Positions 1 through 64,000 of a stretch of 64,000 nucleotides of DNA are shown here, in pieces. Under the pieces are notes generated by a model, which saw only the letters and a program-made list of their open reading frames with translations, was not told the DNA's origin and made no database searches. Made by a program: the position numbers and the translations under genes. Each line of letters begins with the position of its first letter. The stretch's first letter is position 1. The DNA comes from a bacterium (GTDB taxonomy: Bacteria > Patescibacteriota > Saccharimonadia > CAILAD01 > GCA-016700035). The stretch covers positions 267,848-331,847 of the forward strand of contig CP064998.1 of NCBI GenBank assembly GCA_016700035.1. Direction: 5' to 3'.

Positions 1-3
1 GGT

Positions 4-786
4 ATGCGTGACCCTGCGAGAATGCATCATTACATGGTTGGTGCACTGGAGGGTCGAGCGGTGTTGGATTCCGTTCGGGCACTTGGGAATCTTCCGCTCA
101 CTAAAGATAGGGCTAACACCGAGGCAGTTATTATGGGTGGCTATTCGCAGGGTGGACATGCTGCTTATTGGGCGGATGAAATTGCCTCAACCTATGCGCC
201 TGAAATTAAGATTAAGGGCGTGATTGGGTTTGGTCCGGTTACAGATGTAAGGCGGACTTTAACCGATACGACGCAGGGGGCTAATATCCTCTGGTTTGGG
301 CCTTATTTACTATATAGCTACAGCGATTGGTATAAGGAAACGTATCCGGTTTCACAAATTTTAATGTCACCATACGCCGAGAATCTAGCCGGTGATATAG
401 CTAGAAATTGTATTGACACCAATATTACCTATTGGGGCAATAAGAGTATTGGTCGGGTTTATACTCCTCAATTTATTGCTGCAATGCAGACTGGTTCGGT
501 GGCAAGTATATCTAAAGAGTTCGATGCACGTATGCAAGAAAATCTTACAGCCGATGTAAAAACCGATAGTAAAAAGGCAATTTTTCATGGCCAGCTCGAT
601 AATGTGGTGTTGCCAGGCCAATCACAGGATGCCGTGAGCCGCCTGTGTCGGCTAGGTAGCACCATAACCTTTAAGCGTTATCCTAGTGCAACTCATTACA
701 CAACGATGGCACAGAGCTTTAACGATTCGGTCAATTGGATGAGGGCAGTTGGGGCTGGCACTCAGACTCCAAACGACTGCCAATAA
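4..786 (+). CDS. Secreted alpha/beta-hydrolase (lipase/esterase-like), 5'-truncated at window edge
   Basis: ORF runs from the window start; GYSQGG nucleophile-elbow (GxSxG) motif; Cys pairs typical of secreted lipases. Family assignment is tentative. Confidence 0.5.
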   Translation: MRDPARMHHYMVGALEGRAVLDSVRALGNLPLTKDRANTEAVIMGGYSQGGHAAYWADEIASTYAPEIKIKGVIGFGPVTDVRRTLTDTTQGANILWFGPYLLYSYSDWYKETYPVSQILMSPYAENLAGDIARNCIDTNITYWGNKSIGRVYTPQFIAAMQTGSVASISKEFDARMQENLTADVKTDSKKAIFHGQLDNVVLPGQSQDAVSRLCRLGSTITFKRYPSATHYTTMAQSFNDSVNWMRAVGAGTQTPNDCQ

Positions 787-835
787 AAAACACCCGCTTA
801 GGACGGGGTTTTTATCAGCACGTGCTTATATGTTT

Positions 836-1141
836 TTAGGCGGTAATTGAGTCAATTATTAGCACGGTCTTATGTTGACGGTGTCCGCGCATAGTTTTTT
901 GGCGCTTTTTGGCCTTATACTTTAGGACCATCACTTTATCTGACTGTTTATCAGCGGTGCGTACTGAGGCCACTACTTTTGCACCGGCAACATGTGGTGT
1001 GCCAACTTGTACTTTATCACCATCAATAACTAAGAGTGGTTCAAAAGTAATATTTTTCTCTTCGCCCAATAGCTCGGTCTCAATGGTCTGACCCTTTTCG
1101 ACTAGGTATTGGTGATTTCCGGCTTGAATTACTGCTAACAT
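836..1141 (-). CDS. rplU: 50S ribosomal protein L21
   Basis: 101 aa; 'MLAVIQAGNHQYLVEKGQTI...VKVMVLKYKAKKRQ' is typical L21 sequence. Confidence 0.85.
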   Translation of the reverse strand: MLAVIQAGNHQYLVEKGQTIETELLGEEKNITFEPLLVIDGDKVQVGTPHVAGAKVVASVRTADKQSDKVMVLKYKAKKRQKTMRGHRQHKTVLIIDSITA

Positions 1142-1282
1142 ATTCTTTCTCGTTTAGGACAACAATAAAGTATTCTATCAGGTTTGGGTAAAAATGTAAA
1201 TACTTGCCTGAATTACTATAAAGAAACTTCAGTTTCTTGGTATACTAGAATAAAGATTAAGAGAGGGTGAAGACAGACTTTC

Positions 1283-2038
1283 GTGGTTATTATTGCAGTT
1301 GCAAATCAAAAAGGTGGTGTTGGTAAAACAACAACCACAGTAAATCTCGGTGCCTATATGGCGCGGGTTGGTAAGCGAGTTCTAATTGTGGATTTAGACC
1401 CGCAAGGTAATGCGAGTTCGGGCTTAGGCATTGATAAGCAAAATCTTAATCACTCATTATATGACGTACTGGTTGACGCAGTGCCGTTGGGGAGCGTAAC
1501 GTACAAGACAAAGTATAAAAACTTGTCGATTATTCCGGCTAGCGCAGTACTAGCAGCGGCTGAGGTGGAATTAACTAAAATAGACCAACGGGAATCACGC
1601 TTAAAACAAGCCCTCACTAATGCTCCATACGACATAGTCTTGATTGATTGTCCGCCATCGCTAGGTCTTCTGACCGTAAATGGCTTAGTGGCAGCCAATC
1701 GGTTGCTGATTCCGGTGCAGGCTGAATATTATGCACTGGAGGGCTTAGGGCAACTTTTGGCAACTATGCAACGGGTTAAGCAGGCCCTTAACCCTACTTT
1801 GGAGTTGGTTGGTGTTGTACTGACGATGCATACTGCTCGAACATCACTATCGCAAGCGGTAGCGCAAGAAGTGGAGCGTCACTTTCCCGATATGGTATGC
1901 TCAACAGTGATCCCGCGCAATATTCGACTGGCTGAAGCCCCGAGCCATGCAAAGGCGATAGTGGATTATGACAGATTTAGTAAGGGGGCTAGGGCCTATA
2001 AAGCGCTTGCCAAGGAGGTACTCACACGTGTCAGCTAA
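1283..2038 (+). CDS. parA: Chromosome partitioning ATPase ParA/Soj
   Basis: Deviant Walker A 'KGGVGKTTT'; 251 aa; GTG start; immediately followed by parB. Confidence 0.85.
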   Translation: MVIIAVANQKGGVGKTTTTVNLGAYMARVGKRVLIVDLDPQGNASSGLGIDKQNLNHSLYDVLVDAVPLGSVTYKTKYKNLSIIPASAVLAAAEVELTKIDQRESRLKQALTNAPYDIVLIDCPPSLGLLTVNGLVAANRLLIPVQAEYYALEGLGQLLATMQRVKQALNPTLELVGVVLTMHTARTSLSQAVAQEVERHFPDMVCSTVIPRNIRLAEAPSHAKAIVDYDRFSKGARAYKALAKEVLTRVS

Positions 2039-2936
2039 AGCTTCAAAGCCAAGTCGATTAGGGCGCGGATTAGATGCACTAATCCCAACCGAAGTAGATG
2101 AGTTTGCCAGTCGTGAAGTTTCTGAAACTCTACATCTGGAGAGTGAAGATGCCATTCATAAAATATCAGTTGGCTTAGTCGATCCTAACCCATTTCAGCC
2201 ACGGAAGGAGTTTCGAGAAGAGGATTTGGCTGATTTGGCTGCATCAATTAAAGAACATGGTGTTGTTCAGCCACTAGTTGCAACAAAACAGGGTGATCGT
2301 TACCAGTTAATTGCTGGTGAGCGTCGCCTACGTGCTTCAAAGTTAGCTGGCAAGAAAACCGTACCAGTAATTTTGCGTAGTTTTGATGAACAGCAACAGT
2401 TAGAAGTGGCAGTGATTGAAAATATCCAGCGAGCCGAGCTATCACCACTGGAGTTAGCTGTAGCTTACCAGAAACTGATCGATCAGTTTAATTTAACGAC
2501 AGAGGCAATTGCCGGGCGAGTTGGTAAGGCAGCTCCAACTGTGCGTAATATATTGCGACTTCTTAAGCTGCCGTATGAGGCAAAAAAAGCCCTACAGGAA
2601 GGGCAGATTGTTGAAGGGCAGGCGCGAGCCATTCTAACTATCGAGGACTCTAAAGATCAGTTGAAGATGTTGGATATGATAACTCATCAAGAAATGACGG
2701 TCCGCCAAGCTGAAGAGATTGCTCGCAATTGGAAACAGGATAAGGAGTTAATATCTAAGCGGGTAGAGAAGAAAATATCAGATTATCAGTCGATAATTGA
2801 TGGGCTGGAAAAGCATCTAGGCACCAAAGTAGAGGTTCTTAATAATGCTCAGGGTGGGCGTGTAGTTATCCGTTTCTACTCTCAAGAAGAGCTGACCAGA
2901 ATATATGAAGATATTACTGGCGAGACTCTAGTTTAG
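2028..2936 (+). CDS. parB: Chromosome partitioning protein ParB/Spo0J
   Basis: ParB-box 'GERRLRA' and HTH region. In-frame GTG at 2028 is preceded by a perfect AAGGAGG (2011-2018), so I prefer it over the longer tracked ORF starting at 1968. Overlaps the parA stop. Confidence 0.8.
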   Translation: MSAKASKPSRLGRGLDALIPTEVDEFASREVSETLHLESEDAIHKISVGLVDPNPFQPRKEFREEDLADLAASIKEHGVVQPLVATKQGDRYQLIAGERRLRASKLAGKKTVPVILRSFDEQQQLEVAVIENIQRAELSPLELAVAYQKLIDQFNLTTEAIAGRVGKAAPTVRNILRLLKLPYEAKKALQEGQIVEGQARAILTIEDSKDQLKMLDMITHQEMTVRQAEEIARNWKQDKELISKRVEKKISDYQSIIDGLEKHLGTKVEVLNNAQGGRVVIRFYSQEELTRIYEDITGETLV

Positions 2937-2945
2937 CTATAGTAG

Positions 2946-3800
2946 TTACATACTATATTGTGGTGGTGAGAGTTGGCCAAACTCATAAACTGGGAGTAGT
3001 CGTAGAGAAGCCGTACCAACCATTCGGTTCATCGGAATTGGGCCAAAATAGCGCGAGTCTTGGCTAGCTTGTGGATTACGGTTATCACCTAAAACAAATA
3101 CTTCACCTTCACCTACAGTGGTGTCAACTTCACCTTCCAGTGCAATATTGCCAACATAGCTTTCATTTAAAACAACGCCAGTGGGATGATCGTTGTTAAA
3201 AATAGTGACAGTGCCATTCTTAATGACGACTCTCTCACCCGGCAGGCCGATAGCTCGCTTGATAAAGTAGATATCGGTGGGAAAATCTGGTGGATTAAAA
3301 ATAAGTACCTGGCCTCGATGAATGTCGAGTTTGGATGATTGGCCGGTGAGTTTTTTCCAGCTAACATCAAACTTTGAAACAATGAGATAATTACCATTTT
3401 GGAAGGTTGGCTCCATCGACTGTCCATCGACGTACCAGGCCTGAAAGATGAAGTTATGAACAATAAAGACCAGCCCAGCTGGAATTAGCACCCAGGAGAT
3501 TAGAAAACTAACAAGGCGACGCCATAGGGGTTTTTCAGCTTCTTCTTCAGTTTCAGAATTATTATCCGCATCATTATTTACAGGCTCTGGGGCTGGAGGA
3601 TTAGCTGGAGCTGGAGTTGGAGTGGTGCCTATTGGTGTCTGGTTGGGCGGCGGTATAATGGTAGCTTGTGGCTCACTTTCTACTCTCTGAGATAGTGGTA
3701 CAGGTTGAGACAATTGGCTAACTGGCACCTGATTTGGCCCCGCCGTTGCTGGGTTAGGGCTGGCTGGAGTCTGCCCATTAATTTGGTTTGGGTCGGTCAT
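2946..3800 (-). CDS. lepB: Signal peptidase I (LepB) with a ~100-aa Pro/Thr-rich N-terminal extension
   Basis: Catalytic-region motifs 'DGQSMEPTF' and 'GDNRNPQASQDSRYFGPIP'. TM segment after a low-complexity, proline-rich N-terminus. Confidence 0.8.
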   Translation of the reverse strand: MTDPNQINGQTPASPNPATAGPNQVPVSQLSQPVPLSQRVESEPQATIIPPPNQTPIGTTPTPAPANPPAPEPVNNDADNNSETEEEAEKPLWRRLVSFLISWVLIPAGLVFIVHNFIFQAWYVDGQSMEPTFQNGNYLIVSKFDVSWKKLTGQSSKLDIHRGQVLIFNPPDFPTDIYFIKRAIGLPGERVVIKNGTVTIFNNDHPTGVVLNESYVGNIALEGEVDTTVGEGEVFVLGDNRNPQASQDSRYFGPIPMNRMVGTASLRLLPVYEFGQLSPPQYSM

Positions 3801-3876
3801 ACATATCCAGTATAGCTGAATCTTCGTTTCTGTGCATTGGTTTTCGAACTAGTGCATCCTCCTATATACTATACTT

Positions 3877-5253
3877 ATGCTATTGCGAAAACGTGCAGAA
3901 GATTCAAACCAACATCCTGTGGCTGAAAATGGTTCGTATACAGCGTTTCGAAAACGAAGATTTTCACGTCGCTCTAAGATTATAGTAGCTGTTTTGGTAG
4001 TTTTTCTACTGGCCGTACCAATAGTGTTATTGGCTAAAAGTCTCTATGCCTACAAGTCGATTGTACAGACTCATACTGGCGTATCGAGTGAGGTGCTCAC
4101 TAAAAAAGACACTGAGTTTGATTCTAAAACTGAAGCTGATGGCAGAGTAAATATCCTCTTGCTTGGCGTTGGAGATGCTGGGCATGCTGGTTCTACTCTT
4201 GCTGACACCATGATAGTTGCTAGTATTGATCCTGAGACAAAAGATGTTGCGATGTTGTCTTTGCCTCGCGATTTGTACGTATCAATTCCCAAAAATGGCA
4301 AGAACAAGATAAATGCCGCGCATGCCTTTGGTGAACTAAAAAAGGTAGGAGAAGGGCCAAATCTTTCAAAAGAAGTAGTTGGGCAAGTTTTGGATATTCC
4401 AATTCATAATTATTTAAGGGTCGATTTTACGGGTTTTAAAAAGGTAGTTGATGTTTTGGGTGGTGTGTCGGTTGATGTCCCTCAAGCTCTGTTGGATCCA
4501 GAATATCCTTGCGAAAAAGATGAAAGACGGGCCTGTGGTTTTTCATTGCAGTCTGGTACGCAGGCTATGAATGGATCGCTGGCTTTGCAGTATGCGCGAT
4601 GTCGTAAGGGGAATTGTGGTGATGATTTTGGTCGTGCCAGCCGACAGCAGCAAGTTTTGATGGCGTTACGGAAAAAGGCCCTACAACTCTCCACGCTAAC
4701 TAACCCAACTAAATTAGCTAATGTTATTGATACGGCTGGATCGCATATTAGAACCGATTTAACAATGGCTGAGTTGACACGTTTAGCCGATATCTTAAAA
4801 GATGTGAAGTCTGAGCAAGTTCGCTCTAAAGTCATTGATTCTGAGAGTGAAAAATTGGTGCAAACCGCTACGATTGCCGGAGCTAGTGTGGTAATTCCGG
4901 TGGAAGGTGATGGAAAGTTTGATCATATTCGGAATTTTACCCATAGTTTGTTTTATGATAGACATATTGCCGATGAGAAAGTACCGGTGACAATTATTGA
5001 TGCTTCGACTAACCCTAAGCTTGTTACGGCTACGGTAGAGCGCCTTAAGGGGTATGGTTATAAGGTTGTTGAAGTGCAGAAAGTTGAACCGAAAACTAAT
5101 TCAGAACTAATTGACGGTACTGGCGGTAAGGCAAAATATACCAGACGTTATCTTGAGGCTCGATTTGGGCTGACTGCCAGTGAGAGTACGGCTCATGGCG
5201 AAGGTGTTACTCTGATTATTGGTAGTAAGAATAATATCAAAAATGGAGATTAA
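3877..5253 (+). CDS. LytR-CpsA-Psr (LCP) family cell-wall glycopolymer transferase
   Basis: N-terminal TM; LCP core 'VNILLLGVGD...STLADTMIVASID...MLSLPRDLYVSIP'; C-terminal LytR_C-like region. Confidence 0.75.
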   Translation: MLLRKRAEDSNQHPVAENGSYTAFRKRRFSRRSKIIVAVLVVFLLAVPIVLLAKSLYAYKSIVQTHTGVSSEVLTKKDTEFDSKTEADGRVNILLLGVGDAGHAGSTLADTMIVASIDPETKDVAMLSLPRDLYVSIPKNGKNKINAAHAFGELKKVGEGPNLSKEVVGQVLDIPIHNYLRVDFTGFKKVVDVLGGVSVDVPQALLDPEYPCEKDERRACGFSLQSGTQAMNGSLALQYARCRKGNCGDDFGRASRQQQVLMALRKKALQLSTLTNPTKLANVIDTAGSHIRTDLTMAELTRLADILKDVKSEQVRSKVIDSESEKLVQTATIAGASVVIPVEGDGKFDHIRNFTHSLFYDRHIADEKVPVTIIDASTNPKLVTATVERLKGYGYKVVEVQKVEPKTNSELIDGTGGKAKYTRRYLEARFGLTASESTAHGEGVTLIIGSKNNIKNGD

Positions 5254-5255
5254 CA

Positions 5256-6035
5256 GTGGTCCGTAGGGGGAATTTCTTAACACCATCACAGCGCATATTG
5301 ATTACTCACATTCTGTGTTTGGCGGTTGCACTAGGCATAACAATGTTGGGTGGATCGTGGGTTTGGCTGGCGGTTATTGCAACCACCACCATTACTGTTG
5401 TTACGGTGTCTCGGCTTTTAGTGCAGCGATCAGGTAGGATAGTTTTTACTCGCTCGCTTGAGCCGGTTATTTTAGTAGTCTTTGGTCAGCTTTATCTCGG
5501 CTTATTACAGCTAACGTATGAGCTGCCATTGTGGCAACAGGCTGGTTTTTTGATAATTATTTTTGTTCTGCAGATACGATATTTATTAATGCAGTTTAGG
5601 AGTCAGGTTGCCCATACTCAAACCGGCTTTACAGCTCTGTTATTACTACTAGTCAATACAACATGGGTTTTAATGCTCAGTCGCGATGCGGTAGCTGGCT
5701 TTATAACTATTATTATTGCCTGGTTGGTAAATTATATTGTGGTGCATTATTGGCTGGAGCGAATAGGTTATCATAATTCGTTTTTAGCGGCTGTTTGGTC
5801 GCTTATAGCAGTAGAGATGTTAGTAATAGCAAGTTCTGCATTGGTATTTTATACCATCCCGCTAACTCTCTTGGTGGTCTCACGGACGGCATTATTTCTG
5901 GCAGTTATTGCATATACTTGGGGTAGTATGCTCACACTACACTCCCGACGCAAGCTATCAAAAAAGCTGGTGGTTGAGTATGGTATGATTTGTGGGTTTT
6001 TACTGATAGTATTGCTGGTAATGACGGGAATGTAG
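5256..6035 (+). CDS. Polytopic membrane protein, function unknown
   Basis: 259 aa with ~7-8 hydrophobic helices; GTG start 2 nt after the LCP stop (possible co-transcription). No recognisable motif. Confidence 0.5.
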   Translation: MVRRGNFLTPSQRILITHILCLAVALGITMLGGSWVWLAVIATTTITVVTVSRLLVQRSGRIVFTRSLEPVILVVFGQLYLGLLQLTYELPLWQQAGFLIIIFVLQIRYLLMQFRSQVAHTQTGFTALLLLLVNTTWVLMLSRDAVAGFITIIIAWLVNYIVVHYWLERIGYHNSFLAAVWSLIAVEMLVIASSALVFYTIPLTLLVVSRTALFLAVIAYTWGSMLTLHSRRKLSKKLVVEYGMICGFLLIVLLVMTGM

Positions 6036-6092
6036 TTTAAGATTTAAGTTAACTCTCAGCTTGGGGTGTCATATATAGAGATGGAGGAATGA

Positions 6093-7307
6093 ATGCAAGA
6101 AGAATCAAGTCGATTGAAAAAAGATAAAACGAGTAATGTGAGCAGTGTTTCGTCAGGGCCGCCGATAAATTTAGATGTGGCAAAAAAACCAGTAAATAAG
6201 TCGGGTGGTGGACCCGGCTGGGGGCTGACTGTACTTCTAGCATTTGTGGCTGGTGTTCTAGGGGCGGCGCTTTTTATGCGCTTTATGCCGGTCGGTCAAA
6301 AAAATGCCGTTGAGCAATCTAAGCAAGTTACTTTACAGGAAAATTCAGCCACGATTGATTTAGTAAAGAAGGTTGGGCCGAGTGTAGTATCGATTAATAC
6401 TTCCACCACCGTGCAGAGTTTCTTTGGTGCTCAAGAGCAGGAAGGTGCTGGTACGGGCGTAATTGTCAGCTCTGATGGGCTAATTTTAACCAATAAGCAT
6501 GTAGTGCAGGGAGCCAGTACGGTTACCGTTACCAATACTGATGGCAAGCAATTTCAGGGTAAGATTTTAGCTGTTGATAGTACTAACGATATTGCTTTTG
6601 TAAAGGTTGAGGCGACAGGCCTGCCAGCCGCTGAGCTGGGTGATTCTGAAAATGTTGAGGTAGGGCAGAAGGCGATTGCGATTGGTAATGCACTGGGTGA
6701 GTATAGCAATACTGTTACTACTGGCGTTATATCTGGTAAGCAACGCCCCGTGCAGGCTTCGGATGGACAGGGGAATACCGAGACTTTAACCAATCTCTTT
6801 CAGACTGACGCCGCAATCAATCCGGGTAATTCAGGTGGACCTCTGCTTAATATAGACGGTCAGGTAATTGGCATTAATACGGCGGTAGCAAGCGGCAATA
6901 ACGCTCAAAATATTGGCTTCGCTATTCCGATTAATCAGGTTAAAGGCGCCTTGGAGTCGGTTCAAACTCGTGGTGTAATAGTCCGACCTTATATTGGTGT
7001 ACGCTACGTGATGTTGACCGATAGTTTTGCCGAGCGCAATGGCTTGCCCGTCAAACAAGGTGCACTTTTGCGTGGTGATGACCAAACTATTGCAGTGGTA
7101 GCTGGTTCGCCAGGTGCTAAGGCTGGTTTGCGTGAGGGTGATATTATCACTAAAATTAACGACAAGGAAGTGACACGTGAGAATCCGCTACAGAGCGTGA
7201 TTGTAACTTATAGCCCGGGCGATACTGTAAAAGTAACTTATTGGCGCGAAGGTAAGGAGCAGACAGTAGACGTGAAGCTCGAAGAAGCTCCACAAGCAAC
7301 TGAGTAA
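6093..7307 (+). CDS. htrA: HtrA/DegP-family serine protease with PDZ domain
   Basis: Trypsin-like motifs 'TNKHVV' and 'GNSGGPLLN'; C-terminal PDZ; N-terminal TM anchor; GGAGG RBS 5 nt upstream. Confidence 0.8.
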   Translation: MQEESSRLKKDKTSNVSSVSSGPPINLDVAKKPVNKSGGGPGWGLTVLLAFVAGVLGAALFMRFMPVGQKNAVEQSKQVTLQENSATIDLVKKVGPSVVSINTSTTVQSFFGAQEQEGAGTGVIVSSDGLILTNKHVVQGASTVTVTNTDGKQFQGKILAVDSTNDIAFVKVEATGLPAAELGDSENVEVGQKAIAIGNALGEYSNTVTTGVISGKQRPVQASDGQGNTETLTNLFQTDAAINPGNSGGPLLNIDGQVIGINTAVASGNNAQNIGFAIPINQVKGALESVQTRGVIVRPYIGVRYVMLTDSFAERNGLPVKQGALLRGDDQTIAVVAGSPGAKAGLREGDIITKINDKEVTRENPLQSVIVTYSPGDTVKVTYWREGKEQTVDVKLEEAPQATE

Positions 7308-7384
7308 AGCAGAAAATAAAAAGAAAGTACCCACCCAAACAAGATGTTCGGGCGGGTGTGGAGAGTTTACGGAGAGCTCGCGGG

Positions 7385-7846
7385 TCAGGCGTGGAGGTCG
7401 TGACCCTTTTTGGAGTTGCGCAGATCGGTGATCCACATGGCGCCGAACCAGGCGAGACCAACCAGCATCATCGCTACATTGATTGCAATGACGTTGCTGG
7501 TTTGCTCGAGTGCTCGACGATTCATCCGGTCTTGCCAGGTATCGCCAGTGAAGACGAAACTCAACACACCAGTTGCTACCATGCAGGTCGCGTAGAAGGT
7601 GCAGAGCTTCATCCAGAGTGGGAATTCCGGGAAGAGAGGTTGGTTGTGGAAGGCTCGTGCTGTGATTAGGGCAGCAACGAGCAGACCGGTGCTGGACCCC
7701 AGAACGGTCAGGACGTACGTGGCGTTGATGATGCTACGCGAATTTGTTTCGCAGGCGAGCTCGAAGATCGCCTGTAGCCCCATTAGGGAGGCGGAGAAGA
7801 TCATGAGGGCTAGTACGGGCCGGACTTTCTGCTTGTTCGTAGGCAT
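7385..7846 (-). CDS. Four-helix membrane protein, unknown function (high-GC gene)
   Basis: 153 aa with 4 predicted TM helices. Local GC is clearly above the flanks, ~56 % by eye. Confidence 0.4.
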   Translation of the reverse strand: MPTNKQKVRPVLALMIFSASLMGLQAIFELACETNSRSIINATYVLTVLGSSTGLLVAALITARAFHNQPLFPEFPLWMKLCTFYATCMVATGVLSFVFTGDTWQDRMNRRALEQTSNVIAINVAMMLVGLAWFGAMWITDLRNSKKGHDLHA

Positions 7847-7904
7847 TTTTTTAGAGCCTTTCGCTCGATGGTGCGGTATGTATATTACAATATTTACAGT
7901 TAAA

Positions 7905-7961
7905 AGTCAATACAAGACACAAAAGGAAAAGCACCCATGTAATACCTGCAGGGCAGGATGA
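7905..7961 (-). terminator. Putative intrinsic terminator downstream of the 72-aa membrane-protein gene
   Basis: Stem AAGCACCC/GGGTGCTT (7919-7926 / 7954-7961) with a structured loop (inner CCTGC/GCAGG). On the minus strand it is followed by TTTTCCTTTTGT. Confidence 0.35.
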
Positions 7962-8116
7962 ACGGGTGCTTGTTGGGGCAGTTGTATCTTGATCTCTTTT
8001 TAGGTAGAGATTGTATACTCATCGCCAACTGCCATGGCGCCTCCCTCGCGTCTATTTTTAAAAGACACTTCGACTTCACAGTCGATTTTACCTCCGGGGG
8101 AGAGGTGAAAGTCGAG

Positions 8117-8335
8117 TTAGCGTCGGTTGCGACGCTCACGCTCACGGCGAGCGCCTTCTTCGAGTGCGACCTTGAAGGCCACCAAGAAGAAGAGAAAGCC
8201 CACCATGGCGATCGCATAGCCGATCACATCGGCGACACCTTCCCAGGTGTCAATCACCCAGAAAGCGCCGACGGTTATGGCGAAGCTGATCGCCACCGCC
8301 ACCACCTCGGCCACCTGCTCTTGTCTGTCGCTCAT
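8117..8335 (-). CDS. Small two-helix membrane protein with Arg/Glu-rich tail, unknown function (high-GC gene)
   Basis: 72 aa. Strong RBS AAGGAGGG 5 nt upstream of the ATG on the minus strand. ~60 % GC, against ~47 % in the flanks. Confidence 0.45.
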   Translation of the reverse strand: MSDRQEQVAEVVAVAISFAITVGAFWVIDTWEGVADVIGYAIAMVGFLFFLVAFKVALEEGARRERERRNRR

Positions 8336-8573
8336 TGCGCCCTCCTTGCATCTTCGGCGCAGTGCCAGGGCTGATGCATCTGCCCTTCCTCGATCTTTTA
8401 AAAATCGGGATCCAAACAGTAAGCGTAACTAAACGGGGTGCTTACGGTTGTCTCGAGCCCGATTTCTTTGGGTATCAAGAGGAAGGTAAGGTAGGAAGGT
8501 GCTCATCTTTTTATAGAAGATGATGCTAAATATAATAGCATAACTAATATAAAAAGTCAATAGTTTTGGGGTA

Positions 8574-9386
8574 CTATTTATTAAAGCCCAGTATGAAGTA
8601 GTCTTGAAAAATCTTCGTGAGGCCAGAGGTTTTGGCGAGCTTGATGAGCTCGTCTTGTTGCCAGGGGTCTGATTCGGTCCAGACTTGGGGTTTGTTATAG
8701 ATGAAGTCTGGTAGATCGGCAAAGAATTTTCGGTATAAATCTAATCCATCATCTGCGCCACCAAATAATGCCACAGCTGGTTCATTTTGCACTTCGGGCA
8801 TTAGCTCCATCTTGTGCGTTACATAGGGCAAGTTTGCTACGATGACGTCAAACTTGCCGTCGATGTTATCAAATAGGTCAGACTGTATGAATTCAATTTT
8901 GGTATCATTGCCGAGAAGAGTTTTTGCGTTCTCCCGAGCCAGCTCCAGTGCGTTGAGGCTCACCTCACTAGCGATAACGCGCAGGTCTGATCGCAAGTAC
9001 TTTATTGCAATTGCCATCGCTCCGGAGCCTGTACCAATATCGAGCACTCGCGCTCCTTGTGGCGCGTGTTTAATTACTTCGGCAACAATCGTCTCGGTTT
9101 CCACGCGTGGCGTGAGGGCACGTTCGTCTATCTTAAACTCTAGTCCTGCAAACTCTCGCACACCCAAAACGTAGCTCATCGGAATACGACCAGCTCGTTT
9201 ATTAACATAGCTTTGAGCTAGGTTTAGCTCAGTTTGACTCAAAATCGTATCATGATGAGCTAGTAACCAGGCTCGGTCTCGCTCTAGTGTGTGGGCCAGT
9301 ATGACTTCAGCGTCAGTTTGTGCGCCCTCAATGTTGGCGGCCTTAAGAGTAGCCCGGGTAGATTCTAAAAAGTCACAAATTTTCAT
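8574..9386 (-). CDS. prmC: Release-factor glutamine N5-methyltransferase PrmC (HemK)
   Basis: SAM-binding 'VLDIGTGSGAMAI'; 'VANLPYV' (NPPY-like); 4-nt ATGA overlap with prfA, the classic prfA-prmC operon arrangement. Confidence 0.75.
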   Translation of the reverse strand: MKICDFLESTRATLKAANIEGAQTDAEVILAHTLERDRAWLLAHHDTILSQTELNLAQSYVNKRAGRIPMSYVLGVREFAGLEFKIDERALTPRVETETIVAEVIKHAPQGARVLDIGTGSGAMAIAIKYLRSDLRVIASEVSLNALELARENAKTLLGNDTKIEFIQSDLFDNIDGKFDVIVANLPYVTHKMELMPEVQNEPAVALFGGADDGLDLYRKFFADLPDFIYNKPQVWTESDPWQQDELIKLAKTSGLTKIFQDYFILGFNK

Positions 9387-10444
9387 GTTTGCTTGGCGAG
9401 AGCTTGATCAATGTCAGCTTGTTTAAGGGCTTCGTGGTGTTCATCTAGTGCACCATCCATAAACCGCGTTAGGCCATGGGTGGTGAAGCTAATGCGGTGA
9501 TCAGTGATGCGGTCTTGAGGGAAGTTATATGTGCGAATCTTCTCAGAGCGGTCACCGGTACCGATTTGTGAAAGCCTGGCATCACCAAGCTCCTGGCGAC
9601 GCTTTTCCTCTTCTAGAGCTAGCAGGCGAGAACGCAAAACATTCATAGCTTTAGCTCGGTTTTTAATCTGGCTCTTCTCATCCTGGCAGGTTACCACAAT
9701 ACCGGTTGGCAGGTGGGTAAGACGGACGGCTGAGTCGGTGGTGTTAACACTTTGTCCGCCATGTCCGGAGGAGCGATAAACATCAACTCGAACTTCATTA
9801 TCGGCAATCTCCAGCTCGGTTTCCTCGGCTTCTGGCAGTACGGCAACAGTTACGGTGGAGGTATGAATGCGGCCCTGACTTTCGGTGGCTGGTACGCGTT
9901 GGACTCGATGTACGCCAGATTCGTATTTAAATTGGCCATAAGCTTCTAGGCCGGAAGCCTCGATGATGATTTCTTTATAGCCACCGACTTCATTGGGGCT
10001 TTCCGAGAGCATAGTTAGCTTTAGGTTGTGGGTTTCGGCAAATCGGCCATACATGCGCGCGAGCTCGCCGGCAAAGAGTGAGCTTTCATCGCCACCGGCA
10101 CCGGCCCGGATTTCGATAATAGCAGTTTTATTATCATTGGGGTCGGCAGGCACGAGGGCGGTTCGAACTTTATCTTGGAGGCCTTCCAGCTTTGTTTCAA
10201 GCTCAGGAACTTCAGCTCGTGCTAGCTCACCCATTTCCGCATCATTAGCTAGGGCTTTGGCGTCTTTTAGTTCGGCTTCGGTCTTCTGTACATCAAGAAA
10301 CAGCTCTAGCCGACTCTGTAAATCACGTTGTTCGTGCACCAAACTAGCTGCTTTGGCGCTGGCATAGATTTCGGGGCGCGCAAGCTCGGCCTCGAGCTCG
10401 GCGAGACGGATGTTAAGTTTGTCGATGGTGGCTTGGTCAATCAT
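9383..10444 (-). CDS. prfA: Peptide chain release factor 1
   Basis: RF1 tripeptide 'PAT' in 'VQRVPATESQGRIHTST'; GGQ motif 'SSGHGGQSVNTTDSAVR'. Confidence 0.9.
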   Translation of the reverse strand: MIDQATIDKLNIRLAELEAELARPEIYASAKAASLVHEQRDLQSRLELFLDVQKTEAELKDAKALANDAEMGELARAEVPELETKLEGLQDKVRTALVPADPNDNKTAIIEIRAGAGGDESSLFAGELARMYGRFAETHNLKLTMLSESPNEVGGYKEIIIEASGLEAYGQFKYESGVHRVQRVPATESQGRIHTSTVTVAVLPEAEETELEIADNEVRVDVYRSSGHGGQSVNTTDSAVRLTHLPTGIVVTCQDEKSQIKNRAKAMNVLRSRLLALEEEKRRQELGDARLSQIGTGDRSEKIRTYNFPQDRITDHRISFTTHGLTRFMDGALDEHHEALKQADIDQALAKQT

Positions 10445-10517
10445 GGTATTTTGATTAATTTCATTTTACAGCAGAAAGACGCCCAGCTGTAGGGCGCCTT
10501 TCTAAACTTTAAAAAGA

Positions 10518-10907
10518 TTATTCTCCGTCAGCTTTGGCTTTGGCTGCGGGCTTGGTAGATTTTTTAGTATCTTTTGTTACGGTATCGACGGTGTGATCTT
10601 TAAGTTCGGCCTTAATTTCTTTTAGTGAAGTTTTAGCATCTTTGGGCGTCTTAGTGGCCTTTTCTTTCTTGGTAGTTTTTGGCTTGGCAGACTGTTTTAA
10701 CTCACCACTTTTTTTGCGCAAAGCTTCAAAGCGATCAACTCGACCCGCGGTGTCGACGAGTTTTTGCTTGCCGGTGTAGAACGGATGGCAATTTGAGCAA
10801 ATTTCTACAGTGATTTCTGGGACAGTAGAGTGGCTCGAAAAAGTAGTGTCGCAACCCAGGCAAGTAACCTTGGTTTCGACCCAATCTGGATGAATATTAG
10901 CTTTCAT
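10518..10907 (-). CDS. rpmE: 50S ribosomal protein L31 with a ~60-aa Lys/Thr-rich C-terminal extension
   Basis: 'MKANIHPDW...CxxC...[24 protein letters not shown]' is the L31 zinc-ribbon core. A long KT-rich tail follows. Confidence 0.8.
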
Positions 10908-10994
10908 AACCTCAGTATCTTACCAGGTTTGACAGCTTGGGTCAAGGATGAATATAATTAAGCATAACAAACTTAATTAAAAAAGGAAAAAATA

Positions 10995-11597
10995 ATGCCA
11001 GAGCCACATAATCCAGAGCATGCCTCAGATAGCCAGCGAGATTTTAAGCCGTCGGTGCCAGATTTGAGGCCAAATCTAGGAGAGTATCAAACAATTGGAA
11101 CTGGCAATCCGGATCGTGGTTTAGCTACGCACTTTGAGAATAATGAGGTAGGCGAGGAAGCAGACTCCTTGCGTCGTGATCACAGAGGATTTAATACGAT
11201 GCGCGAAACACACCAAGAAAATGCTCGAGATAGTCGTGAGAGGTTTGGTGATGCACACAATGCAATTTGGGAGCTAAAATTCGCCTTTGACGATACTGAT
11301 CCGGAGAATTTAATGGACAGAGCAGTGTTATTGGAGGCTCAAAAAATTCTTGAAAAGCGCAGGGATGAATCCGGAGAATGGATACATTCGGAAGAGCGGA
11401 AGGCTGATACAGCTGAGCTAGGTTATCATCGAAATGATATAGAGGCTCGCAATCATTATTACACCAACGAAGAGGCTTATAAAAACCAAGCGGTGAATGA
11501 CTATCGTCGTGCGCAGGCCACCAACCCAGAGCGCTACCCAGAAGATCTAAATTATCCTGGTTATACCGATCAGGCTCCATCGCCAGAGCGGTCTTAA
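10995..11597 (+). CDS. Hydrophilic, charged hypothetical protein
   Basis: 200 aa with no TM segment; AAGGAAAAAA purine-rich RBS; no recognisable motif. Confidence 0.4.
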   Translation: MPEPHNPEHASDSQRDFKPSVPDLRPNLGEYQTIGTGNPDRGLATHFENNEVGEEADSLRRDHRGFNTMRETHQENARDSRERFGDAHNAIWELKFAFDDTDPENLMDRAVLLEAQKILEKRRDESGEWIHSEERKADTAELGYHRNDIEARNHYYTNEEAYKNQAVNDYRRAQATNPERYPEDLNYPGYTDQAPSPERS

Positions 11598-11702
11598 ATT
11601 TACTCTAGACTTTAAGTAGCTTGTGGTTTTTTAAAGGGGTATTGATTGATGCTTGGTCTGGGGTGTTAATTTTTTAAAGATACTTTCAAATAAGAAAAGA
11701 AG

Positions 11703-11730
11703 AGCCCACATCATGTGATATGGGCTTTTT
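11703..11730. terminator. Bidirectional intrinsic terminator between convergent genes
   Basis: Hairpin AGCCCA(c)AT / AT(a)TGGGCT with T5 on the plus strand and a T-rich run on the minus strand. Confidence 0.5.
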
Positions 11731-11758
11731 GGGATAAAAACGACTTGATGAGCTTTCT

Positions 11759-12109
11759 CTATGAGGTCGTGGCCAGTACAGGGCGCGCGACGACCGATCC
11801 GGCTTCGAGCTCGGCCAGCAATTCAATGTCTTTGCGTGAAATCGGGCGACGACGGGTGCGACGCAGGCCACTGCTGGGACGGGTAGGTCGGATAATGTGT
11901 GGGGCCTTGTCGGGGATGTTGCTGACAGCAGCAGCCCAGTAGCCCTCGGGGCAATGGCATAGGGCAATCACCACTGTGTAGTCACCGCAAATGACAGTAT
12001 GGACATACTGACTCGTCCAGCTTACTGGAGTGAAGTGAAGCTCACGCACCAGAGCATCTGCCGCCCAGTCTGGACAGCAGGCTCGATGTACACACTCTTC
12101 GGAATTCAT
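11759..12109 (-). CDS. Small Cys/His-rich protein, possible metal-binding, unknown function (high-GC gene)
   Basis: 116 aa with Cys at 6, 11, 12, 41, 51 and 53 and a basic C-terminal tail 'RRTRRRPISRK'. RBS AAGGGGGAA 4 nt upstream. GC ~58 %. Confidence 0.4.
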   Translation of the reverse strand: MNSEECVHRACCPDWAADALVRELHFTPVSWTSQYVHTVICGDYTVVIALCHCPEGYWAAAVSNIPDKAPHIIRPTRPSSGLRRTRRRPISRKDIELLAELEAGSVVARPVLATTS

Positions 12110-12375
12110 GGTTCCCCCTTGTTTTTTAGAAGTCTGTGTGTTGGATTTCGACCGTTTTTATCTATCGAGATGGATACTTCACACCTCGAATATTCGTTTC
12201 TGAACCCTCTAAAGTTCAGGATTAAGGTTCGACTTTTTGAAAAGAAAAAGTACTTACTAATATTATACTCCCCACCGTCAATACTTTTCTATGTGGGTGG
12301 AGGCTTGAATTCTTTAAAGCTGGAAATAACCATACTTTATTTTAGATAATGCAGAAAAGGGTACTAACCACAACA

Positions 12376-12410
12376 CCCCCTGCTCATACGAACAGGAGGT
12401 GTTGATTGTG
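12376..12410 (-). terminator. Putative terminator downstream of the Rpf-like gene
   Basis: 9-bp stem CACCCCCTG/CAGGAGGTG with one mismatch; T-rich tract follows on the minus strand. Confidence 0.3.
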
Positions 12411-12432
12411 GCCTATAGGGCCAGGCTTTAAT

Positions 12433-12990
12433 TTACATTAAGCCAAGCTTACGGGCGCACGATGGCCATGGACTCCAACCGCGACGGGCTTGAGTTTCAC
12501 GAGCCTTGGCGTCTTGAACTTCTGGTGGAGCGAGGTCGGGCCTCGAAAATCCACCGAAGTTGGCCCAAGTGCTAATGCTGTACTGATAGGCACCGAAGTA
12601 GCCATTGCCAGTATTTTTGGTGTAGTCACCACCAGCCTCACAGAAGCGGAGCTTCGCAAAAGCGTCAGATCCACCAATTACTAGTGGAGCGGCTTTTTGG
12701 ATGGCTTTATGAGCTATCTGCCTAGCTTTCTGAGTAGCTTTTCGGCTCGCTCCTTCAGTAGCTTGAGCGGCGCGCAACGGACTTCCGACAGCTTCATCAA
12801 AGCTTGGTTTAATCGATGCGATCACCAGGGGCTGGTGAGTGTTGGTGACAAGTTGGATTTTATGGGTGCTTGTGCTACCAGCTTGAGCGATATGCGTTAG
12901 CTGGGCGGTGGCTGGGAGTTGCACAGCCTGTGAAGCCACCTGAGCGAATATCATGACGGCAGAGGTCATAATATGTGTGTAGATACGCAT
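12433..12990 (-). CDS. Secreted resuscitation-promoting-factor (Rpf)-like transglycosylase domain protein
   Basis: N-terminal signal peptide. C-terminal 'CEAGGDYTKNTGNGYFGAYQYSISTWANFGG...GWSPWPSCARKLGL' matches the Rpf domain signature of actinobacterial Rpf (CE-GG-NTGNG-FYGG-QF-TW...WP-C-KLGL). Confidence 0.7.
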   Translation of the reverse strand: MRIYTHIMTSAVMIFAQVASQAVQLPATAQLTHIAQAGSTSTHKIQLVTNTHQPLVIASIKPSFDEAVGSPLRAAQATEGASRKATQKARQIAHKAIQKAAPLVIGGSDAFAKLRFCEAGGDYTKNTGNGYFGAYQYSISTWANFGGFSRPDLAPPEVQDAKARETQARRGWSPWPSCARKLGLM

Positions 12991-13371
12991 AGGTCTCTTG
13001 GGAACCCAAGAAGAACTACTCCTATTCTACCCTCCACCTCACACCTGTACGTATGGTGTCGAGCTGTGACAGCAACGTACGCTTTAGGGGTGTTAAGCCT
13101 CTTGAAAGCAAAATGACCTTACCAGGGGTAGGGCCGTATTGATTCAAGATCGCGGACTATATTACTAAATCACAAGCACTTTGTCAAGGCCTATTTTGGG
13201 ACTTTTTTGATATATGGTGGTTGATTATTTTTTATAAAGTTGACTCTTATCTGTAAATCCGGTAAAGTGAGTAGGCTAAGTTATTAATGTTACAGTAGCT
13301 TCACGAGTGAGCTAGTAAAGCCACTCATCTTCCTCCCGCTCGGGACGGAGCTACCTACGAAAGAAGGAAGT

Positions 13372-14130
13372 ATGCCAACTAAGAAAACCGCTACCGCTGT
13401 AGCAAAATCAGATAAAACTATTGCTGTAAAAGAGCTCTTGCAGGCTGGTGCCCATTTTGGACATCGTACCGAGCGCTGGCACCCAAAGATGTCTCCATAT
13501 ATTCACGGTGCTCGGGGTGGCGTGCATATTATCGATCTCGTCCAAACCGAGGATTTACTCGAGGAAGCTGAGAAATTTGTACGCCAAATTACTGCTCAGG
13601 GGAAAGAAGTGCTGTTTGTTGCTACTAAGCGCCAAGCTAAAGTGATTGTCACCGAAGCTGCTAAAAGCGCTGGTATGCCATACGTTACGCATCGTTGGCT
13701 CGGTGGAATGATGACCAACTGGGAAACTATCTCGAAGCGAATTCGACACTTGAAAAAGCTCGAGGTTGCTCGAGCTGATGGTAGTCTGGATCGTATGACT
13801 AAGAAAGAGCGCCTATTAATTGATAATGAGATTGAGAAACTGACCAAGGTATTTTTAGGTGTAAAAGAGCTTGAGGGTGCTCCAGGTGCAATTTTTGTAG
13901 TGGATGTGATGCGCGAAGAGACTGCTATTAAGGAAGCAAAGACGCTTAAAATTCCAGTTATTGCTATGGCCGACACAAATGCTAACCCAGAGTTGGTTGA
14001 TTATGTTATTCCTGCCAATGATGATGCAATCCGTTCAATTCAGCTAATTACTGGTCGAATCGCACGAGCCGCTTCTGAAGGCAAGGCCGAATATGACGCA
14101 AAAACCAAACAAGATGTGGAGGAGAAGTAA
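13372..14130 (+). CDS. rpsB: 30S ribosomal protein S2
   Basis: 252 aa; 'LLQAGAHFGHRTERWHPKM' and 'WLGGMMTNW' are S2 signatures; ~380-nt upstream leader. Confidence 0.9.
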   Translation: MPTKKTATAVAKSDKTIAVKELLQAGAHFGHRTERWHPKMSPYIHGARGGVHIIDLVQTEDLLEEAEKFVRQITAQGKEVLFVATKRQAKVIVTEAAKSAGMPYVTHRWLGGMMTNWETISKRIRHLKKLEVARADGSLDRMTKKERLLIDNEIEKLTKVFLGVKELEGAPGAIFVVDVMREETAIKEAKTLKIPVIAMADTNANPELVDYVIPANDDAIRSIQLITGRIARAASEGKAEYDAKTKQDVEEK

Positions 14131-14133
14131 AAT

Positions 14134-14724
14134 ATGACAATTGCAGTTGCTGACATTCAAAAATTACGTCAAATGACTGGCGCCGGCATGATGAAGGCCA
14201 AAGAGGCATTAGAAGAAGCTGGTGGTGACATTGAAAAAGCTCAGGAAATTCTCCGCATAAAAGGTATGGCGAGCGCCGACAAGAAGGCTGATCGTGTGGC
14301 TGGTGCTGGTATGATTGGCAGCTATGTGCATGGTGGGCGGATTGGTGTATTGGTAGAAGTTAATTGTGAGACCGATTTTGTAGTGAAGACGGCTGATTTT
14401 CAGGAGCTAGTAGAAGAGCTTTCTCTGCATATTGCCGCGATGAATCCACAGTACGTAAAGCGTGATGAAGTGCCAGAGGAAGTGATTGCTAAAGAAAAAG
14501 CTTTGTTTGAGGATGAAGTGAAGGAATCTGGTAAGCCCGCCGAGCATGCCACGAAAATTGTTGAAGGTAAGGTGGATAAGTGGATGGCTAGTATTTGCTT
14601 ATTAGAGCAACCTTATTATAAGGACGATAAGCAAACCATCGAAGATCTCGTGAAGGCTGCCATCGGTAAGCTGGGTGAGAATATTGTGGTGCATCGTTTT
14701 GTGCGCTTAGAGCTGGGTGCTTAA
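14134..14724 (+). CDS. tsf: Elongation factor Ts (short, single-core form)
   Basis: 'IQKLRQMTGAGMMKAKEALEEAGGDIEKAQEILR' UBA-like N-terminus; 196 aa; follows rpsB by 3 nt. Confidence 0.85.
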   Translation: MTIAVADIQKLRQMTGAGMMKAKEALEEAGGDIEKAQEILRIKGMASADKKADRVAGAGMIGSYVHGGRIGVLVEVNCETDFVVKTADFQELVEELSLHIAAMNPQYVKRDEVPEEVIAKEKALFEDEVKESGKPAEHATKIVEGKVDKWMASICLLEQPYYKDDKQTIEDLVKAAIGKLGENIVVHRFVRLELGA

Positions 14725-14751
14725 GTAGCTCGCATAGGCTACAATATAAGT

Positions 14752-15309
14752 ATGCAAGAAATTACTCGTAATACTGAAGAAGTGATGAAGCGTGGTTTGG
14801 AATATTTTCAGACTGAGCTGGATGGCGTGCAGGCTGGACGAGCTAACACTAGCCTGATTGAAGGCGTGAAAGTAGATGCCTATGGTCAGGAGATGACGAT
14901 GAAGCAAGTGGGGACAATTTCCACGCCAGATGCGCGTACTTTGCAGGTTCAGGTGTGGGATCAGGCTTTAGTGACTGCGGTGGAGAAAGCTATTCGTGAC
15001 GATTCTTCGCTTGGCCTATCGCCTGCTACCGATGGCAATATGGTACGTATGCAAATTCCGGCCATGACCGAGGAACGACGGCAATTATTAGTAAAAGGGC
15101 TTTCAGAAAAGCTTGAAGCGGCTAATGTTACATTGCGCAATGCTCGCCATGACGGACTAAAAAAAGCTAAATCTGCCAAAGAAGATGGCTCGATGCCAGA
15201 AGATGAATATTTTAAGACCGAAAAAGCGCTGGATGAACTAACCCGCGAATATCAGAGTAGGGCTCAGCAAATCTTTGAAACTAAAAAGCAAGAAGTCTTA
15301 ACTGTCTAG
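14752..15309 (+). CDS. frr: Ribosome recycling factor
   Basis: 185 aa; typical RRF sequence ('LQTELDGVQAGRANTSLIEGVKVDAYG...'). Confidence 0.9.
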   Translation: MQEITRNTEEVMKRGLEYFQTELDGVQAGRANTSLIEGVKVDAYGQEMTMKQVGTISTPDARTLQVQVWDQALVTAVEKAIRDDSSLGLSPATDGNMVRMQIPAMTEERRQLLVKGLSEKLEAANVTLRNARHDGLKKAKSAKEDGSMPEDEYFKTEKALDELTREYQSRAQQIFETKKQEVLTV

Positions 15310-15362
15310 CTTGATATTTATATAGCTTCATAATTAATATCGGTTAGTTCGTACTAGTTTAA

Positions 15363-15450
15363 ACTTCTGGCTCTATGTGGTTAGAGCTATCGGTCTACTT
15401 ACTTTTGGTAGCTATCTAGTCCGTCAGTATGGTATTGGGTGGAAAATTAG
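15363..15450 (+). pseudogene. Remnant of the 3' end (TM anchor + basic tail) of an NHL-cassette gene
   Basis: ~85 % nt identity to 18068-18151 and 63426-63506. Translates to NFWLYVVRAIGLLTFGSYLVRQYGIGWKIRRN*, matching NFWLYVVGAISLLGAGSYLVRQYSRR* of the intact copies. There is no upstream ORF. Confidence 0.45.
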
Positions 15451-15589
15451 GCGTAACTAATAAAGCCTACATCAATATAGTTAACGTATATTAAAATATC
15501 ATGGCTATCAATAAATCATAGGCTTGCCATCTAAAATAATAGTAGTTATGATTAATGCAATAGTTAGAATAACTATATTTAATAAGCAT

Positions 15590-18151
15590 ATGCCAACAAA
15601 AACTCCCAGCCTAATCAATAATCAATCTAAGCTTAATTTGCGTTGGAATAGCCTATGGCTTATAACAGCTATATTCACAGTACTCTTGCTAGCGATTGGT
15701 TATTTTGCCGTACCGTATGTTCGGGCTGCTGGTGAAATTACGTATAATGGCTGTATTAATTGCCCGCCATCCAATGGTATAGCCGGGCCAACTGATACAG
15801 CCATTGATTCACAAGGTAATATATATGTATTAATGAGGGATGTAGAATTTGGAGGGGTTGCTAAGTTTAGTAGTGCAGGTACTTTATTGACGCGTTGGGG
15901 AGGGTATGGTTCGGATTTAGGTAATCTTGGATCCGGTCCATATGGGATCGCAGCCGATGCTAGCGATAATATTTATGTGGCAGATACCGGCAATAATCGT
16001 ATTCAAAAATTTGGTAGCAATGGGCAAAATCCATCATCATTTGGTGCGTATGGAACAGCAGAAGGGCAATTTAATGCTCCGAAAGATATAGTGGTGGATG
16101 GGTTAAGCATATATGTAGTAGATCAATTGAACCATCGTATCCAAAAATTTGATAATAACTGGAACTTTGTTATGACGTGGGGCTGGGGTGTAGACGATGG
16201 TTCGGCTGCATTTCAAATTTGTACATCGGGTTGTCAGGCTGGTGCTTCGAACTCAGGTGGCTTTAGCGCGCCAGATGCTATAACGGTGGATAGCAATCAT
16301 GATGTTTATGTTTATGATGATAGTAGAGTACAAAAATTTAGTAGTACAGGAACACTACTAAATAGTGTTGGTAGCTCTGGGTCGGGATCCGGTGAGTTTT
16401 CGGGTTCTTATGGTGGTGTTGACGTAGATTCTAGTGATAATTTATATGTTGTTGATGACGGTAATAGTAGGGTACAGAAATTTAATTCAGCCGGCGTGTT
16501 TCAAGAGTCTTTTGGTGGATATGGTAATAGTGCCAATGATGAATTTAGTAGCCCACAGGGAATAATGGTAGACACTGCAGATAATGTTTATGTTTCAGAT
16601 TCCGGTAATAGTCGAGTGCAGAAGTTTTCCAATGCTGTTTACCAACAGACATTTGGCACCAGTTTGCCTGGCTGGTCGCAGGGTCTCTTGGCAAGTGGTG
16701 CTGGCATTATGTTTGGTGGTAGATCAGATACAGATAGTCAGGGTAATTTATACATACCGGAGATCATGGGGAATCGGATTAGTAAATATAATAGTAGCGG
16801 TACGCGCATTGGTTTATGGGGAGGTTATGGTAGTGGACCTGGTGAGTTTAGCGAGCCTTCTTCAGTGGCGGTAGATACTAGCGATATGGTTTATGTTTCA
16901 GATACATCTAACAGACGCATTCAGAAATTTGATAGTTCCGGCAATCAACTACAAGAGTTTGGTGCATATGGATCTGGAGATCAGCAATTAGATACGGGGT
17001 ATGGTGGAGGTATAGCTCTGGATGGCGCTAATAATGTGTATGTAGCCGATACCGGCAATCATCGCATTCAACGATTCAACTCGGCTGGAGTTTCAGATTT
17101 GCGTTGGGGTAGTTATGGCATGGACGCAGGTGGGGAAATGAATAAACCAAATGCAGTAGCTATAGATAGTTCAGGCAATATTTATGTAGCAGATGGTGAG
17201 AACCCTCGCATTCAGAAGTTTTCATCTTCTGGTACGTTTATTATGATGTGGGGCTGGGGTGTTGATGATGGTTCGCAGGAGTTGCAAGTCTGTACGAGTG
17301 GCTGTCAGGCTGGACTACAGGGTAAGGGTACTGGGCAATTCTATAATTTATCTGACATCTCAATTGATTCGGCAGATAACGTTTATGTGTCGGATGGAAT
17401 GATAGGTGTTATGAAATTTGATACAAGTGGCAATTATATAGGCAAGTACTCTCAATCACTAACTGACACCCAGTTAGTCTATTCGCAGGGGCTTGCAATT
17501 GATAAGAAAACTCCCGGTCTCCTTCATGCCTCATCGTATTTTTGGGCAGTTAAACTCTGCGACACTGATGTCTCCACTAATAACTGCTCTGGCCCTAACG
17601 ATGGTGGCGGTAATACTGGTGGTGGAGAGGAATCTAGTACCTACTTCTACAACAACTCCTCCAATGACTCCATCACTTACCTAATAGCCCCAGACACTGC
17701 CACTAACTTCTCTCTGTCTGGCGTAGACTATGCTAGTTTACAAAAAGATGGATCCAATCTCTTCCCAGCTGGTCTCACAAGCTTTAACTTTGACACCACT
17801 CCTAACTCTGCTACAACCATTACCATCTACTACGATCTACCCGGTGCCCCAACAGGCTATACGGCTCGTAAATACAATCCAGCCAACCAAACCTATGCCG
17901 ATATTCCAGGAGCTATCATCGCCCGGGAAGATTACAGCGGTAAGAGTCGCCTCAAACTAACTTACTCCATCACAGACAATGGACCACTCGATCAAGATCC
18001 TACCCCAGGCCACGTAGTAGACCCAGTTGGTCTAGCTACTACCTCTACCTTCCTAGCTAGTACTGGCCTAAATTTCTGGCTCTATGTAGTTGGAGTCATC
18101 AGCCTACTTGGTGTTGGTGGCTATCTAGTCCGTCAATATAGTCGACGGTAG
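15590..18151 (+). CDS. Surface protein: N-terminal signal anchor, NHL-repeat beta-propeller(s), conserved C-terminal stalk domain, LAxTG-type cell-wall sorting signal
   Basis: Recurrent 'D.GNnRIQKF' NHL motifs. C-terminus '...DPVGLATTSTFLASTGLNFWLYVVGVISLLGVGGYLVRQYSRR'. Start set at the M aligned with the paralogue at 60918 (MPTKTPSLIN); the tracked ORF starts 66 nt earlier. Confidence 0.7.
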   Translation: MPTKTPSLINNQSKLNLRWNSLWLITAIFTVLLLAIGYFAVPYVRAAGEITYNGCINCPPSNGIAGPTDTAIDSQGNIYVLMRDVEFGGVAKFSSAGTLLTRWGGYGSDLGNLGSGPYGIAADASDNIYVADTGNNRIQKFGSNGQNPSSFGAYGTAEGQFNAPKDIVVDGLSIYVVDQLNHRIQKFDNNWNFVMTWGWGVDDGSAAFQICTSGCQAGASNSGGFSAPDAITVDSNHDVYVYDDSRVQKFSSTGTLLNSVGSSGSGSGEFSGSYGGVDVDSSDNLYVVDDGNSRVQKFNSAGVFQESFGGYGNSANDEFSSPQGIMVDTADNVYVSDSGNSRVQKFSNAVYQQTFGTSLPGWSQGLLASGAGIMFGGRSDTDSQGNLYIPEIMGNRISKYNSSGTRIGLWGGYGSGPGEFSEPSSVAVDTSDMVYVSDTSNRRIQKFDSSGNQLQEFGAYGSGDQQLDTGYGGGIALDGANNVYVADTGNHRIQRFNSAGVSDLRWGSYGMDAGGEMNKPNAVAIDSSGNIYVADGENPRIQKFSSSGTFIMMWGWGVDDGSQELQVCTSGCQAGLQGKGTGQFYNLSDISIDSADNVYVSDGMIGVMKFDTSGNYIGKYSQSLTDTQLVYSQGLAIDKKTPGLLHASSYFWAVKLCDTDVSTNNCSGPNDGGGNTGGGEESSTYFYNNSSNDSITYLIAPDTATNFSLSGVDYASLQKDGSNLFPAGLTSFNFDTTPNSATTITIYYDLPGAPTGYTARKYNPANQTYADIPGAIIAREDYSGKSRLKLTYSITDNGPLDQDPTPGHVVDPVGLATTSTFLASTGLNFWLYVVGVISLLGVGGYLVRQYSRR

Positions 18152-18390
18152 AAGGGGTGACTCAGAGCACTGTTGCTTAATAAGCAAACAACACTGTATT
18201 TGACGACCAATCTCTTGCATCTATAGCCCTAACCATAAGTACATTAATGTCTTGTATGAGAGAGTAGTTAGGTAGAGCATTAAATCAAGCACCCTCAAAA
18301 AACACCCAATCTACCCTCACACCCAATCTGGTTATGCTACAATACTAGAAAGAGTATAAGAGAAGAGTATTAAGAGGGTGTATAAAACAA

Positions 18391-21121
18391 GTGATATCAC
18401 GCAATAAATTACATACTGTTAGTTCTAAATTTAATAAAAAGCTACTACTAGCCCTTACATTATCAGTCCTATCTCTAGCAGTAGTCTGGACTACTGCCAT
18501 TCTAACCGAAACACATATTGCTCAAGCTGCCCCGGGTGATTGGCAATGGCAGAAGCGTAGTAATGGGATTGTGGGAGATGCCCTATATTCATTGTCCATA
18601 GCCAGCTCCACTGACGGCACTAAACTAGCTATGGCAAATTTGAACCCAGCAATAAATACTGGCTACATCTACACCTCCACCGACTCTGGTGCCAGTTGGA
18701 CCGAACAGAATAGCGCTGGCCAACGAACCTGGACATCCATCACCAGCTCAGCAGATGGCACTAAGCTAGCTGCTGTAGAAAATCATTGGGATGATAATCT
18801 AGGCCAAACAGTCGGCTCCATCTACACCTCCACCGACTCTGGCGTTAGCTGGAATGAACAAACCGCGGCTGGCTCCAGAGACTGGCAATTCATCACCAGC
18901 TCGGCTGATGGCACTAAGCTAGCCGCTGTAGTAAATGATGAGGATAATGGCGGTGGCTACATCTACACCTCCACCGATTCCGGTGCCACCTGGACCGAAC
19001 GCACTAGCGCTGGCCAACGAGAATGGCAATCCATAACCAGTTCAGCTGATGGCACTAAGCTAGCCGCTGTAGAAAACCATTGGGATAATAACTTAGGTCA
19101 ACAAGTTGGCTACATCTACACCTCCACCGATTCCGGTGCCACCTGGACCGAACGCACTAGCGCTGGCCAACGAGAATGGCAATCCATAACCAGTTCAGCT
19201 GATGGCACTAAGCTAGCCGCTGTAGAAAACCATTGGGATAATAACTTAGGTCAACAAGTTGGCTACATCTACACCTCCACCGACTCTGGTGCCAGTTGGA
19301 CCGAACAGAATAGCGCTGGCCAACGAACCTGGACATCCATCACCAGCTCAGCAGATGGCACTAAGCTAGCTGCTGTAGAAAATCATTGGGATGATAATCT
19401 AGGCCAAACAGTCGGCTCCATCTACACCTCCACCGACTCTGGTGCCAGTTGGACCGAACAGAATAGCGCTGGCCAACGAACCTGGACATCCATCACCAGC
19501 TCAGCAGATGGCACTAAGCTAGCTGCTGTGGCTGCCATGGATTCTGTCTATACTTCAACAAATTCCGGCGTTAGCTGGACTGAGCAAACCGTAATGGGTA
19601 GTAGAATGTGGTATTCGGTTGCTTCAGATAGTAGTGGTACTAAGCTAGCAGCTGCATCAATCTACGGCTACATCTACACCTCCACCGACTCAGGTGCCAC
19701 CTGGACCGAGCAAACTAGCTCTGGCCAACGAACCTGGGCATCCATAATCAGCTCGGCCGATGGCACTAAGCTAGCGGCTGTAGATGGTCTAGATAATAAC
19801 GGCTACATCTACACCTCCACTGACTCTGGCGCCAGCTGGACAGAACAAACTAGTGCTGGTCAACGAAACTGGAACTCCATAACCAGCTCGGCTGATGGCA
19901 CTAAGCTAGCCGCTGTAGATAATGATAACGGTAATGGCGGCTACATCTACACATCCACCGACTCTGGCGTTAGCTGGAATGAACAAACCGCGGCTGGCTC
20001 CAGAGACTGGCAATCCATCACCAGCTCGGCTGATGGCACTAAGCTCGCAGCTGTAGATAATAATAACGGCTACATCTACACCTCCACCGACTCTGGCGCC
20101 AGCTGGACCGAGCAAACTAGCTCTGGCCAACGAACCTGGGCATCCATAATCAGCTCGGCTGATGGCACTAAGCTAGCAGCTGTAGCTGGTGGCTTTGGTG
20201 ATGACGGCTACATCTACACCTCCACCGACTCTGGCGCCAGCTGGACAGAACAAACTAGCGCTGGTCAACGAGGCTGGTACTCTATAGCCAGCTCGGGTGA
20301 TGGCACTAAGCTAGCCGCTGTAGATAGTAATAACGGCTACATCTACACCTCCACCGATTCTGGCGCAAGCTGGACTGAGCAAACTAGTGCTGGTAGTAGG
20401 CTGTGGATTTCGGTTGCTAGCTCTAGCGCTGGAGATAAGCTAGTAGCATTAGCTCATTTTGGCAACATCTACACCGGCACCATAGAACAAAGAAGTAGTT
20501 GACCCACCAGAACCTCCAACTCCTCCAACCTCCAACACCTCCAACCTCACCACTCCCTCTAGCCCTATCTCAGCCTTCTCTCTCCGCCCAGTCTCTATCT
20601 CTACTCCCACAGGTACTAACATAACCTCTAGCTCTACAGTCCCAGAATCTAGCCTAGTAACTCAAGACCCTAACAACCAATACCCACTAGGTCTAGTAAA
20701 CTTTAGCTTTACTACTAACCAAAGCTCTAACCAAGTAGTCCTAACCTTCATAACTAATCTAACCCCAAACCAAGTAACACCTAAAAAGTATAACCCCAGT
20801 ACTAATACCTACACTAACTTACCAACTTCTGCTAATGCTGTAGTGAGTGAAACTACCATCGATGGTAAACATGCTCTAACCCTAACCTATACCATCATAG
20901 ACAATGGTGAACTAGACCTAGACCCTACAGCTGGTACTATCTCTGACCCAGTTGGTCTAGCGGTATCTAACTCTACCTATGACCAATTAGCAAGTACGGG
21001 GGAGAATACTCAACCAATACTACTAACGGCTGTGTTACTGCTAGTGAGTGGCATGATTATGATTGCTGGAGTTTTATGGGCATTTAGCAGAAGGAAGATA
21101 CATATCCAAGGGGGAAGGTAA
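18391..21121 (+). pseudogene. BNR/Asp-box repeat beta-propeller surface protein, frame disrupted by a 1-nt insertion near 20486-20494 (or a sequencing error)
   Basis: ORF 18391-20502 (703 aa, ~14 'IYTSTDSGxSWTEQ' Asp-box blades) stops at TGA. The downstream frame (20493-21121) encodes the stalk + LASTG + TM + RRK module that is contiguous in the intact paralogue 53848-56481. The paralogue reads 'atagaaggcgaagta' where this copy reads 'atagaacaaagaagta' (+1 nt). Confidence 0.55.
18661..19442 (+). repeat. Perfect intragenic direct repeats inside the BNR gene
   Basis: 182-nt identical copies at 18661-18842 and 19261-19442. Perfect tandem duplication of a 153-nt (51-aa blade) unit at 18955-19107 and 19108-19260. 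Read directly from the sequence. Confidence 0.85.
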
Positions 21122-21126
21122 TAACT

Positions 21127-23178
21127 GTGAGAAATTCAAGACTTATTAAATTAACTGCACTAACTAGACTAGCTAGCCTTACAAAAAACACTAACTACTT
21201 ATTACTATCCGTACTAATAACCCTAACTTCACTACTGCCCATACTACTACCAGCTACAGCAACAGCTGCACCATCCACTCCACCAGACTCTTGTTTTAGT
21301 TTTAATAGTGGCACTCAAACAATAGAGGATTATTATGATTACGAAGCCAACAACAATTCTAACCCTGCTTGCACCAGAGAAGTGATTATACCCAGCGCGA
21401 TTGGCGGCAATCTCGTTACTACTATTGGTTACGAGGCATTCTCTCAAAACCAACTCACCAGCGTCACCATCCCAAACTCCGTAACCTCTATTAGTGGCGA
21501 AGCTTTTAGTAGTAATCAACTCACCAGCATAACTATCCCTAACTCAGTCACTACTATTGGTTATTCTGCTTTCGCTGACAACCAACTCACCAGTGTTGTA
21601 ATACCTAACTCCGTGACTTCTATTGGTTCCGGTACCTTCCGCGACAACCAACTCACCAGTGTCACGATTGAGGGTAGTATTACAACAGCAGGGGGTAATG
21701 AATTTAGTAGTAACCCTATCCAAACCTTCACTTACGGCCTAGATACCTATACATCTTCAGACCCCCTAACAGAAGATTGTTTTGCCTTTGATGGCAGTAA
21801 TATAATAACTGGCTTTAACAAAGCAGATATAGCTACAATTAGAGACCACAGTAATGCTTGCTTAAACCCTAATGTAAATATACCTAGTACAATAGGCGGT
21901 AATTCTGTGACTACTATTGGTAACGAGGTTTTTATGTTAAGTCAAATCTCCAATGTCAATATACCAAATTCTGTTACAAGCATAGGTTTTGCAGCATTTG
22001 TCGGAAATAGACTCACCAGTGTTACTTTTCCTAACACGCTTTCTACTATTGGTGGATATGCTTTTAATCATAACCAAATTACTGAGGTAACTATTCCAGA
22101 CTCAGTTACTACATTAGGCTTACTTGCATTTGATCTTCAAACTAAACCAGGCGGAACAAGCTTGATGGATCTGCAAATGAGTGGACTTGACCCTCAAGTC
22201 ACTCAAGCCTTTATTGACAGCGTAATCTACACCAACATCTATGCCAGCCCTAGCCAAGTAACAGCTCTAAGTCTAGCTGATTCAGAATTGACCGAAGCAG
22301 ATATTATGAGCGAAGATATCAACGCCGACGGCGACCAAACAGACATAATCTCTGGCCAACTCATCAACCCAAGTAGAGTAACCGCCACCTACAAAGACAC
22401 AAACGGTAATACTATTGCCCCCAGCACTACAGCTACCGGCACAGGTTTGTCTTCCTACCTAGCAGTAGATAACCCAACCAATGATCTAGGCCTGTACTAC
22501 CGAGCTGGTGGTAGCTACACTGTACCAACCGCCCCTACCATTGCTGGCTACACTATCCAAACTACTCCAAGTAACATAGCTAGCCTATCTGCTGGAGACA
22601 ATCAAATCAACTATATCTATACAGCTAACAGCAACAATGAAGACAACACACTTTCCACACCTCTCTCCAACAACACCACCAGCTACCTAGTCTTGCCAGA
22701 TGATGTAACTAACCCTAGCTTTACTACTACACCAACTAACACTATCCCTAGTGACACAGCCTATTCCTTCCCAACTAGTCTAGTATCCTTTCAATTTGAT
22801 ACCACACCTGGATCAACTAAAGCTATAACCCTATACTTTGATCTTCCTGGTAACCCATCAGACTACACAGCCAGAAAGTATGACACCAATAACCATAGCT
22901 TTAGTACTATAACCTCAGCCACCATAACCAGAGAAACCTATAACAACAAATCTCTACTAAAACTAACCTACAACATCACCGATGGAGGTCTACTAGACCA
23001 AGACCACACAATCAACGGAACCATCATAGATCCAGTAGGTTTAGCTACTAACACAGTTGGTGCACCACAGACTGGAGTGGAGCGCTGGGGGAGTGGTTGG
23101 GTTGAGGATGCACTGGATGGAATTGTGGCATTTGGTATTGGTCTATGGAAACAGAGGACTGCTTTAGGTTGGTTTTGA
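21127..23178 (+). CDS. Surface protein with BspA-type leucine-rich repeats and C-terminal stalk domain
   Basis: Signal peptide (…LLPATATAAPSTPPDSCF). ~22-aa repeats 'NQLTSVTIPNSVTSIG..AF'. Stalk domain 'YTARKYD...LKLTYNITDGGLLDQD...IDPVGLA' then 'APQTG'. GTG start 5 nt after the BNR gene stop. Confidence 0.65.
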   Translation: MRNSRLIKLTALTRLASLTKNTNYLLLSVLITLTSLLPILLPATATAAPSTPPDSCFSFNSGTQTIEDYYDYEANNNSNPACTREVIIPSAIGGNLVTTIGYEAFSQNQLTSVTIPNSVTSISGEAFSSNQLTSITIPNSVTTIGYSAFADNQLTSVVIPNSVTSIGSGTFRDNQLTSVTIEGSITTAGGNEFSSNPIQTFTYGLDTYTSSDPLTEDCFAFDGSNIITGFNKADIATIRDHSNACLNPNVNIPSTIGGNSVTTIGNEVFMLSQISNVNIPNSVTSIGFAAFVGNRLTSVTFPNTLSTIGGYAFNHNQITEVTIPDSVTTLGLLAFDLQTKPGGTSLMDLQMSGLDPQVTQAFIDSVIYTNIYASPSQVTALSLADSELTEADIMSEDINADGDQTDIISGQLINPSRVTATYKDTNGNTIAPSTTATGTGLSSYLAVDNPTNDLGLYYRAGGSYTVPTAPTIAGYTIQTTPSNIASLSAGDNQINYIYTANSNNEDNTLSTPLSNNTTSYLVLPDDVTNPSFTTTPTNTIPSDTAYSFPTSLVSFQFDTTPGSTKAITLYFDLPGNPSDYTARKYDTNNHSFSTITSATITRETYNNKSLLKLTYNITDGGLLDQDHTINGTIIDPVGLATNTVGAPQTGVERWGSGWVEDALDGIVAFGIGLWKQRTALGWF

Positions 23179-23243
23179 GTAATATTGATAATTTCTGTTA
23201 TATTTCAGCCAAGTTTCAGTCAAAGTCGGCTATACTATAGGTA

Positions 23244-24323
23244 ATGGTTTTGATTATTCTGCTTGTATTATTCATATTTTCTGCCTTGGTGATTGCGCAT
23301 GAGTGGGGGCACTTTATTGTAGCGCGCCGCAATGGGATTAGGGTACATGAGTTTGGCATTGGTTTTCCGCCTAAGCTTTGGGGGAAGAAAAAAGGTGAAA
23401 CCCTCTATACGATTAATTTACTACCATTGGGTGGCTTTGTGCGCTTGGAAGGAGAAGACAATGAGTCGAAGGGGCCAAAAAGCTTTGCCTCGAAATCGCT
23501 CTGGGTAAAAACCAAGGTGCTGATGGCTGGTGTGGCAATGAATGCCCTGATTGCCTACGTTATTTTTGTTTATTTAGCGGCTACTGGTATTCCGCAAATT
23601 TTTCCATTTGAGATGCCAAATTTTGGCTTCGTACAACCAATTCAGGCTGAGGCGCCAAAGTTAGTGATCTTTCAAGTGGGCGAAGGCTCGGCTGCAGAAT
23701 CGGCCGGCTTGAGCACTGGTGATACACTAGTTTCTTTAAACGGTAGAAGCTTTACAAATGAGTCCGACCTAAAAGCTTACACCACAGAGATTAAGGGCCA
23801 GAAAGCTACAGTGGTATTTATTCAGGCTGGTGAGCAAAAAACTCGTGAAGTTACACTTGGGGCCGATGCCGATAAGGGGGTGTTGGGCGTAGTAGCACTA
23901 CCGCAGGCGAAGGAAAAATATACCTGGTATGCGGCACCGTTTGCGGCCATTGGGTTGATGTGGCAGTCGCTGGTGGCTACAGTGGTGGCATTTTTGGGAG
24001 CCATCTGGACACTGATTTCTCGTGCTACGGTAGCTGAAACGGTGACTGGGCCGGTGGGTGTAACGGCAGTTTTTGGGCAAGTGGTAAAATTTGGCCTCGA
24101 TTATGTTTTGGTGCTGGTGGCTTCAATATCTATTTCGCTAGCGGTTATTAATGCCCTGCCATTACCAGCTTTGGATGGCGGTAGATTATTCTTGTTGGTA
24201 CTTCGACGCATAGGAATTCCGATAAGTGAAAAACAAGAAGGCTGGGTGCATTTAGCCGGATTTGCTCTACTAATTATTTTTGGCATAATTATTGCTATTT
24301 CAGATATAACAAGATTTTTTTAA
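23244..24323 (+). CDS. rseP: RseP-like site-2 protease (M50 zinc metalloprotease with PDZ)
   Basis: 'HEWGHF' HExxH in the first TM; PDZ segment; C-terminal 'LNALPLPALDGG' motif. Confidence 0.75.
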   Translation: MVLIILLVLFIFSALVIAHEWGHFIVARRNGIRVHEFGIGFPPKLWGKKKGETLYTINLLPLGGFVRLEGEDNESKGPKSFASKSLWVKTKVLMAGVAMNALIAYVIFVYLAATGIPQIFPFEMPNFGFVQPIQAEAPKLVIFQVGEGSAAESAGLSTGDTLVSLNGRSFTNESDLKAYTTEIKGQKATVVFIQAGEQKTREVTLGADADKGVLGVVALPQAKEKYTWYAAPFAAIGLMWQSLVATVVAFLGAIWTLISRATVAETVTGPVGVTAVFGQVVKFGLDYVLVLVASISISLAVINALPLPALDGGRLFLLVLRRIGIPISEKQEGWVHLAGFALLIIFGIIIAISDITRFF

Positions 24324-24329
24324 GGCAAA

Positions 24330-25079
24330 GTGATGCGTATTAGGGTGCTTCCAAGTCGTGTGACGGCATGGCGCGAATCTGTTCCATTTGACGCAAGGGA
24401 TGCTTTGGCAGCTCTGAGTCTGCCGATAATCTTACCGGTTTTAGCATATTTAACGATAGAATTTTGGTATAAACTAGGATTTTTGCCGAGCTGGATTCAA
24501 CCAATACTGGGTGGGTCACCAATCGCCTTAGCGCTTCAGTATGCGTTAACCCTAGTGACTGAAATCATCATCTTGCTAGTGTTAGTAAAAAAACGTGGGG
24601 CAGGAAAGCTGGGGCTTGGGCTACGTAGAACGAGTGATGTTTGGTATTTGGTAGCTTTTGGTCTGTATTTTGCTCAAATAGCTTTAATAATAGCAATTTT
24701 TGCAGTGGTTAATGTATTGCTACCAGGCGTAGATACTGAACAGGAGCAGGCAGTTTTTGAGTTTGGTAGGAATGGCTGGGGATTTTGGCTGGCTGCTATT
24801 AGCTCGGTGGTGATTGCACCAATAATTGAAGAATTACTTTTTCGTGGTATTTTGTTTGCTGGCTTGGCTCGCCGTTGGCCGGTGTGGCTGGCGGCAGTTT
24901 TATCATCATTAGCATTTGCTCTTTTGCATGGGCAAGTTAATGTTGGGATTTACACCTTTATATTAGGAATGTTGTTGAGTTGGTGCTATGTGCGATCGGG
25001 TAGCTTGTATCCTGGTATGTTAGTTCATTTTTTAAATAATCTCGTGGCATTTGCGTTATTAACACAAGCCTCTGGGTAA
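24330..25079 (+). CDS. CPBP-family (CAAX/Abi) intramembrane metalloprotease
   Basis: 'EELLFRG', 'FALLHG' and 'HFLNN' motifs in a polytopic membrane protein. Confidence 0.65.
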   Translation: MMRIRVLPSRVTAWRESVPFDARDALAALSLPIILPVLAYLTIEFWYKLGFLPSWIQPILGGSPIALALQYALTLVTEIIILLVLVKKRGAGKLGLGLRRTSDVWYLVAFGLYFAQIALIIAIFAVVNVLLPGVDTEQEQAVFEFGRNGWGFWLAAISSVVIAPIIEELLFRGILFAGLARRWPVWLAAVLSSLAFALLHGQVNVGIYTFILGMLLSWCYVRSGSLYPGMLVHFLNNLVAFALLTQASG

Positions 25080-25139
25080 TTAAGCTAAAAGATCTGACTC
25101 CTCTAGTAACAGGTCGTTACTCCTGATAAACTAAGAGTA

Positions 25140-26210
25140 ATGAAATTGCCGAGAGTCCGTCTACCAGAGTTTATAGGACGGCTGTCTCACGATATTGGTA
25201 TCGATTTGGGGACAGCTAATACTTTGGTTTATCTGCGCGGTAAAGGCATTATTATTGATGAGCCAAGTGTGGTGGCGGTAAATAATAAAACGCGTCAGAT
25301 TCTTGCGATTGGTGATGAGGCGAAGCGGATGGTTGGCAAAACTCCAGCTAATATTGTTGCCTCGCGTCCGTTGGTGGATGGGGTGGTGTCAGATTTTGAG
25401 GTGACTGAGCAGATGCTTAAGTATTTTATAAATAAAGTGCATAAGGCTCATTTTGCGCTAATTCCACGTCCGCGGGTGGTGATTGGTATTCCTTCTGGGG
25501 TAACTGAAGTAGAGAAGCGAGCGGTGGAAGATGCCGCTACTAATGCTGGTGCGCGGTCAGCTTTTTTGATTGAAGAGCCAATGGCGGCTGCTGTGGGGGC
25601 AGAATTGCCGGTGCATGATGCGGCTGGCTCGATGATTGTAGATATTGGTGGTGGTACCAGTGAAGTGGCAGTTATTTCTTTGGGTGGCATTGTGGCGTCT
25701 CGATCAATTCGGATAGCCGGCGATGAGCTAACAGAAGATATTATTGCTTTTTCTAAGGAAGAGTTTAACCTGCAGGTTGGGGAGCGGACGGCCGAAGCGA
25801 TTAAGCTATCGGTTGGCTCGGCTTGCGAGCTAGAACATACGCTAGAGGCACCGATTCGTGGTCGCGATATAATTACGGGATTACCAAAGGAAGTTATCAT
25901 TAACTCTGATCAGGTTCGCACAGCTCTTTCTAAGTCGGTGCGAGCTATAGTAAATGCAGTGAAGGACACTATTGAAGAAACACCACCAGAGTTGATTGCC
26001 GATATTATGGATCGGGGTATTCATCTGGCTGGCGGTGGAGCATTATTGCGGGGCTTGGATGAGCTACTCACTCAGCAAACTAAAATGCCGGTGGTAATTG
26101 TTGATGATCCATTAACGGCGGTGGCGCGCGGTACAGGGGCTGTTTTAGAGGATATTGATATGCTCAAAGATGTGTTGGTGTCGACGCAGTATGAAAAAAT
26201 CCCACGCTAG
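25140..26210 (+). CDS. mreB: Rod-shape-determining actin homologue MreB
   Basis: 'IGIDLGTANTLVY', 'DIGGGTSEVAVIS' and 'GIHLAGGGALLRGLD' motifs. Confidence 0.9.
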   Translation: MKLPRVRLPEFIGRLSHDIGIDLGTANTLVYLRGKGIIIDEPSVVAVNNKTRQILAIGDEAKRMVGKTPANIVASRPLVDGVVSDFEVTEQMLKYFINKVHKAHFALIPRPRVVIGIPSGVTEVEKRAVEDAATNAGARSAFLIEEPMAAAVGAELPVHDAAGSMIVDIGGGTSEVAVISLGGIVASRSIRIAGDELTEDIIAFSKEEFNLQVGERTAEAIKLSVGSACELEHTLEAPIRGRDIITGLPKEVIINSDQVRTALSKSVRAIVNAVKDTIEETPPELIADIMDRGIHLAGGGALLRGLDELLTQQTKMPVVIVDDPLTAVARGTGAVLEDIDMLKDVLVSTQYEKIPR

Positions 26211-26222
26211 GAGGAGGAAGAT

Positions 26223-27026
26223 ATGCAACGCTCAAAGCCTCATACTCGTACTCGAATTATCGTGCTAGTTTCATTAATAATAGTTTCGGTCGTGATAGCT
26301 TTTCAATTGTTGGGCTTGTGGCGACCTTTTCGGATTGTGCTTGATACCTTAACCCAGCCTATTGTGCGGGTTTCTTCAGGCTTTGGGCGGTGGGCAGGTA
26401 ATAATATGGCTACAATTGGTTCGTTGGGGCGCTTGAGCCAAGATAATGCCGACTTGCAACGACGTATTAACGAGAAGGATAGTGAGCTAGTGCGATTGAA
26501 GGAGCTAGAGAAAGAGAATGATTTATTGCGAGCTCAATTAAATTTTTCTGAAGAGCAGAAGCTGGACTTAGTAGGGGCACGCGTGGTGGCTTATAGCCCT
26601 GATAATGTGCGGCACAATATTACTTTGGATGTTGGTCGATCGGATGGGGTGGAGCCTGGTATGGCAGTGGTTAGTTCGGGGGCGATCATCGGTAAAATTG
26701 AACAAGTGCATGACGAAACAAGTGAAGTATTTTTGGTAAGCGATCCAGAATTTCGGGTTCTTTCTATGACGCAAGGTGGTCGAGCTAGAGGTATTGTACG
26801 GGGCCAGCTGGGTAGTGGTTTGCGGATGGAGCAGATTGCTCAAAATGAAGTTATTACAACTGGAGAGTATGTGGTTAGTGCTGGTAGTGATAGGGTGCCG
26901 AAGGGTTTGCCGATTGGTATTGTTGAGTCAATCGACCGGAGTGATAATGAAATTTTTCAGGCTGCTAATATTAAGCCAATAGTTGATACTAGACGACTGG
27001 AAATTGTTTTTGTGGTGAAAGGCTAA
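26223..27026 (+). CDS. mreC: Rod-shape-determining protein MreC
   Basis: N-terminal TM, coiled-coil, C-terminal beta domain; position directly after mreB. Confidence 0.75.
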   Translation: MQRSKPHTRTRIIVLVSLIIVSVVIAFQLLGLWRPFRIVLDTLTQPIVRVSSGFGRWAGNNMATIGSLGRLSQDNADLQRRINEKDSELVRLKELEKENDLLRAQLNFSEEQKLDLVGARVVAYSPDNVRHNITLDVGRSDGVEPGMAVVSSGAIIGKIEQVHDETSEVFLVSDPEFRVLSMTQGGRARGIVRGQLGSGLRMEQIAQNEVITTGEYVVSAGSDRVPKGLPIGIVESIDRSDNEIFQAANIKPIVDTRRLEIVFVVKG

Positions 27027-27027
27027 A

Positions 27028-27525
27028 ATGATTCGCGCTAGAATCATAATTTTAGCCATAATTATTGGCTTAGTGCAGATAAGTCTGCACGCTATGGATA
27101 CGAATTGGGTAATCCCAAACTTAGTGCTTATTTTTGTGGTGTGGTTTGCGCCAAAACTAGATTATCTACCAATGACAATGTTGGTAATTTTGTTGAGCGT
27201 ATTAGTTGAGGTGAGTAGTTTGTTGCCGGTGGGCATTATTACATTGAGTTTATTTTTGGTGATGTTGGCTTCGAAGTTGGTGTTTCGCGGTAGCTATGAT
27301 ACCGATAAGTGGACTTTTCAACTGGCTTTAGTGGCAGTAGCTACAGTGGTATTTAACCTGATTTTTTACGCAACACTACCGGGCGAGGCAATGATTGGTC
27401 GACTTGGTTATGTGGGCATACGCATACTGCTGGAGGTGTTGTATAATGGCGCTATACTGTTACTCGTTGTGGGCTTGAGTGATAGGCGCATACAGACCCA
27501 TCAACATTATCGTTTGCCGCAGTAA
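27028..27525 (+). CDS. mreD: Rod-shape-determining protein MreD (membrane)
   Basis: 165-aa multi-TM protein between mreC and mrdA. The call rests on position and hydrophobicity. Confidence 0.55.
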   Translation: MIRARIIILAIIIGLVQISLHAMDTNWVIPNLVLIFVVWFAPKLDYLPMTMLVILLSVLVEVSSLLPVGIITLSLFLVMLASKLVFRGSYDTDKWTFQLALVAVATVVFNLIFYATLPGEAMIGRLGYVGIRILLEVLYNGAILLLVVGLSDRRIQTHQHYRLPQ

Positions 27526-27589
27526 TTGGTAATTAAGGGGTATATTATCGCTCGATCAATTTTTGGAAATTATAGTGCCGGCCAAGATA

Positions 27590-29523
27590 TGAAGGCATCG
27601 CGCAGGGAGCAAAAAGTTACCGATAGTGAAGCTTGGTCGGTAGCAATTCTGCCTGGCAGTGATGAAAATCGTTCTGGTTCAGAGATGAGCTTTGCGCATT
27701 TGAAGTGGTTTATTGCGGTGGCCGGCGTAGTTGGTGTGGTGCTTGTAGGTCAGCTCTTTAACTTACAGGTAGTGCAGGGTGCGCGTAATCAGTCGCTAGC
27801 CGATGGGAACCGGATTCGCCAAAATGTTATTCGTGCACCGAGAGGGGCGATTTATGATAGTAAGGGTGAGCTCTTGGCACGCAATGTGGCCAACTTTGAC
27901 TTGGTTGCAACAGCTGCTCGCTTACCGAGAAAAAATGATGAGCGGCGACAAGTGTATGAGCAACTCAGTAAGATTGTTGGGCAGTCACCTGAAGAGATTC
28001 AGACTAAAGTTGAAAAGGATGGATCGGCTTCACCGTTACCCACTCTTATTCAGGAGAGTGTACCGCGTGATATAGCGTTGGCTGTTGAAGAGCAAAAAGC
28101 CAGTTTGCCAGGGATTGATTTGGATACCAATCCAATTCGTGAGTATTTGGATGGCGGAATGCTAGCTCATTTTTTGGGGTACACAAGCCGTATATCAGCC
28201 GAAGATCTAAAGAATAATAAAGATTATCGACCAACCGACTACATAGGTAAGGTCGGTATTGAACGAGCTTATGAAGACGATCTAAAAGGTGAGGCTGGAG
28301 CGGAGCAGTCGGAGGTTGATGCAACTGGCAAGCCAATTAAAGTGTTAGCTGCCAAAGATCCGACGGCTGGAAATTCTCTTAATTTAACAATTAACTTTGG
28401 CTTGCAGAAGGCAATGAGTGAGGCATTAGCGCGGGAAGCCACGACAGCTGGCTCGGGGCGTGGGGCGGCCGTGGCGATAGATCCACGCAACGGGCAGATT
28501 TTAGCTGCAGCTAATTATCCAAACTACGACAATAATCTATTTGCTAAAGGTATTAAGCAGGATGTTTATCAGTCGCTTTTAAATGATCCAAACCGGCCGC
28601 TTTTTAATAAAGTGGCGGGTGGAAACTATCCGGTTGGTTCGACGATCAAGCCATTTGTTTCGGCGGCAGCTTTTCAGGAGAATATCATCAATGCCTCCAC
28701 TACAGTGGTAGACCAGGGCAAGTTAGACATTCCGAATCAGTACGACCCGTCAATCGTTTATACTTTTAAGGGATGGAAGCCCGAAGGTCTGGGAACGGTT
28801 GATGTATATCGGGCAATATCGATGAGTTCGGATATTTTTTATTATATGGTTGGCGGTGGCTATCAGAACTTTAAGGGGCTGGGTATTAATCGCTTGTTGG
28901 AGTATTACAAAAAATTTGGCTTTGGCACAAAGACTGGCCTAGATATTGGTGATGAAACAGCCGGTTATTTGCCAAGTCCGGCTATTAAGAAGAAAAATAC
29001 TGGTGAAGATTGGTATGTGGGAGACACTTATAACGTTTCGATTGGTCAGGGTAATTTTATGGCTAGCCCGCTCCAGCTAGCAACAGCACTTTCGACTATC
29101 GCTAATGGGGGGACTCTTTATAAACCGTATATGGTAAAGGAGGTGGTTGACGAAAATGGGAAAGTTGTTCGAGAGCTAAAACCTCAAGTGGTGCGCTCCG
29201 ACTTTATTAAGCCAGAATACATCAATATGGTGCAAAAAGGCATGCGTCAAACTATGGAATCGGGTACTGGCTGTTGTTCAACAAATCGAGAAGTGCCAGT
29301 ACCGGTGGCTGGCAAGAGTGGGACGGCCGAAACTAGCTCGGAGGGGTTTGACGTAAAAAATAAGCGCTCACGTCCGCATGCCTGGTTTGAGGCTTATGCG
29401 CCGTATGATAAGCCAGAAATTTTAGTAGTAGCCTTGGTAGAATATTCTGGTGAGGGTGCAGAATTTGCTTTGCCGGTGGTACGCGATTCATTGAAATGGT
29501 ATTTTACAGAAGGGAAGAAATAA
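27590..29523 (+). CDS. mrdA: Penicillin-binding protein 2 (elongation transpeptidase)
   Basis: TM then dimerisation domain. Transpeptidase motifs 'STIKP', 'SSD' (…AISMSSDIF) and 'KSGTA'. Start is uncertain: ATG 27590 is chosen here, ATG 27685 is an alternative, and the tracked TTG at 27526 is unlikely. Confidence 0.8.
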
Positions 29524-29608
29524 CTGCTAAAATTTGCTTGACGTAGAGATATGTAGCGTGCAATAATACGTTCCGACAAGGATTAAAACCTGGTGGAGCA
29601 AATTCTGT

Positions 29609-29637
29609 AAGGCTCAGTGATTTGAGGCCTTTTTTTC
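29609..29637 (+). terminator. Intrinsic terminator between mrdA and greA
   Basis: Hairpin AAGGCTCA-gtgattt-GAGGCCT followed by T7. Confidence 0.45.
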
Positions 29638-29677
29638 TTAGAGATGTTCCATATGGAGGAGGGTACAAGGAGTTATT

Positions 29678-30139
29678 ATGAATAAAAAAGCAATTTATGT
29701 TACTCGTGAGGGAATAGAAAAATTACGAGCCGAGCTTGATGATTTGGTTAATGTGCAACGTAAGAAGATAGCCACCTCTTTAAAGGAAGCCAAGGAGTTT
29801 GGTGATCTATCTGAGAACGCAAGCTGGGATGATGCTAAGGAGCGCCAAGCTTTTATTGAGGGGCGAATTGCTGAGATTGAAAATATCCTAAAGAATGTTG
29901 TAGCCATCGAAAAAGGTAATGCTAATAAAGTTGACGTCGGCTCAACGGTGCATGTTGAACTAGAAAGTGGCACCCAAGAGTTTCAGATTGTTGGATCGAC
30001 CGAAGCTGATCCTACGGCTGGCAAGATTTCAAATGAAAGTCCGATTGGCAAAGCTCTACTCGGGAAAAAACCTGGTGACGAGGTAGAGGTGGAAGTTCCG
30101 GCTGGCATAATCGTATATAAGATTCAAAAAATTAGCTAA
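29678..30139 (+). CDS. greA: Transcription elongation factor GreA
   Basis: 153 aa with coiled-coil N-terminus and FKBP-like C-terminus; AAGGAG RBS. Confidence 0.85.
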   Translation: MNKKAIYVTREGIEKLRAELDDLVNVQRKKIATSLKEAKEFGDLSENASWDDAKERQAFIEGRIAEIENILKNVVAIEKGNANKVDVGSTVHVELESGTQEFQIVGSTEADPTAGKISNESPIGKALLGKKPGDEVEVEVPAGIIVYKIQKIS

Positions 30140-30236
30140 TAAAATAGAATCATTTAGGATTAAGGCCACTCTAAGCGGAACAGAGTGGCTTTTTTTTAGG
30201 GTAGATATAATAGAAAACTGGTAAGATAGTAAGGAT

Positions 30237-31793
30237 ATGGATAATCAGACTTCAAAATATTGGCTTAATACAATTTTAGACAAAATTACTGCTCGTAAGT
30301 CGAGCGGTAGGATTTTAGTGGCTTCGGGCATTACTCCATCTGGGCCCTATCACGTGGGTCATGCACGCGAGATTCTAACTGCTGAGGCCATACGTCGCGG
30401 ATTGGAGGGGCAGAACCGAGAAGCCTTACATATCCATAATGTTGACGACTCGGATGTTCTACGCAAGCGCTATCCGTATTTACCGGAGTCTTTTGAAAAA
30501 GAGGTGGGTAAGCCAGTCTATTTAGTCCCTGCACCAGATGGCAGTACTGGTAGCTATGCTGATTATTATTTCTCGGAGTATGCTAGTGCAGCAAAAAAGC
30601 TGGAGATACCGATGGAGATCTGGCGCTCGCACGAGGAGTATCAGCGTGGCGTGTTTGCCGATGCGATTATTACTGCACTGACTCGGCGCGATGAGATTGC
30701 TAAGATTTTAGAAGTTGTTTCTCAACGTGAAGTCGCTAGAGATTGGCAACCGATTCAGATTCTAGACATCACTACTAATAACTTACGAACGGCTGAGTTT
30801 TTAGGCTTTGATGCGGGTACTTATATGGTGGAGTATCGCGCTTCGGATGGTGCTATCCATCAGGCTGATGTTCGGACGGGCGCCGTGAAGTTGGATTGGC
30901 GTGTGGATTGGCCGGCGCGTTGGGCTATTTTAGGTGTGGATGTGGAAGGTTTCGGTAAAGAACACGCTACTAAGGGTGGTAGTTATGATACCGGAGCAGC
31001 TATTGTGCGTGAGATATTTGATGCTGAGCCACCAATTCCGGTGCCATTCAATCCGATTAACCTAAAGGGAGACAATCAGAAAATGAGCTCTTCTTTGGGG
31101 AATTTAGTGACAATTGGTGATGCTCTTAAGGTTATACCTCCTGATATTTTGCGCTACTTTGTCTTTAAGAGCTTACCGCAGAAAGTCTTAGCCTTTGATA
31201 CTGGAGTTGGTATGGCGCAATTAATTGACGAGTATGCTACAACTGAGATGGCAGTACGTGCTGGAGAGCCAACCGTCTTTCGTGAGGCTTGGGAGATATC
31301 GGTTTTAGATCAGAGTCATGCCACAGTTTCGACAGTACCTTTTACGCACCTGGCCACCGTCTATCAGGCGGCTCAAGGTGATAATGAAAGGGTGTTGGAG
31401 CTATTAACTAAGACCGGGCACGCTCAAGCCGTACGAGAAGATGCTACCGTAATTGAGCGCGAGCTGGAATATGTGGCGGCCTGGTTAGAAAAGTTTGCAC
31501 CAGAGTCAATTAAGTTCACTGTTTTAGAGACTACCCCCAAGTTGGATTTGAGTGTATCTCAGCAGGATTTCTTGAGTGGCTTAGTTGAGCGACTTAATCA
31601 AGTTGCCTGGGAGGGAGATGTCTTACAGGCCACAATCTTTGCTGTGGCTCAGGCGGTCGAATTGCAGCCCAAGCAGGCCTTTTCAACTCTATACGAAGCG
31701 TTTATTGGCAAAACTGCTGGACCAAAGCTAGGGCCATTTTTAGTTAGCCTGGAAAAAGATTTTGTTTTGGCTCGACTGAGAGATTTACTCTAG
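30237..31793 (+). CDS. lysK: Class I lysyl-tRNA synthetase (archaeal/spirochaete type)
   Basis: Collinear with class I LysRS: 'SGITPSGPYHVGHAREI' (HIGH region), 'GAVKLDWRVDWPARW', 'KMSSSLGN' (KMSKS region) and C-terminal 'FLVSLEKDFVLARL'. Confidence 0.8.
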   Translation: MDNQTSKYWLNTILDKITARKSSGRILVASGITPSGPYHVGHAREILTAEAIRRGLEGQNREALHIHNVDDSDVLRKRYPYLPESFEKEVGKPVYLVPAPDGSTGSYADYYFSEYASAAKKLEIPMEIWRSHEEYQRGVFADAIITALTRRDEIAKILEVVSQREVARDWQPIQILDITTNNLRTAEFLGFDAGTYMVEYRASDGAIHQADVRTGAVKLDWRVDWPARWAILGVDVEGFGKEHATKGGSYDTGAAIVREIFDAEPPIPVPFNPINLKGDNQKMSSSLGNLVTIGDALKVIPPDILRYFVFKSLPQKVLAFDTGVGMAQLIDEYATTEMAVRAGEPTVFREAWEISVLDQSHATVSTVPFTHLATVYQAAQGDNERVLELLTKTGHAQAVREDATVIERELEYVAAWLEKFAPESIKFTVLETTPKLDLSVSQQDFLSGLVERLNQVAWEGDVLQATIFAVAQAVELQPKQAFSTLYEAFIGKTAGPKLGPFLVSLEKDFVLARLRDLL

Positions 31794-31812
31794 GGTGGTA
31801 TAATATAAGTAT

Positions 31813-33039
31813 ATGTTAGCTCCCGCCTATATTCGAGAAAATACTGATGAGGTGCGTACTGTAATTGCGCGTCGTGGCATGAACGTTGATTTGGATCGAT
31901 GGCTGAAATTAGATGTCCGTCGAGCCGAGCTTATTCCGCTTGTCGATACAGCTCGCTCCAAACTCAAGCTAGATGGTAAGCCAACTGAAGAGCAACTTAT
32001 TCAGCTTCAGAAAGATAAGCAAGATCTGGCTCGTCATGAAGAGGAGCTTAAGTATATTGAAGCCGAGTGGCAACGACTACTAGAAGATATTCCAAATTTA
32101 ATTGCCGACGGCACTCCAGAAGGAGGTGAAGATGCTAGCGTGGAGATCCGTACCGGCGGAACTAAGCCAGTTTTTAGTTTTCCGCCAAAGGACCACCTGG
32201 CATTGAATGAAAAACTTAACTTTATCGACTTCGAGCTTGGCGCAAAAGTAGCCGGTAGCCGATTTTATTATTTACGCGATAAAGGGGTGCGTCTATGGGA
32301 TGCTGTGCAGGCTTTAGCTAAGGCAGAATTGCATCAGCGCGGTTTTGAGCTTTTGTATGTGCCGCATATGGTAAATTCTCGGGTAGCTGCAGGTACTGGG
32401 TTTTTACCGCGTGGCGAGGAGCGGCAAATTTATCAGGCGGAAGGTGAGGATCTAAATATGATTGCTACCGCTGAGCTGCCCCTCACCGGCTTTGCTATGG
32501 ATGAGGTAATTGATGTGACTGCGCCTCTATTGCTTTCGGCATCTTCACCTTGCTACCGTTTGGAAGCTGGGGCCTATGGCAAATTTTCTAAGGGGCTTTA
32601 TCGAGTGCATCAGTTTGAAAAGTTGGAAATGTATATTTATTGCCAACCAAATGAGAGCGAACGGCTTTTAGAAGAAATTCTAGCTATAGAGGAAGCGCTG
32701 TGTGAGCGTTTAGAGATTCCGTACCATGTTATCCGTATTCCCGATGGTGACTTGTCGGCGCCGGCCTATAAAAAGTATGATCTTGAATATTGGAGTCCAG
32801 TCGATGAGAGTTATCGTGAGTTGACGAGTTGTAGTAATTGTACGGATTATCAGGCTCGCCGACTCAATATTCGTTATCGGTCAGCAGACGGTACACTGGT
32901 CCACCCACACACCTTAAATGGCACGGCGGTTACTTCGAGCCGAACCTTGATTGCGCTTTTGGAGAATCATCAAACCGAAGATGGGCGAGTCCGCCTACCT
33001 TCAGCTTTAGCAAGTTATTATGGGGAGGAATACTTATGA
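31813..33039 (+). CDS. serS: Seryl-tRNA synthetase
   Basis: N-terminal coiled-coil arm; class II motifs; 408 aa. Confidence 0.9.
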   Translation: MLAPAYIRENTDEVRTVIARRGMNVDLDRWLKLDVRRAELIPLVDTARSKLKLDGKPTEEQLIQLQKDKQDLARHEEELKYIEAEWQRLLEDIPNLIADGTPEGGEDASVEIRTGGTKPVFSFPPKDHLALNEKLNFIDFELGAKVAGSRFYYLRDKGVRLWDAVQALAKAELHQRGFELLYVPHMVNSRVAAGTGFLPRGEERQIYQAEGEDLNMIATAELPLTGFAMDEVIDVTAPLLLSASSPCYRLEAGAYGKFSKGLYRVHQFEKLEMYIYCQPNESERLLEEILAIEEALCERLEIPYHVIRIPDGDLSAPAYKKYDLEYWSPVDESYRELTSCSNCTDYQARRLNIRYRSADGTLVHPHTLNGTAVTSSRTLIALLENHQTEDGRVRLPSALASYYGEEYL

Positions 33040-33389
33040 TGAAATATACTATTGCTGCACGTAAGCTTGAGGTGGATCGCGAGCTAACGGGCTACATTGA
33101 GCGTAAAATTGCCAAATTAGACCGTTATTTTCCCAGACAACATCGGCCAGTTGGTGTGAGTATTGAGTTGCATCGTGATGAGTCCGCCACACCTGACAGG
33201 CGGTATGTTGTGTCGGCTCGTATAGAGGTTCAGGGTCCAGATATATTTGCTGAAACAGCGACCATCAATCCGCATAGTGCGATTGATATTTTAGAGGCTA
33301 AGCTTAAGGAGCAGATTCGTAAATACAAAGCAAAGCATGCACCAAAAAGAGTGACTCTAAAGCGCAGCAGAATATTGGAATCAGAATAA
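33036..33389 (+). CDS. hpf: Ribosome hibernation-promoting factor (short HPF/YfiA)
   Basis: 117 aa 'MMKYTIAARKLEVDRELTGYIERKIAKLDRYFP...'. Start ATG 33036 overlaps the serS TGA; GGGGAGGAA RBS at 33022-33030. The tracked ORF from 32838 overlaps serS and is rejected. Confidence 0.7.
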   Translation: MMKYTIAARKLEVDRELTGYIERKIAKLDRYFPRQHRPVGVSIELHRDESATPDRRYVVSARIEVQGPDIFAETATINPHSAIDILEAKLKEQIRKYKAKHAPKRVTLKRSRILESE

Positions 33390-33449
33390 AACTTCATATG
33401 AATTTAAGGGGGTTCACAGGTTGTATCTGGTACAATAGAAAGGTTAGCT

Positions 33450-36062
33450 ATGGCGATTAATCTAAAAACACTTTTTGGCGATCCAAATGCGCGTGAAATT
33501 AAAAAAGCACGAGTACGTGTGGATCGTATTAACACACTCGATTCTGAGATCCAAAAACTTTCCGATAAGGCACTGCGGTCTGAAACAGATAAGTTTAAGC
33601 AACAACTTCAAGATGGTAAGAGTTTAGATGGTATTTTGGAGCGAGCTTTTGCTGTGGTACGCGAAGCTAGTGCACGCGTTATTAACCAAAAACACTTTGA
33701 TGTGCAATTAGTTGGTGGAATTGTGTTGCACGAGGGTAAGATTGCTGAGATGCGCACCGGTGAGGGTAAAACTTTGGTTGCTACAGCCCCATTGTATCTG
33801 AACGCCTTGAAGGGTGAAGGTGCGCATTTGGTTACCGTCAATGATTATTTGGCTCGGATTGGCGCTGGTTGGATGGGGCAAGTTTATCATTTTCTTGGCT
33901 TGTCCTGCGGGGTGATTATGCATGATGCCGCCTATCTTTATGACCCTGAGTATACCGATGATCAGCACGCCGACGAGCGCTTACGACACTTGCGCCCAGT
34001 TACGCGCAAGGAAGCGTATGGGGCTGATATTACCTATGGCACAAATAACGAATTTGGCTTTGATTATTTGCGCGATAATATGGTTCAACACGTTGATCAG
34101 ATGGTGCAGCGTAGCTTGAACTTTGTAATTGTTGATGAGGTTGACTCAATTTTAATTGATGAGGCTCGTACACCATTGATTATTTCCCAGGCTAATGCCA
34201 AGCCAACCGATCGGTACTATACTTTTGCTAAAATTGCTCAGTCGCTCAAGCGGGATGAAGATTATACTGTTGATGAAAAACAGCGCGCCGTTAGCTTGTC
34301 GGAAAAAGGAATTACTAGAATTGAAAAGGCTTTGGGGGTTGATAATGTCTATGAGGCCGGACGGATTGAGGATGTACATCACATCGAGTCGGCTTTAAAG
34401 GCCGAGGCTATTTTTCAGAAAGAGAAAGATTATGTTGTTACTCCTGATGGCGAGATTGTAATTGTAGACGAGTTTACTGGGCGTCTTTTACCTGGTCGAC
34501 GCTACAGCGAAGGCTTACATCAGGCTATTGAAGCCAAAGAAGGTGTGACTATTCAGCAGGAAAGCCAAACCTTAGCCACTATTTCTTTCCAGAATTTATT
34601 CCGTTTATATGACAAGCTGGCTGGTATGACTGGTACGGCTGCTACTGAAGCTGAGGAGTTTGGCAAGATCTACAAGCTGGATGTCACCACTATTCCCACC
34701 CATCGCCCAATGGTCCGTCAAGATATGCCAGACCGGATTTATAAAACGCTAGTTGGTAAATTTCAGGCTGTGGTTGAGGATGTGCGAGAGCGTCATGAGA
34801 AAGGTCAGCCAGTACTCTTGGGTACGGTATCAATTGAGAAGAACGAACTGCTGAGCCGAATGCTAACTAAGGCTGGGGTGCCACATCGAGTTTTAAATGC
34901 TAAAAATAATGAGGCGGAAGCAGAGATCGTGGCATCTGCCGGTCAGCCAGGGGCGGTTACTTTGGCAACTAATATTGCCGGTCGAGGAACTGATATTGTG
35001 CTGGGTGAAGGTGTTAATGACCTGGGTGGGTTGCATGTAATCGGTACCGAACGTCATGAGTCGCGACGAATTGATAATCAGTTGCGTGGGCGGGCTGGAC
35101 GACAGGGCGATGCTGGCTCGAGCCAATTTTATGTTTCGTTAGAAGATGATCTAATGCGGATTTTTGGGAGTGAAAAGCTTGCTTCGATGATGGGGGCTTT
35201 GGGTCTACCGGAGGATACGCCGATAGAAAATCGGATGGTTTCGCGTTCTTTGGAGTCGGCCCAGAAGAAAGTTGAAGGTCATAACTTTGATACGCGCAAG
35301 CATTTGGTTGACTATGACGACGTGATGAACCAGCATCGTGAGATTATTTATGCTCGTCGCCGACGCGTACTCAAGCAAGACTCACTCAAAGATGACATTT
35401 TACCGTTGTTTGACGCGGAGTTTCAGGCGCTTTTAGAGTCTCATACCGACCCACAAACTGAAATTTTAAATATTACTACGCTTGCCGAAGCGGTGCGTGA
35501 TGTTATTCATTTGCCGAAAGACTGGGAGAAATCAGTTGAGAGTCGTGATAAAGAGGCTCTAGCAACGGAGTTTATGGGGATAACCAAAGATCTATATCGT
35601 TCGCGCGAGATGGAATTTGGCGATGAGGGTGTGATGGTGATTGAGCGTTTAGTGAACCTCAAGACGATTGATACGGCCTGGCTGGAACATCTGGAAGCAA
35701 TGGATCATTTGCGTGACGGCATTGGCTTGCGTGGCTATGGGCAACGTGATCCGCTGGTTGAATATAAAGCTGAAGCTTTTCGAATGTTTAAGATTTTGAC
35801 ACGTCGAATTGATTCAGAGATAGTCCATACCTTATTTAAGGTACGAGTTGATATTACGGCTCAACCTGAAGATGAGGCAATCGAAACCGAAATTACTCAG
35901 GGAGCACAGCAGGCTGTGACGTCTGGACCAACTGAATCTGGTAAGGTGTCACGACAAAAAGCCCTCAGAGATTCGGAGCGTTCTGGGCGTGAAGTGGGGC
36001 CAATTCGGCGGACGGCATCAATTACTAAAAAGAAGTCTAAAAAGAAGAAGAAGCGACGCTAG
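33450..36062 (+). CDS. secA: Preprotein translocase ATPase SecA
   Basis: 870 aa with Walker A '[14 protein letters not shown]', DEAD-like '[21 protein letters not shown]', and a basic C-terminal tail. Confidence 0.9.
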
Positions 36063-36101
36063 ACTTTATTTAACTTAAGCTTTCTTGCTATCATAAGTAG
36101 T

Positions 36102-39100
36102 ATGGTAGAAAAACAAGGCCCTAATATTGGCGACGCCACACCAGAAGGTGTTGGGAAACTAGCTCGTGAACTGCGCGAGATTGAGCAAAAGATGCAAAGA
36201 GCCTTTGATGAGCGCGAGTGGGCGATTGAAGATCCGGATATTGATCGAGGTAATGCTTCGCTGGAGCGGGCTGATACAGACTTAGAACGCTTGAAGAGTG
36301 AGCGGAGTCGTGTTTTAAACGAAATGGCCGGTCGGTTTGAGGGCCAGAGTGGTGATGAGCCCCTAATACCGGTTAAAGATGGAACCACTCGGCCAGAAGT
36401 TCAGCCAACACTAACTACCAAGCCCGAAATTAGCCCCGATGACCCCTATCGCTTTGCCGGCCGACCAACTGATGAGATAAAGCGTAGCTTGCGTGGAATG
36501 AAGGGCTGGCGCGGTGTTGAGACACGAGTTAATCGTCGATTTGGTGATTCGTTGGGTGGTAGTGTGGCGCCAGCAGAGATTTTTCTTAATGAGTTAGCAC
36601 GCGAAGTAAAAGATGGGATGAGGCCTGTTACGCGGTCGCTGTGGTCCGAATATTATGATCGCTATAATCCAGACGGTACGGTGAATCCCGAGCCAGCTAA
36701 AAAGCAACCAAAAAATAATTCAGATAAATATCAGCCACAGGCTCAAGCTAAAAAAGCTCAAACTAAGACGCAAGGAACAAAAACTACTCAGCGAGTTAGG
36801 TATTTTGACCCAGATGATCACGATCCAGCCGATGAAGCCGAACGGTATAATGTGCCACCTGAAGAGTGGAGGCAATCAACTCACGACGAGGTCTTGCACG
36901 GTGGTAGTGAAAGTGGTTATGATGAGGACGATATATTAGATAGGAGAGACAAAATGCGATCATCTGGAGGAACTGGACCTGAAACTGGAACTGAACCTGA
37001 ACCTGACTCAGAGACAAGAGATCCGATGCGCCATCTCGACAGTGATTTAAGTGGTGACTTGCGTGATATCCTGGAAGGGCGCAGTGGTGGTGAAGAGCAA
37101 AGGCGTGCGCTAGAAGATAATGACACTGAGGCTTTCTATGGTGCACCACCTAGCCCGATTGCCAATGAAACTGACCGTATTATTGATGAGAATGATACCG
37201 AAGCTTATTATTCAACTTCACGTGGCACGCAGACAACTAGAACTGGAGCGTCAGGTGTGCAGACTAATTTTGATCGACCCACTCCACCAACCCCAGCTGG
37301 TAATACCGAAGCCCAGCCTCAGCCCATGAGTCGGGTTGAGCGTCGGGAGTCGATTGAGAATAATTATGAGTTCGAAATTGGTGGCGTGACGTTTAAAAAT
37401 GGTGAAATAGTTGATTATACGGAAGCCGATGGCGATAAGGCTCGACATATGGTAATTCAGAAGATTGGCGAAAATCCACCCAACTTAAAACTACTTAATT
37501 TGGAAACTGGTACAGAATTTGCTATTAGCGAGCAGAGTATTTCGCGTATTGAAAAGCTGCAAGATGCTGGTGGCAGGCCGCCTGAAGATGATGATGACGA
37601 TGGTGAAGGTAGAAGGCGTGAAGGTGGAGAGCCATACCAGCGTGGAAGCTACATTGATGGAGTACCGAAGGTCCCTGCTCCAGGTGAGGTTTTAGCTCTT
37701 GCTGAAGGGGCACGCTTAAATGTTGACGCACAAATTCAGGCAGTAGCTCAGGCCAAGGAGCAGCGGGAAAAATTCTTTGGTCGTAATGAGCCTGATCAGG
37801 CAGGGCTGGATTCTGCTAACCAAGGCCTAGAGAATGCTTATGCGCAGTATATGGATAATTGGTCGGCTGTATTGGCGGACTATCGTGGAGTTGAAAACGA
37901 CTTAAATGATTATAAGACAGACATGCAGGAGAAAATTACAGTATTAGATCAGTCTATTGCACGACTGGAGGCCAATACTACTCTGCCACCAGAGTTGCGT
38001 CAATATCGGATTAATATTCGTCGTGAGCGTATGCTAGAGGCTCGCGCAGCTATACAGAAGTGCGATCAGCAAATTGAAGCCCTACATCGAGGTGTGGAGA
38101 GTGTGGTGAGGCAAATTGAAATAGAAATGACGCTGGAGATGGCGCAGACTCGCTCAAAGATTGAGGCAGCCCAGTGCGCACTCAAGGTGGGTACTAAATC
38201 TGAGAAATTCCGTACTTTCTGGCGGTCTAAGAATGGTCGTCGGGCGCGTTTGGCAGTTGGTGCCGCCCTTGGTATAACTGGTGCGATGATTGCCATGACA
38301 GGTGTTGGCGCTGGGGTGGGTAGTGCTATGGTAGCTGGAGCCGGTGCTGTGATGCGCGGTACAGGTGGTTTTATGGCTACTGAAGCTGGCTGGAATATGT
38401 TGCATAATCGCCGAGCTGATAAGGCGGATTTGCGTGGCCGCCAAGATAGATGGGGTGCTCAGACGGCTAGAACACAATTTGAGGCCGGCCGTGATATGGG
38501 CTATATGACTGAACATGCCGAGGCTTTAGGGGCTGAGAATATGTCTGAAGCTGAACTGGCGGCATTTTTAGAGGCAAATGCCGGGGCGCTATATGGTGAG
38601 CGAATACTACGTGGTGCTCTAGCTGGTAATGTAGAATCATCTGCGGCGGTGGCTGGCGCATTATTGCAATCTCAGCTCGATCGCGTTAATAGTGACGCTA
38701 AGTCTAACCGTCGAGCTAAGCGAGGAGCCGCCGTGGTTGGTGTGGCGGCAGCTGCAGCACCGTTTGTTCTCAGGCATTTCCTAGATGGTCCACCAACCCA
38801 TGAGCCACCAAAAGGCCCACCAAAGCCACCTACTCCAGATTCTCCATATGATCCTAATGCGGCCCGTATGAGGGGGATCTTGAGTACCGATGAGAGCGCG
38901 GCTCAGAACTGGCAAACCATGACAGATCACTATCGCACGTTAAGTCCTTCTGAGCAGGCTGTATATAAAGCTGCAGAGCAAGCCTACGATAAGGGCTACG
39001 AAGCCGCATTAAAGGGCATGCACTTGTCGCATGCTGAATTAGATAGGGTTAACTTTATATTAGGTCGAGGATCCTTTGATGTTGGTAATGAGCAGATGAC

Positions 39101-39203
39101 GCAAATTACGCGTAGTATCGCACAGCAAGTTCAGAATGGCGCATCAACTGAGAGTATTTTAAAGCTTTACGGTATGCCGACAGATCGCTTAACTGGAGCT
39201 TGA
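36102..39203 (+). CDS. Giant (1033-aa) hypothetical protein: N-terminal coiled-coil, acidic low-complexity middle, coiled-coil, glycine-zipper membrane segment, Pro-rich C-terminal domain
   Basis: Long uninterrupted ORF with no signal peptide. 'GAALGITGAMIAMTGVGAGVGSAMVAGAGAVM' and 'AAVVGVAAAAAPFVL' hydrophobic segments. Short repeat 'DNDTEAFYG/ENDTEAYYS'. No recognisable enzymatic motif. Confidence 0.55.
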   Translation: MVEKQGPNIGDATPEGVGKLARELREIEQKMQRAFDEREWAIEDPDIDRGNASLERADTDLERLKSERSRVLNEMAGRFEGQSGDEPLIPVKDGTTRPEVQPTLTTKPEISPDDPYRFAGRPTDEIKRSLRGMKGWRGVETRVNRRFGDSLGGSVAPAEIFLNELAREVKDGMRPVTRSLWSEYYDRYNPDGTVNPEPAKKQPKNNSDKYQPQAQAKKAQTKTQGTKTTQRVRYFDPDDHDPADEAERYNVPPEEWRQSTHDEVLHGGSESGYDEDDILDRRDKMRSSGGTGPETGTEPEPDSETRDPMRHLDSDLSGDLRDILEGRSGGEEQRRALEDNDTEAFYGAPPSPIANETDRIIDENDTEAYYSTSRGTQTTRTGASGVQTNFDRPTPPTPAGNTEAQPQPMSRVERRESIENNYEFEIGGVTFKNGEIVDYTEADGDKARHMVIQKIGENPPNLKLLNLETGTEFAISEQSISRIEKLQDAGGRPPEDDDDDGEGRRREGGEPYQRGSYIDGVPKVPAPGEVLALAEGARLNVDAQIQAVAQAKEQREKFFGRNEPDQAGLDSANQGLENAYAQYMDNWSAVLADYRGVENDLNDYKTDMQEKITVLDQSIARLEANTTLPPELRQYRINIRRERMLEARAAIQKCDQQIEALHRGVESVVRQIEIEMTLEMAQTRSKIEAAQCALKVGTKSEKFRTFWRSKNGRRARLAVGAALGITGAMIAMTGVGAGVGSAMVAGAGAVMRGTGGFMATEAGWNMLHNRRADKADLRGRQDRWGAQTARTQFEAGRDMGYMTEHAEALGAENMSEAELAAFLEANAGALYGERILRGALAGNVESSAAVAGALLQSQLDRVNSDAKSNRRAKRGAAVVGVAAAAAPFVLRHFLDGPPTHEPPKGPPKPPTPDSPYDPNAARMRGILSTDESAAQNWQTMTDHYRTLSPSEQAVYKAAEQAYDKGYEAALKGMHLSHAELDRVNFILGRGSFDVGNEQMTQITRSIAQQVQNGASTESILKLYGMPTDRLTGA

Positions 39204-39230
39204 TAAGTTTTTAAGGTAAAGGAGTAAAAT

Positions 39231-39569
39231 ATGAATCCAGTACAGACAAATCAACCAGATATTTTCACCAGGCTCGGTATGGCTTCGGCTAGCGATGAGC
39301 AAAAACAACAGTTAGCCGAGCAGTTGGCAGACCTGACTATGACACGAGTTTTGAGTAAAGTAGCTGACCAAATTTCAGAAGAGCAGATGGCCGAACTGGA
39401 GCGCTTAATCGACGCCGGTGGCGATCAGGTGGATGATCGATTGCGTCAGTTAGTACCAGGTTATGATGAGCTAGTGGCCTCAACTGCTCGAGAGGTTGGC
39501 GATAAATTGGTTGCCGATCAGCAGGCTGTACTTGCTAAAATGCGTGAAAAAGCCGCTCAGCAACACTAA
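39231..39569 (+). CDS. Small all-helical hypothetical protein (possible partner or chaperone of the giant protein)
   Basis: 112 aa; strong RBS AAAGGAG 7 nt upstream; predicted helix-turn(GG)-helix; 27 nt after the giant ORF. Confidence 0.45.
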   Translation: MNPVQTNQPDIFTRLGMASASDEQKQQLAEQLADLTMTRVLSKVADQISEEQMAELERLIDAGGDQVDDRLRQLVPGYDELVASTAREVGDKLVADQQAVLAKMREKAAQQH

Positions 39570-39666
39570 GAATAACCAATAAAAACATTGACCATGCTAT
39601 GTATTTATGGTATGGTTCTTTTGTTATTTGTACCTGACAATCTACGACCCTACGAAGGGAAGAGCA

Positions 39667-41097
39667 ATGAACGACAAGAGTATGAGCTGGGAGGAATTCC
39701 AGCAGGCCGATCCGGCTGAGCTGGTTGCTCAGTGTGGTGCGTTGTCGGATGCCGATTCGAACGGCACTAAGTCTGGCACTACACCTCGACGCGTCCAGCT
39801 CAAGGCTGGAACGCTGGTGGCACGCCTCATCGAGGCTGACTCAACGCTAGACGAGGCGTCGGCACTGCGAGTGCTCGAGCAGATCCTCAATGAGGGTCGG
39901 ACCGAGCCACAGCAACAGCCAGTAGTCTTGCGTAGTGGCAGTCAATTCGTGCCGGCTTCGCTGGCTGATGCGGTTGATGTCTACATCGCCGGTCTGTCAG
40001 TTGAGTCGATGACTTCGGATGCCAATCTGGCTGAAGAGTCGCACGAAGGCACTTCAGAATCCAGCGATGAGCCACCGCCTTTTTACGGCGATGTGCCCAC
40101 GCAGGATTTTCAGGTTCCGAATGAAGATTCGGATCACGACGAGCCGATCTACGTCGTGGAGTTGCTCGGCGATGAGCCATTGTCCTTGGACGAGCTCATC
40201 ACTCAAGCCAAGCAGAGGTTGTTACCAGTAGCCAATCAGGCCTACGAATATCTGCATAACAAGCAGGAGCATGAGGCCAATGCGGTTGCTGGCGAACTAG
40301 CCAAGATGCTGTGGTACTTTGCCACCGTCATATACCGCACTGCCGGCTGGGATGACGAGCGCATCGAAGCTCAGCTCTGCAAGGGTAAGGATAGCGAAAT
40401 CGTAACCGATCCCAATCGGATGCGGTTTGCTTGGTTCCAGCGGACGGCGCACGCCATGTTCCGTCAAGAGACCAAGACGCCAGAGCAGTTCTTGGCCGAG
40501 TTCAAGTTCCCAGGGCTAGCTCGACGTAAGCCAGCGCCCGCGCAGCAGCCGGATAATCAGGAGCTTCCTTCTGATGAAGATCTGGCCGATGTGGTGAGCG
40601 ATACGGCTTGGGCTGATGAGGGTGATGCACTACCGCCAGCTGATGAGGCTGAGTCGGTGGTGATTGAGCCTGGCCCGATCGTTGTCGACGAAGTTGATGG
40701 GCGTCGCCGAGTTTCTAGTGGCGATATCCCTCCGCATCCGCGTCATATTGTGTATGGTGGCGGGCCGAAGCCTTCGACTGAGAGGTCGGTGCGCGAGCGG
40801 CTCGATGCTTTGCGTGATAGCTTGGCAGCCACGGTTGACGATGCGGCAACGGATGATTCCGATATTGAGACGCCGGCTAGTGACGAGTCGCCTTTGGGTG
40901 GCGCAATCGGTGGGCGAGAGCGCTCGGATGAGTCGATTCTGGCCAACCTACCGGATGAGGTGGTGCTTGCGGCCATCGATACTGTTCTGGCGGACTCCGA
41001 CCCAGAGCAGTGTTGGGCCTATCGTTCACCGCTAGCGGTGCGTGAGGAGGCCGACCGGCGTCTACTTGTGGAGTATCGTCAGCTGAGTGCTGCTTGA
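39667..41097 (+). CDS. Acidic hypothetical protein (moderately high GC)
   Basis: 476 aa from ATG 39667 (GAAGGGAAG upstream). Asp/Glu-rich with no TM segment. GC ~55-58 %. Confidence 0.45.
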   Translation: MNDKSMSWEEFQQADPAELVAQCGALSDADSNGTKSGTTPRRVQLKAGTLVARLIEADSTLDEASALRVLEQILNEGRTEPQQQPVVLRSGSQFVPASLADAVDVYIAGLSVESMTSDANLAEESHEGTSESSDEPPPFYGDVPTQDFQVPNEDSDHDEPIYVVELLGDEPLSLDELITQAKQRLLPVANQAYEYLHNKQEHEANAVAGELAKMLWYFATVIYRTAGWDDERIEAQLCKGKDSEIVTDPNRMRFAWFQRTAHAMFRQETKTPEQFLAEFKFPGLARRKPAPAQQPDNQELPSDEDLADVVSDTAWADEGDALPPADEAESVVIEPGPIVVDEVDGRRRVSSGDIPPHPRHIVYGGGPKPSTERSVRERLDALRDSLAATVDDAATDDSDIETPASDESPLGGAIGGRERSDESILANLPDEVVLAAIDTVLADSDPEQCWAYRSPLAVREEADRRLLVEYRQLSAA

Positions 41098-41188
41098 TAT
41101 TTCGCTGGGGTGGGCTGGGTAATACCAACTCGCCCTATTTTTTTGTTAACAATCTTTGGCATAAGCATATTGACTTTATTAAAAACTA

Positions 41189-41217
41189 TTGCAAAATTAC
41201 TACTTTTATGCTATTAT
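41189..41217 (+). promoter_or_regulatory. Sigma70-like promoter (TTGCAA-17-TATTAT) in an AT-rich spacer immediately upstream of the high-GC gene pair
   Basis: Read from the sequence; it sits 65 nt upstream of ATG 41282. Confidence 0.4.
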
Positions 41218-41281
41218 GCGTGAGTAATCGTACCTAGCCCGGGTGTCAGAGACTCCCGGCACAACAACCCCAGGAGGGGAA

Positions 41282-42073
41282 ATGACCAATCGCACAGCAA
41301 GGACTGAGGCGGCTGAGATCGCCCTGGCCCGGCACCACCGTGCCGAGCATGACAACTTCGAGCGTCAGCTCGAAGAGGTGGGCGTCGAGATCGCCCGCTT
41401 GAACGCGGCCATCGCCGACCGGAACGACGAGCTGACCCAGGCGGCCAGCCAGACGTTCCGAACCATCCTCCGTGAGGAGGTGGCACAGTTGGAGCGCCAG
41501 CTGGCTGAGCGTGGCGCCGAGCAGCAGGACATCCTGCAGCAGCTCGGTACGCTCCGCACCACCGTGGCGAACCACGACCGTCGCCTCGGCACGCTGGAGA
41601 GCAGGACGACCTGCCTGCGCGGCGATGTCGACGGGCTGCAGGCCCATTCTGAGGCGCATGCCTCGGCGATCTCGCAGATCCAGGCTGCCAACGGCTGGAT
41701 CCCGCCGGCTGCTGCTGCGGTCGCCGGCTTCATCACCTACCTCTTCATCGAGTGGGTGGTGGACGCTTGGCGCGTTGGCCAGGTGTCCACCCACATCCAG
41801 TGGGCCTGGACTCTGGCTGTCGCCGCGATCGTTGGGCTCATCACGAGCCTGCTGACGGGTGAAGGGCACATCAGTGCCCGGACTAGCTCGTCGGCATCGG
41901 CGGGAGCGGGCACCACACCCGCACTCCCACCGGCCGACCAGCCGGTTACCGCCACACAGGTGGTGGCAACACCGGCACCGGCACCGGCAGGTCAGGTGGC
42001 ACCGCCACCCCCTCCCACTGGTCAGTTTCCGACCGTGCAGGCTGCAGCCGCAGCCGTCGCACAGACGAACTGA
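41282..42073 (+). CDS. Hypothetical coiled-coil membrane protein with Ala/Pro-rich tail (very high GC)
   Basis: ATG 41282 preceded by AGGAGGGG. Long coiled-coil, then 2 TM helices, then a PAPAPAG/PPPPPTG tail. ~65-68 % GC by eye. Antisense ORFs in the track are high-GC artefacts. Confidence 0.5.
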   Translation: MTNRTARTEAAEIALARHHRAEHDNFERQLEEVGVEIARLNAAIADRNDELTQAASQTFRTILREEVAQLERQLAERGAEQQDILQQLGTLRTTVANHDRRLGTLESRTTCLRGDVDGLQAHSEAHASAISQIQAANGWIPPAAAAVAGFITYLFIEWVVDAWRVGQVSTHIQWAWTLAVAAIVGLITSLLTGEGHISARTSSSASAGAGTTPALPPADQPVTATQVVATPAPAPAGQVAPPPPPTGQFPTVQAAAAAVAQTN

Positions 42074-42079
42074 CTCGCT

Positions 42080-42125
42080 CCTCTAGGGCCTTCGGGCCCT
42101 AGAGGAAACTCTTTCAAGTTTTATT
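42080..42125 (+). terminator. GC-rich hairpin terminator
   Basis: Perfect 11-bp stem CCTCTAGGGCC-TTCG-GGCCCTAGAGG (tetraloop) followed by a T-rich stretch. Confidence 0.5.
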
Positions 42126-42238
42126 CTGGCCTGGAGTACAAATCTCTGGTAAAGCAGAGGTAAGTTCTCAAAGTCAGAACCAGAACCTGAACATCCATGT
42201 GTCGCCGAGAGCGACACCGATCCGAAAGGAGGTGCGCC

Positions 42239-43348
42239 ATGCGCGCACCCAAGTCACCTCAGCAGAAGTTCTTCTTTGGGCTTCTGGGGGCAGCGGCAGC
42301 ACTGCTGCTAGCCTTCCCCGTCATCACGGCGATCGCCGACCCAGGTCCGCCCGATGCCGGCGCCGACCCAACCACCACCACGGTGGCTCCGGCCACGTGT
42401 GGCGCCACGCCGCACTTCTTTGCTCGCGATACCGCAGGTAACCAGTTCGGCCCTCCGGCTCCGGAGGATCCGGCCAACGTGGCAGCCACGCAGGCGGACT
42501 TCGCCGCGCGACGCTGCGCTGACGCCGCCCTATTGGTGGGTGACTCCGAGTATCTCTTCAACGAGTTCTCGGATCCCGCCATCCGCGTCCAGAAGACCAT
42601 CGATTTGATGGCCAACCCGGACGCCTGGTCTCTGGCTGAACTCCGCTTCCAGGCGCGTCTCAACGAGGCCACCAAGGTGGAGATCGTCGAGATGGGTGGC
42701 CGCTATCAGACCATGGACATGGTGGACCAGGGGAGAATCATCCCTGAAATCTACCAGATCCCGGTCGAAGCCAAGCCGTTCCGCGTGATCCGCTACACGT
42801 TCCCGGACGGGTCCGTGAAGCAGTTCAAGCTGAACTGTGGGTATCAGCCGGTGGAGCAGAACTTCCCGGCCAGTGTGCCAGGATCGGGAGCTCCGCCGGC
42901 GCCGAACCAGCCGTCGCACCCGGTCAAGCCGGCAAAGCCCGGTAAGCCCGGACGGCCGACCACCACGGTGCCGACAACGGTCAAGCCCGGCAAGTGCGCC
43001 GGACAGACCGGGCCGTACTGTGGCAAGCCAGACTCCGGTCCGGAGTTCGACCCCGTCAACTCCAACCCGCAAAAGCCGACCCCGGGCTACGTGCCCGGCA
43101 ACGCCGAGCGGGTGATCGACCAGCAGAACCGAGACGCGGAAGCGACTCGGAACGGCGCCGATCCCTACCGGCCGACCCAGTACGGCACACCCGGCACGGG
43201 CACTGGCTCTGGCGTCACCACGCCATCTGGTGCAACCGACGGGCCGTCTGGCACCACCACCGGTGGAAGTGCCGGGGCCTCCAACCCCGACATGAACACC
43301 AATGTCGGTGGCCAGACCAATACGGGCACAGTGGCTCCGCCTCCGTGA
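42239..43348 (+). CDS. Secreted hypothetical protein with Pro/Thr/Gly-rich C-terminal region (very high GC)
   Basis: ATG 42239 preceded by AAGGAGG. Signal peptide 'FFFGLLGAAAALLLAFPVITAIA'. Globular middle with Cys pairs. Low-complexity PTTTVPTT / GTGTGSG tail. Confidence 0.5.
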   Translation: MRAPKSPQQKFFFGLLGAAAALLLAFPVITAIADPGPPDAGADPTTTTVAPATCGATPHFFARDTAGNQFGPPAPEDPANVAATQADFAARRCADAALLVGDSEYLFNEFSDPAIRVQKTIDLMANPDAWSLAELRFQARLNEATKVEIVEMGGRYQTMDMVDQGRIIPEIYQIPVEAKPFRVIRYTFPDGSVKQFKLNCGYQPVEQNFPASVPGSGAPPAPNQPSHPVKPAKPGKPGRPTTTVPTTVKPGKCAGQTGPYCGKPDSGPEFDPVNSNPQKPTPGYVPGNAERVIDQQNRDAEATRNGADPYRPTQYGTPGTGTGSGVTTPSGATDGPSGTTTGGSAGASNPDMNTNVGGQTNTGTVAPPP

Positions 43349-43385
43349 CCGTGGCCTGAGCTTTCGGATGTTCAGGTCTTTCTAG

Positions 43386-43425
43386 CCCCAGGGCGCCTCG
43401 TGCGCCCTGGGGTTTTTCCTTTTAT
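43386..43425 (+). terminator. Strong intrinsic terminator closing the high-GC block
   Basis: Perfect 11-bp stem CCCCAGGGCGC-ctcgt-GCGCCCTGGGG followed by TTTTTCCTTTTATT. Confidence 0.6.
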
Positions 43426-43461
43426 TGGGTTAAGCCAGAAATAAAAGCATAACCAAAACCA

Positions 43462-43490
43462 TTGACAAAATACTATAATTCTGATACAAT
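43462..43490 (+). promoter_or_regulatory. Sigma70-like promoter TTGACA-17-TACAAT upstream of the LPQTG protein gene
   Basis: Consensus -35 and near-consensus -10 with 17-nt spacing; ~150-nt leader to ATG 43642. Confidence 0.4.
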
Positions 43491-43641
43491 ACTTAAGTCA
43501 TTCACACCAGGTGTGATGGAGTTACTTAACAGCGCGAATATCGTTTCCCAACAGAAGCAAAAGTTCTTGACGACTGTAAGAAATTATCAAATAACCGTAA
43601 GCTTTTTCCGCTCAAATTTTGAGTGGTGAAAGGAGAAGCAC

Positions 43642-44829
43642 ATGAAAATTTCGGCTAAGCTCCGTTATGCTGTGCTGGCAACTGCTCTTATTGCAGTTCC
43701 GGCCGTAGCTGGTGCTACTAGTCAGGTTGCCTTAGAGGGTCGTACTGCAGTTGCTAACCAAACTGCTGGTGCTACCACCTATACAAAATCGACTAGTGCT
43801 AAAACCGATGAAGTGGTAAAAGTACAGATTTGGTACCACAACAAAGAAGAAGCCAACTCTGGTAAAGTAGCAAACAATCTTAAAGTAAAAATCGATCTCC
43901 CAACTCAAACTGGCAAAAGCCAAGTTGTTAAGGGAACCATAAGTGCTGATAACGCTAATACCGTTACCGACACTGCAAACGTCAACCTCGCTCTGGATCA
44001 GAGCCGTCTGGAATATATTCCAGGTTCCGCTCAGTGGCGCCACAACAAGGGTACCAACGAGCAGCCCAACTGGGTAACTGAATCTATCAGTGACCAAGTT
44101 GTTGGAACTGGAATTGTTCTTGAGAACGCAAAGCCTTGCTTCAACTACGAAGCCAATGTTACAGTACTTGCTCGGGTTAAAACTCCTGCAGTTTCGATCA
44201 CTAAACAAGTTCGTGTACTTGGTGAAAAAGAGTGGAAGACTGAAAACACCGCCAAAGCTGGTGACACACTTGAGTACTTGATTTCCTACAAAAACGAAGG
44301 CAATACAACTCTCAAGAACGTTATCATTGCTGATAACATGCCAGCTAACGTTACCTACGTACCAGGTACTACGATGATTAAAAATGCATCAAATCCAACT
44401 GGTACAAAAGTAAACTCTGACAATATCACCAAAGGTGGTATTAATGTCGGAAATTACACCCCAGGTAGCAATGGTTTTGTATGGTTCCAGGCTAAGATTG
44501 ATTCAAATCTAAAACCAGGTAACTATACCTTCAAGAACGTTGGTATTGTGAAGCCAGAAGGTATGGGTGAATACTTCAATGCAGCAAAAACTACGGTTGT
44601 TGTTGCACCGAAGCCAACTACCCCACCTACTACTCCACCTACGCCAATTACTCCAAAGCCTACAACTCCAGTAACTCCGGTAACCCCTGAGCAGCCTAGC
44701 TTGCCTCAGACTGGTATCGAAACTGGCGTAGCAGGTCTGTTGGGAACGGGTGGTCTCACCTATGCTGGTTATTTCTACCGAAAGAGCCGTAAAGGTTTGA
44801 GTACTGCGCTTAAAAACGTTGTAAAGTAA
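43642..44829 (+). CDS. Cell-wall-anchored protein with a DUF11-like repeat domain and an LPQTG sortase signal
   Basis: Signal peptide. 'GDTLEYLISYKNEGNTTLKNVIIADNMPANVTYVPGT' is a DUF11-type motif. PT-rich linker, then 'LPQTG', a TM helix and 'YRKSRKG'. Confidence 0.65.
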   Translation: MKISAKLRYAVLATALIAVPAVAGATSQVALEGRTAVANQTAGATTYTKSTSAKTDEVVKVQIWYHNKEEANSGKVANNLKVKIDLPTQTGKSQVVKGTISADNANTVTDTANVNLALDQSRLEYIPGSAQWRHNKGTNEQPNWVTESISDQVVGTGIVLENAKPCFNYEANVTVLARVKTPAVSITKQVRVLGEKEWKTENTAKAGDTLEYLISYKNEGNTTLKNVIIADNMPANVTYVPGTTMIKNASNPTGTKVNSDNITKGGINVGNYTPGSNGFVWFQAKIDSNLKPGNYTFKNVGIVKPEGMGEYFNAAKTTVVVAPKPTTPPTTPPTPITPKPTTPVTPVTPEQPSLPQTGIETGVAGLLGTGGLTYAGYFYRKSRKGLSTALKNVVK

Positions 44830-44857
44830 CAGACTACAGCTTGTAGTCTTACGGCCA

Positions 44858-44900
44858 AACTCCCCAAGTGAGGAAAATCTCATGCGGGGAGTTTTGGTTT
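44858..44900 (+). terminator. Intrinsic terminator after the LPQTG protein gene
   Basis: CTCCCC…GGGGAG hairpin followed by TTTTGGTTT. A second perfect 8-bp hairpin AGACTACA-gct-TGTAGTCT at 44831-44849 has no T-run. Confidence 0.45.
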
Positions 44901-44934
44901 ATAGGAAAAGCTATAGCAGGTATAATAATTACTG

Positions 44935-46023
44935 ATGAAACCAATAATTGATCGTTTAACGAGGCTTTTAGAGCAGGTGCAGGGGGCAATCAGCCAACTT
45001 CATCTGGACTCTGAGCAAAAGGTGCTTGACGAGCTGGAGGCTCGCATGCTGGCGCCTGATTTTTGGTCCGACCAGGGTGAGGCGCAAAAAATTAGCCAAG
45101 AAGTGGCTATGCTTCGAAAATTTATTGATAGCTGGCGCGTTATGGAAGATTCGATTAAAACCATGCTTGAACTGGCTCAGATATCTGACGAATCATTGCT
45201 TGACGCTTTAACTAAGTCTACAGACGAGATTGAAGACTCGGTTCGGCAGATGATGATTACTGTTAAGCTGGCTGGTGATTATGATAAGAATACGGCTATT
45301 GTGCAGATTTCGGCTGGAGTTGGTGGCACAGATGCTCAAGATTGGGCTGAGATGCTACTTACGATGTACTCGCGAGCAGCTGAAAAGCTCGATTTGGTTG
45401 CTAGTTTGGTGGATATCTCACGCGGTGAAGAGGCGGGGATAAAGTCGGCCACGCTAGAAATTACTGGTCCATTTGCTTTTGGTAAGCTTAAGAGTGAAAA
45501 AGGGGTGCATCGGCTGGTGCGTCTTTCACCATTTAATAGTGATAGCTTACGTCAGACCAGTTTTGCGTTGGTAGATGTGGTACCAGAAATTCCAATGGAG
45601 GGAATTGATTTAGATGAGAAGGATCTGCGGATTGATGTGTATCGAGCTGGTGGACATGGCGGCCAGAGTGTTAATACAACCGATTCAGCGGTGCGAGTTA
45701 CTCATCTTCCGACCGGAATTGTGGTTTCTATTCAAAATGAGCGCTCGCAACTCAAAAATAAGGCTAAGGCACTATCTATTTTAGGGGCTAAGTTGGCGGA
45801 ATTGGCGCGTGAACAACATCTGGAATCAATCGCTGAATTACGTGGTAAAGTACAGTCAGCTGATTGGGGTCAACAGATCCGGAGCTATGTCTTACACCCT
45901 TATAAAAAGGTTAAAGATCATCGCACTGGCTATGAAACCAGCGATACCGAAGCGGTTTTAGCTGGTGAGATTGAGCCATTTATTGAAGCTTACTTATTAA
46001 AGACTCTCGATAAAAAGTCATAA
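44935..46023 (+). CDS. prfB: Peptide chain release factor 2 (single uninterrupted frame)
   Basis: RF2 tripeptide 'SPF' in 'RLSPFNSDSLRQTSFA'; GGQ motif 'AGGHGGQSVNTTDSAVR'; 362 aa with no internal frameshift site. Confidence 0.85.
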   Translation: MKPIIDRLTRLLEQVQGAISQLHLDSEQKVLDELEARMLAPDFWSDQGEAQKISQEVAMLRKFIDSWRVMEDSIKTMLELAQISDESLLDALTKSTDEIEDSVRQMMITVKLAGDYDKNTAIVQISAGVGGTDAQDWAEMLLTMYSRAAEKLDLVASLVDISRGEEAGIKSATLEITGPFAFGKLKSEKGVHRLVRLSPFNSDSLRQTSFALVDVVPEIPMEGIDLDEKDLRIDVYRAGGHGGQSVNTTDSAVRVTHLPTGIVVSIQNERSQLKNKAKALSILGAKLAELAREQHLESIAELRGKVQSADWGQQIRSYVLHPYKKVKDHRTGYETSDTEAVLAGEIEPFIEAYLLKTLDKKS

Positions 46024-46039
46024 AATATCAAATTAACTG

Positions 46040-46068
46040 TTGACATAACAAGCATAAGCGTGTAATAT
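46040..46068 (+). promoter_or_regulatory. Sigma70-like promoter TTGACA-17-TAATAT at the head of a ~450-nt leader preceding the ABC exporter
   Basis: Consensus -35, 17-nt spacer and near-consensus -10, read directly from the sequence. Confidence 0.45.
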
Positions 46069-46517
46069 AGGTGCATTATGAATACTATAAGTCTTATTAT
46101 CCAACTGCCAACACCTGGCTTGTTTTCAGCGTACGTCGATGAAGCGACTGTTTCTCGCGTCGTAAGACTCGTGGTTATTTGAGCTACTTAGCTGTAGCAA
46201 CTGAACTCTTTTTATAAAACATCTGTTGAATCAGACATATTTTTCAAGAATAGATCAGGACTTATCCACGAGGATAACAAATCTTGGTTCTATGGTCTAT
46301 ATTATGTCTCTTTAACAACTTTGTGAATTTTGGTAAAAATATCTGTTTTTGATTGATTTTAAAAATAAAGAATATTTTTAGTGGCCTTTTCTGGGGTGGT
46401 GCTGATGCATACGCACCGCCACGGAGGTGGTTTTTCTCTTAGCCTAGAGCTTTAAAACTTCACTCCGAATCTTCACAAGTAAAGATTAGCCGACCATCCA
46501 CTGATGAAAGGATTGCT

Positions 46518-48281
46518 ATGCTACGACGATACCTAGCTCTATACAGAGCGATGGGACAGTACGAGCGTTGCCAGCAAGAACGCGGTGCTATTGTGCGGAA
46601 CATCTGGCTCACCCTGGCCTTTATGTTGGTTGGTGAGACGATGTTGCTTTTTCAGGCTTATCCCTTGAAGATGTACATCGATACCGGCTTGCACAGCGAT
46701 CGGGTGTTACGTTGGACAATTGGTGTAACGATTGCGGTTCTGGTGGCTTACGGGATTGAGGAAGCTTTTGACCGTTTGGCCGACCGCTACCGTTTTCGCG
46801 CTCTGTGGGGGAATTATGCCCTCATCAATGTACTGGGTGCACAGCATTTGCTGGCACTTGGCACGACTTATCACACCGAGAATTCGGCTGGTGAGAAGGA
46901 TTCGATTGTGGCACGTAACCATAAAAAGGTTGATGTTTTGACAGATCAGATCTGTTTTAATGTCGTACCACTGTGCTTTCGGATTGTAGCAATTCTTGTT
47001 TTCAGTTTTACGGCTGATTGGCGAGCCGGGCTTTTGGCCTTGAGCTCAGTTATTCTCTATGGCGCAACGATGTTGTGGTCGCAGAGTTTGAGCCGTCCGC
47101 ATTTCGTAAAATACCGGGCGCAAATGAAGTATCTGGAAAAGTCTGAAGCCGAGCTTTCGCACCATGCCATCACCATTGATGAGCAAGGTTTGACGCGAGA
47201 GTTTGCCGATCGTCATGCCGAGAGCATGGACGAGCTGGTGGCTTCGGAGCGGGTAGCTGTGCCGAAATGGCGTCAGCACCTCGGTTATCAGATGATTTGT
47301 TTGGCCTTCTTGCGCGCCACTTACTATCCAGTTGCCCTGCTGGCCTGGAGGGGTGGTGTATCAGTTGGTACTTTGATTCTACTGTCTGGTATTTTGGAGC
47401 GTATGTGGAGCAATCTCAATCGCTTCCAGGAATTGCAGCGTGTTTTGCGTGAAGGTTTGCCGGCTCTCGATGAGCTGACGGAGCTTTTTAAGACTCAGCC
47501 TGAAGTGGTTGCACCACTCAAGCCAGTGCTCATCACAAATCCACGTGGTGAAATTGCTTTTTCCGATGTTACATATCGTTATGGTGATAGTGGTCAGCCA
47601 GCTTTGAGTGGCATCAACTTTACAATTCACCCAGGTGAGATGGTTGCGCTGGTAGGGCGTTCTGGTAGTGGTAAGTCAACTTTGGCGCGTCTGGTGATGC
47701 GCCTGTATGACCCTACTACTGGAAAAGTTAGTTTTGATGGCGTAGATTTGCTAGAAATCTGTCCGCAGTATCTGCGACGCGAATTAATTGGTTATGTAGC
47801 ACAAGACAACGTGCTGTTTGACCGCTCGATTGGTGACAATATCCGCTTGGGCTGTATTGATGCCGCAGAAGATGCTGTGCGTCAGGCCGCTGAGATGAGC
47901 GCAATTGCTGATTTTATCGAGTCTCTTCCAGAAGGATATGACACGATTGTTGGTGAGCGTGGTATCAAGCTCAGTGGTGGTCAGCGGCAACGATTGGCTC
48001 TAGCTCGCGCTTTGATCAAGCGACCAGCCTTGTTGGTTCTCGATGAGCCAACTAGTGCTTTGGATGCCCAAAGTCAGGATTTCGTTAAGATTACACTGCG
48101 TAAGCTGGCTGAGAGTCAGGATTTGTCGGTGCTAATTATTGCTCATCGCCTGTCGACGATTGAGCCGGCCGATCGGATTGTTTCAATGCAAGACGGTCGA
48201 GTCGAGTTTGTTGGCACAGCCGAAGAGCATGAAGCCTTTAATGGCATTTACTGCGATCTCAAGCGCCGAGAGAGCTTGTGA
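46518..48281 (+). CDS. ABC exporter, fused permease/ATPase (type I exporter fold)
   Basis: 6-TM N-terminal domain; NBD with Walker A 'GRSGSGKST', signature 'LSGGQRQR' and Walker B 'LLVLDEPTSALD'. No C39 peptidase domain. Confidence 0.8.
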   Translation: MLRRYLALYRAMGQYERCQQERGAIVRNIWLTLAFMLVGETMLLFQAYPLKMYIDTGLHSDRVLRWTIGVTIAVLVAYGIEEAFDRLADRYRFRALWGNYALINVLGAQHLLALGTTYHTENSAGEKDSIVARNHKKVDVLTDQICFNVVPLCFRIVAILVFSFTADWRAGLLALSSVILYGATMLWSQSLSRPHFVKYRAQMKYLEKSEAELSHHAITIDEQGLTREFADRHAESMDELVASERVAVPKWRQHLGYQMICLAFLRATYYPVALLAWRGGVSVGTLILLSGILERMWSNLNRFQELQRVLREGLPALDELTELFKTQPEVVAPLKPVLITNPRGEIAFSDVTYRYGDSGQPALSGINFTIHPGEMVALVGRSGSGKSTLARLVMRLYDPTTGKVSFDGVDLLEICPQYLRRELIGYVAQDNVLFDRSIGDNIRLGCIDAAEDAVRQAAEMSAIADFIESLPEGYDTIVGERGIKLSGGQRQRLALARALIKRPALLVLDEPTSALDAQSQDFVKITLRKLAESQDLSVLIIAHRLSTIEPADRIVSMQDGRVEFVGTAEEHEAFNGIYCDLKRRESL

Positions 48282-48322
48282 GGTACTTACCCTTCTGCAA
48301 TTATGTAGGAGGGTTTTTTAAG

Positions 48323-49576
48323 TTATTCGATTCGTTCTAAGGTGGCACCGAGGGCTTGTAGGCGTTCTTCAATCCGTTCGTAACCACGATCGATGTGTTC
48401 AATACGGTCAATCATAGTGGTGCCTTGGGCAATCAGAGCGGCAATAAGAATAGTAGCTCCAGCGCGAATGTCAAAGCTAATAAGATCGGCGCCAGCCAGT
48501 GGTGTGGGGCCGGTAATTAGTCCAGTGTGAGTGTCGCGGATAGCTACGGCTGCTCCCATACGTTGGAGCTCAAACAGATACTGTAAGCGACCTTCATAGA
48601 GAGTTTCAAATATTTCTGATGTACCAGCACATTGGGTAAGTAGAACGGCCAGTGGTGCTTGGAGGTCGGAAGGAAAATTCGGGTAGGGTTGAGTGCGGAC
48701 ACTAACAGCTTGATAGTCGCCACCGGACAGAATGTGAATAGTTTTGTCATCAGGTAAACGGTATTCCACACCGATCTGGTCAAATAGCGTAAGCAATACG
48801 TCGTGTTCATCACGCAAAAAATCATGCACCACGACATCACCGCGCGAAGCCGCCGCTGCAATGGCGATGGTGCCACTCTCTAGCTGATCGGGTGGGACGC
48901 GAAAGTGGGCACCATGTAGCTTGGCGACACCATGAATGATTAGGTTGTGAGTGCCAACTCCTTCAATTTGCGCACCCATTTGACACAAAAGATTACAGAG
49001 CTCGACGACATGGGGTTCGAGTGCTACCATGCGTAGCTCGGTCGTGCCACTGGCTAGCACAGCGGCCATTATGGCATTTTCAGCACCAGTTACAGTTAGT
49101 TCACCGAGGACAATTCGACCTCCTTGAGGCTGACCAGAGATAGTAATATGGCTACGATTGCGCTCCACAGTTAGCCCCATAGCTTGAAATGCCTTGAGGT
49201 GGGAGGCAAGTGGTCGGGCGCCAATAATATCGCCACCTGGCTGGGCGGCAGTGATCTTACCAAGTCGTGCAACGGCCGACCCAAGTACCAGTACGGAGGC
49301 TCGCATTTTTGCTGTTAATTCGTCTGGTATAGTGGCGGTGGCTAGTGAGTTGGCTTGAATAGTGACAGTGTGGCCTTCGCGCCGAACTGAAGCGCCGAGT
49401 GAAGCAAGGATGTTGAGCATCACATCAACATCAGATATTTGAGGGACATTTTCTAACGTTAGCGGCTCATCTGTTAGGAGGCTGGTAGCCAGCATTGGCA
49501 AAACGGCATTTTTAGACCCAGCCGTAAACCATTCTCCGCGCAGGTGAGTGGGGCCAGTGATGGCAAGCTTTGTCAT
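48323..49576 (-). CDS. murA: UDP-N-acetylglucosamine 1-carboxyvinyltransferase
   Basis: 417 aa; typical MurA/EPSP-fold sequence with the catalytic Cys region ('…GGDIIGARPL…'). Confidence 0.9.
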   Translation of the reverse strand: MTKLAITGPTHLRGEWFTAGSKNAVLPMLATSLLTDEPLTLENVPQISDVDVMLNILASLGASVRREGHTVTIQANSLATATIPDELTAKMRASVLVLGSAVARLGKITAAQPGGDIIGARPLASHLKAFQAMGLTVERNRSHITISGQPQGGRIVLGELTVTGAENAIMAAVLASGTTELRMVALEPHVVELCNLLCQMGAQIEGVGTHNLIIHGVAKLHGAHFRVPPDQLESGTIAIAAAASRGDVVVHDFLRDEHDVLLTLFDQIGVEYRLPDDKTIHILSGGDYQAVSVRTQPYPNFPSDLQAPLAVLLTQCAGTSEIFETLYEGRLQYLFELQRMGAAVAIRDTHTGLITGPTPLAGADLISFDIRAGATILIAALIAQGTTMIDRIEHIDRGYERIEERLQALGATLERIE

Positions 49577-49629
49577 AATTATATTGTAGCAGGCTTTTTA
49601 TTGTTGGTGACAAGTCCACAAGCTCAAGC

Positions 49630-50334
49630 GTGTATGCTAAAATAAGTGCATACGTGATTTTACTTGATCGAGTTTCAGTGATGTATCCAAATAAGACGGT
49701 CGCTCTGTCGGGCGTTAGTTTGCATATTCAGCCAAAAGAATTCGTTACAGTAGTTGGCTCATCTGGGGCTGGTAAATCGACACTGATTCGCTTACTTATA
49801 AAAGAAGAATCTCCAACCAGTGGCAAGATAATAGTTGGCTCAATTGATTACGATACTATTGGAAAAACTAGTATTCCTCATTTGAGGCGTCGGATTGGGG
49901 TGGTGTTTCAGGACTTTAAACTACTACCAAACCTTACCGTGTATGAAAATGTAGCTTTTGCGCTGGAGGCCAGTGGGGTACGGACTTCGGAAATTAAGCG
50001 GGCTGTGCCGAAGATCTTGCAGTTGGTTGGGTTGGCTGAAAAAGCTAACAACTATCCGCGTGAGATTTCTGGCGGTGAAAAGCAACGTGTTGCGATTGCC
50101 CGTGCTTTGGTGCGTAATCCAAAAATTTTGATTGCCGATGAGCCAACTGGTAATCTTGATCCCAAAAACTCTTGGGATATCATCGAACTACTCTTAAAAA
50201 TCAATAAATTTGGCACAACAGTACTTCTCACAACCCATAATAAAGAAATTGTCAATGCCTTGAAGCGTCGAGTAATTACAATCCAGAATGGACGCATCTT
50301 AAAAGATGAAAAAGTCGGGCGGTACGTTCTATAG
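49630..50334 (+). CDS. ftsE: Cell-division ABC ATPase FtsE
   Basis: 'GSSGAGKSTL', 'ISGGEKQRVAIARAL', 'ILIADEPTGNLD'; followed by ftsX. The start (GTG 49630 vs ATG 49681) is uncertain. Confidence 0.8.
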   Translation: MYAKISAYVILLDRVSVMYPNKTVALSGVSLHIQPKEFVTVVGSSGAGKSTLIRLLIKEESPTSGKIIVGSIDYDTIGKTSIPHLRRRIGVVFQDFKLLPNLTVYENVAFALEASGVRTSEIKRAVPKILQLVGLAEKANNYPREISGGEKQRVAIARALVRNPKILIADEPTGNLDPKNSWDIIELLLKINKFGTTVLLTTHNKEIVNALKRRVITIQNGRILKDEKVGRYVL

Positions 50335-50362
50335 TGGAAGCGAGTAGGAGGGTGAAACCATA

Positions 50363-51274
50363 ATGATAACGCTGTGGCGCATGTTTAAAACTGGGTTTAG
50401 AAATCTGTTTCGTAATGCCTGGCTTTCGATTGCCGCTACTGCCATTATGGTGGTGACTTTGGTAATTGTGGCATTCTTTGCCTTCTCAGCATTATTTTTA
50501 CAGAACCAGCTAGCAGCTGTGCGTGACAAGATCGACCTGACTGTTTTCTTGAAGGATGAAGCTACTCCAGACCAAGTCAAGAAATTGCAGGCCAATATTC
50601 AGGTAATGCCCAATGTTAAAGAAGTTAAATATGTTTCAAAAACTGATGCTTTGGAGCGTTTGCGCAATAGCTCTAAAGATGGCGAACAATTAGCTAAAAC
50701 GGCGGCTGATATTGGCAACCCACTCCCAGCTTCTTTGGAGGTGCGGACTGCCACTTTGGAAGATTTAGACTCGTTAAATAGTCAGATAAAATCGGATGGA
50801 GCCGCTACCATTGTGGCAAGTACCAGCAATGACGATAGTGATGTACGACGTAAGGTGGTGGATAGAATTGTTTCTATCTCACGCGGAGTTTCCCAGGTTG
50901 GAACAGTAATTTCGGCAGCCTTTTTACTAATTAGTCTAATGATTATCTTTAATACTATTCGCATGGCGATTTTTACCCGGCGCGAAGAAATTGAGATTAT
51001 GAAGTTAGTTGGTGCAACAAACTGGTATATTCGAGGGCCTTTCCTCATTGAAGGAGCGATGTATGGGGTGATTGGTGCAACTATTGCGATGGCCATTACT
51101 CTGCCACTAATTAACGTTGCTAAACCACTATTTACCAGCTATTTTAATGCTAGCGAAGTGGTAACTTTTGTGACCGATCGGATCTTTTTAGTGACACTGG
51201 CGATGTATACACTTGGGATTGTCATTGGTACATTATCTAGTTTTCTAGCTATTTCGAGGCACTTGAAGCTTTAG
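50363..51274 (+). CDS. ftsX: Cell-division permease-like protein FtsX
   Basis: 303 aa; TM1, large extracellular domain, 3 C-terminal TM helices; AGGAGGG RBS. Confidence 0.75.
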   Translation: MITLWRMFKTGFRNLFRNAWLSIAATAIMVVTLVIVAFFAFSALFLQNQLAAVRDKIDLTVFLKDEATPDQVKKLQANIQVMPNVKEVKYVSKTDALERLRNSSKDGEQLAKTAADIGNPLPASLEVRTATLEDLDSLNSQIKSDGAATIVASTSNDDSDVRRKVVDRIVSISRGVSQVGTVISAAFLLISLMIIFNTIRMAIFTRREEIEIMKLVGATNWYIRGPFLIEGAMYGVIGATIAMAITLPLINVAKPLFTSYFNASEVVTFVTDRIFLVTLAMYTLGIVIGTLSSFLAISRHLKL

Positions 51275-51346
51275 CGGTTTTTGTGTTAGACTAATGGCGA
51301 TGCTTACTGCTTTGAAATAAACAAGGGGGTAGAAGCAAAAAGGAGG

Positions 51347-52462
51347 GTGATGATCTTAAGTCGACATCAAAAAGCCACAAATAAATACCAACGCTATGGA
51401 CGCATAATCTCTATTTTAATCGCAGTTGGTGTTTTTGGCGTTCTAGCACCAACGGCACTGGCAGTTGATTATGACTCACAAATCAATGCCCTAAGAGATC
51501 AGATTAATCAGAATAAAAACTCTGCCAATCAAAAACGTGCTGAGGGTAATACATTACAAGCCAAAGTAGCGGCATTAAATGCTGAGATTTCGGCTGCACA
51601 GAGTGCGTTAAATTTGACTCGAACTGAAATTACTAAGACTACTGAGGAGTTAGACCGTCAAAATGCTGAATTAAATCAGCAAATTGAAAACTTGAAGCAA
51701 AATCTAAAGACAATGTATAAGGATCGCGATGTGACACCTATGGAGGTGCTGGCTTCAAGTGAGAACCTGTCTGATTTTGTTGGTAAACAGCAGTACATGG
51801 ACGACCTAAAGGATAAGATAGAGTCTAATATTGCAGAAATTAGTCGCTTAAAGGCGGAATTGGAACAGAAAAAAGTTGCATTGACAGAAAAAGCTACGGC
51901 CGAGAAAGCCCAGGTTGCAAATATTGCCGAAAAGCGAGCAGAGCAACAAGCACTACTAGCGCAGACCAGGGGTGAAGAAGCTGCTTATCAAAATATAGTA
52001 AAACAGAATGAGTCGCAGTTGGCAGCCGTGTTTGCAGCCCGGGCTGAAGAAATTCGACGCAATGCCGCAGCTGGTGGTAGTTTTAGGCCGGGTGGTCAGT
52101 GTGGTGGTGGATATCCAGACGTGTGGTGTCGTGCTGCGCAAGATAGCCTAGTGGATGATTATGGCTATTACAATCGTGAGTGCGTCAGCTATGCGGCCTG
52201 GAAACGAGCGTCAATTGGGCGTATGGTGCCGCGCTATTGGGGTAATGCTAATCAGTGGTGGCCTCGTGGAAGTGCTAGTGTAACCCCCGCCTACGGAGAT
52301 ATCGTGGCTTGGCCCAATGGTCCTTGGGGGCATGTTGCAATCGTAGAATCTAATAATGGTGACTCTATTACTATTAGCGAATACAATTACAGTCCGCGTG
52401 GTGGCTTTTCGACACGGACAATTCCATTTAGTCAGTTAGGCAACGCACGCTACATTAAATGA
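51347..52462 (+). CDS. PcsB-like peptidoglycan hydrolase: signal peptide, long coiled-coil, C-terminal CHAP domain
   Basis: CHAP motifs 'ECVSYAAWK', 'NQWW' and 'GHVAIVE…ITISEYN'; coiled-coil heptads; AAAGGAGGG RBS. Confidence 0.7.
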   Translation: MMILSRHQKATNKYQRYGRIISILIAVGVFGVLAPTALAVDYDSQINALRDQINQNKNSANQKRAEGNTLQAKVAALNAEISAAQSALNLTRTEITKTTEELDRQNAELNQQIENLKQNLKTMYKDRDVTPMEVLASSENLSDFVGKQQYMDDLKDKIESNIAEISRLKAELEQKKVALTEKATAEKAQVANIAEKRAEQQALLAQTRGEEAAYQNIVKQNESQLAAVFAARAEEIRRNAAAGGSFRPGGQCGGGYPDVWCRAAQDSLVDDYGYYNRECVSYAAWKRASIGRMVPRYWGNANQWWPRGSASVTPAYGDIVAWPNGPWGHVAIVESNNGDSITISEYNYSPRGGFSTRTIPFSQLGNARYIK

Positions 52463-52487
52463 GCTATCTATAGAATAAATTATCAAC

Positions 52488-53615
52488 ATGCTACACAAAA
52501 ATAAAAATAAATCAGGCCGGTTATTTCGCGCTATATTTGGTGGATTATTTCTGTTTGTAGCAGTGGTGTCGGCGACGGTGTGGTACCAAGCTCAACCAGC
52601 TCATGCCGATGATTTACAGCCTTTAATAGATGCTGTAACGCGTCAAATTCAAGATAATCAAGCTATAGTTAACCAAAAACAAGCCGAAGGTGACACATTG
52701 CAAAATCGGCTGACCGCGATTCAAGCTGAACTGTCGGCTGCTCGATCAAATCTAGAGCTAACTCGTCTGCGTATCGATCAAACCAAACTAGATCGCAAGA
52801 ATACCGAAGCTGATCTTAAAAAGACTACCGAGTTATTACGTCAGAATATCGCAGCTGCTTATAAGCAGGGGGATATATCGCCAATTGAGATCTTAGCCTC
52901 GAGCGAAAATCTGTCAGATTTTGTTGGCCGTCAGGAGTATTATGATGCACTACGTAAGAAAATTACCGAAAATGTGGATAGCATAAAGCTAGCCAAGAAA
53001 CAGCTGGAAGAATTTTCGCGCCAATTAAAAATCAAGGAAGAGCAACAGCGCTTAGAAGAAAAGGCAATTGCTGCCAAAGAAACAGAGCAGGCAGAGTTAC
53101 TGGCTAAGACGCGGGGCGATGAGGCAATTTATCGCGCATTAGTTGAAGCCGATACGACGCGGCTTGCTACCTTGCGGGCTCAGCAGTCGGCCGCTATTGC
53201 GGCTCAGAGTTTGGGGCGTAACTTTTCATTAACTACGGAATATCCTTGGACTGCGGTTGAGCCATTCCCGAGTCGCGGTGTAGACCCTTGGGGCTTTTAT
53301 TATCGACAATGTACTAGCTATGCGGCCTGGAAACGAGCCTCAATTGGCCGACCATTACCAGCTTGGGGATTTTTGGGGCCGGCTAATGCTAAGCAGTGGC
53401 CAGAATGGGCTGGTAAATTTGGTATGCGTGTAGATACAACTCCAGAAGTAGGAGCAGCTGCAGTTTATCCAGTGGGAGAGTATGGGCATGTCATGATTGT
53501 AGAGGGTATAGTATCAAATGGTGCGCAAGTGTTAGTTTCGGAGTTTAATGCTGATTGGGGTGGGCATTATTCACAGTCGCTGTGGCCAGTAAGCTCTCTT
53601 ATTTTTATCCATTAG
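52488..53615 (+). CDS. Second PcsB-like coiled-coil/CHAP hydrolase (paralogue)
   Basis: Same architecture; CHAP motifs 'QCTSYAAWK', 'KQWPEW' and 'GHVMIVEG'. ~35-40 % identity to the upstream copy. Confidence 0.7.
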   Translation: MLHKNKNKSGRLFRAIFGGLFLFVAVVSATVWYQAQPAHADDLQPLIDAVTRQIQDNQAIVNQKQAEGDTLQNRLTAIQAELSAARSNLELTRLRIDQTKLDRKNTEADLKKTTELLRQNIAAAYKQGDISPIEILASSENLSDFVGRQEYYDALRKKITENVDSIKLAKKQLEEFSRQLKIKEEQQRLEEKAIAAKETEQAELLAKTRGDEAIYRALVEADTTRLATLRAQQSAAIAAQSLGRNFSLTTEYPWTAVEPFPSRGVDPWGFYYRQCTSYAAWKRASIGRPLPAWGFLGPANAKQWPEWAGKFGMRVDTTPEVGAAAVYPVGEYGHVMIVEGIVSNGAQVLVSEFNADWGGHYSQSLWPVSSLIFIH

Positions 53616-53796
53616 AATGTCATTATTTACTATTTAACTTAATCACTATACCAGAACCAGAAGAGAGGGTAATTAACAGCTTGTTCACTAAGCACTCTAC
53701 CAACACATATAGTTCATATACGGACACTCTTTACAGATTTGTAAAATTAAGTTTTTTGGGTATTTTTAAATTCTTATGCTAAACTTTAACTAAGCA

Positions 53797-53814
53797 TTAG
53801 TACTTAAGTACTAA
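53797..53814. promoter_or_regulatory. 18-bp perfect palindrome TTAGTACTTAAGTACTAA in a conserved upstream module (candidate operator)
   Basis: Perfect inverted repeat, re-occurring with one mismatch at 63595-63612 within a ~90-nt duplicated 5' region. Confidence 0.35.
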
Positions 53815-53847
53815 TAAAGTATTCTAATGAGGGAGCTATACTTTTTA

Positions 53848-56481
53848 ATGAACCAACTAATAGCAAAGTTAATACATCAGCCATCAACCAATCTCAAAAC
53901 TAATCTATCTACAACTACCCAGTCCATCAAAACTAACAAACTATCTCTAGCCTTCCGTCTAACTCTAGGCCTAGTCTTATTCTCTGCTGTACTAATAGGC
54001 ATCAACCACCAATCCAAAGCATTAGCAGAAGTAAACAACAACTACACCTGGACCCAACGCAAGAATGGGTTTGTTGGCGATCAAATGAGCTGGTCCTCTA
54101 TCACCAGCTCCGCCGACGGCACCAAACTAGCTGCTGTAGCTAGGAACGGCTCCATCTACACCTCGGCTGATTCTGGCACCACCTGGACTGAACAAACGGC
54201 GGCTGGCTCCAGAGACTGGCTCTCCATCACCAGCTCGGCTGATGGCACTAAACTAGTTGCTGTAGTAAGCGGTGGCTCCATCTACACCTCCACCGACTCC
54301 GGCACCACCTGGACAGAGCAAACGGCGGCTGGATCCAGATACTGGATCTCCATCGCCAGCTCCGCTGACGGCACCAAACTAGCTGCAGTAGATAATGACG
54401 GTGGCTCCATCTACACCTCGGCTGATTCTGGCGCTACCTGGAGTGAACAAACAGCGGCTGGATCCAGATACTGGACATCCATCGCCAGCTCCGCTGATGG
54501 CACTAAGCTAGCCGCTGTAGCAAATGGCGGCAGCATCTACACCTCGGCTGATTCTGGCACCACCTGGACAGAGCAAACGGCGGCTGGATCCAGATACTGG
54601 ATCTCCATCGCCAGCTCCGCTGACGGCACCAAACTAGCTGCAGTAGCAAATGGTGGCTCCATCTACACCTCGGCTGATTCTGGCACCACCTGGACAGAGC
54701 AAACGGCGGCTGGATCCAGATACTGGTACTCCATCACCAGCTCCGCCGACGGCACTAAGCTAGCTGCTGCAACATACGGCGGCTCCATCTACACCTCCAC
54801 TGATTCTGGCGCTACCTGGAGTGAACAAACGGCGGCTGGCTCCAGAAGCTGGTACTCCATCACCAGCTCCGCCGACGGCACTAAACTAGCTGCTGTAGCT
54901 AGGAACGGCTCCATCTACACCTCTACTGACTCTGGTGCCACCTGGACAGAGCAAACGGCGGCTGGATCCAGATACTGGATCTCCATCGCCAGCTCCGCTG
55001 ACGGCACTAAACTAGCAGCCGTAGCATATAACGGCTACATCTACACCTCCACCGACTCTGGCGTTACCTGGACAGAACAAACCGCGGCTGGCTCCAGAAA
55101 CTGGTACTCCATCACCAGCTCCGCCGACGGCACCAAACTAGCTGCAGTAGATAATGACGGTGGCTCCATCTACACCTCGGCTGATTCTGGCGCTACCTGG
55201 AGTGAACAAACAGCGGCCGGTTCCAGAGACTGGTCCTCCATCACCAGCTCCGCCGACGGCACTAAGCTAGCTGCTGCAACATACGGCGGCTCCATCTACA
55301 CCTCCACTGATTCTGGCGCTACCTGGAGTGAACAAACGGCGGCTGGCTCCAGAAACTGGCGCTCCATCACCAGCTCGGCTGATGGCACTAAACTAGTTGC
55401 TGTAGTAAGCGGTGGCTCCATCTACACCTCCACCGACTCCGGCACCACCTGGACCGAACAAACTAGCGCTGGCTCCAGAAGCTGGCAATCCATCACCAGT
55501 TCCGCCGACGGCACCAAACTAGCTGCTGTAGTAAATGATGGCTCCATCTACACCTCGGCTGATTCTGGCGTAACTTGGTTATTGGTAAGTTTAGCTCCAG
55601 ATATTTACCCGCTTACTGCTACATATGCCAGTTCTAATAGCCAGCTATTTATTGGAGGAGCCAAGATAATAGATATGGATAATATGATATTTGAAAATGC
55701 CCTCTACACTTCAAATGACAACGGTCAGACTCTTACCGATATATCTATGCCAAACTCTTCAAAGTATTGGATCTCCATCACCAGCTCCGCTGACGGCACC
55801 AAACTAGCTGCTGTAGTAAGTGGCGGCTCCATCTACACCGGCAGCATAGAAGGCGAAGTAGTAGATCCACCAACTCCACCACCAAGCTCCAACACCGCTC
55901 AACTCACCACCCCCACTAGCCCTCTCTCTACCTTCTCTCTAAAACCAGTATCTCTAACCACCCCCACTGGCACTACCATTAACTCTAGCTCTACTGTCCC
56001 AGAATCTTCCCTAGTAACCCAAGACAACAACAACCAATACCCACTAGGCCTAGTAAACTTTAGCTTTACCACTAACCAAAGCTCTAACCAAGTAGTATTA
56101 AACTTTGAAACAGACTTAAAACCAAACCAAGTAACACCCAGAAAGTATAATCCTAACTCTAAGACCTATACCAACTTACCTACTAACGCTAATGTATCTA
56201 TAACCGAAACCACTATAAATAATAAACACTATCTAGTTCTAACCTATACCATCATAGACAATGGTGAACTAGACCTCGATCCAGCAGCTGGTACTATCTC
56301 TGACCTAGTCGGACTAGCCGTATCTAACTCTACCTATGACCAACTAGCGAGTACTGGGGAGAATACTCAACCAATACTACTAGCTACGGTACTATTTCTA
56401 GTAAGTGGCATAATTATAGTTGCTGGAGTTCTAGGGGTATTTAGTAGAAGGAAGATGCATATCCAAGTGGGAAGGCAATAA
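53848..56481 (+). CDS. BNR/Asp-box repeat beta-propeller surface protein with stalk domain and LASTG sorting signal (intact paralogue)
   Basis: ~14 blades 'SIYTS(A/T)DSG(A/T)TW(S/T)EQTAAGSR.W.SI(T/A)SSADGTKLAAV'. PT-rich linker and stalk '…LTYTIIDNGELDLDP…'. Ends 'LASTGENTQPILL' + TM + 'SRRK'. Start is set at the M conserved with 63646. Confidence 0.65.
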   Translation: MNQLIAKLIHQPSTNLKTNLSTTTQSIKTNKLSLAFRLTLGLVLFSAVLIGINHQSKALAEVNNNYTWTQRKNGFVGDQMSWSSITSSADGTKLAAVARNGSIYTSADSGTTWTEQTAAGSRDWLSITSSADGTKLVAVVSGGSIYTSTDSGTTWTEQTAAGSRYWISIASSADGTKLAAVDNDGGSIYTSADSGATWSEQTAAGSRYWTSIASSADGTKLAAVANGGSIYTSADSGTTWTEQTAAGSRYWISIASSADGTKLAAVANGGSIYTSADSGTTWTEQTAAGSRYWYSITSSADGTKLAAATYGGSIYTSTDSGATWSEQTAAGSRSWYSITSSADGTKLAAVARNGSIYTSTDSGATWTEQTAAGSRYWISIASSADGTKLAAVAYNGYIYTSTDSGVTWTEQTAAGSRNWYSITSSADGTKLAAVDNDGGSIYTSADSGATWSEQTAAGSRDWSSITSSADGTKLAAATYGGSIYTSTDSGATWSEQTAAGSRNWRSITSSADGTKLVAVVSGGSIYTSTDSGTTWTEQTSAGSRSWQSITSSADGTKLAAVVNDGSIYTSADSGVTWLLVSLAPDIYPLTATYASSNSQLFIGGAKIIDMDNMIFENALYTSNDNGQTLTDISMPNSSKYWISITSSADGTKLAAVVSGGSIYTGSIEGEVVDPPTPPPSSNTAQLTTPTSPLSTFSLKPVSLTTPTGTTINSSSTVPESSLVTQDNNNQYPLGLVNFSFTTNQSSNQVVLNFETDLKPNQVTPRKYNPNSKTYTNLPTNANVSITETTINNKHYLVLTYTIIDNGELDLDPAAGTISDLVGLAVSNSTYDQLASTGENTQPILLATVLFLVSGIIIVAGVLGVFSRRKMHIQVGRQ

Positions 56482-56483
56482 CT

Positions 56484-58052
56484 GTGAGTAATCTAAGACT
56501 GACTAAATTAACTACACTAAATAGACTAACAAGTTTATTTAAGAGAACTAACTACCTAGCCCTTAGCCTAATAATAAGCCTAACCTCAATTCTACCCATA
56601 CTACTACCAGCCTCGGCAAATGCTGCTCCATCCACCCCACCAGATTCTTGCTTTAACTTTGATTCAGGTACAGGCACTATTACCGATTATTATGACTATG
56701 AGGGCAACAACAACTCTAACCCCGCCTGCACCAGAGAACCCATTATACCCGGCACGATTGGTGGCAATGTAGTAACTGTAATTGGTAGCTCTGCCTTCTC
56801 TAGCAAACAACTCACCAGCGTTACAATTGGTAACTCTGTAACTTCTATTGATGAAGGTGCCTTCGCTGGCAACCAACTCACCAGCGTCATCATTGGTAAC
56901 TCTGTAGCTTCTATTGGTGGCTCTGCTTTTAATGCCAATATGCTTGAAACTGTAACTTTATCTAGTAATTTGTCGGGTCTTACGAGTGGTACAATTTTTA
57001 CCAATAATAAGATCCAAGAAATGCAAATACCTGATTCAATAACACTTATTGATACTTATACTTTTTTTGCACAGTCGCCAATAGGTGCAGGCTCTTATTA
57101 TGCTTTTATGAATAATGATTACTCTGCTCTAAACCAATACATGGCGACTAGTTGGTATGCTCGGTTGTTTACTAGCCCGGGGAATCCTAATAATCTTACA
57201 GATTCTTATGCTGTGGAGAGTGTCTTTGGTATGGATATGAACTCTGATGGTGATATGAACGACTCAATTGGTGGCCACCTCATCAACCCAAGTAGAGTAA
57301 CCACCAACTACAAAGACACAAATGGCAACACCATTGCCCCCAGCACCACAGCTACTGGCACAGGTTTATCTTCCTACCTAGCAGTAGACAACCCAACTAA
57401 TAACCTAAGCTTGTACTACAAAGCTGGTAATAGCTACACCGTACCACCAGCCCCATTTATACCTGGCTACACCATCCAAACCACACCAAGTAACATAGCT
57501 AGCCTAACAGCTGGTAATAACTCTATAGACTATATCTATACAGCTAACAGTAACAATGAAGACAACACACTCTCCACCCCACTCTCCAACAGCACCACTA
57601 GCTACCTAGTCCTACCAGATGATGTAACTAACCCTAGCTTTACTACTACACCAACTAACACTATCCCCAGTGATACAGCCTACTCCTTCCCAACTAGCCT
57701 AGTATCCTTTCAATTCGACACCACACCTGGATCAACTAAAGCTATAACTCTGTACTTTGATCTTCCCGGTAACCCATCAGACTACACAGCCAGAAAGTAC
57801 GACACCAATAACCATAGCTTTAGTACCATAGCCTCGGCAACCATAACTAGAGAAACCTATAACAACAAATCTCTACTAAAACTAACCTACAACATCACAG
57901 ACGGAGACAACCTAGATCAAGACCACACAGTCAACGGAACAATCATAGACCCAGTAGGTTTAGCTACTAACACAGTTGGTGCACCACAGACTGGAGTGGG
58001 GCGATGGGAGAGTAGTTGGGTTGCTACAATTCTTAGCTTCTTTGGGCTATAG
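56484..58052 (+). CDS. BspA-type leucine-rich-repeat surface protein (shorter paralogue of 21127-23178)
   Basis: Signal peptide, LRR_5-like repeats, and a stalk domain nearly identical at nt level to 22330-23100. Ends '…GAPQTGVGRWESSWVATILSFFGL*'. Confidence 0.6.
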   Translation: MSNLRLTKLTTLNRLTSLFKRTNYLALSLIISLTSILPILLPASANAAPSTPPDSCFNFDSGTGTITDYYDYEGNNNSNPACTREPIIPGTIGGNVVTVIGSSAFSSKQLTSVTIGNSVTSIDEGAFAGNQLTSVIIGNSVASIGGSAFNANMLETVTLSSNLSGLTSGTIFTNNKIQEMQIPDSITLIDTYTFFAQSPIGAGSYYAFMNNDYSALNQYMATSWYARLFTSPGNPNNLTDSYAVESVFGMDMNSDGDMNDSIGGHLINPSRVTTNYKDTNGNTIAPSTTATGTGLSSYLAVDNPTNNLSLYYKAGNSYTVPPAPFIPGYTIQTTPSNIASLTAGNNSIDYIYTANSNNEDNTLSTPLSNSTTSYLVLPDDVTNPSFTTTPTNTIPSDTAYSFPTSLVSFQFDTTPGSTKAITLYFDLPGNPSDYTARKYDTNNHSFSTIASATITRETYNNKSLLKLTYNITDGDNLDQDHTVNGTIIDPVGLATNTVGAPQTGVGRWESSWVATILSFFGL

Positions 58053-58160
58053 GTTAGCAAGGTATATTTGAATAATTCAAATGATGCTTTAGGGTGTTGA
58101 CTTGCTTGCTATGTTTTCTAGCTATATCTTAGAATTGGTATTAGTAAATAAGGTGGGTGG

Positions 58161-60833
58161 GTGAAGAAAAAGTTACAACGAAGAACAGCAGTAGTTAAAA
58201 GTCATATTGTGGCTCGGCTGGAAGTAGTTATTCCGTGCCATAACGAAGCCGAGACGCTACGGGATAATATTGAAAAAGTTGTTGCGTTTTTGGCGCAAAA
58301 TTTTTCTGATGACTGGTATATATCCATCGTAGATAGTGGTAGTACTGATGACACGCGAAAGATCGCTCAAGATTTAGCTCATAATTATAAGTCGGTGAAA
58401 GTACTTACTATAAATGAGCCTGGTCGAGGGTTGGCGCTTCGGATGGCAATTCGAGCCAGTCGGGCAGAATTTCTAGTATACATGGATGAAGATTTGTCGA
58501 CCGATTTGGAAATTGTTCCTCAGATACTAGAAGCACTTGATAAGCAACCAAAGACTTTTATAACTGCTAGTCGATTCATGCGAGAGTCGGTAGTTCGTCG
58601 TAGTTGGTTAAGGCGGGTTATGTCGATTGGCTATTCGTGGCTAGCACGGATATTTTTATCAATTAACGTTAAAGACCTGCAGTGTGGCTGTAAGGGTTTT
58701 CGCGTGAGTGACGTGAAGCCGATATTGGCTAAGGTGCAGGATAATCAGTGGTTTTTTGATACAGAGCTTTTTTATAGGGCGCGACAAGATGGATATAGCC
58801 TAGTGGAGCTGCCAGCACACTGGCAAGAGTCAAGCCGGACAAGCGTACGGTATGGCTCAACGATTTATAGATTTCTACGCGGGTTGAATCGTTTGGCACA
58901 TGAACGCAGTAAGTGGCGCCATCTGGATGCAGTAATTTTGGCCTCTCTACTAATATTGTTTTCAGGCCTGACAATACCCGCACTGTTAAAAAATGGTTGG
59001 GCAAATTCTTACTATACAGCCGCGGCATTAGCGGGCGCTAAAAGTTGGCAAGCCTTTTTCTTTGGGGGTTTTGATATGGCTGGTTATATATCCGTAGATA
59101 AGCCGCCTCTTGCAATATGGGTATCGGCCTTATCGGTGCGGATTTTAGGAACGCATGGTTGGGCGGTGCTTTTGCCCCATGTTTTAGCCGGCATAGCGAC
59201 AATGGCTGTAGTTTATGTGATGGTGAGGCGTTATTTTGGTACATTATCAGCTTGGGTGGCAGGTGTGTTTTTTGCCTTTACGCCAATTGCGGTAGTGGTT
59301 TTTAGATACAACAATCCTGATGCCGTTTTAACTCTTTGCCTAACATTAGCCACTTACGCTTTTTTGCGAACCCTCGAACGGCCAAGTTGGCGCTGGTCAA
59401 TATTGGCCGGCAGTATGGTTGGTGCGGCCTTTATGACGAAGATGCTCCAAGCGCTGATAGTGGTTCCGGTATTTATAGTGGGTTATTTTATGTTTGCCAA
59501 GCCAAATTGGCGTCAGCGCTGGCGCGATCTAATTGTGGCGTCATCAGCATTCTTAATTGCCTCTTTGTGGTGGCCGATTGTAGTGTGGGTAACGCCAGCA
59601 AGCAGTAGGCCATACATCGGCGGAACGGTTACGAATAATATATGGGAATTGATTGTTGGTTATAACGGATTAAATCGGTTACTTGGCAAGGATTGGTATC
59701 AGCCCACTGGCGAATTGCTGGGGGCAGCATTTGGTGGCCATATTGGAATCTTGCGATTTTTTAATGAGGCTTTTGGCTCGGTGATAGCCTGGGCACTCCC
59801 GTTAGCGTTATTGCTTGGAGGATTGTTGGTGACGCAGATGTGGCAAGCAAGAGCTTCGAAGCAATTTCGGGCAGTTGTGGTTTGGCTATTATTCGTCGGT
59901 TTGCATATTCTAACGATTAGCTTTACAAAAGGTACAATTCACCCCCACTATGCTGTTGTGATAGCTCCTATGGTAGCCTCGTTAGTTGCGGTGGCTTTTT
60001 GGTATTTTCGCGAAATAATTTTATTGCGCGACTATGATTCATGGGGGCTACTCTTAGGGATATTAATTATTGTTTTTAGCGCTAGTTTATTGCCTCTGTT
60101 TTTCTGGAAGGGAAGAGTATGGCCTCTATGGATAGTTGCGGTATCGATTGGCCTGGCGGTATTGGTGTTTGGTTTTTACGTGGTAGGGCGATTACGGAAA
60201 AGTAGTAGATTATTGTTGATTACTTGCTGGCTAGCTAGCTTGGCGCTGATTTTTGCACCGGCCGTATCAAGCTTAGCATCGGCACAATCTCAGCAGAGTG
60301 GGTTTATTATTTCAGCCGAGCCACTATCGGCAGATGTGTTAAAGCTTTGGCCTCCAGCTACTGAGTTACCGCCATTGATAAAGGACTTTTTGGAGCAGAA
60401 TAGGGGGTCTACCAAGTGGATTGCCACTTCAATTACTAGCTATGATGTATCGGCAGTAGAGATTTCAACTGGCCAGCCGGCTATGGCAATTGGTGGCTTT
60501 AGTGGTGTTGATAACCCGATGAGTTTGAATGAGTTTATAGATAAAGTTAAGTCTGGTGAGGTACGTTATTTTATAGTTAATCGGCGCCAATCTAGTGAGG
60601 TTAGGCAATGTGGGCTGACTTTTCGATTTGATGCTCGCAAGGAAAATAATAGCCGCACGCGAGTTGAGCAGTGTGATGTAGCCAAACTAGATCATGATGA
60701 AAAATCATCCAATAATATTGCTGTTTGGGCGCAACAACACAGTCGTATTGGCGAGGTGGAGTTTAAAGACTGGGAAATTTACGACTTGAGCTCTAAACTT
60801 GTGCCACCTAATGCTGCCGGGCCGACTCATTAA
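58161..60833 (+). CDS. Fused glycosyltransferase: N-terminal GT2 (polyprenol-phosphate sugar synthase-like) + C-terminal GT-C fold PMT/ArnT-like (PMT_2/YkcB-type) domain
   Basis: GT2 part: 'VVIPCHNEAETL', 'ISIVDSGSTDDT', 'YMDEDLSTD'. The C-terminal ~550 aa has ≥11 TM helices and an early 'DKPPLAIW' loop typical of PMT/ArnT family GT-C enzymes. Confidence 0.7.
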   Translation: MKKKLQRRTAVVKSHIVARLEVVIPCHNEAETLRDNIEKVVAFLAQNFSDDWYISIVDSGSTDDTRKIAQDLAHNYKSVKVLTINEPGRGLALRMAIRASRAEFLVYMDEDLSTDLEIVPQILEALDKQPKTFITASRFMRESVVRRSWLRRVMSIGYSWLARIFLSINVKDLQCGCKGFRVSDVKPILAKVQDNQWFFDTELFYRARQDGYSLVELPAHWQESSRTSVRYGSTIYRFLRGLNRLAHERSKWRHLDAVILASLLILFSGLTIPALLKNGWANSYYTAAALAGAKSWQAFFFGGFDMAGYISVDKPPLAIWVSALSVRILGTHGWAVLLPHVLAGIATMAVVYVMVRRYFGTLSAWVAGVFFAFTPIAVVVFRYNNPDAVLTLCLTLATYAFLRTLERPSWRWSILAGSMVGAAFMTKMLQALIVVPVFIVGYFMFAKPNWRQRWRDLIVASSAFLIASLWWPIVVWVTPASSRPYIGGTVTNNIWELIVGYNGLNRLLGKDWYQPTGELLGAAFGGHIGILRFFNEAFGSVIAWALPLALLLGGLLVTQMWQARASKQFRAVVVWLLFVGLHILTISFTKGTIHPHYAVVIAPMVASLVAVAFWYFREIILLRDYDSWGLLLGILIIVFSASLLPLFFWKGRVWPLWIVAVSIGLAVLVFGFYVVGRLRKSSRLLLITCWLASLALIFAPAVSSLASAQSQQSGFIISAEPLSADVLKLWPPATELPPLIKDFLEQNRGSTKWIATSITSYDVSAVEISTGQPAMAIGGFSGVDNPMSLNEFIDKVKSGEVRYFIVNRRQSSEVRQCGLTFRFDARKENNSRTRVEQCDVAKLDHDEKSSNNIAVWAQQHSRIGEVEFKDWEIYDLSSKLVPPNAAGPTH

Positions 60834-60917
60834 ATAGAAGACCTTGTTTATTGGTATTAAACTAGTTATGATTACATGGAAGATATATTAATCGTAGTCA
60901 GTTAAGGATAAGGACAT

Positions 60918-63506
60918 ATGCCAACAAAAACTCCCAGTCTAATCAATAGTAGATCCAACATCAGTTTACGCTGGAACAATCTATGGCTACTAGTGGCTGT
61001 ATTTGTGGTGCTCTCATTGGCAGTTGGTTATTTTGCTCTACCATATGTACGGGCTGCTGGTGAAATTAACCAAATAGGGTGTATTAACTGTCCGCCAGAT
61101 GGGGCATTTGGCTTACGAGATGCTGGCGATGTAGCTATCGACACGAGTGGTAATGTATATGTTACGCGCAATGATAATACGAGCCATATAGTTAAGCTTG
61201 ACTCTGCCGGTAATATGGTTAGTTCATTCGGGCCATACGGAACTGGTAACGCTGAGTTTGAGGGGGTTCGGGGAATTGCAGTTGATAGCTCCAATAGTAT
61301 TTATGTGATAGAGGGTACATATAATAAGGTTAAAAAGTTTAATTCAGACGGTACATTTGTTTTAGAGTGGGACGGTAGTGCAGGTGCTGGCGGTCAACTC
61401 AGTAATCCTGCCGATCTCGCGGTGGACTCCAGTGGTAATATCCTTGTGGTAGATACCAATAATAATCGTATTCAAAAGTTTAACAGCTCAGGCGTGTATC
61501 AATCAGATTTTGGCAGTAATGGTACTGGTGATGGGCAGTTTAGTTATCCTTCCGATCTCACGGTGGACTCCAGTGGTAATATTTATGTTGCAGATACCGA
61601 CAATCATCGTATTCAAAAGTTTAACAGCTCAGGCGTGTATCAGTCACAGTTTGGCAGTAATGGTACTGGTGATGGGCAGTTTAGTTATCCACGCGGGATT
61701 ACAATAGATAGTGCAGATAATATTTATGTTGCAGACACCTCTAATAATCGCATTCAAAAGTTTAATAGCTCTCATGTATTCCAGACGGAATGGGGTAGTA
61801 GCGCAAGTTCTTATGGTGCTGAACCGGGAGAGATGAGCGGGCCTAAAGGTATAGCACACGATAGTAGTAATAATATATATATCGCCGATCAATATAACAA
61901 TCGCGTACAGAAATTTACTTCAACTGGTAGCCTAATTACCCAATATGGAACTACAGGATTAAGCTCATACGGTGGCTATGAAGACTCTTATGGTAATGGT
62001 GGGTCTGGTAATAATGTGCGTTTCAATACACCCGCTGGAACAGCAGTAGATCATGATGGTAATACCTATGTGAGTGATGCAGATAATAGTAGGATTATGA
62101 AGTTTAATAGCGCTGGTAATTTTGTTAGCCAGATTGCTAGTAGCTCAGTGGGCTCATATGGCGAGCCATCCAATGGTTCGAATAATGGAGAGTTTGAGTA
62201 TCCTATGGGTATGGTGACCGATGCTAGCAATAACCTTTATGTTGCAGATGTTGGCAATAACCGCATCCAGAAATTTAACAGCTCAGGAGCTCATCAACTT
62301 AGCTTTGGTGGCAACGGACCATATGGAGGTGGTAGTGGGGATGGTCAACTTATGATGCCATTCGACGTTGCCTTGGATGGGACGGGCAATATATATGTTG
62401 CCGATATGTCCAATGACCGTTTGCAGAAGTTTGATTCGAGTGGGAACTATCTTGCTAAGACTACTAGTGCTGTGTCTTCACTGGGTGGAGTGGTGTCGGC
62501 TGAAAGTTTTGGTGATGTTCAGATGCTTGGCGGTGTTGATGCTAGTGAAGCTGGAGGGCCGGTATCTGTGGCGGTTGGACCAGATGGAAATGTTTGGGCG
62601 CTGACGTATGGTAAGCTACTTAAATACAGCGCCAATCTAGAGCCAATTCAAAATTGGGATATTTCAGATGGCTTTACGTATATGAGCATCGGAGTTAGGG
62701 TGGATAAGGATAATAATGTTTATATTGGGCAATTTAATGACAGTGGCCCTGGTGGTCGGTTACTAAAATTTGATTCAAGCGGCAATCAGGTGGGCGTATG
62801 GGATGATGGGTATCGTATGGATGAATTTATGCCTATGCTCCCAGCAATCGATCCGGAGATTGATGGACGCTTGGCGGTGCCTAGTGTGATGCAGAATAAA
62901 GTTGTCTTCCTCTGCGACACCGATGTCTCCACCAATAACTGCTCTGGCCCTAACGATGGTGGTGGCAACTCTGGTGGTGGAGAGGAATCTAGTACCTACT
63001 TCTACAACAACTCATCCAATGATTCCATCACTTATCTAATAGCCCCAGACACTGCTACTAACTTCTCTCTGTCTGGTGTAGACTACGCTAGTTTACAAAA
63101 AGATGGATCTAATCTCTTCCCAGCTGGTCTCACAAGCTTTAACTTTGACGCCACCCCTAACTCTGCTACCACCATTACTATCTACTACGATCTACCCGGT
63201 GCTCCAACAGGCTACACAGCTCGTAAATACAATACCGCCAATCAAACCTATGCCGATATTCCAGGAGCTACCATTACCCGAGAAGACTACAGCGGTAAGA
63301 GTCGTCTAAAGCTAACTTACTCCATCACAGACAATGGACCACTCGATCAAGATCCTACTCCAGGCCACGTAGTAGACCCAGTTGGTCTAGCTACTACCTC
63401 TGCCTTTCTAGCTAGTACTGGTCTAAACTTCTGGCTCTATGTAGTTGGAGCCATCAGCCTACTTGGTGCTGGTAGCTATCTAGTCCGTCAGTACAGTCGG
63501 CGGTAG
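60918..63506 (+). CDS. NHL-repeat surface protein with stalk domain and LASTG sorting signal (paralogue of 15590-18151)
   Basis: 'NNRIQKFNSSG' NHL motifs. C-terminal 590 nt are about 93 % identical (by eye) to 17575-18151. Ends 'LASTGLNFWLYVVGAISLLGAGSYLVRQYSRR'. Confidence 0.7.
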   Translation: MPTKTPSLINSRSNISLRWNNLWLLVAVFVVLSLAVGYFALPYVRAAGEINQIGCINCPPDGAFGLRDAGDVAIDTSGNVYVTRNDNTSHIVKLDSAGNMVSSFGPYGTGNAEFEGVRGIAVDSSNSIYVIEGTYNKVKKFNSDGTFVLEWDGSAGAGGQLSNPADLAVDSSGNILVVDTNNNRIQKFNSSGVYQSDFGSNGTGDGQFSYPSDLTVDSSGNIYVADTDNHRIQKFNSSGVYQSQFGSNGTGDGQFSYPRGITIDSADNIYVADTSNNRIQKFNSSHVFQTEWGSSASSYGAEPGEMSGPKGIAHDSSNNIYIADQYNNRVQKFTSTGSLITQYGTTGLSSYGGYEDSYGNGGSGNNVRFNTPAGTAVDHDGNTYVSDADNSRIMKFNSAGNFVSQIASSSVGSYGEPSNGSNNGEFEYPMGMVTDASNNLYVADVGNNRIQKFNSSGAHQLSFGGNGPYGGGSGDGQLMMPFDVALDGTGNIYVADMSNDRLQKFDSSGNYLAKTTSAVSSLGGVVSAESFGDVQMLGGVDASEAGGPVSVAVGPDGNVWALTYGKLLKYSANLEPIQNWDISDGFTYMSIGVRVDKDNNVYIGQFNDSGPGGRLLKFDSSGNQVGVWDDGYRMDEFMPMLPAIDPEIDGRLAVPSVMQNKVVFLCDTDVSTNNCSGPNDGGGNSGGGEESSTYFYNNSSNDSITYLIAPDTATNFSLSGVDYASLQKDGSNLFPAGLTSFNFDATPNSATTITIYYDLPGAPTGYTARKYNTANQTYADIPGATITREDYSGKSRLKLTYSITDNGPLDQDPTPGHVVDPVGLATTSAFLASTGLNFWLYVVGAISLLGAGSYLVRQYSRR

Positions 63507-63594
63507 AAAGTGAGCCCCATAGTAGGGGATTTTAAACCGCTGGCATATAGTGAATATGCAAAACATAACCTCTATGCTAAACTTTAACTAAGCA

Positions 63595-63612
63595 TTAGCA
63601 CTTAAGTACTAA
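63595..63612. promoter_or_regulatory. Second copy of the palindromic upstream element (TTAGCACTTAAGTACTAA)
   Basis: Part of a ~90-nt region near-identical to 53771-53847. Confidence 0.3.
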
Positions 63613-63645
63613 TAAAGCACTCTAATAAAGGGATTTATACTTTTA

Positions 63646-64000
63646 ATGAACCAACTAATAGCTAAGTTAATACACCAGCCAACAACCAAGCTTAAAACTA
63701 ATCTATCTACAGCTACCCAGTCCATCAAAACCGACAGTATAACTAACACAACCAAAAGACTAAACTACCTAACTCTTAGCCTACTAATAAGCCTAACCTC
63801 AATACTGCCAATACTACTACCAGCTACAGCTAATGCTGCCCCATCCACCCCACCAGATAGTTGCTTTGACTACACCACCAACCTAGGTGAAGTAACAATT
63901 ACCGATTACTACGACCACGAAGCCAACAACAACTCCAATCCCGCCTGTACCAGAGAAGTTATTATACCTAGCATTATTGGCGGTAACTCTGTAACTTCTA
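63646..64000 (+). CDS. Mosaic surface protein, 3'-truncated by window end: BNR-cassette-type N-terminal leader fused to LRR-cassette-type signal peptide/LRR start
   Basis: 'MNQLIAKLIHQPTTKLKTNLSTATQSIKT' matches the N-terminus of 53848. '…LLPATANAAPSTPPDSCF…YYDHEANNNSNPACTREVIIPS' matches the mature N-terminus of the LRR proteins 21127 and 56484. Confidence 0.5.
   Translation, partial: MNQLIAKLIHQPTTKLKTNLSTATQSIKTDSITNTTKRLNYLTLSLLISLTSILPILLPATANAAPSTPPDSCFDYTTNLGEVTITDYYDHEANNNSNPACTREVIIPSIIGGNSVTS

What the first reader, a model, noticed from the sequence alone, without database searches (positions are those of the whole stretch)
53740..53850. Duplicated promoter/5' leader module with an 18-bp perfect palindrome, and a mosaic gene using it
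About 90 nt upstream plus the first ~90 nt of coding sequence are near-identical between 53771-53940 and 63569-63735 (…tatgctaaactttaactaagcattagtacttaagtactaataaag…atgaaccaactaatagc…). The core is the perfect palindrome TTAGTACTTAAGTACTAA (53797-53814; one mismatch at 63595-63612), which is an attractive dimeric-regulator operator. The downstream copy drives a mosaic ORF whose first 30 aa are BNR-type and whose remainder is LRR-type. That is direct evidence of recombination between cassette genes, and of a portable regulatory/leader unit.
Basis: seen in the sequence. Interest (0 to 1): 0.5.

Follow-up and report, generated by a model that had tools for sequence, protein, structure and literature searches.

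The report
Shared promoter-leader cassette of surface-protein genes
Two surface-protein genes in a tiny Saccharibacteria-like genome share a 164-base 'front end' (promoter, leader and start of the export signal) that recombination moves between different protein bodies; this is a familiar way of varying a cell surface, and the palindrome inside it has no proven regulatory role.

Summary
Window 53775-53938 and 63573-63736 align at 90% over 165 columns (E 1e-49): 73 nt upstream plus the first 30 codons. The palindrome is 20 bp and perfect (53796-53815); copy B has one mismatch. The repeat starts at an extended -10-like element (TATGCTAAACT) of the type found upstream of many other genes here.

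The genes encode sortase-type surface proteins (BNR, BspA-LRR or NHL passenger, then choice-of-anchor U and an LAxTG-like signal). They lie in an accessory island between a pcsB-like CHAP gene and ctpA; relatives lack the island.

In two other strains, copy B with the same signal peptide drives a BNR-FN3 protein instead of the LRR protein. The joint is the Ala-Ala-Pro codons at the signal-peptide cleavage site. Alleles of copy A carry patches of copy-B sequence. So the recombining "portable leader unit" and the mosaic gene are supported.

The operator idea is not supported, though not excluded. Perfect symmetry exists in one allele only. The palindrome block varies as much as the coding part. 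No regulator gene lies nearby, and no third site was found. A 5'-terminal mRNA hairpin fits position equally well, but its folding energy is unremarkable.

This is a new member of a known kind, of modest interest.

The parts
53775..53938 (+). Module copy A: extended -10, 5' leader with palindrome, Shine-Dalgarno sequence, ATG and the first 30 codons of the BNR gene
   Evidence: 90.3% identical to 63573-63736 over 165 columns, E 1e-49. Present with three alleles in contigs of other strains: L084, L085, L087-L090.
63573..63736 (+). Module copy B, in front of the LRR gene that runs off the window
   Evidence: The same copy lies at the same locus (after the NHL gene, before ctpA) in L115 7790-7960 and L116 5055-5225, where it drives a BNR-FN3 protein.
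53775..53785 (+). Candidate promoter P1 of copy A: TATGcTAAACT (TRTG -16 element plus -10 hexamer TAAACT 53780-53785). Predicted transcription start about 53792.
   Evidence: Sequence. TGnTAnnnT is about 2-fold enriched in intergenic DNA (41 of 208 hits against 10.6% expected, p 7e-5). The same type of element sits 6-9 nt before the ATG of leaderless genes, e.g. mreB TGATAAACT. TG and hexamer are kept in all five alleles. The start site is inferred, not mapped.
63573..63583 (+). Candidate promoter P1 of copy B (TATGcTAAACT)
   Evidence: L115/L116 have CATGCTAAACT, with the TG retained.
53796..53815 (.). 20-bp perfect palindrome ATTAGTACTT|AAGTACTAAT, the core of the finding
   Evidence: As RNA it is an 8-bp stem with a UUAA loop, -6.8 kcal/mol. 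It lies at +4..+23 of the P1 transcript, or is centred near -42.5 if the leaderless promoter P2 is the one used (inference).
63594..63613 (.). Copy-B version of the palindrome with one mismatch (ATTAGCACTTAAGTACTAAT)
   Evidence: Identical in L115 and L116. RNA hairpin only -2.1 kcal/mol.
53829..53835 (+). Shine-Dalgarno-like GAGGGAG, 12 nt before the ATG (copy B: AAGGGA 63628-63633)
   Evidence: Sequence. The core AGGGA is kept in all alleles.
53837..53842 (+). Alternative -10-like hexamer TATACT (candidate promoter P2), 5 nt before the ATG in this allele and 4 nt in the others
   Evidence: Same GCTATACT type as before the leaderless lepB-like and rseP genes. Conserved in all alleles. The spacing is shorter than in the other leaderless genes (6-9 nt).
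53848..56481 (+). BNR2: signal peptide, about 14 BNR/Sortilin-type repeats, choice-of-anchor U, LASTG sorting signal
   Evidence: Pfam Sortilin-Vps10/BNR. NF041766 40.8 bits against a cut-off of 32. Translation.
56484..58052 (+). LRR2: BspA-type LRR, MucBP and choice-of-anchor U. Starts 2 nt after the BNR2 stop, so it is presumably co-transcribed.
58161..60833 (+). GT2-PMT_2 fusion glycosyltransferase inside the island
   Evidence: Also in the island of L115.
60918..63506 (+). NHL2: NHL-repeat surface protein with choice-of-anchor U and an LASTG signal
63646..64000 (+). LRR3 (cut by the window end), the mosaic ORF: n-region shared with BNR2, an 18-nt unassigned linker (63737-63753), then an LRR-type hydrophobic region and LRR passenger
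   Evidence: From 63754 it is 76.5% identical to LRR2 56541-56777 and 73% to LRR1.
53616..53765 (+). Decayed 5' end of another cassette gene (remnant of the MTEAEAEA... open reading frame that follows the CHAP gene in L115/L086). Homology fades about 10 nt before the module starts.
   Evidence: Alignment A5. This marks the 5' edge of the module as a recombination joint.
15524..23178 (+). Paralogous cluster 1 (NHL1, BNR1, LRR1) in the frr-rseP slot. It supplies the comparison for the mosaic structure and has different promoters and leaders.
   Evidence: The slot holds other genes or is empty in relatives L078-L080.

Best explanation
The repeat is the common 5' expression cassette of a family of sortase-anchored surface proteins in a Saccharibacteria-like (Patescibacteria) bacterium with a genome of about 0.9 Mb.

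It contains, in order:
- an extended -10 promoter (TATGcTAAACT, no recognisable -35);
- a leader of about 55 nt that begins with the 20-bp palindrome and carries an AGGGA ribosome-binding site;
- the ATG;
- the polar n-region of 30-33 codons of a long Sec signal peptide.

Two copies lie in one accessory island between a pcsB-like CHAP gene and ctpA. They are kept 90% alike by homologous recombination or gene conversion.

The family also shares a conserved hydrophobic signal-peptide block ending in Ala-x-Ala|Ala-Pro, and a conserved 3' block (choice-of-anchor U plus an LAxTG-like signal). Together these blocks provide the homology by which passenger domains (BNR, BNR-FN3, BspA-LRR) are exchanged between loci and between strains. 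The gene at 63646 is one product of such an exchange.

Shown: the repeat, its extent, its alleles, the alternative passengers at the same locus, the shared joints, and the island's presence or absence.

Inferred: promoter use, the transcription start, and homologous (not site-specific) recombination as the mechanism.

The palindrome is part of the transferred unit. I think it most likely has no sequence-specific regulator. At most it acts as a 5'-proximal mRNA hairpin, or as an operator in the allele where it is intact.
For: Repeat and extent.

Promoter:
- The TRTGnTAnnnT type recurs upstream of genes. It is enriched in intergenic DNA.
- It fixes the ATG of about 11-15 leaderless genes at 6-9 nt.
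- The BNR1 gene and its relative L002 have GTTATGCTA(C/T)AAT at the equivalent place.
- The 5' edge of the homology coincides with this element. It also coincides with the end of homology to a decayed gene remnant.

Protein family: Pfam and NCBIfam hits. Three different passenger classes carry NF041766 above the cut-off.

Accessory island: the CHAP gene is directly followed by ctpA in L096/L097, L101 and all 10 places shown (L102-L111) for CtpA homolog P0037. The island is present in the window and in L115/L116.

Cassette exchange:
- L115/L116 have module B plus an identical n-region and hydrophobic region, fused to APGDWQWQK..BNR..2xFN3..choice-of-anchor U. The window has APSTPPDSCF..LRR at that point.
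- P0002/L002 and P0003/L003 show the reciprocal combinations.

Gene conversion: among strains of the species the 159 nt upstream of the module are identical. The 73-nt upstream part of the module carries 6 changes in L084/L088, and 4 of them are the copy-B state.

Reproducibility: copy-specific differences recur in independent assemblies.
Against: - No transcription start data exist. A second -10-like hexamer (TATACT, 4-5 nt before the ATG) is also conserved and could define a leaderless promoter instead.
- Only two copies of the module are known in this genome, because only 64 kb of about 916 kb could be read.
- The direction of exchange (which gene donated the module) cannot be determined.
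- Recombination is inferred from mosaic patterns, not observed.
- The -10-to-palindrome block has 1 mismatch in 44 against 17 in 120 elsewhere between the two window copies (Fisher p 0.045). This could hint at some constraint, but the signal disappears when five alleles are compared.
Confidence: 0.8

Rival explanations
1. The palindrome is the operator of a dimeric helix-turn-helix regulator that co-regulates the two transcription units (BNR2-LRR2 and LRR3). Binding at +4..+23 of promoter P1 would block RNA polymerase. Alternatively, if the leaderless promoter P2 is the one used, binding near -42.5 would activate it or occlude the -35 region.
For: - 20-bp perfect dyad in one allele and 17 of 18 in the others.
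- Its position overlaps or abuts a promoter-like element in both readings.
- The identical 18-mer fills the -35/-10 spacer of promoter-like sequences next to XRE/Cro-type regulator genes in unrelated metagenome contigs L042 and L043 (also L050, L059, L062). So this sequence is the kind that HTH dimers bind.
- Only two sites in the window, both in front of surface-protein genes.
Against: - Symmetry-breaking substitutions are fixed in lineages: position 5 T>C in copy B of three strains, position 18 A>G in alleles A2/A3.
- The block is no more conserved than the neighbouring coding sequence across five alleles.
- No DNA-binding regulator gene was found in the window (nearly all ORFs of 120 aa or more were scanned) or among the genes called in the flanks fetched from relatives. 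Only ParB, an LCP protein, GreA and a stand-alone receiver domain were seen.
- The other family promoters (BNR1, NHL1, NHL2, glycosyltransferase) lack it.
- A perfect palindrome of this length is expected 0.077 times per window by chance.
Confidence: 0.2
2. The palindrome acts in the RNA. It forms a stem-loop within about 4 nt of the 5' end of the P1 transcript, protects the mRNA of abundant surface proteins from 5'-end-dependent decay, and travels with the leader for that reason.
For: - With the predicted start at about 53792, the hairpin begins at +4/+5 (inference).
- 8-bp stem with a UUAA loop, -6.8 kcal/mol in allele A1. The A>G change of alleles A2/A3 gives a U.G pair with unchanged energy, although it breaks the DNA symmetry.
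- It is in the minimum-free-energy fold of copy A.
- 5'-terminal hairpins with few unpaired 5' nucleotides are known mRNA stabilisers (ompA in E. coli, leaders in B. subtilis; from my own knowledge, not checked here).
Against: - Copy B in three strains has a C.A mismatch in mid-stem, and the hairpin drops to -2.1 kcal/mol. The MFE fold of copy B does not contain the hairpin.
- Folding energies are not better than shuffles: z -0.16, -0.05, -1.18 and 0.05.
- No Rfam match at the gathering threshold or at E up to 1.
- The leaders of BNR1 and L002 show no obvious equivalent hairpin (read by eye, not folded).
- The transcription start is unproven.
Confidence: 0.2
3. The palindrome has no function of its own. 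It is a chance or mutational product (for example template switching that perfected a quasi-palindrome) in an AT-rich leader, and it was simply copied along with the module.
For: - Expected frequency of 0.077 per window for arms of 10 or more. A second perfect 18-bp palindrome lies inside parB.
- It is perfect in one allele only.
- Its variability equals that of neighbouring sequence.
- Another family leader (NHL1) has its own unrelated 7+3+7 palindrome that its paralog NHL2 lacks.
- No regulator gene nearby, and no structural significance in folding.
Against: - It lies in the 10.6% of the window that is intergenic, directly next to a promoter-like element.
- All five alleles keep at least 17 of 18 positions.
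- The block from the -10 to the palindrome is the best conserved part between the two window copies (1 of 44 mismatches, p 0.045).
Confidence: 0.45
4. The module belongs to a programmed phase- or antigenic-variation switch, like the mycoplasma vsp/vpma/vsa systems. In such systems a recombinase joins an expression site to alternative silent cassettes.
For: - Conserved 5' UTR and signal-peptide region on divergent surface-protein genes in one cluster.
- Alternative passengers behind the same module at the same locus in different strains.
- Assemblies break repeatedly at these genes.
Against: - No recombinase or invertase gene in the window or in the fetched flanks.
- Both copies are in direct orientation, and each has its own promoter-like element and a complete gene.
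- No inverted copies of the joint were seen.
- The variation seen is between strains, not within one assembly.
Confidence: 0.07

Closest known systems
Mycoplasma agalactiae vpma / M. bovis vsp variable surface lipoprotein families
   Same: The 5' untranslated region and the signal-peptide coding region are conserved within a clustered multigene family, while the mature parts differ (PMC2268961). The surface repertoire is varied by recombination.
   Different: Those genes encode lipoproteins. They are switched by a site-specific recombinase (Xer1, per the paper and my own knowledge) that inverts DNA to place one promoter in front of silent genes. Here the proteins have Sec/SPase I-type signal peptides and LAxTG-like sorting signals. 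Each copy has its own -10 element, the genes are in direct orientation, and no recombinase gene is nearby. The exchange looks like ordinary homologous recombination or gene conversion, seen between strains.
Extended -10 (TRTGn-TATAAT, '-16 region') promoters of Gram-positive bacteria, and leaderless mRNAs
   Same: TATGcTAAACT fits TRTG-n-TAnnnT. The same genome places such elements 6-9 nt before the ATG of many genes. No -35 match is needed or seen.
   Different: The consensus is recalled from my own knowledge. No start-site data exist for this organism. The module has a long leader with a ribosome-binding site, unlike the leaderless housekeeping genes around it.
CI/Cro-type (XRE family) operators in phage genetic switches
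   Same: The identical 18-bp dyad TTAGTACTTAAGTACTAA lies between -35-like and -10-like hexamers next to XRE-type HTH genes in unrelated contigs L042 and L043.
   Different: Here there is no XRE gene nearby, no phage context and no shared flanking sequence. The dyad lies downstream of the -10, not in the spacer. The identity of the 18-mer is compatible with chance: 20 hits in 596 Gb of genomes and 54 in metagenomes.
5'-terminal stabilising stem-loops of bacterial mRNAs (e.g. the ompA leader)
   Same: A hairpin predicted within about 4 nt of the predicted 5' end of an mRNA for an abundant envelope protein.
   Different: It is weak and AU-rich (-6.8 kcal/mol), disrupted in copy B, and not significant against shuffles. 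The comparison rests on my own knowledge and on a predicted start site.
Hypervariable surface-protein gene of a Gracilibacteria (CPR) genome
   Same: A CPR bacterium with a population-variable surface-protein locus that breaks assemblies, and with long stem-loops noted in the flanking untranslated regions (PMC6851277).
   Different: That case is nucleotide hypervariation within a tandem repeat of one gene. This case is exchange of whole passenger cassettes between conserved 5' and 3' blocks.

Membership tests
Extended -10 sigma-70-type promoter | TG at -15/-14 one base upstream of a TAnnnT hexamer | tested here: met
   TATGcTAAACT at 53775-53785 and 63573-63583. TG and hexamer are kept in all five alleles.
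Extended -10 sigma-70-type promoter | The motif is used as a promoter in this organism | tested here: inconclusive
   The motif is enriched in intergenic DNA (p 7e-5). 15 of 46 genes have TAnnnT 5-10 nt before the start codon, against 10.6% of all ATGs. This is indirect evidence; AT-richness of intergenic DNA contributes.
Extended -10 sigma-70-type promoter | Transcripts start about 7 nt downstream | not testable with these tools
   No RNA data. The generic promoter scan, which demands a -35, found nothing at either copy.
Operator of a dimeric HTH repressor or activator | Dyad symmetry of 14-20 bp | tested here: met
   20-bp perfect palindrome at 53796-53815; 19 of 20 at 63594-63613.
Operator of a dimeric HTH repressor or activator | Symmetric positions conserved more than their surroundings in homologous sites | tested here: not met
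   Five alleles: two different symmetry-breaking changes within 18 bp. The block's variability (about 11%) equals that of the coding part (about 11%).
Operator of a dimeric HTH repressor or activator | Cognate regulator gene, usually nearby | tested here: not met
   No HTH regulator gene was found among the scanned ORFs (120 aa or longer; the scan was nearly complete) of the 64-kb window, or among the genes called in the fetched flanks of relatives. The remaining ~850 kb of the genome could not be read.
Operator of a dimeric HTH repressor or activator | Further sites forming a regulon | tested here: inconclusive
   Only the two duplicated sites in the window. Collection scans returned no related locus. 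They also missed contig Ga0114917_10183, which carries the site, so they are incomplete.
Structured cis-regulatory RNA (riboswitch, attenuator or 5' stabiliser) | Match to a curated RNA family | tested here: not met
   Rfam at the gathering threshold on the whole window: none. At E up to 1 on 53600-53960: only one chance-level hit on the other strand.
Structured cis-regulatory RNA (riboswitch, attenuator or 5' stabiliser) | Folding energy better than shuffles, and pairs kept by compensatory change | tested here: not met
   z-scores -0.16, -0.05, -1.18 and 0.05. One variant is compatible (U.G) and one disruptive (C.A, -6.8 to -2.1 kcal/mol).
vsp/vpma/vsa-type programmed surface variation locus | Conserved 5' UTR and signal-peptide region on divergent clustered surface-protein genes | tested here: met
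vsp/vpma/vsa-type programmed surface variation locus | Site-specific recombinase and invertible segments; a single expression site | tested here: not met
   No recombinase gene found. The copies are in direct orientation, each with its own -10 and a full gene.
Choice-of-anchor U, sortase-sorted surface proteins | NF041766 domain above the curated cut-off, followed by an LPXTG-like motif, a hydrophobic helix and a basic tail | tested here: met
   47.4, 40.8, 58.1 and 43.6 bits against a cut-off of 32 for NHL2, BNR2, LRR2 and the L115 BNR-FN3 protein. LASTG plus helix plus RR/KK tail appears in the translations. The LRR proteins have a variant APQTG. A sortase gene lies about 7-9 kb past ctpA in relatives.

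The most novel reading that the evidence does not exclude
The module is a self-contained, transferable 'promoter-operator-export signal' unit. In this reading a still unidentified regulator binds the dyad and switches a set of host-contact adhesins on or off together. The long polar n-region routes them to a dedicated export or glycosylation path (the island carries a GT2-PMT glycosyltransferase). An episymbiotic Saccharibacterium could then plug new passenger domains into an existing regulated expression and secretion slot.
Probability: 0.12. Interest if true: 0.55.

Novelty: new member of a known kind. Interest (0 to 1): 0.3.

Why it matters
Patescibacteria such as Saccharibacteria live attached to other bacteria. 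How they recognise and hold hosts is largely unknown, and their surface proteins are prime candidates.

This locus gives a concrete, sequence-level example of passenger domains (BNR, BNR-FN3, LRR) being swapped behind one promoter, leader and signal peptide, and in front of one anchor module. The swapping happens inside islands that sister strains lack.

That explains why these regions break assemblies. It also offers defined joints (the -10 element, the Ala-Ala-Pro cleavage-site codons, the choice-of-anchor U block) for tracking cassette exchange in metagenomes.

In addition, it provides a candidate native promoter, leader and signal peptide for expression tools in the few genetically tractable Saccharibacteria. 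The palindrome itself would matter only if a binding protein or a stability effect were demonstrated.

Tried and rejected
1. Intrinsic terminator. The scan found none at either copy. The stem is AU-rich and has no T-run.
2. Known RNA family. None at the gathering threshold or at E up to 1.
3. Stable conserved RNA structure. z-scores are near 0.
4. Exact scans of genome contigs and metagenome contigs for TTAGYACTTAAGTRCTAA gave 20 and 54 loci. None shares flanks with the window (blastn), and none is titled as CPR.
   - The scans proved incomplete. JGI contig Ga0114917_10183 carries TTAGCACTTAAGTACTAA but was not returned. Absence there is therefore weak evidence.
5. Protein searches with the mosaic N-terminus and with the BNR2 N-terminus gave 3 hits and 0 hits. 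No protein in the database carries the MNQLIAKLIHQP leader.
6. Possible homology of the module leader to the leader in L003 (TAAGCAT.AGT...TAATGAGGGA at the same distance from a -10). Local alignment against shuffles gave p 0.013 (copy A) and 0.10 (copy B). This is not robust, so it was dropped. The leaders of NHL1, NHL2, the glycosyltransferase and L001 show no similarity.
7. L003's upstream gene is a sugar kinase, so L003 is not a positional ortholog.
8. Reaching copy B and the full LRR3 gene in the source strain failed. Contigs carrying the exact glycosyltransferase or CtpA proteins stop in the repeated 3' block. The exact NHL2 protein is not on record.
9. Assembly artefact as the explanation for the duplication was rejected. 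The copies differ at 10% of positions, and the copy-specific differences recur in independent assemblies.
10. An upstream start at ATG 53827 was rejected because it is absent from other alleles and from copy B.

Full report
**1. The observation**

The two segments are there. Window 53775-53938 and 63573-63736 align at 90.3% identity over 165 columns (E 1e-49). The shared part is 73 nt upstream of the start codon plus 91 nt of coding sequence.

TTAGTACTTAAGTACTAA lies at 53797-53814. A one-mismatch version lies at 63595-63612. No other match with up to three mismatches exists in the window. The palindrome extends to a perfect 20-mer, 53796-53815.

Under a first-order Markov model, a perfect palindrome with arms of 10 or more is expected 0.077 times per 64 kb. 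A second perfect 18-mer lies inside parB. The palindrome alone is therefore only mildly improbable. What is significant is the duplication.

The true start codons are ATG 53848 and ATG 63646. The in-frame ATG at 53827 is missing in other alleles and in copy B.

**2. What the genes are**

The window holds two paralogous clusters of large secreted proteins.

| Cluster | Genes (window coordinates) |
|---|---|
| 1 | NHL1 15590-18151, BNR1 18391-20502, LRR1 21127-23178 |
| 2 | BNR2 53848-56481, LRR2 56484-58052, GT2-PMT glycosyltransferase 58161-60833, NHL2 60918-63506, LRR3 from 63646 |

The passengers are Sortilin/BNR repeats, BspA-type LRR plus MucBP, or NHL repeats. All three classes end in a choice-of-anchor U domain above NCBIfam's cut-off, then an LASTG-type motif (APQTG in the LRR proteins). 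In the NHL and BNR proteins a hydrophobic helix and a basic tail follow.

The exact MreB, CHAP and CtpA proteins of this locus are NCBI QQS27215.1, QQS27236.1 and QQS27241.1, from a 916,044-bp record labelled '[bacterium]'. Their 90%-identity cluster mates are named Candidatus Saccharibacteria or Patescibacteria.

**3. The module begins at a promoter-like element**

The first bases of the repeat are TATGCTAAACT, that is TRTG-n-TAnnnT, an extended -10. Several observations support its use as a promoter:

- TGnTAnnnT is enriched about two-fold in the 10.6% of the window that is intergenic (p 7e-5).
- 15 of 46 genes have a TAnnnT hexamer 5-10 nt before the start codon, against 10.6% of all ATGs. 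Examples are TGATAAACT-7-ATG (mreB), TGGTATAAT-8-ATG (serS) and TGCTACAAT-6-ATG (murA). Many mRNAs here appear to be leaderless, and these cases define what a promoter looks like in this organism.
- BNR1 and its relative in L002 have GTTATGCTA(C/T)AAT at the equivalent place.

With this promoter (P1) the start would be near 53792 and the palindrome would occupy +4 to +23.

A second hexamer, (A)GCTATACT, lies only 5 nt (this allele) or 4 nt (other alleles) before the ATG. It is also conserved. If it were used (P2, leaderless), the dyad would be centred near -42.5. Only start-site mapping can decide. P1 fits better for two reasons: the spacing of P2 is shorter than in every other leaderless gene here, and an AGGGA ribosome-binding site is conserved in the leader.

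**4. Evidence from other strains**

Exact-protein look-ups recovered contigs of the same species and of close relatives.

- *The island is accessory.* The CHAP gene is directly followed by ctpA in L096/L097, in a 700,989-bp JGI contig (L101), and in all ten places shown (L102-L111; 23 contigs were read) for a CtpA homolog 82% identical to that of L101. Cluster 2 is therefore an accessory island. The frr-rseP slot that holds cluster 1 contains CotH/LTD genes in L078/L080. In L079 it holds only a remnant of a sorting signal.
- *Copy A has three alleles.* It is present in L084, L085 and L087-L090. The 159 nt upstream are identical in all of them. The 73-nt upstream part of the module carries six changes in L084/L088, and four of these are the copy-B state. 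This is the signature of patchy gene conversion between the copies.
- *Copy B drives a different protein elsewhere.* L115 (JGI) and L116 (ENA) span the island in other strains. Copy B lies at the same place, with the same one-mismatch palindrome, the same n-region and the same hydrophobic region. It is fused to a BNR-2xFN3-choice-of-anchor U protein that begins APGDWQWQK. In the window the fusion partner is the LRR protein that begins APSTPPDSCF. The joint is the GCTGC(C/A)CC (Ala-Ala-Pro) codons at the predicted signal-peptidase site.
- *The same joint recurs in relatives.* It separates the BNR1-type promoter and signal peptide from an LRR passenger in L002. It also separates an LRR-type signal peptide from a BNR passenger in L003.
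- *The 5' edge is a recombination joint.* Window 53616 to about 53765 is the decayed 5' end of the gene that follows the CHAP gene in L115/L086. That homology fades about 10 nt before the module begins.

**5. The mosaic claim**

LRR3 shares its first 30 codons with BNR2 at about 91%. After an 18-nt unassigned linker (63737-63753), it matches LRR2 at 76.5% and LRR1 at 73%.

'BNR-type' is a misnomer, however. BNR1 has a different N-terminus. The complete LRR3 signal peptide sits on a BNR protein in sister strains.

At least three n-region types, three hydrophobic-region types and two mature-start types (BNR, including BNR-FN3, and LRR) occur in six combinations.

**6. The palindrome**

*As an operator.* The dyad and its position are suitable. 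The identical 18-mer fills the spacer of promoter-like sequences next to XRE/Cro-type genes in unrelated contigs (L042, L043). Against this reading:

- Perfect symmetry is found in one allele only.
- Copy B has T>C at position 5 in three strains. Alleles A2/A3 have A>G at position 18.
- Across five alleles, the block from the -10 to the palindrome varies at about 5 of 44 columns and the coding part at about 10 of 90.
- No DNA-binding regulator gene was found in the window (nearly all ORFs of 120 aa or more were scanned) or in the flanks fetched from relatives.
- The other family promoters lack the site.

*As RNA.* It is an 8-bp, AU-rich hairpin of -6.8 kcal/mol that would sit at the very 5' end of the P1 transcript. 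The A>G variant keeps it (U.G), but the copy-B variant reduces it to -2.1 kcal/mol. Folding is not better than shuffles. Rfam has nothing.

I therefore rate 'no specific function, carried along with the module' as the single most likely status (about 0.45). Operator and 5' hairpin each rate about 0.2.

**7. Limits**

- Only 64 kb of a genome of about 916 kb could be read, so 'two sites' is a lower bound.
- The public collection scans for the palindrome returned only unrelated loci. They missed a JGI contig that demonstrably carries the site, so they cannot be used as evidence of absence.
- Promoter use, the start site and the recombination mechanism are inferences.

**8. Comparison and verdict**

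The arrangement works like the conserved 5' UTR and signal-peptide blocks of the mycoplasma vsp/vpma families (PMC2268961). It is not a member of that kind of system: there is no recombinase, no inversion and no single expression site, and the proteins are sortase-type substrates rather than lipoproteins.

It is a new member of a known kind. It is a modular surface-protein family whose conserved 5' and 3' blocks mediate cassette exchange, documented here in a Patescibacteria lineage with strain-level evidence.

Interest is modest (0.3). The duplication and the mosaic are real and nicely resolved. The regulatory reading that made the finding attractive is unproven.

Noticed in passing
window, e.g. 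25124-25139 (mreB), 31796-31812 (serS), 36086-36101, 49577-49591 (murA, minus strand), 14737-14751 (frr), 23228-23243 (rseP): Many genes appear to be leaderless. A (T)G(G/C)TAnAAT or GCTATACT element ends 6-9 nt before the ATG, with no Shine-Dalgarno sequence. 15 of 46 genes have TAnnnT 5-10 nt upstream of the start, against 10.6% of all ATGs.
   Followed up: partly
window 2472-2489: A second perfect 18-bp palindrome, AAACTGATCGATCAGTTT, lies inside the parB gene (1968-2936), in the HTH-coding part. It does not resemble the canonical parS. Because parS sites often lie in or near parB, it could be a divergent centromere site or plain chance.
   Followed up: no
window 20502-21121: BNR1 looks interrupted. 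Its ORF stops at 20502, but homology to the 3' third of BNR2 continues (20522-21148 matches 55879-56505 at 81-84%). A separate 92-aa ORF (20843-21121) carries the end of the choice-of-anchor U domain and the sorting signal. This is a frameshift or pseudogene, or a sequencing error in a repeat-rich gene.
   Followed up: no
window 15345-15450; L079 4560-4660: A remnant of a C-terminal sorting-signal coding block (74-79% identical to the 3' ends of NHL1 and NHL2) lies upstream of NHL1. In strain L079 the frr-rseP slot contains only this remnant, as if the cluster had been deleted by recombination between 3' blocks (D16, 27, 68).
   Followed up: partly
L078/L080 3529-8038, compared with window 15524-23178: The frr-rseP slot holds entirely different genes in a relative with an identical MreB: a CotH+LTD protein of 754 aa and a 738-aa protein. 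It is a second strain-variable surface-protein island.
   Followed up: partly
L115 190-260; L086 11129-11214; window 53650-53665: In other strains the gene after the CHAP gene starts with a (GAAGCA)n array encoding MTEAEAEAEA..., preceded in L115 by a tandem duplication of TATGCTATAGTTATGACAGAA. The window keeps only a decayed trace (ccagaaccagaag). In L115 the reading frame is broken between this start and the LRR body.
   Followed up: partly
L042 333-350; L043 3115-3132; also L050, L059, L062, L049/L054: In unrelated metagenome contigs the identical 18-bp palindrome fills the spacer between TTGAC(A/T) and TATAAT/TATGAT next to XRE/Cro-type HTH genes (with an ImmA-like gene in L043). It is apparently an operator of phage-type genetic switches.
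   Followed up: partly
L008, L009, L010, L019, L023 (Saprospiraceae MAGs): Five of the 20 genome hits for the palindrome are in Saprospiraceae. In three of them (L009, L010, L023) the palindrome sits inside a longer dyad (e.g. ATTTGTC-TTAGTAC..GTACTAA-GACAAAT), and several hits lie at contig ends. This suggests a repeated element in that family.
   Followed up: no
L115 7819-7836 (contig Ga0114917_10183): This JGI contig contains TTAGCACTTAAGTACTAA, which fits the scanned pattern, yet the metagenome-contig scan did not return it. The collection scanned is evidently not the same as, or is smaller than, the collection indexed by protein.
   Followed up: yes
window 15560-15576: The NHL1 leader has its own unrelated 7+3+7 inverted repeat, ATAGTTAgaaTAACTAT, just downstream of a TATGAT -10-like hexamer. 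The paralogous NHL2 leader (60866-60917) lacks it.
   Followed up: no
window 40000-44000: G+C rises to 0.58-0.60 against about 0.45 elsewhere, over ORFs with no Pfam match or only weak ones (39607-41097, 41243-42073, 42197-43348). Rfam finds no rRNA there.
   Followed up: no
window 58161-60833; L115 2386-5058: A GT2-PMT_2-YkcB_C fusion glycosyltransferase is a constant member of the island, lying among the Ser/Thr-rich surface-protein genes. It may glycosylate them.
   Followed up: no

What the first reader, a model, noticed from the sequence alone, without database searches (positions are those of the whole stretch)
58161..60833. GT2 + GT-C (PMT/ArnT-like) fused glycosyltransferase embedded among Ser/Thr/Pro-rich surface proteins
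The 890-aa ORF fuses a GT2 polyprenol-phosphate sugar synthase-like domain to a ≥11-TM PMT_2/ArnT-type GT-C domain. These are the lipid-sugar donor synthase and the periplasmic-face transferase of a 'three-component' glycosylation system, joined in one polypeptide. The arrangement is like the separate YkcC/YkcB or CsbB/YfhO (GtlA/GtlB) pairs of Firmicutes and the Ppm1/Pmt pair of Actinobacteria. It sits between cassette genes whose products carry long PT/ST-rich linkers, such as PTPPPSSNTAQLTTPTSPLSTFSLKPVSLTTPTGTT. That suggests O-glycosylation of these surface proteins, or of a wall glycopolymer. No flippase is visible nearby.
Basis: partly seen in the sequence, partly recalled or inferred. 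Interest (0 to 1): 0.55.

Follow-up and report, generated by a model that had tools for sequence, protein, structure and literature searches.

The report
Fused lipid-sugar synthase and surface glycosyltransferase
One 890-residue membrane protein of a Saccharibacterium joins the enzyme that loads a sugar onto a lipid carrier inside the cell to the enzyme that transfers that sugar onto a cell-surface target outside; the fusion is real, typical of this phylum and unstudied, and its target (surface proteins or wall polymer) is still unknown.

Summary
ORF 58161-60833 (+, 890 aa) is an N-terminal GT2 domain fused to a 13-TM ArnT/PMT-like GT-C with an extracytoplasmic YkcB_C domain. The GT2 half is nearest to DPMS, ArnC and GtrB. 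Catalytic residues are invariant across the family.

The organism is a Saccharibacterium. All 21 intact Saccharibacteria loci examined carry the same single-ORF fusion. In Actinomycetota the homologs are two genes, GT2+GtrA_DPMS_TM and PMT_2+YkcB_C, with rare triple fusions. The Saccharibacteria form is therefore a three-component glycosylation system that has lost the 4-TM GtrA module from the polypeptide. GtrA genes occur separately in relatives, but none is in this window.

The family-wide conserved neighbour is an OmpR-type two-component system (about 60 of 88 loci). Surface-protein adjacency is limited to this clade and one other lineage, although eight other loci have a small S/T/Q-rich membrane protein immediately downstream.

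The ortholog in Southlakia epibionticum (SEML1_0793) is annotated "hypothetical" and is non-essential by Tn-seq.

The mechanism is well supported. The acceptor is unresolved: protein O-glycosylation about 0.45, wall glycopolymer or lipid about 0.40.

Verdict: a new variant of a known kind, of moderate interest.

The parts
58097..58135 (+). Promoter-like element (TTGACT ... TAGAAT) in the 108-nt gap upstream of the gene
   Evidence: Read from the sequence. The consensus scan lists an overlapping site at 58106-58135. Site counts in the region do not exceed shuffled expectation, so this is weak evidence.
58150..58156 (+). Shine-Dalgarno-like AAGGTGG, 4 nt before the GTG start
   Evidence: Read directly from the sequence.
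58161..60833 (+). Whole gene: 890-aa GT2-GT-C-YkcB_C fusion protein
   Evidence: ORF list; Pfam; 426 homologs with the same architecture; structure model with pLDDT 83.
58218..58910 (+). Cytoplasmic GT2 (GT-A fold) domain, residues about 20-250. It contains the invariant D109-x-D111 and the D172-x-Q-C-G motif, and its C-terminal helix leads into TM1.
58920..60287 (+). 13-TM GT-C membrane domain, residues 254-709
58995..59156 (+). First extracytoplasmic loop (EL1, residues 279-332), carrying invariant N278, N282, Y285, D305 and D313-K314-P-P
   Evidence: Alignments A1 and A2. D313/K314 align to ArnT E84/K85. The roles of the ArnT residues are taken from PMC7801869.
60288..60830 (+). C-terminal extracytoplasmic domain (residues 710-890), comprising YkcB_C (742-811) and a clade-specific Cys-containing insert
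   Evidence: Pfam PF24878 at 64 bits against a 27-bit cut-off. The equivalent region of ortholog SEML1_0793 was assigned to the ArnT periplasmic-domain ECOD family in the PMC10633639 supplement. The insert is visible in A2 and has low pLDDT at 822-836.
53827..56481 (+). Candidate acceptor: BNR/sortilin propeller surface protein with a PT/ST-rich stalk (0.68 S+T+P), a choice-of-anchor U domain and a LASTG-TM-basic tail
56484..58052 (+). Candidate acceptor, immediately upstream: LRR_5 + MucBP surface protein with an S/T-rich stalk (0.57), a choice-of-anchor U domain and an APQTG signal
60918..63506 (+). Downstream neighbour: NHL propeller surface protein with a choice-of-anchor U domain and a LASTG-TM-basic tail. 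It has no strongly S/T/P-rich linker.
15524..23178 (+). Paralogous surface-protein cassette (NHL, BNR, LRR+MucBP) with no glycosyltransferase. These are further possible acceptors.
   Evidence: Pfam. Choice-of-anchor U probes hit 15524-18151 and 21127-23178, and their C-terminal regions are nearly identical to those of the second cassette.

Best explanation
The gene encodes a single-polypeptide version of a 'three-component' transmembrane glycosylation system.

Step 1 is inferred from homology. The cytoplasmic GT2 domain is DPMS/GtrB/ArnC-like and is anchored by the GT-C helices instead of its own GtrA/DPMS-type TM module. It transfers a hexose from a nucleotide sugar to polyprenyl phosphate. 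The hexose is most likely mannose or glucose, but its identity was not determined.

Step 2 is inferred. The lipid-linked sugar is flipped by a flippase encoded elsewhere, because the 4-TM GtrA module that sits on the GT2 gene in Actinomycetota homologs is absent here.

Step 3 is inferred from fold and conserved residues. The 13-TM ArnT/PMT-like GT-C domain has its invariant EL1-EL5 residues and its YkcB_C domain on the outer face. It transfers the sugar to an extracytoplasmic acceptor.

For the acceptor in this clade I commit to the Ser/Thr-rich stalks of the neighbouring sortase-anchored 'choice-of-anchor U' surface proteins, that is, protein O-glycosylation. This is only marginally favoured over a wall glycopolymer or lipid.

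Steps 1 and 3 together I rate at about 0.85. The whole statement including the protein acceptor I rate at about 0.45.
For: Architecture and fold:
- Pfam finds GT2, PMT_2 and YkcB_C.
- PDB sequence hits are DPMS, ArnC and GtrB for the N-terminal half and ArnT for the C-terminal half.

Active sites are intact and invariant in 41 sequences:
- GT2: N28-E29, D109-x-D111, D172-x-QCG.
- GT-C: D305, D313-K314-PP, D387, K427, R506, H594-P-x-Y597.

Mapping to ArnT (residue roles from PMC7801869):
- D313/K314 correspond to E84/K85.
- D387 corresponds to D158.
- K427 corresponds to K203.
- Y597 corresponds to the Y345-type Tyr.

The 13-TM topology puts GT2 inside and all mapped GT-C residues and YkcB_C outside, and it obeys the positive-inside rule.

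The modules are functionally linked:
- In Actinomycetota they are overlapping genes, GT2+GtrA_DPMS_TM and PMT_2+YkcB_C.
- Triple fusions exist in three different orders: P0305, L022 and L075.

A flippase acting in trans is plausible:
- A stand-alone GtrA lies 1 kb upstream of the fusion in L006.
- There are three stand-alone GtrA genes in S. epibionticum.
- One GtrA serves three GT pairs in L. lactis (PMC8035078).

Evidence for a protein acceptor:
- The gene sits among surface proteins in WIN, L001-L004 and L008.
- In eight other Saccharibacteria loci the gene immediately downstream encodes a single-pass protein with an S/T/Q/G/P-rich tail.
- The PMT model PF02366 scores above its threshold.
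- Streptococcal GT2/GT-C pairs O-glycosylate extracytoplasmic S/T-rich regions, and the Pgf cluster encodes both the enzymes and their adhesin substrates (PMC12041528).
Against: - No biochemical data exist for any member of this family.
- Surface-protein adjacency is absent in most loci. The conserved partner is a two-component system.
- The PMT_2-type GT-Cs of Gram-positive bacteria tabulated in PMC8035078 all act on teichoic acids or wall polysaccharides, and the streptococcal protein O-glycosyltransferases in PMC12041528 are YfhO-type.
- S/T/P-rich linkers are common in unrelated window proteins, and the NHL neighbours lack them.
- No PMT_4TMC domain was found.
- The canonical EL1 Asp-Glu (ArnT D55/E56) seems to be replaced by Ala281-Asn282, on a low-confidence alignment.
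- No flippase is present in the 64-kb window.
- The ortholog SEML1_0793 is dispensable for epibiotic growth in co-culture.
Confidence: 0.45

Rival explanations
1. The enzymatic mechanism is the same, but the acceptor is a cell-wall glycopolymer (teichoic-acid-like or wall polysaccharide) or a membrane glycolipid. The system would then be a two-component-system-regulated envelope-remodelling module, analogous to PmrAB-ArnT or to B. subtilis YkcBC. Its position among surface-protein genes in this clade would be incidental.
For: - An OmpR-type RR and an HK lie on the same strand within 5 kb in 12 of 23 Saccharibacteria loci and 44-48 of 65 Actinomycetota loci. An unbiased neighbour census finds them as the only broadly conserved partners.
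- In L005 and in S. epibionticum the gene sits with a MacB-type ABC transporter, PadR, PspC, MarR, RR and HK.
- In L006 and L007 it lies a few kb from a Bac_transf/GT4/Wzy/LCP/ManC wall-polysaccharide cluster.
- ArnT is the best structural match.
- The PMT_2 GT-Cs of Gram-positive bacteria tabulated in PMC8035078 all modify LTA, WTA or wall polysaccharides.
- A ykcB knockout alters LTA, glycolipid content and vancomycin susceptibility (bioRxiv 10.1101/2022.08.30.505962).
- The window encodes an LCP ligase at 3877-5253.
Against: - In this window there is no two-component system or polysaccharide cluster next to the gene. It lies inside a surface-protein cassette, and this arrangement is kept in relatives at 64% and 50% identity.
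- Recurrent S/T-rich membrane or surface proteins lie adjacent in 14 of 23 Saccharibacteria loci.
- The YkcB acceptor itself is unknown.
Confidence: 0.4
2. The two halves do not form a donor-acceptor relay. Either the GT-C half is a non-catalytic anchor or acceptor-binding scaffold, because the canonical loop-1 Asp-Glu is replaced. Or the GT2 half glycosylates something other than polyprenyl phosphate on the cytoplasmic face.
For: - A low-confidence hhalign places A281-N282 at the ArnT D-E position.
- The TM1-JM1 segment does not align to ArnT at significant confidence.
- NCBIfam gives no equivalog-level assignment for either half.
Against: - Five other ArnT functional positions are conserved and invariant: D313/K314, D387, K427, Y597 and R506.
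- The same non-canonical EL1 is shared at 45-57% identity by most of the best 150 of 732 representatives with E <= 1e-30. It is therefore a family trait under strong selection, not decay.
- The GT2 half's closest solved relatives are all polyprenyl-phosphate glycosyltransferases.
- Linkage to GtrA_DPMS_TM modules in relatives only makes sense for a lipid-linked sugar relay.
Confidence: 0.08
3. The fusion is an artefact, such as a frameshift, a misassembly, or two genes read through.
For: None found. One Saccharibacteria locus (L023) shows the reverse situation, an apparent frameshift that splits the gene.
Against: - An identical 890-aa protein occurs independently in public data, and 426 homologs share the architecture.
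- All 21 intact Saccharibacteria loci from different assemblies have one continuous ORF.
- The junction is covered in one stretch by about 11 independent 50%-identity representatives.
- The AlphaFold model shows a continuous helix from the GT2 domain into TM1.
Confidence: 0.01

Closest known systems
Actinomycetota operon [GT2+GtrA_DPMS_TM] + [PMT_2+YkcB_C] (uncharacterised; examples are L032 in Mycobacteroides franklinii and L071 in Streptomyces sp.)
   Same: - It is the closest sequence relative outside Saccharibacteria, at about 33-45% identity.
- It has the same GT2, GT-C and YkcB_C domains and the same invariant residues, including the NGxANS(Y/F)Y...D...VDKPP EL1 motif.
- It is usually next to an OmpR-type two-component system, as in most Saccharibacteria loci.
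   Different: It consists of two overlapping genes, and its GT2 carries its own 4-TM GtrA/DPMS module. In the window protein that module is missing and GT2 is joined directly to TM1 of the GT-C.
B. subtilis YkcC/YkcB pair (multi-component transmembrane glycosylation system; acceptor unknown)
   Same: A GT-A polyprenyl-P-sugar synthase works with a PMT_2-type GT-C. The window protein matches the Pfam YkcB_C domain that is named after YkcB (PMC8035078).
   Different: YkcC and YkcB are separate proteins. Their function is not established: C55-P-Glc is proposed as donor, and a knockout changes LTA, glycolipid content and vancomycin susceptibility. I had no B. subtilis sequence to compare directly.
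ArnC/ArnT (with the ArnE/F flippase) lipid A aminoarabinose system
   Same: - The E84/K85, D158, K203 and Y345-type positions are conserved.
- Both have a C-terminal periplasmic domain of the same ECOD family.
- In most family members the logic is also a regulated envelope modification controlled by a two-component system.
   Different: - The window has no arnA/B/D genes, and no lipid A is expected in a Saccharibacterium (general knowledge).
- The D55/E56 motif cannot be aligned and is probably Ala-Asn.
- The enzymes are separate in E. coli but fused here.
Actinobacterial Ppm1/Pmt and eukaryotic DPMS/PMT protein O-mannosylation
   Same: - The GT2 half's best solved relative is a Dol-P-Man synthase: 5mlz at 23% identity over 260 residues.
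- S/T/P-rich extracytoplasmic segments are the classical acceptors (general knowledge).
   Different: - There is no PMT_4TMC or MIR domain.
- The loop-1 DE motif is not evident.
- PMT_2 scores far better than PMT, at 114 against 34 bits.
- From my own knowledge, not tested here: M. tuberculosis Ppm1 is fused to an Lnt-like domain, not to the GT-C.
Streptococcal GtrB/PgtC2 and PgfS/PgfM1 systems that O-glycosylate Ser/Thr-rich extracytoplasmic regions
   Same: - They use a GT2 Und-P-sugar synthase plus a GT-C transferase.
- The acceptors are S/T-rich disordered regions of membrane and sortase-anchored proteins.
- The Pgf cluster encodes the enzymes next to their adhesin substrates (PMC12041528).
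- There is a weak NCBIfam hit to PgfS.
   Different: Their GT-Cs are YfhO-family, not PMT_2/YkcB-like, and the proteins are separate. The PgfS match is far below the cut-off, at 32 against 500 bits.

Membership tests
Three-/multi-component transmembrane glycosylation system (GT-A synthase + flippase + GT-C) | A membrane-associated GT-A/GT2 enzyme that makes a polyprenyl-phosphate-sugar | tested here: met
   PF00535. The closest solved relatives are DPMS, ArnC and GtrB. The DxD motif and catalytic-Asp motif are invariant. Activity itself was not tested.
Three-/multi-component transmembrane glycosylation system (GT-A synthase + flippase + GT-C) | A multi-spanning GT-C glycosyltransferase with conserved acidic residues in an extracytoplasmic loop | tested here: met
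   [not shown]
Three-/multi-component transmembrane glycosylation system (GT-A synthase + flippase + GT-C) | A dedicated flippase (GtrA-type or Wzx-type) | tested here: inconclusive
   There is none in the 64-kb window, and the GtrA module is absent from the polypeptide. In relatives, GtrA is fused in Actinomycetota, lies 1 kb away in L006, and is present at other loci in S. epibionticum. The rest of this genome is not visible.
YkcB-like GT-C (PMT_2 + YkcB_C) | PMT_2 domain above the Pfam gathering score | tested here: met
   114.4 bits against a 26.1-bit cut-off.
YkcB-like GT-C (PMT_2 + YkcB_C) | C-terminal YkcB_C domain above the gathering score | tested here: met
   64.4 bits against a 27-bit cut-off, at residues 742-811.
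YkcB-like GT-C (PMT_2 + YkcB_C) | A stand-alone GT-C encoded next to a separate GT2 partner (YkcC-like) | tested here: not met
   The GT2 is in the same polypeptide. Stand-alone forms dominate the wider family.
ArnT (lipid A Ara4N transferase) | Functional residues E84/K85, D158, K203 and Y345 | tested here: met
   Their counterparts are D313/K314, D387, K427 and Y597, by profile and hhalign alignment, and all are invariant. Residue roles come from PMC7801869.
ArnT (lipid A Ara4N transferase) | D55/E56 motif at the start of EL1 | tested here: inconclusive
   The segment is not aligned at significant confidence. A forced, low-confidence alignment puts A281-N282 there. A 3-D superposition is needed.
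ArnT (lipid A Ara4N transferase) | Ara4N pathway context (arnA/B/C/D) and a lipid A acceptor | tested here: not met
   No arn-like genes were found among the window ORFs scanned. The NCBIfam ArnC model scores 31.5 bits against a 529-bit cut-off.
Pmt / GT39 protein O-mannosyltransferase | PMT domain (PF02366) | tested here: met
   34.1 bits against a 22.7-bit cut-off, but it overlaps a much stronger PMT_2 hit.
Pmt / GT39 protein O-mannosyltransferase | C-terminal PMT_4TMC region (and MIR domains in eukaryotes) | tested here: not met
   There is no such Pfam hit. The C-terminus is YkcB_C instead.
Pmt / GT39 protein O-mannosyltransferase | Demonstrated transfer of mannose to Ser/Thr of secreted proteins | not testable with these tools
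   This requires glycoproteomics or enzymology.
DPMS/GtrB-type polyprenyl-phosphate GT2 | Its own C-terminal TM anchor (GtrA_DPMS_TM, or two TM helices) | tested here: not met
   No PF04138 hit in the window protein, and the local GtrA HMM gives E 0.67 on this ORF. Only one TM separates GT2 from EL1. The actinobacterial homologs do have the module.

The most novel reading that the evidence does not exclude
The direct GT2-GT-C fusion may be a self-sufficient transmembrane glycosylation machine. On this reading, the loss of the GtrA/DPMS 4-TM module means the fused enzyme passes or flips the polyprenyl-phosphate-sugar from its own cytoplasmic active site to its own outward-facing active site, without a dedicated flippase. 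Saccharibacteria would use it to glycosylate the stalks of the adhesins that mediate attachment to their actinobacterial hosts. The system would have been acquired from, or shared with, that host phylum.
Probability: 0.1. Interest if true: 0.8.

Novelty: new variant of a known kind. Interest (0 to 1): 0.45.

Why it matters
Three-component glycosylation systems decorate teichoic acids, wall polysaccharides, LPS and surface proteins, and they shape phage, antibiotic and host interactions. Two questions about them are still open: how the lipid-linked sugar crosses the membrane, and what the GtrA/DPMS TM module actually does.

This family offers a natural experiment on those questions. The same three modules occur split, triple-fused in three orders, and, throughout Saccharibacteria, fused with the GtrA module deleted.

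Saccharibacteria are ultrasmall epibionts that depend on surface contact with Actinomycetota. In this lineage the enzyme is embedded in a cassette of sortase-anchored propeller and LRR proteins, so it is a concrete candidate for adhesin glycosylation.

The question is directly testable. The ortholog SEML1_0793 is non-essential in the genetically tractable Southlakia epibionticum.

The conserved link to a two-component system in two phyla also suggests an unrecognised regulated envelope-modification module in Actinomycetota, including mycobacteria and streptomycetes.

Tried and rejected
- No tRNA or Rfam family was found in the window.
- NCBIfam gave no equivalog-level name for the fusion, the actinobacterial GT pair or the two-component system. 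All hits were far below their cut-offs.
- Literature searches found no description of a GT2-GT-C fusion or of this protein. The searches were Saccharibacteria + GT-C; GtrA/GT-C/fusion; Saccharibacteria + mannosyltransferase; GT-C/GT2/fused; and GtrA/GT39/TCS/Streptomyces. The main text of the Saccharibacteria Tn-seq paper does not mention it either.
- The look-up of P0056 (Nanosynbacter) context failed because it is not on record. The cluster look-up returned no source names.
- The afdb50 fold library was unavailable.
- Mapping the ArnT D55/E56 equivalent by sequence failed at significant confidence. Only a low-confidence forced alignment was obtained.
- The terminator and promoter scan gave counts at or below shuffled expectation.
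- I first read the genome-contig hits (query residues 20-805 matched) as showing the fusion to be widespread in Actinomycetota. ORF inspection showed these are two genes in different frames.
- A midpoint-rooted NJ tree of the GT-C core shows the fused Saccharibacteria proteins as one clade. Only 10 of them passed the filter and there was no outgroup, so this is indicative only.


Full report
**1. Observation**

A Shine-Dalgarno-like AAGGTGG precedes the start, and a promoter-like TTGACT...TAGAAT pair lies in the 108-nt upstream gap. Site counts in the region do not exceed shuffled expectation, so the promoter evidence is weak.

Pfam finds these domains:
- Glycos_transf_2 at residues 22-186 (E 2e-24)
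- PMT_2 at residues 313-476 (E 8e-33)
- PMT at 34 bits against a 22.7-bit cut-off
- YkcB_C at residues 742-811 (E 9e-18)

The three flanking genes encode a BNR propeller, an LRR_5+MucBP protein and an NHL propeller. Each ends in an NCBIfam 'choice-of-anchor U' domain followed by LASTG or APQTG, a TM helix and a basic tail. A paralogous NHL-BNR-LRR cassette with no glycosyltransferase lies at 15.5-23.2 kb.

SecA (33450-36062) places the organism among Candidatus Saccharibacteria/Patescibacteria. Its named relatives are 65-70% identical.

**2. The fusion is real and typical of the phylum**

- An identical protein and 426 homologs exist. All of the best 120 are 778-937 aa and carry PF00535 + PF13231 + PF24878. 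One is named 'glycosyltransferase family 39 protein [Candidatus Nanosynbacter featherlites]'.
- In 21 of 21 intact Saccharibacteria loci the three domains lie in one ORF. L023 looks like a frameshifted copy.
- An exhaustive search of 1.84 billion representatives used a junction-spanning query, residues 120-440. Only about 11 representatives matched across the junction in a single stretch. Most of the best 150 (of 732 at E <= 1e-30) are stand-alone GT-Cs that match only the GT-C part, at 45-57% identity.
- The direct fusion is therefore a lineage-restricted variant of a much larger YkcB-like family.

**3. What the two halves are**

PDB sequence search:
- GT2 half: P. furiosus dolichyl-phosphate mannose synthase 5mlz (E 3.8e-13, aligned through residue 269), then ArnC and GtrB.
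- GT-C half: ArnT 5ezm.

An AlphaFold model built on a 41-sequence alignment has pLDDT 83 and pTM 0.74.

|---|---|---|

Invariant residues in 41 sequences:
- GT2: N28-E29, D109-x-D111, D172-x-Q-C-G, WFFD200-x-E.
- GT-C: N278, N282, Y285, D305, D313-K314-P-P, D387, K427, R483, Y501-N-G, R506, H594-P-x-Y597.

Profile-to-sequence and hhalign alignments to ArnT give these correspondences. The roles of the ArnT residues are those summarised in PMC7801869.
- D313/K314 correspond to E84/K85.
- D387 corresponds to D158.
- K427 corresponds to K203.
- Y597 corresponds to the Y345-type Tyr.

A 13-TM topology derived from the model's helices puts GT2 inside. It puts all these residues and the YkcB_C domain outside, and basic residues cluster at the cytoplasmic ends.

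One deviation stands out. The TM1-JM1 segment does not align to ArnT at significant confidence. A forced, low-confidence alignment places A281-N282 where ArnT has the 'absolutely critical' D55-E56. The same NGxANS(Y/F)Y motif is invariant in the actinobacterial homologs, so it is a family trait and not decay.

**4. Relatives reveal the third component**

A scan of species-representative genomes returned at least 595 relatives, and the best 80 were kept. These are Saccharibacteria, many Actinomycetota and one MAG labelled Melainabacteria.

In Actinomycetota the region is not a fusion. It is two overlapping genes:
- GT2 + GtrA_DPMS_TM (PF04138)
- PMT_2 + YkcB_C

Among the 65 non-Saccharibacteria loci (two single-frame cases confirmed by Pfam):
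- 44 have GT2-GtrA immediately upstream of the GT-C.
- 19 have another arrangement, mostly GT-C first with a GtrA-bearing ORF downstream.
- 2 are single-frame triple fusions: L022 (GT2-PMT_2-GtrA) and L075 (PMT_2-GT2-GtrA).

P0305 is GT2-GtrA-PMT_2-YkcB_C.

The alignment shows that the stand-alone actinobacterial GT-C starts just where the window protein's GT2 ends. The Saccharibacteria form therefore equals the full system with the 4-TM GtrA module removed. Because that module has an even number of TM helices, its removal leaves the topology unchanged.

This Rosetta-stone pattern is the strongest evidence that the three modules act in one pathway.

GtrA is not lost from the phylum:
- L006 has a stand-alone GtrA (PF04138, E 8.5e-20) 1 kb upstream of its fusion.
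- S. epibionticum has three GtrA genes at other loci.

In this window none was found by a local GtrA HMM over six frames or by Pfam scans of 49 ORFs.

A midpoint-rooted NJ tree of the GT-C core places the fused Saccharibacteria proteins in one clade. This is indicative only.

**5. Genomic context and the acceptor question**

Close relatives at 64% and 50% identity keep the gene between large NHL, Big_7 and unannotated surface proteins, with a sortase nearby. L008 also has BNR and Big_7/deacetylase proteins carrying choice-of-anchor U domains.

More distant Saccharibacteria do not. An unbiased census of neighbours in 88 loci found only two broadly conserved partner families, a histidine kinase (60 loci) and an OmpR-type response regulator (56 loci). 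They are almost always on the same strand as the GT genes, and they are found in both phyla.

In eight Saccharibacteria loci the gene immediately after the fusion encodes a single-pass protein of about 140-160 aa with an S/T/Q/G/P-rich tail. A small wHTH protein follows in 13 loci, then the RR and HK.

The supplement of the Saccharibacteria Tn-seq paper (PMC10633639) lists the ortholog SEML1_0793:
- It is 2592 nt and carries PF13231, PF00535, PF02366 and PF13641.
- Its ECOD domains are 5mlz-like, STT3-TM-like and ArnT-periplasmic-like.
- It is annotated 'hypothetical protein'.
- It is scored non-essential in all three columns.
- It is flanked by MarR, RR and HK on one side and a MacB-type ABC transporter on the other.

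Within the window, S/T/P-rich 40-aa stretches occur in the BNR (0.68) and LRR (0.55-0.57) proteins. They do not occur in the NHL proteins (0.35-0.38). They also occur in unrelated proteins, for example 43642-44829 at 0.68.

Published precedents point both ways:
- The PMT_2-type GT-Cs of Gram-positive bacteria tabulated in PMC8035078 act on LTA, WTA or wall polysaccharide, and YkcBC is unassigned.
- Streptococcal GT2/GT-C pairs (with YfhO-type GT-Cs) O-glycosylate extracytoplasmic S/T-rich regions. The Pgf cluster co-encodes the enzymes and their adhesin substrates (PMC12041528).

**6. Mechanism and probabilities**

What is shown:
- The architecture, the fold and the conserved active-site residues on the expected sides of the membrane.
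- The evolutionary linkage of the three modules.

What is inferred:
- Synthesis of a polyprenyl-P-hexose. The sugar is unknown. DPMS is the nearest solved enzyme, and YkcC is proposed to make C55-P-Glc.
- Flipping by a flippase acting in trans.
- Transfer of the sugar outside the membrane.

I rate the relay mechanism at about 0.85.

For the acceptor of this particular gene:
- Protein O-glycosylation of neighbouring surface-protein stalks: about 0.45.
- Wall glycopolymer or lipid, as part of a regulated envelope-remodelling module: about 0.40.
- Other: the remainder.

**7. Novelty**

The kind of system, a three- or multi-component transmembrane glycosylation system, is well known. The protein family is in public databases, where it is annotated 'glycosyltransferase family 39' or 'hypothetical'. 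One ortholog has been domain-annotated in a supplement.

I found no paper that describes or discusses any of the following:
- the direct GT2-GT-C fusion
- its relationship to the GtrA-bearing actinobacterial operon
- the link to a two-component system

I therefore classify it as a new variant of a known kind. It is of moderate interest and is testable in an existing genetic system.

Noticed in passing
window 15524-23178 and 53827-63506: There are two paralogous surface-protein cassettes: NHL-BNR-LRR+MucBP, and BNR-LRR+MucBP-[GT]-NHL. Their C-terminal choice-of-anchor U domains and LASTG/APQTG sorting signals are nearly identical. The BNR copy at 18391-20502 ends without the anchor.
   Followed up: partly
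loci L005-L007, L010-L015, L018, L020, L021 (Saccharibacteria) and about 44-48 of 65 Actinomycetota loci, e.g. L071 5501-7870: An OmpR-type response regulator and a histidine kinase lie on the same strand within 5 kb of the GT genes in two phyla. They are the only broadly conserved neighbours. No named equivalog matches them.
   Followed up: partly
L006 12618-13025, L007 12738-13184, and equivalents in L014-L019: A small single-pass membrane protein with an extremely S/T/Q/G/P-rich tail, and no Pfam or NCBIfam match, is encoded immediately downstream of the fusion in eight Saccharibacteria loci. It is a possible dedicated acceptor or regulator.
   Followed up: partly
L022 7977-11240; L075 7806-11228; protein P0305: These are single-frame triple fusions of the three modules in three different orders: GT2-PMT_2-GtrA, PMT_2-GT2-GtrA and GT2-GtrA-PMT_2-YkcB_C. 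The L075 order implies a different TM parity, which was not examined.
   Followed up: partly
window about 60576-60710 (protein residues about 806-850): There is an insert of about 40 aa with two conserved Cys (..QCG...QCD..) in the extracytoplasmic YkcB_C domain. It is shared only with the close relatives L001 and L003 and is absent from other Saccharibacteria and Actinomycetota. pLDDT is low at residues 822-836. It may reflect a change of acceptor in the clade where the gene sits among surface proteins.
   Followed up: no
window 40001-44000: This is a GC-rich island (0.58-0.60, against about 0.45 elsewhere). ORFs at 39607-41097, 41243-42073 and 42197-43348 have no convincing Pfam match, contain Pro-rich low-complexity tracts, and are overlapped by many alternative-frame ORFs. 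The upstream 1033-aa ORF at 36102-39203 also has no Pfam match.
   Followed up: no
window 5256-6035: A 259-aa protein with about nine hydrophobic segments and no Pfam match starts 3 nt after the LCP (LytR_cpsA_psr) ligase gene at 3877-5253. It may be a membrane partner in wall-polymer attachment.
   Followed up: partly
window 49630-53615: FtsE and FtsX are followed by two tandem paralogous coiled-coil + CHAP (PcsB-like) hydrolases. This is a duplicated FtsEX-PcsB-type division hydrolase module.
   Followed up: no
window 30237-31793: The lysyl-tRNA synthetase is of the class I type (Pfam tRNA-synt_1f, E 7e-95), not the usual bacterial class II type.
   Followed up: no
window 58995-59010 (residues 278-285) and all relatives: The whole YkcB-like family, including stand-alone GT-Cs at 45-57% identity, has an invariant N-G-x-A-N-S-(Y/F)-Y at the start of EL1, where ArnT and PMT have the catalytic Asp-Glu. 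This suggests a non-canonical active-site arrangement within the GT-C clan.
   Followed up: partly
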